The position numbers and the translations under genes were made by a program. Below the pieces are notes generated by a model that saw nothing but the letters and a program-made list of their open reading frames with translations, had not been told where the DNA came from and did not search any database. A stretch of DNA of 64,000 bases from Magallana gigas (lineage: Eukaryota), in the NCBI RefSeq assembly GCF_963853765.1, contig NC_088854.1, positions 25,482,001 to 25,546,000 on the forward strand, given 5' to 3'. Of this stretch, positions 1 to 64,000 are shown piece by piece. Within the stretch, counting starts at the first letter, position 1, and each line of letters begins with the position of its first letter.

Positions 1-387
1 TTTGGCACTAGTCATTTTGTCAAAGATATTAATTTCTATGGTTTTCATCATTTGTAAACAAATACAAGACTCAAGCTTTGTTTACATTACAATGATTTCT
101 TACGTCTGCATCTCGCTTGTAACTTGACTTTTAACATTCAAGGTTTTGTCAATCATTCAAAATGCACGAGTTTTTAATATTTTAACTAAAAAATAAACAA
201 ACTTTTGATCTAATCGTGTCTAGATCCCTTTAAATCAACTCGAACTTTCAATCCTTACAAATTTATTAATTTTGTACCCATATTTTCTATGATTGTACAT
301 GTATGTAGCTCCCTTGATCTCCTTTATTTAAGTATGTCATCTTATTTGCACTTCTTACCAAACTAGAAATCAGGATATCAATTACAG

Positions 388-3300
388 GTCCTTAAAAACC
401 TGATCAATGCTTCGCTGGACCAGGCAGAAACTGACGAGTATCAGACCATTGCGTTTCCCGCTCTTGGGACTGGCATGTTGGGGTATCCGACAGATAGAGT
501 CGTAGAAATCTTTTTTTCTTGCTTAGAGCACGCCTCAACTCGAGCCCAGTCACTAGAGGACGTTTTCCTCGTCATCTTCCCAAAGGACCGTGATACATTC
601 AAAGTAGTAACATTACTTATATATGTGTTTTTCAGTATCGTTTTATATATTAATCAGAATGATGATGGTTTACTAGAAATTGATATACATGTACAGACCT
701 TTTAAGTACATTTAATATTTAGAACACATAAATCTCTCTAACGCAGTTTTTTCTGCAAACAGATATGTAATCTTATACAATTGTCACTGTTTATGTATCC
801 CAACCCCATATCCTCTTGCGTAAATATCTCAGTTTAAATTGCAACTATATTTATCTATATTTATTACGAAGTAGTTGACACGAATATCCGTAATCAATAA
901 ATCAACAAAAGCACGTTTTTTTTTCAAAAATGAACTCAATGTCTACCCAAGTTATTCGAGTATAATCTGGGATGGGACAGTTTACGCATTTTGTAAGGTC
1001 AAGCGCAATATTAGTACGCTTTTGACGTTGGTGCATTGTGACATGTCTTGTGACCTGCAATTATACAAATTAAATAATTTTTTCTATCCAATCAAATACA
1101 GCATTACAACCAGATTTAATGTATATGCGATTAGACGTTTAACTAATAGATACATAGAAATCTTGTTTTGCAATTTGTAAATTTGAATTGTCTATTTCAG
1201 AAATTTTTGACTGTGGCTAAGGCAAAGACGGGTAAGATAATGAGACCTTTTATAATCTATTAAAAGTAGAATCAGCATATCATACATTAGTTAATTCTGA
1301 TTTTATAGCTAATTCAAAAAAAAGAAAGTATGGTGGCACAAGAATTGGGAATGTTAATGTTAAAGTGGTAGTTGGCGAGATGAACAAAGTAAAGGTACGT
1401 GGATGCTAGTTCATTTTCTCCAAATAAAAATTAGCTGTTTCAACTTAACATCAAGTATTTGATATTGTAATGCAAGATGAAAAAAAATTATTACTGATTG
1501 AAAGCCGTTTATATAAGGCAGACGTCATAGTATGTAGTGGACCGACTGACTTGCAGCTGAGCAATAAAGGACTGTCACAATCCCTCTCAGACGTAGCAGG
1601 GCCAGAAATGCAAGATGAACTAGACCAAAGATACCCAGATGGTATTGAATATGGAGAGTTTGCTATCAGCAAGGGTTATAATCTTCCATGCCGATATGTG
1701 TATCATGGGGCTCTACCAAAATGGTCAACAACGGATCCCGATCCCTCTTTCGTAAGCATGTTCCATATTTTTATCAAATAAGATCGTATATCCATTGTAA
1801 ACATTTCTTGCTCTTTGACCTTTTTTTCTTCTAATTAGGTATAATTTTAATTTTTCAGACAATGGAAGAGCTAATAGACAACTGTTTGGAAACAGCGGAC
1901 CGTCACAATACAAAAACAATAGCCTTTCCTACGCTTGGGGTTGGTTCTTTGTTATATCCTGTCGAGGAATCTGCCCAGCTAATGGGGGAATGCATTAGAT
2001 ACTTTTGCACAAATCATTCTGGAGTCAACATCAAAACAATAATTATAGTGGTGTACAGAGGCAGTTCGAACTATGCAGATGTCTTTGAGGTAGATATAAG
2101 GAAAAAATCGTTCAAATAACATACTATAGTACTAGAATATGTTTTGATAATACTAATAAATGCAAATTGTATTTTAAGGAGTTTAAAAAAGAATTGTCAG
2201 GAGGACCATTGGCTGCCTCTGGATCCCATAAACTTCAGGGTGCTTAGACTTTTTTGTATTTGCTAGTTTCAAATAACTTGGTCATTCTAATTTAAACTTG
2301 ACAAAAACAGTATTTGACGCTAAAGGCTTAAAGTTAAGAAATGTGCAGCACTTATGCAATAACAGACCAATTATGTTAGGGTTTCTTTAAAGCAAACACC
2401 TTGACTTCTTAATCTGCACAATATAGAAGTGACATTCTCTGTTTGAATCTCATATATTTGATACATAACCTGAGGAAACTTTCTATCGCATACACTTGTT
2501 TATAAAACGGATAAAGATAAGTGTGTTCCGAAACATTTCGTGTTTCACATCTGTGATGATTGTTATTTTATAATAAATTCATTAAAACTGGATAAATTGT
2601 CGTACACTTAATATTTGACCACTCCTCCAAATGCAAGTACGAACTTTTAATCAGTCCTTATAAATTGATTTGATAATCGGATAATATTTTGCCACAAATA
2701 AAAATAGCTTATGCACGATGTACATTTGTACTTATTTATAGTTATCTGATTTCTTTATTAAGCTTTACCGGTGACTGTCGTATCTCGACAATCCCATTCT
2801 GAGCAGATTGGTAACTTAACAGTGTCCCTGCATGTTGGGAACATAACTGAACACCAGGTGATCACCAGACTCTTGTATTATAACGAAACTCCATGTTATG
2901 AATTTCAATTTATTCTTTAAAAAAATACACTAGTTTAAGTATGAATTTTTTCAACCTGTCGTTGATATAGGTAGACGTAATCGTCAACAGTGTGGGGTCC
3001 GATTTCTCCATGTCGTCAGGGACGGCGGCGGCCATTCAAGCAGCCGCTGGACCCGGACTGTTGGGAGAACTGGAACAAAACTACCCAAGGGGAATCAAAG
3101 AAGGTCAAATCGCTGTGGCGAAAGGCTCTAACCTGAGATGTAAGGAAGTGTTTAATGGAACTATCTTGCCATGGTATTCAAAACGTTCTTCAAATGTCAA
3201 ACTTCCGGAAGAGGCAAGTAGTGAGCATAAGTAATGTCTTCAATTAATATATGTTGAAATATTGTAATTGATGTCTTAACTTTACATCCAATTAATTATG

Positions 3301-4988
3301 AATCAAAAAATGTTAGATTTTGGAAGAATTTGTGAATGCTTGTTTGGAACAAGCGAACAAAAGAAATCACAATTCCATCGCTTTCCCGGCACTCGGAACC
3401 GGTTATCACAAGTTCCCTGCAGATGTAGCCGCAGGAAGCGTTGTAGCAGCCATTAACAGATTCTCAGGCCAACAGAAACAACAGAATATTAAAGACATAC
3501 GTGTTGTATTGTACGGAGGAAGCAATGATTTATCAACATTGGAAAAGGTTGAGTTTGTTTTAATAACAATTATAAATATGGGTACATATAAGGGTATCGT
3601 TGTATCAATTAAAGTTGCAATGCCAAGTGAAAGCGATCGTTCAGATAAACTGAAGAAATTGTTTTATTTTTTAAAAAAATGAATATTTTATACATGTACC
3701 TGTGTAAGTGTCAAAATGGCGCATACATCATGATTATTTACGTAACATTTACAGGAATTTAAGGACACAATAAGTCAAAGCTCCTCAGGTATGAATTATA
3801 ACAAAGAGACGGTGTTTTTATCTTAACATCTTACTAATAAGAATTTCAAATAGTTGAAAATGAATTTAAAAACAAATTTGTACGTATACTTACATTTCCA
3901 AATGCATGTTTCTTATAACCCAATCTCGTTCAGGACGAAATGCTATTAACAGTCCGGTACCTGTTTCACCCGCTGTTAGATCAGTACCACGTAGAGGTAC
4001 TCTCGCTTATCTTCAGCACAAGTGCACTGAGTCTCAAAGGACACCCTCTTACTGGACGAAAATCACCCCGAAAAAATCTCTAAAGGATTGGAATCTGCAA
4101 GAAAAGTCGGGGAAATATTATTTTCTTAATCTTGACAAGCAAACTTACAACTGTATTGAAAATGCTTTCCAAAGTACAATAGGACATACAAACGCGCAGG
4201 TTGTTAGTATTCAAAGAATAGAAAATGCTTCTTTGTTCATGAAATATGGAGATGAGTGTCAGAGATTATTTCGGAAAGTTACTGTCGAGGGTACTTTCAA
4301 ACCGCCAGATAGAATTCCACAATCTTATGGGCCAGTAAAAGTGATGTCGTTTTTGAATCAACAATTCAAAGATCACACCCATTCCGAGATCAACGAGTAC
4401 TACTTTTTTCACGCAACAAAACCTGATCTTGTGGATGTCATTTGTGGGCAAGGGCTTGATAGCAGATTAGCAAATGAAAGAGGGAGACTAGGGACAGGGG
4501 TGTACGGAGCCGAGGAAGCAAACAAGTCGCACCAATATGCAGGTATCTCATATTAGTAATTTAATTTTGTTTGGTTAAAAGACAGTGTTAGAAGGCTTAC
4601 ATTGTAATTGCTCAAACTTGGGGCTCTATTCTTTACTAAGTATGCTAGTAAATTTTTTTGGTGAATTCTTTTCAAAATTTTGACATTGATATTATTGATT
4701 CAATACCACATACATATGATGAGAAACTATTTCTTTACAGGTTGTGACCAGCAAAACCGTTATCCGATGTTTCTGGTGCGAATGGGACTAGGAGACATTT
4801 TTCTGACTCAGAAAGAGGTCAGATTCAAACGTCCTCCGTGCAAAGTCTGCACCACAAACGTGTGCTTGAACCACCAAGAACTTCACGATAGCGTAATGGC
4901 CAATGGTGGAGCTTTTTCCCACCGAGAGTTTGTGGTATACGACAGAAACCAGAGCTACCCGGAGTACCTGATTTGGTACACTGTGTAG
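388..4988 (+). CDS. Macrodomain-PARP paralog A (PARP14/15-like architecture; at least 3 macrodomains, the first partial, plus ADP-ribosyltransferase domain); 5' end lies outside the window
   Basis: Exons read by hand, all in frame: 388-603, 1201-1231, 1309-1394, 1518-1751, 1859-2089, 2179-2239, 2763-2857, 2971-3213 (GC donor), 3317-3547, 3755-3788, 3934-4542, 4741-4988 (TAG). Macro motifs DVIVNS and IAFPALGTG occur repeatedly. PARP motifs: YFFHAT, GTGVYGAE..KSHQY, HREFVVYDRNQSYPEYLIWY. Confidence 0.92.
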
Positions 4989-5671
4989 GTTAAATCAAGA
5001 CTCCTTGTGATAGATAATGATAGAGGTTACGTAACAAATTTACTCATTGAAGTGTTGACTGTGTAAATAAGTCTTTGATATTATTTTATTTACACATAAA
5101 TTGACCATTAGTAAAATGCACATTGATTGTTGTTGACGAGGTTGAAGTTGATTTTAATTATTGAATGTGTGTGTTTGTGTTTTTAAAGATTACTAGTATA
5201 TTATAAAGGATTATATACCCGGTATCATGTAGCATACATCATTAATTTTTTCCCTTATCGATCACATGTAGTGTTTTACAGATTATTACGTAAAGGTTTT
5301 CTGGATATTTTTGTTCATTTCATTATCAGAAAGTACATCTCCTTTTTCTACTGTCAGTTTTACTTATTTAAATTCATTTGAATTAATTATAGATGTATTA
5401 AAATTTTAAAATACTATATTGTGCTAACTGCAACTTTCCTAATACTTTTTTTAATGAAGACGCGAGATTATTAATAATACAGGTATTACAATATATTTAT
5501 ATTTTTTCAGTGTTTTGTGATAACATTACGAATTGAATTTGTATTGTAGAGTTCAATAAATTTTTATGGCGTAAGCGGCGTTTTTATAATTAAGAAAAAT
5601 GAAAATCACATGGATATATCGGTAATTTTAATATTCAATCGTACAATTGCTGAAAATCATGTAAAAATAAT

Positions 5672-5822
5672 GAATAAGGAATCATTCTTTAAATATTATG
5701 AGGTGATCAAATACGGTCGGGCGTGATTAAATCTATCACAGCTCATTTTAGGCTTTATTGAATTTCACCACGCCCCGACCAAAATTATCACCTCATAATA
5801 GTCAAAGAAGGATTCCTTATTC
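5672..5822. mobile_element. Long imperfect palindrome, probably part of a non-autonomous (Crypton-like) element
   Basis: GAATAAGGAATCATTCTTT..TATTATGAGGTGAT..GGTCGGGCGTG pairs with CACGCCCCGACC..ATCACCTCATAATA..AAAGAAGGATTCCTTATTC. The family assignment is from memory only. Confidence 0.55.
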
Positions 5823-6576
5823 CTTACATTCAACTAAAAAATTTATTAGTATTGTTTTGGTACTAGTAATGCAATCGACACACTGGATGGAGCATGTGAA
5901 TCCATCTTCTTTCAAAAATCTCACTCTCACCTTAATTAGAGTCTATAATTTGTGTATTCTTAATTTAGGTTAATCAATTTTATAACAGTTTGAATGATTT
6001 GAGTTTATAAAATCAATAAAATGCTTTTCAAAGGTTCATATGCTAATATATAAAGGTATGGAACACTGCAGAAAAATATGCTACTGTAACTGTGTTAATT
6101 AGAGGCCGTTTGTGTAATTCCTATTGCAATGACTTCTATTTTTTCATACAGTCAGTTTGAATACGCAAACTTTCTTTCATTACTTTATTAGGAGGTATGA
6201 CAGAGTCTTTCATGCACTGGTCTTGTCAGCAATTTCAATAGGAAGAATCAATTTAGTTTTTCACATATACTTAATAACATTACTTATATTTCGAGGAAAG
6301 TACAGGAATTGCTTATCATTCTTACAATAAAAAAAATATTTCAATGTCATTACTTATGTCTATGCTTAAAATTGTATGTATATCCTGTTTCAAGAGATCC
6401 GTAAGGAAGAAAACTACTCGTGAAAAATGGAAAAATATTAATGATCTCCTGATTTCGAAAATGCGGAAGGATATTTGGTCGTGTTGTCAAAACTCCATAA
6501 ATAACACGGCTTTTGATACACAGCTGGGGAAAATATTTTAAAAAAGAACAAACCTGTTGCTCGTATACCCGTAAGA

Positions 6577-9500
6577 ATGGCGTGTTATTACGTCCCTCGA
6601 AGATCGATGCTGGGATTCGATTCCTCCGATTCTTCTTCGGAATATGAAGATACTGACGAAGAATGTGAGTACTATATAGACCATACACAATGGCACATGC
6701 ACTCATGGCAAAATATGCACGTCTGCTTTAATTGTAAGTAGGATATAAATGTCAACTGAGCTGGTGATTCGATGTTTCCATTGTGGCAGGGTAATGTAAA
6801 CTAACTACAACACGTTTTATTCAGTCGTTTGCCGATTCATTCATTTCTATTACTGAAAATACCCCGGTTCATTTATGTGTCTGTTTTTGGATGTTTTCTC
6901 ATACTTTATACTATACAAAAGTCATGTTTACTAATTTACCTGCACGTTACATATTAGGTTCATTTACATTAATCATTCAAAAAATGATTTCGTCATGTTT
7001 AATCATATATGTTGTTATGATAACCATATGACAATATAATCTGCGCAAAGCTAAATAAAACCCGATGCTTCAACGGTAATGCGTATAAGCTTCATATACT
7101 TCACATCTATTTTATAGAATATATATTTCTTTTTAATTTTATCCAATGAATTTGTTGCGCTGTTAATTTCTATTAATCAACTAACAACAAACACATTCAT
7201 ACAAACATATTCAGAATATATAACATGGCTCAGAATAGCATACCAATACAATGTTGGGTTCATACCAAACACGAATGTAATTTTGTATCGCACATACTGT
7301 TTTGCTATTTTATGCCTATATATACAGGCCTGTTATACCTATGTTTTAAATGTATTGAATTGGTTTATTTAAAAGTGAAAATGCTCATCAGATGTTCATT
7401 ACAATATGCTATCCATAATTAATGTATATCTACGGCATTTCATTTTTTTCAAAAAGTACTTCTTCTAAGACTTGTTCAGTGGTTCGTAAAGTACGATATT
7501 GAAATAGATAGGCGTCAATAATTCCTGACCGTGTTGTGTTATATCATCACATCATACACCTAAATATTGCAGCTCATTAACAAATATTTCCCTGTCTACT
7601 TAAAGTGCACAAATGCAGTGAAACACTATGCATGAAAATAGACAGTCAACGATATTTCATGGAAAACAGCTTTAAATGAATTTTGAATTTTATAATTATT
7701 TTTTTTTACAGTTCGACAATTAAATATTTTCTGTGTAAGTCTTTAACCCATAATTCTTTAATATCAGATGGGTAGTAGGAGCAAGTCCTCCTTCATGCCT
7801 TTAGTCATAATCTAAGATAGGTTAGTCCTAAGTGAATCTTGCACAATCGTATTTTTAATAAATTTAATACATTACATTAGTTTAGATATCTCGATTGGTT
7901 TGAAAACTCCACACAAATAGATGGCAGTTAGCAGTGGCGTCGGAGGCAAACGTCGGAGGGGGGGGGGGGGTTAGACTTTTTAGAAATCTTGACAAGCAAA
8001 AAAAAAAAAGCTAAGCCCCTCGCCCCCTAGCCCCCCCCCCCCCCCCCTTTCGGTTCCGGCGCCTATGGTTAGCTTGATCATAATGTGGGAGATAATATAG
8101 AATTCATCATAAATAAGCTATAAACTTTTGAACAAGGTCATTCAAAGAATACTTTGTATCACTTTAATTCGATGGTTGAAACCGCGGCGGCAATTTGTTG
8201 TTTCTTTTGCTTTAATGTTATTGTTTTTTGGGGGGGTTTTTTGGTGACCCAATCGCGGTTGTACTACGATTTCCTAAGGCGTCTGGCGTTGGCCAAACTG
8301 TCTTTATATTTGGACTGCAGATGAATCTGCATTGCCTGTGCATTTTTACATCATATAAGGTTCACAAATGAAAGATTTTTTACCCATGCAATGTACTAAA
8401 GTTGATTTAAATCTTTTTAAGCCTCTTCCGAAGAATCCGATGGCCTGGGAGAAGCGACATACTTAACATCCAAACATTCCGTTGGAACAAGTTTTCAAAT
8501 TGGTCAAACAACTGTCATTATTGTCGCTGGGGATATCGTCCACCAACCAGTTTGTATTTTTAGATAGGCATGGTTTCGAACCAAATTTAAAATAAAGCGT
8601 AATATCATGATGAATTTCGATTTCCCGTCTTCACAGTGCACCCATTAACAACTTTAGTCACAATGGGTTCATCTTTGATATACTGGGTATTTCCAATTTG
8701 ATGTTAAATTGTTGGTTTCACTTTTGTTTGTGCTTGACAAACGTGATTTTGGAAGAACTTAGACTTGAAAAATTCATTCAACGACAAGTTTTGATGTGTT
8801 GGTTTTATAATTTTTTGATCACTTTATGTAGAATCCTAGTATTTCAAACAATCTTTCAATCATTGTCGAAATCTGTGAATTTGGTCTCCCTTACTTTTTC
8901 CGTTCAATCATTAAGGTGGATGTAATTGTGAACAGTGCAAATCCCAATCTCGATCTGACCCAGGGGAGAGCATCGAGTTCCCTCCTCGCGGCGGCAGGGC
9001 CAAGGATCCAGAGGGAGTGTCAACAGAATTATCCCCGGGGACTCAGGCCGGGGGAAATCGCCGTCACGTCCGGGGGAAATTTACGCTGTACCGCAATCTA
9101 TCATGGTGTTCTAACCAGATATTCATCGCAGCGGGATGAAAAAGTAAGTGGACATGTCTGCTGTACAATTAGATATACGTTCCTTTTGGAAGGTACTTTA
9201 ACACCAAATTCCCCTTACCCAGCATTACAGCCTCAGGTAGTTCGTGTTTTGTTGCGACGTCATGCACGTTGCATAAACATGTGGCTTACGTACGATAAAA
9301 TGTTTTTCTATCATGCAATACCAATCGTTAAAACAAAAGCAACGTCAGCTGTAGACATTCGGAGTTTGACAAAGTTTAACAATTTTTTAACAACATTTCG
9401 AGACATAACTTATGGGTCCTCAAATCACCTGGGAAAAGTTCCGCATACAAACCCGAACTTCTTAATTACTAATACTTAAAGATATGGATTCATGAAAACA

Positions 9501-12000
9501 TCTGTTCGACTTGAAAATGACCGAAAAAAAAATTCATTTTGGGAGAAGAAATCAATTTTTAACAAGAGGCCCATAGGGCCACATCGCTCACCTGAGCAAC
9601 AATGGGCGTTCAAAAGATATTGTGCCATATGGTCCCTCGGTAGAATAACAAAAAATAAATACTGTAAAGTATTCGAATTTTACACTTATTTTTGCATACA
9701 CGTAATCTTTGACATTGTACCTTCATGAAATACTATTTTTTACCAGAATAGGAAAATCCTACGCAAGATATAAAACTAAACATTTGGTAGGGGTACACTG
9801 TTAAGTTGTTAACTTCCAATTCTCTATATTTTCGTTTTGCCCCCCCCCCCCAACTTTGTAAAGCGATCAAAATATATGAGAGCATATAGGTACATTTTTT
9901 TCATCAACTACTTACTAGTTATTGTATTTTTTAAAAATATATAATGGTTATTGTATTTTATTTAAAAAATCCTACATGTATAAATGTGAAGAAGAAAATT
10001 GTACCTCAATGTGCTCAATTCCTCAAATTAAAAACATTCAAAAATTTAATTTGTCTTCTCCATTATAATTAAATTACTGTTATTTACCTCGCATACAAAC
10101 CGGGATAATTTTCCGCTGTGATATTTTCTTAGGAATAGCGATAATTACTTTATCCCCGCAACATAAATGTGTCAGAACTATGGAAACTGTTTTAAAGATG
10201 TCTTTTTTATTTACTCGTGTCTGAAAAACTATCAAAATAGATGTAGATTTCACATTATTTATTGTGTAAAGAGGGGGCCCCAGAGAGTAGGTATATACAG
10301 AATATCATTCTTTTATTTTGTTTGTACAAGTATTTAACATACTCTAATTCATATAGAATTTCTAATGTTCAACCAAAATTTCAGCGTCAATCGTAGAATT
10401 ATAAGCAAGATACAGAGCTCACAGTTTGCCTAGGTTTGAGTCATATTTTGTTCACATGAGTTTATTACATTCAGCTTTAAGATTTTCAACTTGGTATTTT
10501 CTATTTAGCATTTAAAATGGAAAAAAAGAATGGCCTCAGATTTTCAAATCTTTTATTCACTCAAGACCAGTTCACTGGTATTTGAGGTTCAAAAGCAGTT
10601 TATACAAATGTACACAAACACAGTCAAGGATCACATGTACAGCAGGAGTAATAATGACGAAAAAAGGTTAAGTTTACAATACAATAAGTTGTTAAAGTTG
10701 GTTTCTGGAAGAACAGACTTTGAAAATTTTCTTAATAAATATTCAAATTGACAAATTTTTTACTTTTTTAATCTTTAGTTTTTAAGATCTGTGTACAAAC
10801 ATAGAATTGTGAGCAAATCTCTGTATATTGATTATCATTCGAAGCTTAACACTCAAATATGGTTAGTAAATAGAAATTGTAAACAATTAAACACAAGAAA
10901 CATGCACTATAACAAATAAAGAACACAATTAATTTTTTCGAAATGAATCATATATAGACATGTATATATCTACATATTTCCGTCAGCGATATCAAACTCT
11001 ATTTAAACTGAATAAACTCGAGAAAATGCCGAGCATCTCAACAAAACCTATTGCATTAATCTACCAATACGCAAAAGATAATGCCGAATTACCGATATCA
11101 GTACTTTTTTTATACATACATACATACAGATTTTGCTTAATTTGCGCAGGTAAACAGTTAACTGTTTGATTTACCGAAGTCTCTGTTTGATTTGATACGT
11201 AAAAATCACGAAATACAGACGATAGTTCCCAGGTTACAAAGCATAATTAATGAAAACGAAACGAAAATCAGAACAAGCTAACACCAACGTCATGTGTGAA
11301 AACTGTCAACGCATTGAAATATTTAGCCTCAATTTACTTCACAAAATCGGCACCAATATATTTTGCATGTTTCAAAAATTTCCCTTCATACGCGAACTGT
11401 TGCACAACAAGCAAATTCATCATAGTCAGATCGACCCTTTTTCTTATAATGTCATGGCTGCTTTAAACAAAGAACCTCGTTTTAGGAGTATGGAATACGA
11501 GTCTTGGTAAAATGGGTATGCAAACCCGGGCCGTGGCAAAATAAAAGCCGGGGCAGATCGGCAATTCCAAATACACATTATTTTGCAGCATTATTTACAG
11601 CGAAAACAAATATACTGGTCCATCAAATATCCTGAAATTCTAATGAGATTGGCAGATTAATAACTGCCAATCTTTTGTTTTGCCCAGGCCAAGTCTTGCC
11701 TACCCATTTTACCGGATGCCGAACCCGAAGCTATTAAACTGATTGAAACACGCCTTTCCTTTATTATTATTTTCGTAATAACTCAGATTTGAAACAGAAT
11801 TAGCCCTTAATTTTTTTGCAATTTATATTTTCCTTCCCATAAGGATAATTTATGCTTAACTACGTTGAATTGGACTCAGTAGTTCTTGAGAAGAAGATTA
11901 TTAAAAATGCACACCACTTTTTTCTTTAGTTTCAAGGTTCTCTCCGCTTTGAATACAGATCAGACTTTTATTTCTGCAATTTATATTCGCCCTCCCATAA

Positions 12001-12032
<32 letters not shown>

Positions 12033-12130
12033 ATAAGCGGTTTTAGAGAAGAAGTTCAAAATGTAAAAAGTTTACAGACGGACGGACAGGCAGAGGGACA
12101 GACGGACGACGGACAAAATGTGATCAGAAT

Positions 12131-12164
<34 letters not shown>

Positions 12165-15100
12165 GATTGAACTATTATTCATGGAAATAAAAGTCCTTGC
12201 GTTATTCGAACTCGAGACCTGCAGATCGGTAAATTGAATTTTCACCCATTGCCCCACAGAGATAGACAATAAAATTTGGCAATATAAACTGTTTGATGTG
12301 CAATGCGTTCAAATCGCCATGTTGTGACGTACTGTCCTAAAAGGTAGAAGTCACGGGGTGTCAAGGATCCTTAACTCACTCTGCCGACATCAAATATCCG
12401 CCATTGTGATGTCAATAGACCCCTTCACAATAACTGCGGTGCTGCTCTCTTGCAGGGCAAAATGATATACTTAAAGTTTGCCGAATTTCAGTAGGTAGAT
12501 AATAAATGACGTAAATGAAAAAACTGACGTTACGTCATATTTCACAAAACCATGTCATTTTTCCCTGCAAAAGAGCAGTTACCGTGAAGGGGTTAATTAT
12601 TCCGACAAAATTAATTTGACTTAAAACCGTAAATCATACCAGAAAAATTTCTTGACAACAAAACAGAGGAAGCAAAATTTTGTAAAATGATTTTGCTTTT
12701 AAAATTGAATTTGCTTGTAGATTGAGTATCAACTCAAAATTGTACATTAAGATGGTATGACTGTATGCATTCATGAAGTTTAAAGGGTGTGCCCTATCGT
12801 TCTTGAATCAATTCAAAGCATAACTAGATTGTTTTTATATTAATTTGATTGCAGTTGTTGAGTGATTTGGTTTCTGAATGCCTGGATCAAGCTGATACAG
12901 ACGGTTACCATTCTATCGCCTTCCCACCGTTTGGGACCGGATACCTTTCTTATCCAACACCACGGGTCGCTGATATAATGTTAGAATGTATAGAAGATTT
13001 CACGTCACGAACATTGACAACTGTCTATATCGTCATCTACTCACAAGAAAGCAGTTGTTTTCAGGTAAACCGTCAATTTAAGGTTTCGTTTCTGTTATGT
13101 CTCCTGCAATTCTTATAAATCGGTATAAAAGAATCTAGGCCGTTTTTAGAATTTTAAGTTTTAAGAGAACAATGTCACAGTGACAAAGTCTGGTATAAAT
13201 CCACTTCATATGATAAATTCTTCTCAAATTAATTGATTTTAGAATCATTGCTTTTATCACTTAAAAAGTTCATAACTTTTGCACATTATACATGTAAATT
13301 ACGCATGGAAATTGAACCCTTTATTGCTTCATCTTTTTAATACTATATGAATACAACGTAGAACTTTTCTCTATTATCGTAAACAGGACTTTCTTAACGC
13401 TGCAAGTAAATGTTCATCATCTGCCCCATTACAGAGTAAGTATCACATTTATCTATATTTTCTTTGTACGCATGACCATGAAATTCCATTTCATAAGGCA
13501 TGGAACATCCCGGTTTTACTTCAATAACACACAGGTGTAGGCTGGTCAGCGGGACGTAGTCACCCACCAATAGCCAGTGGTTCTGGGGGTAGCGCTAGCA
13601 GTGTACGGATCGGAGCCATAAATGTACGAGTGGTAATTGGTGCCCTGAACCAGATAAGCGTAAGTTTATATATGTGGTGGTATCATAGAACCAGACAGTG
13701 TTAAGATGCGTTAAATCTTTCGTTCCAATATTTATCAGGGAAAAAAAGATTAATGTTTTGGTTTGGTTGGTAACGTAATGCCCCATCACACATTCACGGA
13801 TTAAATGCCGGATTAGCTACGGAAGCGATCCGGAATCATTCGTGGCGATATGTATTGACCCGTGGCTTTTCCGTCTGTTATCGTATCCAAACGTAGCAAT
13901 ACTTGTATAGCTGCGACAATTTTTGAACATGTTCAAAATTCCACTACGGATGAAACCACCGTAATACTTCCTTAGAAAAACTTACTAAACCGTTTTAGCA
14001 CGTAGAAGTCCGTTTTAACTCCGTATAAATCCGTAGTAATTCGTATGTATCAATTTGTATCCATTCCGTAGTGCATCCGTACTAACTCCGTATCATTAGA
14101 TTTTCCGGTGTCAACCGTGGAAAATATTCCGTAGTAGAACCTAGGAGTTGATCTGTGAATGTGTGACTGGGACATTATTAATTTTGATTTTCCGGTGTCA
14201 ACCGTGGAGAATATTCCGTAGTAGAACCGTGGAGTTGATCCGTGAATGTGTGACTGGGGCATTAAGCTTTCTCAAATACAACATGCAGATTTTTAAACGA
14301 AACATTAGTCATATTATAGTGGCATCCTCATCTCTCGCCATTCTTTCTGTAAATTATGTTACTGGAGCAAATTTTCTTGAAGCCACTTGCAAGAGATGCA
14401 TTCATGGTTTGATGAACAACATTTGCATCTTACATTCAGGCTGATGTATTGGCCCATTGTGCTCCAAAGGATCTTCAGCTCAGCTCTGGTGCCTTGTCGC
14501 GGGTTTTACTAAATGACGCTGGACCTGGACTTCAGCATGAACTTAGCAGTGTTGCAAGGAACGGAATCAATTATGGTTCAGTTGTCACTACCCAAGGACA
14601 CAATTTAAAGTGCAAATACGTGCTTCATGGTTCACTGCCCAAGTGGGGAACTTCCTCTCCAGATCCTTTGAAAGTTTGTTACTGCTACCCTACACTCCAT
14701 AAGTGAAAGCAATGTTAATGAATTTTAATTTTTAAAGTCTTTTACTTCAAATGCTTTAAAAAGCAAACTAAACCAAGATATATATACTTATAGTGTCTAG
14801 AACAATTTGTGTCCGGATGTTTGGAAACTGCAAACTTCAACTCCATGAGATCAATTGCATTTCCTACCCTCGGAATCGGTGCTTTAGGGTACCCAACAAA
14901 GGCAGCCGTTCAGGGAATGGTCCAAAGCATTAAACGATTCGCTCACAAACATCAGACGTTCCTCACAGACATCTCGATTGTAGTCTTTAGTGGAAGCGGC
15001 GACTGTGCGACCGTACAATATGTATGTGGACAGATGCAGTACTACTCTTTCCTTGCATGATATTCCTTATAGAATATTTAGTAGTAACATTATCATGATT

Positions 15101-17830
15101 ATACGCCAAATAAGGTAGTTGTAGCACTACTCTTTCACTTTCGTCTGTTAAATGAAAGGTATTAACTGCCTCTATTTTTCTATTTTCTTTGTATGTCTAT
15201 CAAAATGTCAGTCTTACCGTATTTTAATCTTAAAAATCAAGAATAAATTTTGGGTTCAAAAGACACGTAAATAAAAACTAAACATGGTAATTCAAGTACA
15301 TGCATCTGAAAACTGTTACAGGAATTATCAAAGGAGCTTGGAATTAGCATGGGTGCATCAGGTTAGTGAAAATTAATGATAATCCTCAAACCAAAAAAAT
15401 TATCCATTCAGTTCCAAACTGTAGAATCGATCTGATATCAGTAATATATATATTATTTTTTAATCAACCAAGGGTCAATATCTCATTACCCACCACCGAG
15501 TTCTTCTTCACAAGGGACGTCACGGACAGTGGCAGGTGGATCCATCAACAGAATCCCAGTCAATGTCGTAGTAGGAAGTCTATCGAATCAAAATGTACGA
15601 CATCAGCCTACATGTCACTTGAAAATTTCATCAGTATAATAATGAGCATTGGCGTTTAGTTTCATAAATGCAGAATGTATTGTCTATCAAACTGGATTCT
15701 TTTTTGTGAATTTGAAGGTTGACGTCATCGTGAACAGCGTCGGTCAGGACCTGGCCATGACTTCCGGTTCTTGTTCTGCCATTGTAGCAGCTGCCGGTCC
15801 CAATCTTGCTAAAGAGTTACTTCAGAATAATACCAGCCTTCCTTACGGAAAAGTCGCAGTTACCAAGGGTTACAACCTAAAATGTGCTGAGGTTTTCCAT
15901 GGGGCTTTGCTACCATGGTATTCCAAAGGCGCTGGTAACACGAATCAGCCGGATATTGTAAGCTTCCACAAATAGCATGTTCAGTGCAAAAAAAATTCAT
16001 ATATTGTACATATACTATAGTTCTATTTAAACTAAAAGGGTCCGTGATTATTCAGGTTCTTGAAGAGTTTGTCTATAAATGCTTGGAAAAGGCAATGTCA
16101 AAAGGACACAAAACAATCGCTTTCCCAGCTTTGGGTGCCGGAAATCTCAAATTTCCACTGAATGTAGCAGCTGCGTGCATGGTGGCTGGCATAGTAAAGT
16201 TTTCCAAGAAATACAGCATTGCCGAAGTTCGAATCGTGTTGTACGGTGGGAGCCCAGACTTACGTCAGCTGGAAAAGGTTTTTAGTATTTCAAGTCATTT
16301 TACATTGTATTTCTACATTTTATGACTGTTGTGTCTATGCACTTGAAAAAAAATCATATGATTTTTTGTTAAAATTTTTCGTATATTAGGAGTATAAAGA
16401 TGAAATATCACATCCAGGAAGAAAAGGTAAATAATTGTTTTGCATATATATATTGACTATTTTTTCAAATTTTCATGAACATAAAATTTTTTAACTTGAT
16501 AATTCAAAGTGTTGAATGAGGATATTTTGATAAATGGGTCTTAACGCATCTCTGCAGTGAATCCTGTTGGACATCCAGTCCCCCACAAACAGTCTCACCA
16601 GTACGCCGAACCCCTTCGTGGCTCACAAGACTGGTTTTCCTGGAAATATCGCGAGGAACTGAGAACACCAAAATACTGGACAAAATACACTTACAGGAAT
16701 ACTCTGAAGGACTGGAATCTAGACGTAAGGACACATTTTCATTCGTTACAACCTGTGGATCAAGTTGTGTCTAATTCGATAGCGGCAGCCTTCAAAAGCA
16801 CGATGGGTACGCACACTATCAAAAGTATTCAAAGAGTGGAGAATGTCGACCTGTTTCAGAAATACGCAGAAGAATGTCAGAGGTTATTCCGGAAAGCCTA
16901 CGTTGAAGGAAACTTTGTTCCATTGGATAAGATAAAGTCCTCACAAGGACCCGTAAAGGTAATGAAAAGGTTAGATCCTTCAATGACACAGCACACCTAT
17001 CCGGAAATCAACGAGTATTACTTTTTCCACGGCACGAATGCCCAGCATGTTGATGCTATTTGTTCTCAAGGATTGGACAGTAGGTTGGCCAACTCTGGGA
17101 GAGTTGGGAGTGGTGTGTATGGGGCGGAAGTGGCCTCCAAGTCCGCTGGCTACGTTGGTAAGCGTCAATTTACTTATATTTTCCAAACTTTTTTTCAAAA
17201 TTATAATCATGAAAACATAAGTCAAATATTCCTTTAAATAACCCGCTGGCCCGAGTGCGGATTGTGTTTGCAATGACGGCAAAATGGAGCAAAGTTCATA
17301 AAAATCTATACTAGTACGTGTAATACATTTTTGGGGGGTAATTTTGCAAAGATGGAAGAGCAGTGTAAATATGAGAGTGTTTGCTTTTATATTATTTTAT
17401 AATGAGCCATTTCATGCTGTCAACTTTTTAAATTCTTAATCAAATGACACGTGTGTACAGTTCGATATTCCACAAACATCTTATACATGTATAAGCTATA
17501 AAATTGTTGAGATATATACACAATTAAAAGATAATTTCAAATCGTAATATAAAACATACAATATACCAAAATATTGTTTTCCTAGGTCCAAACAGTAAAG
17601 GGGAATGTCCCATGTTCCTCATCAGAATGTGTCTTGGCGATGTATACTTGACTGGACAAGGAGGTAATTTCAAAAGACCGCCAACTAAGACAAATTCGAG
17701 CAAGGGTGGAGGAACCCAGCAAGATATGTACGACAGTGTAATGGCCAATGGTGGAAGCTTCTCGGACAGAGAGTTTGTGGTGTACGACAGAAATCAGGCC
17801 TACCCAGAGTACCTTATTTGGTATAAGTAG
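6577..17830 (+). CDS. Macrodomain-PARP paralog B (3 macrodomains plus ADP-ribosyltransferase domain, 931 aa)
   Basis: Exons: 6577-6664 (first exon inferred from ATG, phase-1 donor and acidic sequence continuity), 8422-8549, 8916-9143, 12855-13064, 13387-13435, 13535-13659, 14440-14673, 14794-15021, 15322-15361, 15473-15594, 15718-15957, 16056-16277, 16390-16426, 16558-17157, 17586-17830. Total 2796 nt, all GT-AG, same intron phases as paralog A. Motifs: GDI..VDVIVNSAN, FFHGT, GSGVYGAE..KSAGY, DREFVVYDRNQAYPEY. Confidence 0.9.
7932..8067. mobile_element. 136-bp MITE with CAGTGGCG/CGCCTATG termini and a 5-bp TSD (GTTAG)
   Basis: Imperfect TIRs CAGTGGCGTCGGA and TCCGGCGCCTATG; internal poly-G and poly-C runs; GTTAG at 7927-7931 and 8068-8072. 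Confidence 0.7.
9561..12164 (+). mobile_element. Helentron-type non-autonomous element (HINE-like) with satellite-like units and nested insertions, in intron 3 of PARP-B
   Basis: The 5' subterminal GCTCACCTGAGC (9586-9597) is the reverse complement of the 3' GCTCAGGTGAGC (12149-12160). Also present: a 3' hairpin AGCTCACTTGAGCT-TTC-AGCTCAGGTGAGCT, a GACG/GACA microsatellite at about 12077-12114, and two ~160-bp related units at about 11760-12070. That both ends belong to one insertion is inference. Confidence 0.7.
11506..11713. mobile_element. 208-bp foldback/MITE nested in the Helentron-like element
   Basis: ~36-bp imperfect TIRs GGTAAAATGGGTATGCAA.. and ..TTGCCTACCCATTTTACC; internal perfect 9-bp hairpin at 11647-11672. 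No clear TSD. Confidence 0.6.
12418..12594. mobile_element. ~175-bp TA-flanked MITE
   Basis: GACCCCTTCACAATAACTGC..TCTCTTGCAGGGCAAAATGA pairs with TCATTTTTCCCTGCAAAAGAGCAGTTACCGTGAAGGGGT. Confidence 0.65.
13776..14264. mobile_element. TA-flanked MITE with a tandemly duplicated right end
   Basis: Left TIR TAATGCCCCATCACACATTCACGGAT; right TIR ATCCGTGAATGTGTGACTGGGGCATTA; central palindrome ATTTTGAACATGTTCAAAAT; 79-bp terminal segment repeated at 14099-14177 and 14186-14264. Confidence 0.8.
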
Positions 17831-19564
17831 AATCTTCGAAAACTTGGAAGAAAGATCCCGATACCAGAAATGCACATTGCTAACTCAGCTCAGTGAATAT
17901 AAGAGTGGACAGATTCAACTTTGATATTTGTTATATACAATTGGATGTATTTTCAATGGGTTACCTTTTGAACTGTTTTTTACAAGGAATATCTAATAAA
18001 GAAACAAATTTTCAAAATGAATTACGAACAAACAACAAATCCAATATTCAATTTTAGGTTTTGTACAAAGTATATTGTTAATTCTTTTTTGTACAACTAT
18101 ATATTTATATTTTAACATATGTTGAAACAATAAAGACTTCTTTTAAAGCTCTAATGAATTATTAGGTGACCTTAATCGAAGTTAAAAAAAAAAAAACTTT
18201 CAACATATAAGGGAACTTATTTCCATCCTTCAATACTTTTAGTTATATATTACATGTATCTTCCTGCTTATTAATGAAAATTGGTTCAAACTTGGTCACA
18301 ATAATACATGTACGTTCTCTCCTGATACCAATGAGAAATACACTAAAAACAATTAATGTATGTGTTTATTAAAATGATAAAAAGCACCAAACAACATATA
18401 TCATGTATATCAAATGTAAGATTAAAATCTGCTTCCAATTAGGTAAATGGTGTTACAAATAAATTTCAAAAATCAAAAGTATAGTACATTAATTATCATT
18501 GTTTCTAAATCATTTGGCCTAAAATTTCTACTGTCTCTTCAAAACAAAAATTCAACTTCAAGTTTCTTCCGTTTGTTCGAGTTGTGGATTTATGTATAAA
18601 TATTAATCTGGCATAATATCAAAATGCAATGAGATGCAGTAATGGAATGGTATTACTGTGAATTCTCCTCCAGGATACCCAAGTAAGCCAATCTGTCAAA
18701 ATACAAGATATAACTTGTACATTGTATAAGTATCTTATGAAGACAAAGAGATACAACATATCCATTGAAAATTTTAAAAAATATCACATATCCGTTATTG
18801 AAACATGGCAACATCTGATATACAATGTACTTTTGTTAACTAAGTTTCCATATAAGATTGAATAACCTATCATATGAAACCACAATCAGTCTCAAATTTA
18901 TACAAGACTTGGGGTTTCTGTATACAGTCATGCATTTGACTAAAATGTATAGCTTAATCTAAATCAAATGTAATTCACTCAATGAAGCATTATTTAGGTT
19001 TCACTCCGATCACATTTTAGTATACAAAGGGTACCAAAATGCATGTTGTATGTAACACAGAGAATATAGATATAATACTGGTATATTATAAGTTTTGATA
19101 CAAAATTGAATAAAATAGAAATGTTGCACCGAAAAAGCAAATAATCCTGCATGTATATTTAATTCAAATTTCATTGGAGTACCGTAGTCGCCCTTTAAAA
19201 TTATTTTCAATTTGTCATGAGTAGTTTCCCTTTAAAATGATGTCTATTAGTTGGGTCTAGAGCAGAATATATTGGCAGAGTCGAAATTTGTTCACACCTC
19301 TGAAGTGGAAAGGGGATTAACATTCAAAATTGCATGTAATTGCAACAAAACATTGAAAGTGAACAATTGCAAGGGTGCAACAAGGAATTTCAAAGAGTAT
19401 ATGAAAGGCGAGAATGAGAGTTTGCAGTTTTAAACACCCATAACCCTTATGTTCAGGGATAATATCATTAAGGTATACATATCATTGAGTACATATATGT
19501 TTTATTTAGATTTCGTCTTTCAATATGGTTTTCTTTTTCACAAACCTTTTTTTGATAATGAAAA

Positions 19565-21533
19565 CTAAACTGCTCCTATAAATTTGACCTCCTTTCCAGT
19601 TTTTTGGAGCTCTGCCAACAACTCATCTGAGGTCATGGACGATGTCACAGTGACCTTCTGGTTTTCTACGCTAGTTTCCACATTTGTCACTTTGTCTGTA
19701 AACACAACAGAAAATGAATTCCTTTATATTCCATTCCACGTTTTCTAGATATCTTACAATAATTTACAATATTGAGTTTGCACTGTGTACATGCATGTAC
19801 AGTATAGACAAGTAGATGGAAAATAATGAAAATCCATTACTGTCAAATCTTAATGAACAAGGCATATAGTAAATAAATGATCACTTGAACTAAAATATGC
19901 AATGTTAGGATTCTGAATTCTGATAATTTTAATACAAAGAAGATCATAGAGGATTTAATTTTTACAATAATAGATAATGAAATATATTCATGTAGTATAA
20001 TTTCATCATAGTGATGGCAGTTATTTCCTGGTAATTCTGCATTGTTTCGTTAAATTAGAACAAGGAACAAAACATGAAATACTCTCTCTCTTATATTGTA
20101 CTACATAACCTGCATTATGAATTTTTTCTCTCACCACCTTCATATCCTACATGAATCGCCAAAGAAGCATTGAATTGTTGAAATACTTATATACGTATAT
20201 ATGCATGTAATTTTGATGGGTGAATGGTGAAAATTTAGAACATCATCACTGCACCAAACCGTGTGAAAAAAATAAAACAATGAGTTGTCTGTGTATTTTA
20301 TTCACTAATTAAAAGTGCATGCAAGTATATTCCTATATGGAAAACAAGTGAGATTTATACTTGGGCTTTCATGCCCTAGAAATTGGGTGCACAAATGACT
20401 GCATGCCCTTTTTGTCCCTCTGTTTATCTATCCCATCTACCTCTGCATATATTTTGTATGTGTTCCAGTTTTCTAAGCTTTTTTTTTTCATTTTAAATGA
20501 TGTTGTTTAATCTCTGCATGGTAAACAGAGTGATGGCAGAATTTGTTCAGAGTTGCATTTTTTTACATTAATTAATTAATCATTTTCACTTCATGTAATC
20601 CTCATACTTCAGAGAATCAAATTATATCTATAACTTTTCTTTTCAAAATGCATATAACATGAACATGATAGGTTAATTAAACTACCACTGATGTCTGCAA
20701 GTCATGGAATGGAAAGAATGTTTAAATTATCTAATATGAAACACCGGTCATATAAAATATTTTGTTACATCCTGTAATATATTTTATGACTCTTGTAAAA
20801 GTAAAGGATATAGGATGTCAGCGCAAATTGCACTATTTCTCTAATTTTTTTTATTAATACTAGATAACATGTAACTCAATCTGCAGCAATGGCTGGAAAT
20901 TTAGTTCATTTTTAAGCCTTCTGGCATAAAATTATTTCCCATCTCCCAACAATTCTGAATCTTTCAATCTTTTAAAATATGTAAAGAAAAGGGGCAAACT
21001 GTTTGAATGTGAAATAGCCCCCGTTTCATGAAAATAATTTAAACATACATGTGCATGTACATTCGTCCTCATGGATTAAGAAACTTTTAACTGTGAGCTC
21101 TGCACACTCAAATTTATATAAATTTAATTTTAATATGGGTATAAGGAGCTCGGTCTTAACAGACTTAGCTTATCTTTATTCTGGAGTCCTCCAGACATGC
21201 CTATCATTAATGTCATTCTATCTTGAAATAATAAAAGGTTTTTTTTTCTTTTACAAGTATACACATGTATAGAATAAAATTAATTTCTGCATGAACTACT
21301 GTTTTAAATGTTACAATTCACAGTTTTCCAAACAAAATTGAGTCACCTCCAATGAAGTGAAATACCTGGTACCAGTAGAGCTGCACATATGATAATTTCC
21401 TCAGTTTACAGCAACAAGATTATTTTTGTCTTGATGCAATCTTATCTATACATTAAAATGGATTTTTAGTGGATATATAATGGGAATTTTATCAAACTGT
21501 ATCTTGAATATATTAAACTGTGAAAATTGTACA

Positions 21534-21599
<66 letters not shown>

Positions 21600-24500
21600 A
21601 GCTAATTAAAGTTTGCAAGAAAAAATGCAATACAGAATTCAGTGCTGTACATAACATAACTTTGCACAACAAAACATCCTACAATCACAAGTTCAAACAC
21701 ATGCATTGCCATGCTAACAAAATAAAGAATGTGCCTTTAAGATAGCCAAAACAACTCTGCACCATGTACCATAAAATGCTGCCATGCCATCACAATTTCA
21801 CAGAACACATCCTTGTGCAGGCACAACTTTGCTCTGTGACTGTCACAAGAATAACTGTCACACCTTCACTTAAGACCACGGAACATTAACTGGCAAGATT
21901 GGAAATAGACAACTTAAGTCAATTTCACCTGTTACAGTCAAAACATTTGAAATGGGCGGGAACAAATTAATGCGGACGTCTGAGAAAACATTGGATTAAA
22001 ACTGCAGTTATAGGATGTGTATTTTCAATCCACCTCAGCATTTCTAAAACAATTGAAAAAATATTTGGTATCAACAAAGCCATTGTTAAACATTTTATTT
22101 AATCAATAAATATATAATTAGCAAATATGGGAAGATCCCACTTTGGGAGTGATTATAATACAGGAAAGCATCGTCTGATGACTTCAGAGAATCAGTCGTA
22201 CATGTACATTGTAACAAGTCTGAAATCAAGTGGGGCCATTGTTGAATCTGGGTTTATTCCCCAAGGGGAATAATTCAAATTCGGGTGATTAATTTCAAAT
22301 TTTATCCAGATAAAAACTATTTCTAAAGTTAATGTATATGAATAGATATGATATGCGCGTTCATTGTTTAACTAGCTAAACATGAACTTGTGACGAATGA
22401 TTTTTTAAAGTCACTGGGCAAAGCTTTGCCTTGCGTATGATATCTCCCAAATTAGGATCTTCTCATATTTGCTTATTATATACTTACATGTATTGATGAC
22501 ATAAAATGTTTATCAATCACCTTGCTGATACTAAAAAAAATTTCGATCGCTTTAAGTCATATACTTTAACAAGGTAGAAATGCTTAGGTGGATTGAAAAA
22601 CACTTTCTATCACTACAGTTTCAATCCAATGTTTTCTCAGACGTCCGCTTCAATTTGTCCCCGCCTATTTCAAATGTTTTGCCTGTAACCGGTGAAATTG
22701 ACATTAGCTGTATATTTCCAATCTTGCCAGTTAAGTTCTGCAGTCTTAACACATCCTATACCTATCTAAATTTTGGAAATTACCACAGCATAAAGTATTC
22801 TAGAGCTAAAATAAAAAGATAATCCTCACTCCCCTCCCTGATACATATGTGTGTATAGCGTAAAGTATTGTAGAGCTAGAATAAAAGGATAATCCTCTCC
22901 CCCCACTCTGATGCATGTGTGTATTCATTCATATGTTTGTATGTGTCCTTGCATATTTCACAAACATGAATAATACAAGAGGGCATAGTAGAATCACCTT
23001 ATTTGAGTATTTTTAAATCAATAAAGTACATTCACCTTATTTTTCAATGAATTTTATTAAAAACAATAAAATACTTTCTTAACGAGGCCGGGTCTAATTT
23101 GTTCTGCCCTAGATTTCTGAATGAATTTTTTTAAATGAATTTCTACTGATATAATTATTCTTTTAAGATTAAAAAATAAGACATTTACCACACCATTTGT
23201 TTAGGGGGTCATCTCAAAGTTAGTTAATCTTTAACATAGGACCCTATGGGATTTTGCATGAAATGTATCAATTTTGCAATTTTTTAAAAACTTCTGCCCT
23301 AGGGATTTCTTTTTCTGTTCTACATATCAAAGTTATTGCTAAAAGGCATCAAATGGTCAAATAAAAAAAACCTTTTACCTCCTGGTTTGTTCCAGGGGTA
23401 TTATCAAAGTTGTTTTTTGAATGCCTTATTTCCCAGATTTATCAGGTAATGGCTATTTTTTATTTGACAAAGGCGGAAATGGTGATCTTTATAGTATTAT
23501 TAAAACATTCAGACATATTTAAATAATAAATAAATATATAACATCACATATTAAGGGTCATTAATATAAAATACATGGTTGCTGTCTTGAAATATATATT
23601 AATTAAGCTATATTTAGGCGGGTTAAGAAATGGTGAAAGAGGGCTAGGCTTGCTGAACCCTCTTCGCGTTTTCGACACAAGTCCATATATTGCTTATACT
23701 TGGAGACATTTATGTTTATTCCACAATATAATATCAATTTTACGCATCAAACGAGCTATTTTCAACAAATTTCGCTGAATATCTGCAGTTGAAACTATCA
23801 CGCCATGGTGTCAACAAAGCAAAAAGATGACGTCACAATACAAATGAAACGCTGCGCGAAAGCGTGCATACTCGGCCTCGTTAAGTGGTTTATGGAAGGT
23901 GAAAAGCATTACAGGAACTGATGCCAGAGGGGAAATGATTTTCTATCTGCAATGATAGCTAATTCATCACCACAAGAAACTACCAAAAATCATTTTAATT
24001 GTTTACATTTACCTTTCTGTGAACATTTCTTTAATTTATTCAATATAGTGATTAAAAATTTGTAATGAATAATAAAGAATGGCAAATTATTCAATTAATG
24101 GATCATATTCTAGCTACACCTCTTTGTAAGTCTTATGTCAGTCACTGTTAGACAGCACTTCCAGATAGCTTTTTTAGAATGATCACAAAAGAATTTATGC
24201 ATAGTACATGTAATTCTTAAAACTTAAGGAATAACAAAAATGAAACAAATACCATTTCACAATAATTGGTACACATCATTGAAAATTGGTGCCAAGTTTA
24301 TCATGTTTATATTTATATGTGAGGAAATATTATCACTGTAAATTTGCTTTAGAAGCAACCCTCACGGATTTAAAAATCTCACATTTATTTTATGACCTTT
24401 GTAAATTACACCAATTTATAACAAAAGTTTATACCCAGTCAGAAAAGTTTATAACAAAAACTTGCACATGACTATAACATACCCCCAAGCTTGCCCAGCA

Positions 24501-35952: not shown

Positions 35953-38900
35953 CCAGACTTTTCAGCATGTTGACAAATGTACCAATTCATATTTCAAGAA
36001 AAATAGATATAACTTCACTCATTTCTTGTTTTTGAAATTTATATCCATCAATCATGGTTGTATTTTGTAAATTATAAAACTTCAAAAGAGTAGCTGGCTA
36101 AAATTCATAATCGATCTTTATTTTGTCGGTCCACTGATTTCGCCAAGATTTTTTTTTTCCAATTTCGTCTGTATAGATCTGCAAAGAAGTAATTATGCTT
36201 CCCTATTTTGTATTCAAAAACAACCTTCGAAACTCCATTTTCAAAATCTGCATGTCGTCAATTTATTTGCTGTTAATTCCTCTCCCCAACAACTGTTTAA
36301 TAACTTACTCGCAGTTAGAAGTTTACATTAGTCAATTGGACGGTAGGTGAACTATTTCAATTATTGAATATTCTTTTTTCCCCCTTTATAAATCAGCGAT
36401 GCATATATCAAAACGTTTCGCTCTTTTCTCTCTGTATGACTTATCTTTTTGCTATCCTTTTAGGCTATGTTTGGATTACAGATCATGCGTTCCTTTGCCG
36501 AATACCCGCTTCATATGCAAGAAAAATTAGCAAAAGTGGCATATTTTGAAGTGTAAGTGTTATCCAAAACATTGTGATACATTATAATTAATAGTTATAG
36601 GTAGCTCATCATAGCTTTAACAAAATGATTACAACAATAACAAGAAAATCTGCATTAATTCATAAGGACTTTGTTCGAACAAACATACATATACTTATGA
36701 AGAAAAAAAATAGCATTTTCCTGATATTGATATAAAAATAACCAAATTCTCAAAACTTCCTCCATGCAAATTCTTCACATTAATAAAAAAAAAAAAGGAA
36801 CAACAAAATCTGTCATTTATCTGCATGCTTTGTTTCATTTGCAGTGTGCCACCCAAACGAATCATCATTAGACAAGGCCATTTTGCAGAAAATTTCTATT
36901 TTATTGTCTCTGGCCAAGGTAAGACATCTATCACGACGCAAATTTCAAGCAACTCAGGTGAAAACTGCAACCATTTCGTACTAAAGTAGAATGTAAAATT
37001 GCCTTTTCATCAGTCACTTTGCGAAGTCATGACAAGTAAATTGTTATTGCCATCTAATACTTCTCTCTTGCAATTTACACAGAGATTCTTAATCAAGAGT
37101 AAAGTTAATGGTGCAAATCGATATGCGAATGTTTTAATAAAACACCTCTACAGCAATACGATGATTAAGAAAAACACTGAATATCCAATTTGTTGCGGAT
37201 TTGACTTTTTTGCTGTTAGTATTTCGACGATTAGATTTTTATTTTAGAATCAATTAAATTAATTTTAAATGATTATATGATTGATTACTTTTGTTGATTT
37301 ATCAAACAGAATTTGGTTTAAAAATGTAGACAACAGTTGTATTTTAAAATCATTGAATACTTGTACACTCAAACTTGCTCTTGAAGCTAGTTATAGTACA
37401 CCAATCATTAGAACTGGAATTGCAATCATTCACCGGAATTCATACAATCATATTTTAATGAAAAATAAGTTATTGATTGACAATTGAACAATTGATGGAC
37501 AATTGAATAAATTAATGGTAACAATTTTAGATAAATAGACGCTGAGAAGAACATCACAATTGTTAAATATCATTGCATGTAATAAACTTGTTTGTTGTAG
37601 CCGTTGTTACCCTTCTATTGAGAGACCCAAAGACAGGGGCATCGTTCGTCAAAACCGCCACTATCATGAGGCGAGGAATGAGTTTTGGGGTAACAGCTCT
37701 TGAAATATTAAATACAGGACAATAATATCAAGTAGAAATACGTAAAATATTAGTTTTCGTATATTCATTAAATTATGTTTAATTTGAAAAAAAAAATCTG
37801 GATTTTCACGATTTGAAGGTAACATTTTTTTTAGTATCAAACATCAAACTCAGTCTGTAATTACGAAAAGGAAAACGTTAAATTTGAATTTTTTAGAATT
37901 CTTTGAATTATTCGATTATTTAAACAAGTGGTGGAAATTTGTTTGGTTTAAGTTTATACATCGTGTAAATTTTCTGTCTGTAGGAGCTGGCGCTACTTCA
38001 CCACTCTCGCCGTACCGCCACTGTCACAAGTCAGGGTGAGGTCCAGCTACTGACCGTGGGGAGGGCTGATTTCTTCGACATATTCATGAGTGGGGCCGGA
38101 CCCGACGAGATCCCGGAACACATCAAGTTCATCAGGTAACTTTTATTGCAATTCTCTCCATTTGTGGAGTAAGGGCTAAAACAATTAATTTTTAAATATC
38201 TATCTATTATTTATTATTGTTTTAGGTTCGTTGTACTAGAAACGGCCACACGTTTGATTAAGATTTTTTATTCCCCTTTTGCAAATGAAGTACATGCTAT
38301 TTCGATGGTATGCACGACCAAGCGCAAGTTATTTTGTCGAACAAAATATCAGACCTTTTTTTAGTTTATTAATTTATGACATACTTTTAAATGAACTGTG
38401 ATATTTAATACCATGTTTATCTTCTCAAATATGTTAACTCCATGCGTGTTTATTTTACGTAACTTTTTAATGCGTTGACATAATCTTGGATATTCTTAAA
38501 GATAATGGTAATGAAATGAAATCCTAATATTTACAAAACTTTTAAAACGCCCGAGTTTGATTTCAAAGTAGATATGTTTCGAACTATTCCTATTTATTTA
38601 AGATTTCTTTAGCCAGCAAGAGACATGCACAAGTAATAAACGTTATGAAACATGATCGATAGTTAACATGATTTCATTCTATAAGTGTTTAAGCTAATTT
38701 ACGTGTTTGATTTTACGAGGTTAGAACAACAGTCAGAAGTGTTTTAAAAGTACTTAAATCCATTCTTGACACGAAATGTTAACCATTTTATCTTAACCAA
38801 TTGCGCAATATCGGTAGTTAGTTGTTGCATTTGCTTTTATTGAGACGTTATTAGAGTTCATGTGCGTGTTTTGCTCATGAGGCCTCCATATTTACAATTT

Positions 38901-41900
38901 ATTTACAACTTTATTTACAACTTATGATGTTACTGTTGTTGCTGGTTTGCTTCTGCTTCAACTGATATTGTTTCAAGTACCATTGGTGCAGAGTTGTTTA
39001 TAGTCTAACTATTGTCGCTACTATTAATTGTTTTAGAATTGTTTTTGCAAAACTGTTGCAGGGGTTTTTGTGTCAATCCTTGTTGCTACTAATAAAAGAA
39101 TTGGCGTTCATTTTAGCGGTATGTCATTCAATGCTTTAGCATTTGATGGGTTCGAAAAACGTTGAGCACTAATTATTTATTTTTATATTTTTCAGCACTT
39201 GCGATTTTATGAAAGATTGGCCTCTAGAGCAATTATTAGAACATCCAGAGCACTGCCTTCTGCATTTCTTTAAGTAAGTTTATCATTGAAAACTTATTTA
39301 CCCTCATATAAAATGGCTCTGGTATATACATTTGTCCATAAATCTACTCTTTGTCTGCATTTCAGCATTATTATTTAGTAACTATTTTTGCTTAGGTCCC
39401 TGTTATAATTAATAATATGAAGGTTATGGAGGTAGCGATCATTGCAGATCATTGAACAAAAAATTACATAACCCGTTCACGCGGGTTATGTATTTTTTTG
39501 CAATGATCTGCAATGTTGCCACCTTCATGTCTCGTATGAATCACCAAGAAAAGCATCTTATTGTTTAAATTACTACTAATCTGTGTATCCTTTTTTCAAA
39601 GCATTCTTTTTGCGGTCAAGGTCAAAATTGTCTTATCTTTTATTTCAACCTCCCTTAAAGAGGCTGGGTGGTTAACAAATTAACCATCAGATCTACCTAA
39701 AATTTAAGACAAACTTTGTTTAGCTATAAACTGTTATTTAGTTTTAAAAAATTCCATATATTTTACCATTTAAATCTGGGCATTTTCCTTTATTTTTATA
39801 TAGAAGCCTCCTTTTAAAAGAAACCAATACAGTCTAAAATTGGAGACGACTATCGAAATCTCTTAATTTAAAAAAACATATAGTCAATCGTGTTGTGAGG
39901 TTGTCAGGCGGGGTAGATTTGTATGTTGATCATCATATAGATGTCAATGTCTGTAGTTATAAATTACCTAATCAGTAGTCGCTCGTGAATTTGAAACGTA
40001 TTATGTTGTTACTAGGACTGTCACCAACATACGAAGGTTTGTATATTCTAACAATATTCTAACATTTTTTGCAGAAGAAATGTGGTAATAGTTAGGGATA
40101 GCACTAGTTCGGAATGGCTGTATGTTGTCAAATCGGTAAGCTTGAAGAAAAATTTAAATTTGAGTTCTTTAATTAATATACACAAACATAAAAAGAGTTA
40201 TAAAAAAATTACATAAAAATATACTGTGGTATGAAGTCTTCATTTTTATGGTTAGGGATATTGCCAAGTACTGAAACAGCTTAAAGGCGTGACACCCAAA
40301 ATAGGCTGGAAGGCAAAGCCGAATCAGAGTAATGTGGACCTACCGACGCTGGACACCCCTCTACCAGGTACATACAAGGGTTTACTGCTATATCATAGTC
40401 TATAACTATTCCTTTTGTCTTACTTTGGAATAAATTTGATTTGTCTTACTTTGGGGGAAAAAGGTGTTTTCTCTCTTTGATATGTGAAATATTTACAGGT
40501 CCTAAAGTCGATACATGGAGAAGGAAAAGGCGAAAAGTCAAGTCTGCTGGTGAAAAACGGGTTAGTTATGTAGTTAGTTGTTCTAGTATGTAAAAAACTA
40601 TATATGGTACATATGTAGATTATACATTTCATTTGCTATGAAAAAATAATGGTTCAACATTTATATTGTGAATATGGGTTATAAGTAGAAAACAGTAATA
40701 CATAAATTTTCATTTAAGCAAGCATTATAATGTACAAAATAGAATTACGTATGTATTAAGTTTATGAATATATATAGATTTTAAATAAGATTACTTTTCG
40801 TATATTTCATGGTAAACCATTGCTTTTAAGACTTTACTGTTATAGAAATTTTAAATCTAGTACTAATTCGTCTTAAATTGTGAATGCTCATAAATTTCAA
40901 ATCATGCACCAAATTTCATTGCCGATTTATTGCATCGATTTCATATAAATTAGACTTTTAAATTCAGACAACTATGATAAAGAATTATAGACAAAAATTC
41001 ACATTTAACTCATAATATTAAAAAAACTGTAATGTGCATTGCAGGACAATGAAGAGAACGAGGAACCGGTGACGGTACCACAAGCTATTCCCGGACCTTC
41101 TACTAAAAAGTTTTCCAAAGCAGAATACTCACGAAATCCTGTCACTCAAAAGGCTCATCTGGTAAAAGACTTCGATATAGACTTAAATTCACTTGATTTA
41201 GATATACAACTTATTCATATATGTGTTCGTTATATCCGATTTTGTTTTTATCTGTTATCATTATGTTATTCTCCAGTCTCCTTTAAAAATGTCAAAAAAT
41301 GAGACAAAAAAGAAATATGAGGTCCCAGAAAGATGCAGACCTCCCAAACCAAAGGAGGCCCCTAAAGACCCCACCCCCAGTAAACCTCCCCCAGTCTTTG
41401 TCCAAGTCGGCGGTCTTAACCCAAAGGAAGTGTTTGTAAGTATTGGTGGATGATATACGGAAATAATGAAAACCCCTTTTTTTTAAATGATGGAATCAGA
41501 TAAAAAAAAATGTTATCCCTATTTTATGTCAACAGGGACTAGAGACAATACAGTTTGAAGACTCCGTGGAGAACCCAAAGACTGTGGTCACTCTGGTATG
41601 AAATGGCGTTATTTATCTACATAATAATGCTGTAATACTTCACTTCGTTTAATATCTTAACATTGCTTCTACCGACATTAGAGTAAAAGTGATGAAAAAT
41701 AAACAAAGTTTATTAATAATGAATTGGGAAATACCATTGGTTTTTGATTTCCATATTTTCACTGTTTAAATTATCAACAATTCAAACCAGCATTTCTTTA
41801 TTTTTCCTTAATGTCAGATAGTGAAAATTTGACACCGTTGCAACATTAATGTGGAGGAAAATTTTCTAATATGAAACTTGTACATACCTGCTATTTATTC

Positions 41901-42119
41901 GTTGCTTTCCTCTTTATGGATAAGGTTTCTAGAGGAGCTGAATGCATAATGCTGAACAAGGAGTTCTTTGCCAAACACGCCAATGAAAAGGTTAAGAAAT
42001 TAATACGTCATCAGGTGCGGCCGTACCCAGATGAAGATACTTTCCAAAACAACTTACAAATTAAAGAGGACTGGGAGTTATATAAACGGAACCTCATTGT
42101 TGACTTAACTAGTCACTAA
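33684..42119 (+). CDS. Cyclic nucleotide-binding domain protein, CNBD2-like (708 aa)
   Basis: 16 exons: 33684-34298, 34562-34635, 34805-34919, 35758-35832, 36464-36552, 36845-36918, 37601-37689, 37984-38135, 39196-39273, 40075-40135, 40256-40367, 40499-40560, 41045-41161, 41277-41435, 41536-41595, 41925-42119 (2127 nt, in frame). CNB motifs IIRQGH..FYFIVSGQ and FGELALLHHSRRTATV; second CNB domain degenerate; C-terminal GAECIMLNK..YP..W..YK. Confidence 0.85.
34735..34783. repeat. (CT)n microsatellite just upstream of a CNBD2-like 3' splice site
   Basis: The run ends about 20 nt before the acceptor AG at 34803-34804. Confidence 0.97.
35901..35949. repeat. (GA)n microsatellite
   Basis: Uninterrupted run. 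Confidence 0.98.
39426..39528. repeat. Imperfect palindrome/hairpin in a CNBD2-like intron, probably a transposon remnant
   Basis: CATTGCAGATCATTG..AAAAATTACATAACCCG pairs with CGGGTTATGTATTTTTTTGCAATGATCTGCAATG (core 39440-39515). Confidence 0.7.
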
Positions 42120-43372
42120 ATGTTATTTTACTAGGATATTTCTATCATAATAATGGTATTTATCAAAGCATTATGGTTGTTTTTGCAATAATGTTCTGAA
42201 TCGTTTTGAACATTTGGATGAGTACGTCGTTATAAACGTATTCATTGTTATCTGTGATACCGAAGTGACGGTCATTTCATTGTTCTGATTTGTTGAAACT
42301 GTTTACAATAATTTCTTTGCAAGATTTATTTACCGTAAGCTTACTACCTTATATGATATATTCAACTACATGTATTAAAGGTTATCAAAACTGCTGTAGC
42401 TTCTTTGTGATTTCATTATTGCAATATGCTTTAGATACACGCTCGTAAAAACTGGGGGTTTTTTCTTAAAGGAGTTCAGTTTCAATAACACATGTAAAAT
42501 ATGAAGATACTAAAGAGTTATACAATAAACACTGTATGTACAATAATTGCACATAACAAAATTCACAAACCGGAGATTCGGATATCCTGGAAATATTTAA
42601 AAGAATATCAACTATAAGGCCCTATTGAATGAAGAAAATCACCGTATAATTTATATAAAAGCATAGTAACTGTCGTAAATAAGCAACATTTTTACAAAAG
42701 GAGAGTTGTAACAAATGCTCTGTCAATAAAAACTTTAATTTGTGATGTGATGGTAATTTTATGCTAAGATTTTTTAAAGCCGTCAACAAATTTTTTACCG
42801 CACTTTTTCTTAAACTTTTCTTAACCCTTTAAATTACAATTATTAATCAATGATCAAATTGAATGTTTAAGTTGAATTTTTTGCCCTTAGATCACAGGTG
42901 CATTCTGCATTCTTACAATAACGTGAATGTCAAAAATAAAACAATAATCCCATTGCATTCCATATTTTTGATTAGTTTATATATTTTCAATTTGGTGAAA
43001 AAAGTCATATTACCACATAGAACAAAGTTACAACTAGTACAAAAAGGCACAAAGGCAAGCCAATAAAAATTTGATGATCGACACATCATTATATTTTAAT
43101 ATCTCTTTTTTCCACAAAAATGATTAAAAAAGGACAACACTAATAATTTTCATAACATTCACAATGATATAGGACAATAAAAAACAAGCAAGCCAACTAT
43201 AAATTTATAATAAGTGTATTAGTTGTTGCCTTAACTTTTAAAGAGGCTCAAAACTCAGATTAATCAGATTAAGAAAATTTACTTTAAAAAGTGATGACGA
43301 CGTTGCAACGAAGCCATCGAAAAACAAACAAAGGTAACATTCATAACATAGATGAGTCCATTAGCCCCAGAA

Positions 43373-44884
43373 TCAGACAATTTTATCCTTGGCTGTAACA
43401 GTCGACCCCTTGGTTGATGAGCTGCTAGTACTGCTCTCGCCCAGTTTCTTTACGCTGTTCTTGAAGGAATGCCTCTTTAATTTGGAACAGCCAGTGAACA
43501 TGCTAAAGATTTCCTTGCGGAACTGCTCGCAGGCTCCGACGATGATCCAGAAATTGATGAGAGAAGCTGCAGCCGACACAATTTCGCGAAATTTGTAGAG
43601 CACCCTCATAGCATCCAGATCCATTTTACCCCAAACGTCGTAAATCTCCATTTTTGTTATGAAAGTTATGATAAGATTAAACAAACCGATTGTTTTCTTG
43701 ATGCATTGAACTAGTAGGATGATCAGAATAGAGCGTGTCATCATTTCAATCTTCTGCATCCGTCCTTTACTTTCGTGGATATCGGTTGAGTCGTTGCGGG
43801 CGACTACAGAGTATATGATGTAGATGCTGGATATTAGATACACGAAAAAAGGGACCAAAGAGCAAATTGGATGATACACCTCGTAGGCTTTGGTGAAAGC
43901 TGGATCCTGGTAAGTCATGCAAAGATCTTCATCTCCGGCAATGGTTGAGTAGACATACGTCTCATAGCCGACTGTTTCGTTGGAGCCTTCTTCATAGTAG
44001 TAATAGTAGTAATAATAGTAAAAGTCAGATGGCTTGTAGCCTGATAAGATTAGGAAGTCTCGGTAAGAAGTGAGTTTACCCGAAAAATAGAGTTCAGGAA
44101 GTCGGTAGAGAAAAGCGAGAAGAATGCAGATGGATACTGTCAAAAGAGATGCTTTAGTGGTCAGAATCTCCCTGCTCTTGAATGGAAACTTGATGACCAG
44201 AACCCTTTGAATAGCAAGACAAGCCCAGAGCGCCTGTGCTACAGAGTAGCAGACGTTTTCTCCAATTTGGCTGTAGAACAAGAAAATGCAATATGGAAGG
44301 ACAATATCAATCGTTCCTGTCCCGTAGGTGAAGTACATGTACAGATAATTACCGTAGCGTAGAAGCGACTTCAGAGTGTCCGAGACCACGATTCCAGTTA
44401 GGATGATAGTGGTGGGGGACCTCATAGACTTCCTCATGAAGGCCAACACGATTATAATGGTAGACAAAAAGGACAAACCAATGACTATAGGCCCATAGAT
44501 GTAGTCCAGCTCACTGATTTCTGAAACCAGAGGGAACGAGTACCCGGGCAGTGGGGAGGGATTCCTTTCTTCTTCAGCTTCAGCTTCGTCGTCAGAATTC
44601 GATGTTTGAGTCGTTGCCTCCGAAGCATCACCGACGTGGTTTTCTGACGAAGAAACCACTCCAGTCTGAGAAGTGGTTACCGAGTTTGACGCCACTGTTG
44701 CCGAATCTGTACCTGGTACCTCATCAGTAAATGCTCCGTCTTTTGTCGTCTGCTGACTTGATATTGATGTGACGTCATTTGTGAGTGCAGCAGTAGAAAT
44801 TTCAAGCGAGGACAGTGTTGTTGAATGTGCCACAGTAAACGCCCAAATTGTGATACAGGAAACTGTTAAACTTTGACGAAGCAT
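43373..44884 (-). CDS. Rhodopsin-like (class A) GPCR of the FMRFamide/sex-peptide-receptor-like group, 503 aa, single coding exon
   Basis: Intact ORF with a signal peptide, an S/T-rich ectodomain and seven hydrophobic segments. Motifs MRSPTTIILTGIVVSD, LAIQRVLVIKFPF, YRLP, INFWI..EQFR. A 5'UTR intron is likely (acceptor at 44896-44897, donor at 45079-45080). Confidence 0.9.
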   Translation of the reverse strand: MLRQSLTVSCITIWAFTVAHSTTLSSLEISTAALTNDVTSISSQQTTKDGAFTDEVPGTDSATVASNSVTTSQTGVVSSSENHVGDASEATTQTSNSDDEAEAEEERNPSPLPGYSFPLVSEISELDYIYGPIVIGLSFLSTIIIVLAFMRKSMRSPTTIILTGIVVSDTLKSLLRYGNYLYMYFTYGTGTIDIVLPYCIFLFYSQIGENVCYSVAQALWACLAIQRVLVIKFPFKSREILTTKASLLTVSICILLAFLYRLPELYFSGKLTSYRDFLILSGYKPSDFYYYYYYYYYEEGSNETVGYETYVYSTIAGDEDLCMTYQDPAFTKAYEVYHPICSLVPFFVYLISSIYIIYSVVARNDSTDIHESKGRMQKIEMMTRSILIILLVQCIKKTIGLFNLIITFITKMEIYDVWGKMDLDAMRVLYKFREIVSAAASLINFWIIVGACEQFRKEIFSMFTGCSKLKRHSFKNSVKKLGESSTSSSSTKGSTVTAKDKIV

Positions 44885-46278
44885 AGTAGGAATACCTAAA
44901 GGAAAATAATCATATATTCACGTTAAAACGTAGACAGTAGTAACTGAAACAACCCATTCAATAATGTCCAAGAAAAAGAAGCCGAAAGATTATCGGTCAC
45001 TTTATTTAAAAAAAAAAACAGATAGTGTATTTTCCTATAGAAGGATCAACAGCTTGGAACTACATGGTATAAGCACCTACCTTGTCCGATTCCACTATCG
45101 CTAAAGACCGTTTGATTTTCCCACTTTGCTATATATTCACTTGTTTCAATCAAACGGTTTGATAGGAATGGCACCACTCATTTTTCAGTAAATGAAAAAA
45201 GTTTTCAATATCCTAAGAGAAATTAATAGATATGTATTGTAAGGATTCTTAAAAATTTTGGTCCTATGGACTCGACAATAATCATTAGTTTTTTTTTCAA
45301 GTGTAGTTATTGGAAAAAAGTACAAAATTTCCAATATACATTTCCAATATTGCAAAATGCAAATTAAAAATAACAGAGGTTTCGCGTAATTAAACCTAAC
45401 ATGACCATCTTTTAACAGTAGGACTCAATAATGATTATACGATGCAAAGGTGTACTGTGTAGGAATACGGTAAGTAATTGTTGATGAATATCGGTTGATG
45501 TACAACTGTACAAGGATCTCGAGAATGGTCAAATATTGATTGAATTTAGTTACTAGTATAAACATATATTATAATATCTTCCCAAGAACTTTCAAATGAA
45601 ATAAAGCAACTTTTAACTGCTATCTATATATGTTACGTTAAAAGTTTAAAATAAAAGATTTCTAAAGTCTACTTGTTATAGTTAAGTTGAGAAATCTTTG
45701 ATAGATAATAGTGTGATATATATGTAGTTGTAACAGTTATTTTGTTGTCCACATTTAATTCAATGTACACTGACATTTTCTTTAAATCAATTTTTTATAC
45801 AAATATCATGAGAGAACATCATTTTCTTTGTTAGAATTTTGAGACCCAATGAATGTTGCCTGAAAGCCAGCGAGATCTGTATCTTTGATTGTAGAATTAA
45901 ATTATCACGTGTAAAACATTTCCACAAATGCTGACTTTTTCCTGACAATTCGACGATTTTTACGGAAGGGGTTTGTCATTGTTAGATCTTGGATCGAAAT
46001 TAAAATTAAATTCACTTAAATGAATGTTTAAATTACAGTTCTTTGGACACGATTTTAAACATGTGCATATACATGTGTATTACTTTGAAGTTTTGAATGG
46101 GACATTTATAATGCATTTCAATGTTGCTCTCAAATGATTATAGATCAGTAGACCAGAAAGATTTAAAAATTACAGGATATATATAGAACTGGGACAGCTG
46201 CCAAGCAGTACTTTCGGTTTACATACAGTGAGTTCTTTCCGTGTTGATCATTGCACAAGTTGGAAATCATAATTAATT

Positions 46279-47565
46279 ATGGCAGGTAATATTTCATTTA
46301 CAACACTTATTATGTTGCTTACGATTTAGGGTCTTAACAGTGCTATTTTGACAGAGAATATCCGGTATAAGTAAAAGTGTAAAACTATGAAAATATACGT
46401 AATACTGTATGAATATGTACATAACATCTGGTTTCCGCATTGTCCGCCTTGTCGCTATAATTAATGCGCAAACTCAAAATCCATTGCCTTAATTTTCGAC
46501 ATAAATTTTATCAATATTCCATCCACCCTCTCCGGTACAAAACCGTTTCAGGAATCAGTGGCTTATTTGCCATTTGGTTCATGGTACGCTAAGAAGTCAT
46601 CTGATGCTTAAAAGGCTAAATCTAAGTATACAAGTAAAGGAAAGAGGTCTAGCCCCCCCCCCCACCCCCCCCCCCCCCCGAAAATTCATTTTGTGACTTT
46701 GTGACGAAAACGTGGTTTGACACAGCGTACTAATATGTATGCTTTAAACAAAGATTTCGGCCTTTCCTTTTAACAATCATAAAGTCAAACTTTTCACTTT
46801 TCTGACTTTCAGAAGGTGGGATTCCATTAGAAGAGGAACGTTTGCCAACTTTACAAGATTTTCTGAACAACGAACGCCTCAGGACCCTCTACCAAGTATA
46901 TTTCCTCAAATCATTAATACTTAAAAATCAAAATGTAAAATCTAACATTAAACACATTATTCCAAGAGTTGCAATCTCAGACAGAAAATCGTCACTGTTA
47001 ATATTTACTTATATTTATAAACTGTACATGTTTATTCAATACTGGGCAGTATTTCAATGCAAGACAACTTTTATAGGACCCAGAAGTTCAGATGATTTTC
47101 ACAGAAATCGAGAACAACCCGTCCACCATTCACCAGCATCACAATAAAAGCAAAGTCCAAGAAGTTCTCAAGCTGATTCAGGCCGAGTTTGATCGCTATC
47201 AGCCAAACATGGTACAAGCAAACAATATACAATACTATAAGATTTTGCCCGAGTTTTTTCTTTACATACTAGTCCAAAATAATATTGTTATTTATGCAAT
47301 ACTTTGTTATTTTCGACTTTCATGATATAAAATGAAATGCATACAATGTTGTGTTGTAAGTTTTGAATTTACCGGGTGGCAGTAAATTTAAATTTGAATT
47401 TACAACATGACATAATTACATGTGAATTTTCAGACTCCAACATGTGAATTTTCAGGCTCCAGATAACCAACACACAAGAAGTGATTCAAACAATGGTTAT
47501 ATCAATGATGATGACGATTTACAGGATATTATTCAACAAATACAACAACAAGAAAACCAGGCTGC
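46279..47565 (+). CDS. Small protein with a Hip/ST13-type STI1 (DP) domain followed by an N/D/Q-rich tail; 3' end lost in an assembly gap
   Basis: Exons 46279-46285, 46813-46895, 47077-47211 and 47456-gap splice in frame to MAEGGIPLEEERLPTLQDFLNNERLRTLYQDPEVQMIFTEIENNPSTIHQHHNKSKVQEVLKLIQAEFDRYQPNMAPDNQHTRSDSNNGYINDDDDLQDIIQQIQQQENQA. The QDPEV..F..NP..KV..A.F spacing is colinear with the ST13 C-terminal STI1 domain as recalled from memory. Confidence 0.72.
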
Positions 47566-47777
47566 NNNNNNNNNNNNNNNNNNNNNNNNNNNNNNNNNNN
47601 NNNNNNNNNNNNNNNNNNNNNNNNNNNNNNNNNNNNNNNNNNNNNNNNNNNNNNNNNNNNNNNNNNNNNNNNNNNNNNNNNNNNNNNNNNNNNNNNNNNN
47701 NNNNNNNNNNNNNNNNNNNNNNNNNNNNNNNNNNNNNNNNNNNNNNNNNNNNNNNNNNNNNNNNNNNNNNNNNNNNN
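47566..47777. other. Assembly gap (212 N)
   Basis: Run of N characters. Confidence 1.
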
Positions 47778-48202
47778 CAATCAATAAAAGAGACAAAGAC
47801 TTAGTTTGGATAAAAAAATGAATTTATTCACGTTGACAATGGTTTTTTTTTACCAATGAAGAAATGGATTCATGTACATCAAGTTTCCATCTCCTGCTGT
47901 TTCACCAGCCAGAGATTTTATCAATGTTTCTGTTGTTGAAGTTTTTATTAAAAAGCAATAAAAGTGTCCTGTGTCATTATTTCTCATTAAATGCAAAAGA
48001 CCTTTCTAAATGTCTGATATTGCACACTGAAATTCCCCAATTTCACTGTTAATCAACCTGTTACATGATCTGAACAAAAAACTTATTTTTTTTCTTCTGG
48101 CATCTGCCTTGTTCATCCACCCACTTCCCTTTTCAATTTTTACGTCTTTAGAAATTTTAAAAATATATTCTGCAATAGTTCCTTTCCTCAAAGTTTCTCT
48201 TC

Positions 48203-51200
48203 TCAGTACCTCTTTTTCTTCACAATATCTGGTCGCCAATTAATGGGATGTGTTTCTTCCGTCTAAAATAAAATATGATAATGCTGATTTAAACTCCCCA
48301 AAAAAACATCATAAATTCACTTCACAAATATTGGGCATTTTAATACAAATTTAAATTTTTAAATCAAAAATGAACACGTCAGGTAGATACTAGAAGTATA
48401 ATGGTCTGAGAAACTGAAGGTGAAACCTACTCTTTCATTGCTTTACTGGTACTAGTTCCATTACTTTAATATTGAAACTTACTTAAATACTTACATTTTT
48501 GTAACTTTATATAAAATACATGTATAACCACTTACTGCAGATTCATCTTCCTTGTAAATCTTGATGGTCTTGTCAGCTTCCGTTGCCAGGAGACGGCTGC
48601 CACTCCGGTCAAAGGTCATAGAGAAGATTCCAGACTCTGAATCAATGGATCCAGGCTGAGCAGCTGCCTGGACTCTCTGGAAGTTGTATCCAGTTTTCCA
48701 ATCCCAGAAAAACATGGATCCATTGTCAGCTGAAAAGTTAATTATCATTTATTGTCTAAATCAGCTCTGTATAAAACTATAGGAAAGTATTCAAATCTCT
48801 AAACTTAAAATATATCAGGGTTTTTTTTTTTTAAATCAAATGATAGATTAGAATATTTGAGGCTGGATATGTTGAACATCAACCAACTTAACATGAATGT
48901 AACAGTAGTGTAAATGGAAGAGGTGAAAAAAATCAATCATGTACTATCTCTAAAATGATCCTTTTGACTTCAAAATCCACTGAAATAAGCAATTTTGCTG
49001 AAAAATCAGATCTCTGATATTTGGGAATTTACTTAAGTTTTTTGCTTGATATTGTCATGTACCAGATTCCGAATATAATTTTTCTTAAAAACAAACAAAA
49101 ACAATCTTTGTTCTAGCAAACCAAGTTCCCACTGCAATTATTTGTGCGTGAAGTCTAAGTGAAATACAACATTTTTTCAATATTCCTTGAAAAAAAAATC
49201 TTTTACCAGATATAATTAACTTGAAAAAAAAAAGAAAAAAAATATATTTCAAACTTCCATTACAATGGTAAACCGTAAATGAAACAAACAAAAACGTAAG
49301 CAGATCTATATAACTGATAATACTGTTACATTACAAGAGAATTTCAATAAAATCACTCAGTGATTACACTGTACTTTACAATGAAAAAGAAATCGCTAGT
49401 CTTTATGAGTGCCTACCTCCAGAAACAAGGACGCCATCTGCATTACTGGCTAGAGCATTCACGATGGCGTTGTGACCAGAGAGATTTTGTACGAAGTCTC
49501 CATTGGGGAATTTCCATTGCTTGATGTTGTCAGGTGAGGCGGAAGCAAATGTGTACCTGCAAGGTGTTACATTCACAAATATATTCATCTAATTTTGGAC
49601 TTAATTGACTGAAGCACATGGATTACTAGCATATAAAGACTATCTTATTTTTATATCCTAGATTTGCAGATTATTTTAGTATTGTGAAGCGTATGTGAAA
49701 TCCATTACAGGTATTACATAGCATAATCTTTATAATTGATCCCAAAACATCCTCCAATTTTTTCAATATAATTATATAAATGGAATAAGAGGAAACTTAC
49801 AGCTTTGGATGGAGCGAGAGTGCCCGCACACTTCGCTTGTGGTTGGTGAGTGTGACCCTTGACCTTCCCATGGCAAGGTCCCACAATCTGATGGTGCAGT
49901 CATGGCTACCTGTGATTACCTGTCAAAGAATCAGAGTCATTACAAAATAATAGCACCTACTACATGTACATATCAAAATGAGCTGTTCTGATAAGCAGTT
50001 ACTATGATGATTTAACTTAATTTCTATACATGCAAGTTATATAATAATGCAAAGTTAAGTGTGATTTTGTCCATCATTAGTACATCACGTTTTTACGATA
50101 CTCAGTATTTCAAAGTGGTCACTCAGAAGTTATCAATACCTGGGGCTCTGCTGCCTGACACCTGACCTCAGCCACCGTGTTATTGTGGCCGACCAGTGTA
50201 TGGACACAGGCCTTGGTCCTGATGTCCCACACCCTGGCTGACCCGTCCCTCCCACAGGTCAGCAACACGTCTATCGTGGGGTGGAGATCCATGGAGTACA
50301 CAGCACTCAGGTGACCGTGATAGTGCCTGATGGTCTAAAATAGGAAAAATTATTAAAACTCATTTTATAAGATTGATTAAGCAGCTGAATTCTAAGAATT
50401 GTAATAATGCATACTTTGTTATACTCCAAATCCCAGCATCGAACCATTTTGTCTTCTCCACAGGAGAACAGATATGGCTGTCTTTGACTGACCTTGACCC
50501 CTCTCACAGTGCTGACATGTCCAGTCAAGGACAATTTTAGAGTTCCACTGGCCAAATCCCAGATCTAATGTAGAAGATGGATAAAAAGCAAGCACAGAAC
50601 CATCAAAATAATGATAGATGATGTAATATATATACTTGTATCTTAATAAACCAGTTTATGACTGTAGCAATGATACATATAAAACTATTACATAAATAGT
50701 TTGAGAAAAACTTTTTTATCCATGTAAGATAAGAAGTTGTTTTTCTTAGTGTGACATAGAGGATATGATAAGATATTATTAACTTATTGACACAATACTG
50801 CAATGCACATATCTGATATCAGTTGGAGAATATCTTAACAATTGTACCTTAATAACTCGATCAGCAGCCCCAGTCACAAACCACTGGTTTCCTGGCTCAA
50901 CATCAATGCACCGAACCCAGCCAAGATGACCACTTATAACCTTATGAAATACAAGAAAATGGACATCACAAATCATACATTACTAATCAGACATCATCTT
51001 TATTTAAACAGAGGAATTAGTTTACTGGTAAAAATGAGGTTGTGATTTTTTGTTTAAAACAAATACAATGTTTAAAAAAAAATTATATAATAATACTCTC
51101 AAAATTGTTATAATTGTCTTTTACTGTGAACAATTGACCATTTAGTAAGTACAAATCACCACATGTGTCTACAATTGTGCTCATATCATACATGTATGAT

Positions 51201-52779
51201 TTAAGTTAAAACACAGATAACTCATGTATTTACCCTATAGAGTTTCCAAGGTGGATGCCAGATGGGTTTGGGCATTGTCATTGCCTTCTTTGGAACCAAA
51301 GCTTGTTGATTTCCTATCGAAACTAATGCCTGCAAAGAAAACCATGAAACTTAAGTGATTTAACAAAAACTTGAAATTCATAATACATGTACTAAATAGA
51401 TTTTTTTATCAATGTGATACTTTCTTATCTCGAACATCAATATCTCAAACACCATGAGTTCTTTTCATTGATCTAAGTTGGTTTTTTTTTTTATTTTCAC
51501 TGTACATGTAATATTTTGAATCTTTGTATTTTCACAAAAATATTTTTAATTTTTGTATTTTTGAAGTAATACTCTGAATTCTCAAAGTTTTTTTTTGCTA
51601 TGGAGATAACACAGTTTGTCTGTAATTCTATGAAAATATGAAAATATTACTTCATGTACTTCATCTTATTAAGGATACAGAAAACGTTACTTTCTCTAGC
51701 AACATATTACAGGTACCATAATATTGCATATCATACATTTCATTTAAGGGCCTCATCTGGCACTTGGCAGATACATATCAACTCCTATAAACTTAAATTG
51801 CTTAAATTAACTTTTACTTTAATGAACAAAATATTAACAAACCTTTGATGGGTCAGACTTATCATGATGGGCTCTTATATCATGCATACTTGCACCTGCT
51901 GGAACATCCTTGTTTCTACACGAATTAGAAAAGATTATAGATAATGATACAGTACCTACATCATAACGATGGTTCACACTGACAAAAACTTTGATTTCTG
52001 AACAGGTACATGTATATGCTACACACACACAAAAAAAAATCAGAAATATGATCTATCTACATCTTAACATTTAATCTCTGCTTAAAATTGAACAACCAGT
52101 GGTTTACAGCTTGTGAAATAATAATGTTACCTGTTTTTGTCATAAGCAACCATTTCCATCTGACCAGTTTGACTGGGATCTGTCTGCATCATTGTGCCAT
52201 CACTTAACTGAACACCTGAATAGGAATGATGCATTTTAAATTATTCAAGAAGTTTTTTAGATGATGTTAAAGAATATAAGTGCCAATCAAAAAAACTAAT
52301 ATGAATTTACTCTCTATTCATACAAACTCTTTTCATCAATCACTATGGTGCATATTGTAAAACATGATTTACCTGGTCCAGAAGGATACGGGTGTGTGCC
52401 TTGAATGGATGTCCCATTTTCTACAGAATATAATTCCAGCTTAAGTACCTTACATTTATGATAAAGATTACAGCTTCTCTCTTTTTGCATTACATAGCTA
52501 TGGGTGAAGAACTATTAGAATTATTTTTTTGGCCTATATTTGCAAACTTTTTTCTGCTTAAGACTTCATTACAACACATAAAACTGAAATACTGAAATGT
52601 AAGGTGACAAAAAGAAGCCCAACCTTGCCACATGCCATCTTTATACGGCTCTATGACACTGCCATGACTCTTTTTCTGTCCTTCCTTTGGCAAGTCCTTC
52701 ACAAGTCCATACTCATCTGATAGTTTTATTTTCCTTTTTAATTCATCACTGAAATGAGAGTAGTAAAGAAATTAACATA

Positions 52780-52811
<32 letters not shown>

Positions 52812-53842
52812 TTGTCTCTTTCCATTTAGCCATACCTTTTGGTATCCCTTTCTGGTGTTATACCCTGTTCTGATAAGAACATGTCATGTGTTCTCTTCAG
52901 GGATCTGAACACCAGTGTGTGGACAGAATGCTTCTGAACTTCCTTCAATGACAAAATAAATATATTAGTTGTCAAAGAACATACCGGTACTATTAATTTA
53001 AGTTAGTATCATTCGCATAATAATATGGTATCAAACTGTTTATAATAATATACATATATGTACAGAACTTGGATTTAGATATTAAAGTAAGATATTGTCT
53101 GCAGTCAATTTCCAAGACTAATCTAGTACAGTTTTAGTTACTACCAATATCTGGTATCTTTTCCTATTGAAATGTTAAGAGGGTTCATAAACGAATATTA
53201 AAAAGGTTTTAGTCATTTTTTTTTTCATTTTTTTTTGGGGGGGGCACTCTTTTGATTAAAAAAAACCCCATTTATTACATCATATGGAACAAAGGGACCA
53301 CATGAGGCTGTTTCCAATTTTGGTGAAGCTATTAGAAAATGAAATGGAGTCAGCAAATCTAAGATAATGCTCTGCTTTTTACTGAAGCAATTAGGCATTT
53401 ATAATAATAAGTTAACTACCCATTTGGGGAATAATATCCCAACCATGCTTATATAATGCTTTAACTAGTTTAGACTTTTGGTCCCAACCTGATAATAAAA
53501 ACATAAAGTGTTTGGGCAGAGACATAATTAATATTTGTTTATTTGTCTCTGGTTTGGGACCTGATAATGTAAAAATAAAGTGATTTCCTAATTAAACTGT
53601 GAAATACTATTATATGCCACACATTCATTTTCTTTACAATTCACATTTCAGCATGTCACGATGAACAGATTTACTCATTTAGGGGGCTTGGTTTACAAAC
53701 AATAAAACACCGAACGAAAAAATTTTGAAAACTTTGGCGAAACTGCACCTTCGTCTGGGATAAAAAATGGATACAATTTTCATAAAAATGACAGTAATTG
53801 TGATTAAATAAAGCCTAAGATCCAATCATTTACCTCTGTCAT
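48203..53842 (-). CDS. PLRG1: Pleiotropic regulator 1 (Prp46 homolog, WD40 spliceosomal NTC subunit, 497 aa)
   Basis: 14 exons: 53842-53834, 52942-52836, 52748-52624, 52420-52373, 52215-52131, 51915-51843, 51329-51234, 50940-50848, 50564-50415, 50334-50140, 49919-49801, 49556-49417, 48729-48536, 48262-48203 (1494 nt). Diagnostic stretches: [57 protein letters not shown]. Confidence 0.96.
52780..52804. repeat. (TC)n microsatellite inside an 87-nt PLRG1 intron
   Basis: Run of about 12 units between exons 52942-52836 and 52748-52624. Confidence 0.95.
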
Positions 53843-54083
53843 TGTGAAAAAGATTAAAATTTCGTATACAATCAAAAAGTTGAAAAATCGTGGTGGCGCA
53901 GATTTACATTATATCGTTCACAAAACGTTTCTGCGTTTTGATGAACAGATCGTACGTAAATTGTTTCGTAAGTAGAGGTGAAATGGCGGGAAGTATGAAC
54001 ACGTCTGCTATGTTCGCAGACGAGAAGTGCATAGAACGCTCCCCAATATGAAATGATGTTATTTTCACCATTATAACCTCAAG
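53843..54083. promoter_or_regulatory. Bidirectional promoter PLRG1/MCMDC2 plus putative non-coding first exon of MCMDC2
   Basis: Divergent ATGs are 570 bp apart. The interval is CpG-enriched relative to its flanks and has AAATGGCGGGAAGT at 53981-53994 (YY1-like and E2F-like). Donor AAG|GTAAAC at 54083/54084 and acceptor at 54352-54353. Confidence 0.65.
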
Positions 54084-54412
54084 GTAAACCGTGTTGTTAT
54101 GTAATGGTACTGAAATTAATATTTATTTCAGTTTTATCATTCTGAATGCCTAATTATAAACAGAGACATACTAGGGCGCTTATGTCTCTGTTAGGCCTAT
54201 AATATAACCTGTTTTTCCATAATGAATCGATTTCTTTTATGTAACGTTAATTGAATAAAGTGTAACTTAATTTATACCAGCCTATTCCCGTGAATGGGTA
54301 TGGGCAGTGATTGCTTAATAAGTATCAGAAATTTAATATGAAATTTTCTCCAGGCTTCTATAAAGGAAAAGGGGAGGGAACTGCTAAGTACCCTGCTAAG
54401 CAGCTCTGGGCC

Positions 54413-57400
54413 ATGGAAGATTCACTCAGTCTTTTTGAAGATGCTGTGCACTATTTGGATATCAGTGGAAACTTGAAAATTATCAAAGAAACAGCTTGGA
54501 AATTCAAAAAATTAGCAATGGTAAGAGCGTGTCTATCAGTTTATAGATTTACATTACTGATTATACTCTGTCCCAAGATATTTTGAATTCACGTTTGGCT
54601 TAATTGTTTGATATTTATAAATACCTCAGGATTCAAATGATGTTCATTCAAAAGTATGAAAAATTTCCAAGATTTCTCATTCAAAACGCCCCTGTTAGCA
54701 TATCAGGTTTCAATACAATGCTAAAAAATGTGATGTCTACAGAGATTTTGCATTGCAGCAAGCCCGGATGATAACGTTGAAATATTGCGCGATGTATTCC
54801 GAGTGTATTCCGAATGGAGAAAAGATGTAAACATTCCCCATTATAAATCTCCGTAAGGAATCTGTTTTCGTTCCTGTGAATTTTTCTTGCCAAAGCATTG
54901 TTGAGTAATTTTTCATTAATAATTTTTAAGTGCTGATAAAAAGACATAAAATTGTACTGGCAAGAAATGGAATTTGGCGATCGAGTACTGGTTGCACACC
55001 AGTAGAACTTGTATTTGACAGCTAGGGAGCTGCAAGTTGAATGCAGAATTTAAATGTTAACAGGGGTTGAAATATATGGTAGCCCGACGCCCGGGGCTAG
55101 TCAGTTTAAAACTTGGGCATGCTCTTTTTTACCAACTGATAGTCCATCGGGCTAGCAAATCAGGGGATTCAGAACTGTATTATGATATGAATAAAGTTTA
55201 AACATAAAATGTGTTATCTCTGAGAAGAATTTATTTCAAAATGTATTAAACAGCTGTAATTGTGTTATACATATATTTTTATTTTGCATCTTAAAATGGA
55301 GTCCGGTCAAGTCGTACACAGACCAACTCGTACACAGGTCAACTCGTATACAAAAATTTCCGTATAAACAACCAAAAATCAGCTAGTATACAAAAATTCC
55401 CGGTGTGTTTAACCGAAAGTCAACTTGTATACAAAAATTTCATATGCCTTTATAATTTATGTCAAATATTAAATATGATAATAAATATAACAAATGCTGC
55501 ATGCCAGTCATGAGTCAAATATTCTTACAACAGATGATGTATTTAAGAAAATATTATATAATATGTTACAGCAAAAGATGACTTTCATTGTCTAGAACGG
55601 TGATTAGTATAGGCTAACGTTAATGACTCAAAAATACCTTGTATACGAGCTGACTTTTGTTTTTTTATGCGGAAATGTTTGTATACGAGTTGACCTGTAT
55701 ACGAGTTGGTCTGTGTACGACTTGACTGTAAATCCTTAAAATGGTTGGGCTAGCTGATTTCAGCTTTGGGCTTGAAATTTTTTACTGACTAGTAGCCCCT
55801 GGGCTAGTGAGTTTTCCTGGAATATTTCAACCCCTGGTTAAAATGGGGGAGGGTTATTTATATTTCTGTTAGTCTGATTTCCCTGCCTTATTCATGTTAT
55901 TATTGTATCTACATTCACATGTGTGTAAGATAAACTTGTTTTTTTTACTGGGGGTTTTTTTTTTGGCAAAGAAAGAACCTTGATTGGTTCAAAGGTACAG
56001 TAACGACTAGACTTATAACCCAATGATCCTGAGCAGATCCACAACATGCAGCCACAAATTTTTAAAAAGCAAACACATTAAAGCAGCTTTTGGGGTCTGC
56101 TTAAAGCCTTTGGTGTTAGGTTGTGTCTGGTCAGTACTATAGATTAGTGTACATACCATTACAGGCATATGACCTCATTTGTTAGAGATGTTGTGGAACT
56201 TTGTCCATTTAACTAATGATATTATAGATAAATAATTATTAGACAATAATGAGCAAGATTTTTAAAAGCATGCAGATAATTTCTGCTTGATATAAAGATA
56301 TATATTTTTTGATATGATAAAACATATCCTTAAAAATTTGTTATTAATAGGGGCATATATAGACAATACATGAACTGGCATGTCCTTGATTAGACCCTAC
56401 AAGATATGTAGTCTCTTGTATTATTTTGAAGGTACTAGAACATTTACCAAGCGTAGCTAACATGTAGTTACATAAATCAATGTCAACATGCATTCAAATT
56501 AACACACATTGCATAGTTGATTTGACTAGAAGAAAGTAACTGGGCAAGATGGACAAATTTTTGTTTTATATTTTTTTTTTCGTATTACATGTATATGGTT
56601 TTATTTAATATCCCTTATTATTTTCTGATTTCTAGGAGCTGTTGGTGTACAGATTTGACATTACTGTCAATGTTATAGATCTAATGGAATTGAGTGGTAC
56701 GTGGTTCTTAGATATTAATTTCTGATGAGTGATCACAGGGTAATTTTTGCCCCATTAAATTTTAGCCCTTTTACACTTGCAGACAGATTTGCCCCGTCTT
56801 GAATTCACAAAGACACAGTTGTTTTTTAAGAGATATACGGTAATTTGAGACGTTGGATTTTGTCCAGTTTTAAATTCACCCGCTGACCACAAGGGCAAAA
56901 AGGGAAGAAAAAAAAAAGGAGCAAATATTTCCCTGTATACAGTTATCTGAAAATAGCTTATCATGTACAACATTTTGTTAAACATGACATACAGATTTCA
57001 ATATTAATGCAGGAAGCTATTTATAGCATAATTTATGTAGTTTTATCTTGAATTCATGTGTAGTGTAAAAAAATCCATCTTTTCTACCAAGTCAGGGTTG
57101 TGTGATTACAAAACCTTGACATTGTGAAGATGAAAATATTCAGGGCTTGCACTCAATGTTATCCCACAATCATTTTGGTCCCTGTAAACTTAATTGGACT
57201 GGTGTTTCTAAAACTATGAAACAAACAAATTAGTCTTGCGGTTCTTTCCATTGTTGGAAATTCACAATTGATTATGATTTGTTTCTCTCATCAGAGAAGC
57301 TCACAATTGAATACGCTTTGTTCCTCCTAGGAGAAACCTAATGTTGATTACACCTCATAATTCCTCTTTTCAGAGAGGAACAAACTGTAATCAACGACAA

Positions 57401-60400
57401 GATTTCTGACAATGCGTTCGTACATAACAGGGAAAAAATTATTTCAAAAGCAAGTGTAGTAAATTTTTATTCTTACAGTTTCCCTTGGACATCTTCTTCT
57501 GTACCATCCCATCAAAGCTAATGCATTGTTCCAACAGGTAAGTATATGTAAAAGTAACATTCTTTGCTAATTAAACATTAACCTATATGTATTTGTCTTA
57601 ATATATCTGTAGTCTGTAAAGGATTATGCATTTTTCGCCCCCAAAATTTAAGTATTTTGAATTAAGGGCTTCAAATATATGGTGGCAGATAGTTGAAATC
57701 ATATTGAAAATAAGTGCGTAAAAGTTTATCACCACAGTGACGTCATAATGTAGAAATGACGTCATGAAAATTGTCTTACCTTGATAAATTGATGTTTTGC
57801 AGCAAAATAAGGGTGTTTTCCAATGGTTTTTCGACTTGGAAACATCGAGCGCAGGCTTACTGAAGTACCATTTTTTAGTATAATGTGTATAATTATAGGA
57901 AGAAAAACATACAATAAAATTGTACTTGAGCAGACCTGCGCTCTATACTTCTGAATGCAAAAAATGAAGAAAAAATGACAATATTTGCATTTTTTTTTGC
58001 AAAATTGCGGGAATTGGGTCATTTAGGTGACGTCATCGATAAACAGCGAATTAGTAATGATGACTAAAATCAAGATAAAAGTGATAGGCATCCTCTGTAC
58101 AATGATTTATGGAGCATTGATTTTTAAATGACACTACTCAAAAATTGGTTAAATTTTGGGGCAGCTATTTAACCTTAACCAAATATAGTCCTTTGCATGC
58201 ACATGCCATACATAAATTTTAGTCTTCACATTTACTTGCAATATTAGTCTTTTAAATTTTGCCCCGAAAATGTAACTGCCTGTGACATTATATTTTTTTA
58301 ATTTTTGGCTTGAGAAATTGAAGATTCATTTCTTGTCATGAAAAAACCTTTTAAGGCTGTTGTGAATTCAGTGTGACCCCTGTTTTTTCTGATAAACTCT
58401 TTTTTCTGCATGCATCTTTGACGATATTAATGTTACTGATTTACAAAATGTCTGTTTCCTAGGTCATTTGTACAGCAGTATCAGAGCTCAATCTATTATC
58501 CCCCCACATTTCAGAAAATCAGATTTCTGTCAGAACAAAGCTGACATCACTGCCAAGATCTAGAGGTATGGATTGATCTATATAACATGGGTAGATTGTC
58601 TTTGATCATCAAGTGCATGTAGTGTTTTGTAGCAGTCTTAAGTGTAAAATCTTCAGTGTAAATAAAAATATATACTGTTGGATGACTGTGAATTTTCTGA
58701 GATTATTAATGCATTTCAGCAACAGAAGTTAAAACCTACAGTCAGTTGAGCTCCATGGGCCCTGGCTACATCTGCTGCACAGGTGTGATCATAGGAAAGT
58801 CCGAGACATCCAAATACACGCAAGTAGCTTACAATCCTATGTGTATCAAAATAAGCATCAATACATAACATTTGTATCCATGTAATAGAATAGATTTATA
58901 TATACAATGTTCCTAAGTTGCCTCTTGACTTTGTATAGTAATTGTCATATGGAATGGTTTTCTTTTTGTGTAATGTTTTAGTCAAAGTACCAGATACATT
59001 TGCCCAAACCAGTCTTGTGAAGGAAATGCAGGAAACCATTTCATCAGAATACATGTTCCAGGGGCTCGAGAATTTGAGACTATCAGGTAAGATCATGTTT
59101 AATCTAGCTGCATTTTGTTTTTGTATTTAGAATCTTCAATTAGATTTAAAATGTTCATAAATAATGCAATGTTGTGTCAATTTATGTTATCTCAAATTTT
59201 TTCAGTAGCACATGTATTATCGATACTCTAATATACTATTAAAATGGTCAGAAAAAGAAGTTTATCAGATTTTATAAAGAATACTGTACATTATATATTG
59301 TCTTGGAAGTGAAAAATGCAGTTTTTTACATTGTCAATCTTGGAGCATGAACATGTATAAGTACAATAATTTTTGATTAACTGTTATTCACTTTATAACT
59401 GTAGCCTATGTAATTCATGCCTTTATGAGCACAATAGTCATGCATTCTTAAAGCATATTTCTGGGTTTCTAACTTATTCAATGTCTGATTTTACAGAAAA
59501 GATTTCAAATGCAAATTTTGTGGACAGATACTGGAAGAGGTTGTATCATGCAGGCATCTTTCTGGTGAGTTACTGTTTAATACTCATATCATCACACAGA
59601 CATTTTTTTTTAGAAGAATGTTGTTTGATTTAAAAGATTTTGAACAGTTTTGACAAGAAATGATTTTATTCAATTTTATGATTACAGATCAAATGATAGC
59701 AGATATAATTCCAGAAAATTATCTGAAGAGTCACCACCAGTCGCGGTTCAAACAGCAGACAATTACATTGGTGGTGAGAGGTCTGTACATATAGGTCAAT
59801 CCAAAATATGTTACAGTGACAGAAAGAATTACTGTGATTTATAATGAATGTATAAAGTGTGAAATGTCTTTGATAGATGAATTGACAATAACTCTGAGAA
59901 TAGGACAGAAGTACACATTTATTGGAATAGTTAGAAGAGATTCCTACTCAGACAAGATGATCACTGCCATTGAGGTACCTAGGTCTCTCCCTCGCATGAA
60001 AATTTTCATTTCTCTTTTCCTCTCTGTGTACCAGTATGTTTATGTAAATTTCTATTCACTTGCAGGTTAACAGTGCTCTTGAGGTGAGTACACATATAAC
60101 TGTAGATCTTAATAAGTCTCTTTGGACATTTATTATGCCTGTGTTCTACAGGTTGTATTTTGGGGTAGGGATAATAAGGTATATTTTATAAAAATGTAAA
60201 GTAACTCTGATTTATTTGTTTAATATATGTACTGTAAAAATGGTTAATATTTATGTGTTTGGAAATGTTACACTAGTTATGCAGTACACTGCGCGCATGG
60301 TAAAAAAATCAAAACTTCAGAATGGCATGTCCGAGCATCCGTATATTTAAAACCCACTATTGTTTGACAATAGAAAATGCATACTTAACCACCAGTGAAA

Positions 60401-61028
60401 TAACCACTTTGATTTACAGTATTTTATATAAGCAGTTGTAGATTTAATCCATTCATATGAAAAACAGGATTTCATTTTAGAAAATGCAAGCATACCAAGG
60501 AGCATAGACAATTATTTCAAATGTATGTGAGTTTCAACTTCATTTTTAATCATAATCTTATATTTTATTTGGTTTATTACATTATCAAACCTTTTAACTT
60601 TCAAGTTTCATCTATTCTTTTTTTCAATTAAAGTAAAAAATAGAAACATTTCTGTACAGATAAAAGAGAGTACAGCTTTAGCAAGGTTCTTGCTTACTTT
60701 TTTGGAGGTAAATACATTCTGCTTGTATTTTCTATTCAGAGAAAGTGTGATTAAACTGAAAAAAATATTTAAAATCAGTTGTTGGGACTTCCAAATCATT
60801 TCAATTTATCCATCATGATGGTTTCTAAGATTTTGATATTTGATATGCAATAGTTATCCATACATTATCATTTTATAATTTTTGGTTGGTCATGTCTAGG
60901 TCAGATATCTGCCCCTGGAACTTTCATGAAGCTGAAATTGTCATGTTTAATAAGTTTGGCAGCAATATCAAACAAGCAGGTATAGGTTTCAAGCACAAGA
61001 AAGGAAATATAATGATTATACATATGCA

Positions 61029-61080
<52 letters not shown>

Positions 61081-63936
61081 ACACATCATGATGTACAAGA
61101 TATTTACATGTACTTTGTTGATATGAAGCAATATATCTTATTACTGAAATTCATTTGTAAATTATGTTTTTTGCTCTATGACCACTATTTCAATTTTTTT
61201 ATTAATGCCTGCTACAATTAGATCCAACCTATTCACATCTTGGCAGTGGGAAGGGACACTGAAATTTTGCATAGACTGTTCCAGTATGCGATGCAGTTTA
61301 CCCAAAGAAGTGTGGTATATTCCTCTGGTAACCACCTAGCATCCAAAGTTGTTCCAGATAGATATAATTCTTCCAATTATTTCATTGAAGGTAAGAGTTT
61401 CATTTATACCATGAGAACATTGTACGCAATTATATGGATTGTGCAAAGTAGGTATTAAACAGTTCGAGACCTAAAATAAGAGTGAAATGGAAGTGCACTC
61501 AATCAAAAATTAGGAGGGGGAGGGCATACCAAAGTGAAGGGCAACAATAGAAAGAGAGAGAAAAGGAAAAGAGTTATTAAGAAAAAAAAATTGAATTCAA
61601 AGCAAAATAAATCGTCAGCTACTTCTAATGCACCTCTCCCTTAGCATGACTTATGAGACAACTCTAATAGCTGAGTAATGCATAGATGTTGATTAAGACA
61701 ATTTTCTCTGAGAACTCATTATGCAGATTAGGGGATCTTTAAATCCCATCATCAATTAGATTGAAGGAATGCACAGTATGTTTAGATATCAATTTAAACT
61801 ACTGGTAATACAAATATCATAAAGAATAATTGGAGAAAAAAATTGTCTTTATATGGAACAATCATTTTTGTAATAAAAAATGGTAACCTCAAAATAATAA
61901 AATTGTAGGTATTACAAGTATCAGTATCAGAATTATAAACTACCTGTTGTGGATATGAAGTACATATTTATATAGAGAAGACAACAGATATGGTTAACTA
62001 TTATGATGATGAATCATCGACCATGTATAGAAATGCATTTTATTTTACATTTTTCACTGTGTAGTGTAAAAACCTTATTGAAATTTTAGGGGGTTCACTA
62101 TTGATAGCAAGTGAAGGAGTCTGTTACATGGGAAACATCACCAAATTCAAAAAGCAAACCTTGGAGAGGCTTCAATCTGGTAATTTTAATAAAATAAAGT
62201 TTCTTTAGCAGAAACAATCTTACCGTTCAACCAATATGCATCACATTGATATATACATGGGTTTGTACATTTCAGCTTTGTCCAGTGGAAAGGTATTGAT
62301 TGATGTTGACAGCAAGTTTACCAAAGGTCAAGCAGTGTCTATTGAGCAAACTCTTAGTACTACCGTCTGGGCCAATGCTGAAAAGTTGTACACTAAGAAA
62401 CCTAAAGAGGACCTTCTCTTTACTGGGGACTGCTCAGTTCCAAGAAATCTCTTTGAGTAATTATATATATTGTACATTCTCATAATTTTCAATTTCTTCT
62501 TTTAAAAAATTATGGGCTTTTTGAAAAGATAATTTTAAACTTTAAATTTGCAAATTCTTGAGGAAGGTGCAAGCTAGCAGTATTTAAATTCTGTGGTTTT
62601 ATCACAATTTGTTGAATACCGGTTTTCTTGAAATTTGTTGTTGAGTTGTTCAACAAAAATAAATGTTTATTAAGTGCATGCAGTAGTCTTATATTAGGAC
62701 ACATTGATAAGTTTATTGGCCACAAATGTTCACATACCCTTATACTGTGATTTTCACTACATACATAAGTATTAATTCCACAAATATTAGTGAAACTGCA
62801 GTACCCTGTACTTACAATATGTCTATATTGCAAAAAAAAAAATCTTTTTTAAGATCCTTCAGCATTGTTCAGATCACTGATGGGGAGGAATTCTCACATA
62901 ATGAAGAAGTGGATTTTCACATTTCCTACCAGTCACTGAAAATGTCAATGGATGACGAGGAAAGCAGTTTCAATTTACCTGTGTCCTTTGATGATTTTGA
63001 GCAGGTCATTTTAATGTGTACTTGTACCTTTTAAGATATATATTATGTTTGCTTTTAATTTTAACTTAAAAAATTCAAATATTTGATGAAGATAAAACAT
63101 CCAGTGGACATAAATTTATGTAGTCATAAGATTTTCTGTTAATTCAGTATTTTAAGCATATACAGAGAATTGATGTGAGGATAAGTCCAGAGGCTGAAAA
63201 ACTCCTGAACAGATATTATCTTGCAACAAGAAAAGCTAGAAACTTGTCTGATGGCAGTGTTATATCATCTAGCACATTATCAACATTGTACGTATATATA
63301 TATGAAATGTGGTGTTAACAAACAGTATTCAAAATCAAAAGTCCTAAGGGAAAGTACAAAAATGCAGAGAAGCAGAGCAAAACAGACCTCTACAAAAATG
63401 ACATATGCACTGTAACTACATCTACCAAAAATACCATAGAGTTTTTTTCTGCAAGGTCGAATAAAAGAAGACCAGTTTTATATTTTAAATTGTGGAAGCA
63501 TGGATGACTCCATTTGGACTATAGATGATGGCTGTAAACATAAAGGACTAATCAAACAATTATGTAATATGAGATTTAAATGACAATATTTACATACATG
63601 TATATATAGAGTCCTAGTACGTGTGCGCGTGTGTGTGTGTGTGTGCAGTATCTGAAGATTTTTAAACTAGAAATGTATTCGATTGCTGTAATTCATGTAT
63701 AATTTTGTTTATGACATATCCTGTGTATGTTATTTTAATTTGATTAACACCTTGTAAATATTGCACATTTTGCTTGTTGTCATTTTCACTTTGCTATGTT
63801 TGATTTCAGTAGTTGTTGATTTGTAGAATAGCCCTGGCTCAAAGTCATGCCCGTCTTTGTCTGCGGAATGTGGTAGAAGAAGAGGATGCACTAGAAGTCA
63901 TCCAGCTGTATGAAGAGTCCCTGACAATTATGTTTG
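54413..63936 (+). CDS. MCMDC2: Minichromosome maintenance domain-containing protein 2 (meiotic MCM-family pseudo-ATPase); continues beyond the window
   Basis: Exons: 54413-54520, 54630-54653, 56636-56696, 57479-57537, 58463-58565, 58720-58819 (GC donor), 58982-59086, 59497-59564, 59688-59780, 59877-59974, 60066-60083, 60152-60164 (tentative), 60481-60522, 60660-60707, 60900-60979, 61222-61390, 62090-62179, 62276-62456, 62854-63004, 63148-63287, 63827-63936. Matches to MCMDC2 as recalled: HYLDISG, FIRIHVPGA, KDFKCKFC, APGTFMKLKL, GGSLLIASEGVC, YYLATRKAR, QSHARLCLR. Confidence 0.9.
55061..55836. mobile_element. MITE with CAGGGGTTGAAATAT TIRs and a 5-bp TSD GTTAA (hAT5-like), host of a nested element
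   Basis: Perfect 15-bp TIRs; GTTAA at 55056-55060 and 55837-55841; internal GGGCTAG motifs. Confidence 0.8.
55298..55735. mobile_element. 438-bp long-TIR foldback MITE nested in the element above
   Basis: ~95-bp TIRs built from CAACTCGTATACA-like subrepeats, with GGA..TCC termini; flanking direct repeat TTAAAAT at 55291-55297 and 55736-55742. Confidence 0.85.
56736..56942. mobile_element. Degenerate ~200-bp MITE
   Basis: CAGGGTAATTTTTGCCCC loosely pairs with GGAGCAAATATTTCCCTG. Confidence 0.4.
57618..58194. mobile_element. Probable non-autonomous DNA transposon in an MCMDC2 intron
   Basis: Short degenerate ends AAAGGATTA and TATAGTCCTTT; repeated TGACGTCA motifs inside; composition differs from flanking intron. 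Confidence 0.45.
61034..61079. repeat. (CT)n microsatellite
   Basis: Uninterrupted run. Confidence 0.98.
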
Positions 63937-64000
63937 GTATGATGCAAGCAAATATTAATTCCTAATGCCTTGACTCTGTTTAAGTTATGTTTCGTTGGTG

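Follow-up and report, generated by a model that had tools for sequence, protein, structure and literature searches.

Tandem oyster genes joining PARP14-type macrodomains to an H-Y-E PARP domain, with a proposed Glu-dependent transferase activity

Gene structure and the tandem array

The window, which is the whole 64,000-nucleotide stretch of Magallana gigas DNA analysed here, contains two tandem paralogues, A and B, that encode macrodomains followed by an ADP-ribosyltransferase (ART) domain. Searches by tblastn and a genome scan showed that these are two of four copies, with the other two located 8–26 kb upstream of the window. An earlier note on this DNA had described two tandem paralogues at 3934–17830; the tandem arrangement holds, while the count is four. 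The start it gave, 3934, is merely the acceptor of the first ART exon of gene A, which begins upstream of the window. The features are as follows.

Near −3881 to −3648 (upstream of the window), + strand: gene A 5′ exons plus the macrodomain 1 first half (tblastn queries: P0152, the Saccostrea orthologue, and P0155/P0156)
385–606, + strand: gene A macrodomain 1, second half (same tblastn queries)
1518–3547, + strand: gene A second and third macrodomains with linkers, in exons 1518–1751, 1859–2089, 2179–2239, 2763–2857, 2971–3213 (GC donor) and 3317–3547 (Pfam Macro matches, spliced cDNA contig L062, open-frame model)
3755–3788, + strand: gene A micro-exon leading from macrodomain 3 to the ART domain (alignment of cDNA contig L062; required for the open frame)
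3934–4542, + strand: gene A ART exon 1, with the insert at 4287–4385, His at 4410–4412, Tyr at 4503–4505 and N-K-S-H-Q-Y at 4521–4538 (codons, Pfam, structure model, open-frame model)
4741–4988, + strand: gene A ART exon 2, with the Cys-x2-Cys-x4-Cys-x2-His loop RPPCKVCTTNVCLNH, Glu at 4926–4928 and the stop codon
6607–17830, + strand: gene B, complete in the window, 921 aa
6607–9143, + strand: gene B 5′ exons 6607–6664, 8422–8549 and 8916–9143, encoding an N-terminus that is acidic and rich in Ser, followed by the first half of macrodomain 1 (P0155 match, open-frame model)
12855–16426, + strand: remainder of gene B macrodomain 1 plus macrodomains 2 and 3 with linkers, in exons 12855–13064, 13387–13435, 13535–13659, 14440–14673, 14794–15021, 15322–15361, 15473–15594, 15718–15957, 16056–16277 and 16390–16426 (GT..AG joints in RNA, Pfam, PARP14 macro2 matches)
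16558–17157, + strand: gene B ART exon 1, with the insert at 16905–17003, His at 17028–17030, Tyr at 17118–17120 and S-K-S-A-G-Y at 17136–17153 (codons, Pfam, RNA joints, structure model, open-frame model)
17586–17830, + strand: gene B ART exon 2, with the cysteine-less acceptor loop RPPTKTNSSKGGGTQQ, Glu at 17771–17773 and the stop codon

The structure and expression of both genes were observed directly. The 921-aa frame of gene B is open, and 11 canonical splice joints were found in RNA runs. Gene A also has an open frame, supported by the spliced cDNA contig, and its product is similar to that of gene B, truncated by the start of the window. The open frame of gene A depends on two small exons seen in the cDNA and on the GC donor at 3213; a model restricted to GT donors is not open. 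Genes A and B are intact, expressed members of the four-gene array.

We call the ART domain and its family REF-type, a working name taken from the F-R-E-F-V-V-Y strand. The genome scan found 15 REF-type genes in M. gigas (A, B, the two upstream copies and 11 elsewhere), and R-E-F is present in all 15. A, B, both upstream copies and the other 11 genes all have the F/x-R-E-F-V-V-Y strand, the insert preceding the His strand and an ART domain divided into two exons by an intron that follows the S-K-S motif. Paralogues Y and Z have a dN/dS of 0.14 and are under purifying selection; dS is saturated in the other pairs. Two genome-scan matches contain stop codons, and we rejected their reading as pseudogenes, the stops falling where the match runs into an intron.

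Macrodomains, catalytic residues and predicted fold

Pfam identifies three Macro domains and a PARP domain in the gene B product (allele P0155), the latter (PF00644) at 75.2 bits where the curated cut-off is 26.7; exon pieces score 35–47 bits. The same search of this product gave neither ankyrin repeats nor a SAM domain, and no WWE domain at E ≤ 0.001. A Pfam match to the Tpt1/KptA RNA 2′-phosphotransferase is weak (E 0.004), below the cut-off, and overlaps the PARP match. The three macrodomains match PARP14 macro2 best, at 59, 95 and 76 bits, which supports the earlier description of the arrays as PARP14/15-style, and all three also match the second macrodomain of the oyster's own PARP14-type gene. 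PARP14 macro2-type domains read mono-ADP-ribose, and we read those of A and B as ADP-ribose readers, not hydrolases.

Codons read directly place the triad of gene A at 4410 (CAC, His, in EYYFFHAT), 4503 (TAC, Tyr, in GTGVYGAE) and 4926 (GAG, Glu, in HREFVVYD), and that of gene B at 17028 (CAC), 17118 (TAT) and 17771 (GAG), exactly where the earlier note had put them. In the window cluster, Gly follows the triad Tyr (G-V-Y-G-A-E) in place of the usual Phe. HMMER aligns ‘sdrEFVVYdrnqaypeyliwy’ with ‘spkLFVVFfdnqaypeylitf’ of PARP15, so that the Glu stands opposite Leu; this column is Leu in human PARP15 and PARP14 and Glu in tankyrase, and the spacing is identical to that of the oyster's own tankyrase, PEYVVYRGEQAYPEYLITF. 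These alignments, together with the secondary structure of the model, in which the Glu begins the predicted strand 233–236, argue that it occupies the catalytic column, as proposed. The H-Y-E triad is found in 91 of 100 retrieved REF-type domains, across molluscs and amphioxus, and so the Glu is not incidental.

The family is further marked by a polymerase-style S/T-K-x-x-x-Y motif, an insert of about 35 residues and, in most members, a Cys-x2-Cys-x4-Cys-x2-His loop. The His, Tyr, Glu, Lys and Tyr residues are conserved within it, with Lys at the column of PARP1 K903 in 196 of the 209 family domains retrieved. S/T-K-x-x-x-Y is common to REF-type domains, PARP1 and tankyrase, and does not occur in the oyster's conventional mono-ART domains. 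The long insert before E-Y-Y-F-F-H seen earlier (about 33–35 residues in A and B) is real; it is predicted to be well ordered (pLDDT 95–97) and has no counterpart in PARP15 or tankyrase. Gene A has the cysteine motif, R-P-P-C-x2-C-x4-C-(x1-2)-H, in its acceptor loop, as do both upstream copies and most relatives. Gene B lacks this cysteine loop, which most of the family keeps, and the functions of the paralogues may therefore differ.

The AlphaFold model of the ART domain (pLDDT 93.3, pTM 0.92) has the ARTD fold, with VIA-align Z of 20–23 against PARP15, PARP12, PARP14, TNKS and PARP10. The closest match is PARP15 (Z 23.4), followed by PARP12 (21.7), PARP14 (21.6) and tankyrase (21.0 at rmsd 1.7–2.1), and PARP15 is also the best Foldseek and the best single-sequence match. 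By contrast, the REF-type profile, run against solved structures, scores highest with tankyrase-2 (99 bits), ahead of PARP12 (87), PARP15 (76) and PARP14 (66). Judged from the model, the ART domain is about equally near PARP15 and tankyrase. An ESM Atlas feature search returned generic PARP clusters only.

Relation to known ART families

A tree was made from the family members and from the oyster's own tankyrase, PARP14-type, PARP12-type and other domains, each joined up from its exons, with bacterial PARPs as outgroup. It contains no vertebrate sequences, the human anchors being indirect, through HMMER scores against solved structures; searches for homologous proteins gave nothing beyond the family itself and a small number of bacterial PARPs. 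Conventional and REF-type domains separate with support of 100/98, and the separation from PARP14- and PARP12-type domains is an observed result. The ART domain falls outside the PARP14/15 clade; nesting within it would have counted against the earlier reading. At the third triad site, the conventional ART domains of the same genome carry Ile, Val, Met or Thr, those of PARP14 and PARP12 type having Ile, Val or Met. One scores 104 bits with human PARP14 and another 124 bits with PARP12, the gene B scores set against the former being given as 16–42 or 16–56 bits (HMMER). The Glu is absent from vertebrate macro-PARPs, as the earlier note had it, and from the PARP14-type genes of the oyster as well. 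When the tree is rooted on the bacterial outgroup, the conventional domains and tankyrase come to lie within the REF-type family. We take this topology as a long-branch rooting artefact because REF-type monophyly is not rejected (p-AU 0.425). No root is claimed, and a retained ancestral Glu and a regained Glu both fit.

REF-type members occur in bivalves and gastropods, and more distant Glu-bearing ART relatives in an annelid, amphioxus and a protist. On these sequence relationships, the ART domain belongs to a distinct, mostly molluscan family and is no PARP14/15 orthologue. The combination of macrodomains with a Glu-bearing ART was seen in molluscs; one annelid has a weak macro match. The suggestion of a lophotrochozoan family is refined accordingly: it concerns the architecture, while the ART subfamily occurs in amphioxus too and so is older than Lophotrochozoa. 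Its origin by domain shuffling, also suggested, is plausible from the macro2-like macrodomains and the position of the ART outside the conventional mono-ARTs, yet falls short of proof because some relatives bear a PARP14-type RRM (PF23085), which fits common descent. Automatic NCBI names of relatives are ‘PARP15-like’ and ‘PARP14-like’, and we found no publication in the literature that describes a REF-type macro-ART family.

PARP14 and PARP15 are macro-PARPs of Clade 3C and H-Y-L mono-ADP-ribosyltransferases. Like them, A and B have an array of macrodomains ahead of a PARP-fold domain at the C-terminus, with R-P-P, Y-D-S-V and Q-A-Y-P-E-Y-L-I motifs in common and about 33% identity to PARP15, the best structural match. 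They differ in having Glu for Leu as the third triad residue, Lys for Tyr in the S-K-S column, the insert and, in gene A, the cysteine knuckle, and in lacking, in the gene B product, the WWE domain of PARP14. Tankyrases (TNKS1/2) are H-Y-E polymerases of Clade 4. The REF-type ART resembles them in its triad, the A-E-x-S-x-K-x-x-Q-Y motif, the Q-A-Y-P-E-Y-L-I-T-Y tail, the top profile score and the lowest rmsd (1.7–2.1 Å, Z 21), whereas macrodomains replace ankyrin repeats and SAM, the insert is additional, and the cysteine motif lies after the L-G strand, in the acceptor loop, and not before it like the tankyrase zinc site. PARP3 and PARP4 have the full triad and are nevertheless mono-transferases, showing that the triad is insufficient for polymer synthesis, as the earlier note had pointed out. 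They are a realistic functional analogue, although they belong to another clade with other accessory domains (WGR; vWA/VIT), and PARP3 scores only 30 bits. The oyster's conventional Clade-3 ARTs (PARP14-type at C8:10.51 Mb, PARP12-type at C7:47.93 Mb) share the fold, and the former has macrodomains, the second of which is split between two exons near the point where the macrodomains of A and B are split; unlike the REF-type they lack the insert and the Lys.

Proposed mechanism and alternatives

We suggest, with good though not full confidence, that A and B combine three PARP14 macro2-type readers with a REF-type H-Y-E ART that writes in a Glu-dependent manner. The macrodomains would dock the enzyme onto targets already ADP-ribosylated, and the ART would then move ADP-ribose from NAD+ by Glu-dependent catalysis, a route that would replace the substrate-assisted catalysis proposed for Glu-less mono-enzymes. 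Domain identities and residue conservation are observed, the triad, S/T-K-x-x-x-Y and the ordered insert being kept over very long evolutionary distances; enzymatic activity, its dependence on Glu and the coupling of reading to writing are what we infer. The product is probably mono-ADP-ribose, an oligomer or polymer being possible but doubtful.

A and B might instead be genuine polymerases of oligo- or poly(ADP-ribose): the macrodomains would hold the end of the mark and the H-Y-E domain would lengthen it, in a read-write cycle that reinforces itself. The features common to PARP1 and tankyrase, and the tankyrase preference of the profile and rmsd, are in its favour. However, PARP3 and PARP4 yield only mono-ADP-ribose with the same features, the acceptor loop is remodelled (a cysteine knuckle in A, a Gly/Ser loop in B), PARP15 and PARP12 lead in overall fold rank and in single-sequence score, and PARP14 macro2-type domains are known as mono-ADP-ribose readers, so that we regard it as a minority prospect. 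A nucleic acid in place of protein as the main substrate (RNA or DNA ends of viral or cellular origin), contacted by the knuckle, is improbable. RNA is modified in vitro by several human PARPs, PARP14 and PARP15 among them, and the CCCH-like knuckle sits in the acceptor loop, but the Tpt1/KptA match that would agree with this is below threshold within the PARP match, and gene B has no knuckle.

Dead scaffolds or decaying duplicates, in which only the macrodomain readers matter, would accord with the frequency of pseudogenes in tandem arrays, the Gly after the triad Tyr and the lost cysteine loop of gene B; the open frames and spliced transcripts of A and B, the dN/dS, the family-wide conservation of the five residues and the confident ART model make this very improbable. 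Least credible of all is that A and B are ordinary PARP14/15 orthologues, mono-transferases with a chance Glu. The automatic names, the PARP14-like macrodomains and the top PARP15 matches point that way, whereas the genome has a separate, true PARP14-type ART with a much higher score to human PARP14, and the tree split, the prevalence of Glu in the family and the Pfam result for WWE all argue against it.

Textbooks and reviews regard the whole of Clade 3, macro-PARPs included, as mono-transferases or inactive proteins whose catalytic Glu was lost. A 2010 survey of the family found no animal Clade 3 member with the Glu (PMC2964712). The REF-type family, conserved, expanded and expressed, brings together macrodomain reading and proposed Glu-dependent writing in one animal protein. 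It offers a natural contrast for what besides Glu divides mono- from poly-transferases and bears on the timing and number of Glu losses in PARP evolution. More speculatively, and rather unlikely as a whole, REF-type macro-ARTs could be a lineage that never lost the polymerase-type site (Glu and the Lys/Tyr motif), extends marks that its own macrodomains read, expanded in molluscs and was lost in vertebrates; its members would then be writers of oligo- or poly(ADP-ribose) coupled to readers. Oysters are without interferon-type adaptive layers and are hit by herpesvirus epizootics. One paper from the OsHV-1 literature names ‘PARP14’ among the antiviral effectors that are differentially expressed, in a text that gives no gene identifiers and so is not linkable to A or B (PMC12803857). 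The expanded oyster ADP-ribosylation family is a reasonable candidate for a part in innate defence.

The catalytic domain and its glutamate

The earlier note's observation on the window's two tandem macrodomain-PARPs, genes A and B (both on the forward strand), was correct. The codons that it had assigned to the catalytic triad are exact: His 4410, Tyr 4503, and Glu 4926 in gene A, and His 17028, Tyr 17118, and Glu 17771 in gene B. In the HMMER alignment of the C-terminal exon with PARP15, R-E-F-V-V-Y pairs with K-L-F-V-V-F, and the two share the Q-A-Y-P-E-Y-L-I tail. The counterpart of this strand is S-L-F-V-A-F in human PARP14 and P-E-Y-V-V-Y in the oyster tankyrase, the latter with equal spacing to A-Y-P-E-Y. 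These alignments and the equal spacing thus place the Glu in the catalytic column. The AlphaFold model of the ADP-ribosyltransferase (ART) domain, built on 68 family sequences, has a pLDDT of 93.3 and a pTM of 0.92, and the Glu is the first residue of strand 233-236. The insert described in the note is also present; it comprises about 33-35 residues, long helix to His strand, with pLDDT 95-97, and the family consensus retains it. The structural neighbors of the domain are listed below.

Structural neighbors of the ART domain, compared by Z, rmsd, and identity
PARP15: Z 23.4; rmsd 2.5 Å; identity 33%
PARP12: Z 21.7; rmsd 2.5 Å; identity 28%
PARP14: Z 21.6; rmsd 2.4 Å; identity 29%
Tankyrase 1/2: Z 21.0; rmsd 1.7-2.1 Å; identity 29-31%
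PARP10: Z 20.6; rmsd 2.8 Å; identity 27%

The REF-type family and its relation to known PARPs

We refer to ART domains with the F-R-E-F-V-V-Y strand as REF-type. With the first ART exon as query, an exhaustive HMMER search of 1.84 billion cluster representatives (E ≤ 0.001) matched only 360 proteins, and F-R-E-F-V-V-Y...C-Y-P-E-Y is found in nearly every full-length protein among them. H-Y-E is present in 91 of 100 retrieved family domains. The S-K-S motif column is Lys in 196 of 209 retrieved domains, and the Tyr after this Lys is present in 206 of the 209; these residues probably correspond to PARP1 K903 and Y907 of the nicotinamide/acceptor site. The Lys-Tyr pair is also seen in the oyster PARP1-like (S-K-S-A-N-Y) and tankyrase (S-K-S-N-Q-Y) domains, whereas Tyr, Phe, or Leu stands there in the oyster's conventional Clade 3 domains. 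In its acceptor loop, which connects the L-G strand to D-S-V, the family consensus contains R-P-P-C-x2-C-x4-C followed by His, a motif that looks like a zinc knuckle. Gene A and both paralogues upstream of the window keep this motif as C-K-V-C-T-T-N-V-C-L-N-H, while gene B has T-K-T-N-S-S-K-G-G-G-T-Q in its place. The zinc site of the oyster tankyrase, by contrast, lies before the L-G strand.

Family members were found in bivalves (Saccostrea, Pinctada, Pecten, Ylistrum, Mizuhopecten, Mytilus, Tegillarca, Sinanodonta, and Potamilus) and gastropods (Biomphalaria, Bulinus, Physella, Lymnaea, Pomacea, and Haliotis), under the NCBI labels 'PARP14-like', 'PARP15-like', and 'uncharacterized'. More distant are a protein of the annelid Dimorphilus with two ART domains, one W-E-Y and the other degenerate, and a weak macrodomain match; short, ART-only R-E-Y proteins of Branchiostoma, which have the insert and the cysteine motif and are nested inside the family; and, further removed, an R-E-Y protein from a protist transcriptome. 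From the molluscan members and the annelid and Branchiostoma relatives, the combination of macrodomains with a REF-type ART is documented in molluscs, and the ART lineage is at least as old as the bilaterians. Two ART domains are predicted both in P0162 of Pecten maximus (1421 aa) and in the Dimorphilus protein, P0109 (1090 aa), one of those in P0109 being without the Glu; these could be fused gene models or genuine tandem-domain proteins.

Against all solved structures, the family profile scored 99 bits with tankyrase-2, 90 with tankyrase-1, 87 with PARP12, 76 with PARP15, 66 with PARP14, 54 with ZAP, 48 with PARP10, and 47 with PARP1. Gene B as a single query gave 56 bits with PARP15, 53 with PARP12, 42 with PARP14, and 37 with tankyrase-2. 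In the conventional ART domains of the oyster genome, the third triad site is occupied by I, V, M, or T; one of them matches human PARP14 with 104 bits over 98 residues, and another matches PARP12 with 124 bits. A maximum-likelihood tree was calculated from 68 ART cores and 147 columns, with two bacterial PARPs as the outgroup; the oyster tankyrase and conventional domains in it were assembled from their exons. Read without regard to its root, the tree parts the 12 conventional from the 49 REF-type domains by a branch supported at 100/98, and REF monophyly is not rejected by the AU test (p 0.425). Thus, the ART domain is not nested in PARP14/15 as an orthologue already described, the grouping that the note had said would speak against its reading.

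Macrodomains, predicted function, and possible history

According to Pfam, gene B encodes one PARP domain and three Macro domains; WWE, RRM, ankyrin, and SAM domains are not detected. The best match of all three macrodomains is human PARP14 macrodomain 2 (59, 95, and 76 bits), in each case well above the score with PARP14 macrodomain 1; for macrodomains 2 and 3, it also outscores PARP14 macrodomain 3 and the MacroD-type hydrolases. In the oyster PARP14-type gene on contig 8, the second macrodomain is likewise the best match of all three, and it is encoded by two exons split at about the same place. In the alignments, all three retain the adenine-contacting Asp as well as the A-F-P-x-x-G-x-G loop but lack the MacroD-type Gly-rich catalytic loop. 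Given the roles of these elements in macrodomains generally, we read the macrodomains as probable ADP-ribose binders rather than hydrolases.

The genes are intact and expressed, with reader-type macrodomains and a confidently modeled PARP fold in which all polymerase-type catalytic core residues have long been conserved. We infer an active, Glu-dependent ADP-ribosyltransferase, which its macrodomains would direct to ADP-ribosylated sites. Chain extension by REF-type proteins would be the exciting part; PARP3 and PARP4 are cautionary cases against reading it from the sequence, and we consider it rather unlikely that the predicted enzyme forms oligomers or polymers. Domain shuffling, as the note had proposed, would fit the PARP14 macrodomain 2-related macrodomains joined to an ART domain outside the conventional group. 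Descent from a Glu-bearing macro-PARP ancestor would fit the PARP14-type RRM (PF23085) that also occurs in some unionid members.

An antiviral role may be suggested by analogy only. A study of oyster herpesvirus has 'PARP14' among the induced effectors, a label from which the gene identity is not resolvable (PMC12803857). The 2010 survey of the family has no Glu-bearing Clade 3 protein in animals (PMC2964712). A 2014 survey describes PARP14-like duplications in invertebrates, and its passages on the H-Y-E triad are not about these (PMC4245714). We found no paper on Glu-bearing macro-PARPs in the literature searched; the REF-type family is a genuine group, conserved and distinct, of which that literature has no description.

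Gene models, transcripts, and the tandem array

The locus is G000:C2:25482001-25546000 of the 564-Mb oyster genome. Gene B has a 921-aa open frame in 15 exons (6607-17830), and contigs from three RNA runs of two studies show GT..AG joints for 11 of its introns, among them the one that interrupts the ART domain, 17157|17586. Four of these joints recur in reads of a poly(A) run, with first mates on the minus strand over exons. One intron, in the linker preceding macrodomain 3, has two acceptors 9 bases (3 aa) apart, 15361|15464 (GT..AA) and 15361|15473 (GT..AG), both present in RNA contigs. Acceptor 15464 adds 3 aa to give the 924-aa protein P0155, a form common to 101 transcriptome-assembly sequences; P0155 (97-98% identical) stood in for gene B in comparisons. 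Gene A extends past the window start, with the N-terminal half of macrodomain 1 encoded near -3881; its exons in the window, 1518 to 4988, give a 661-aa open frame with one GC-AG intron. L062, a spliced cDNA contig of a different sample (Logan, 2221 nt), matches this exon chain at 88-94% identity. It contains two called ORFs, of 333 aa and 309 aa, interrupted within the macrodomain 3 exon, where the window's gene A is open; the interruption could reflect a frameshift in the allele or species sampled or a mistake in assembly.

Two more paralogues lie upstream, with ART exons at window -9631..-8358 and at C2:25456110-25457205; with genes A and B, there is therefore a four-gene array. Within the array, dS is saturated for every pair but that of the upstream copies (dN 0.13, dS 0.95, ratio 0.14), and the members are old duplicates under purifying selection. 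A macrodomain-like exon pair (L005) at about -6694..-6211, between an upstream paralogue and gene A, has a second piece of only about 44 aa; it could be an orphan remnant or belong to gene A as an additional 5' macrodomain. In total, 15 REF-type genes occur in the oyster genome, four here, five in tandem on contig 3, and six elsewhere, all with R-E-F and the same two-exon ART. The ART domains of the contig 3 genes (L006-L010, G000:C3:19.69-19.76 Mb) are near-identical and score highest of the family in this genome, suggesting a recent amplification.

Directly downstream of gene B is an acid ceramidase gene (19590-29577, forward strand). UniProt K1RLU6 of Magallana gigas (1022 aa, named 'Acid ceramidase') matches the locus at 92-100% and is a mis-merged annotation of the 3' part of gene B with this gene. 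A repeated element in a gene B intron (13786-14264) has an RNA contig depth of up to about 1200, compared with 10-60 in the flanking exons; its reads lie on both strands and continue into unlike sequence, with one joint that goes back 171, and it is probably a transcribed transposable element outside the gene proper. A dispersed repeat, present in dozens of copies (about 80% identity) across all large contigs, accounts for roughly the first 234 bases within window 1-238. At 21527-21600, a (CT)n/(GA)n microsatellite gives long SLSL/ERER pseudo-ORFs, and 47566-47777 is a run of 212 N, an assembly gap or masked stretch.
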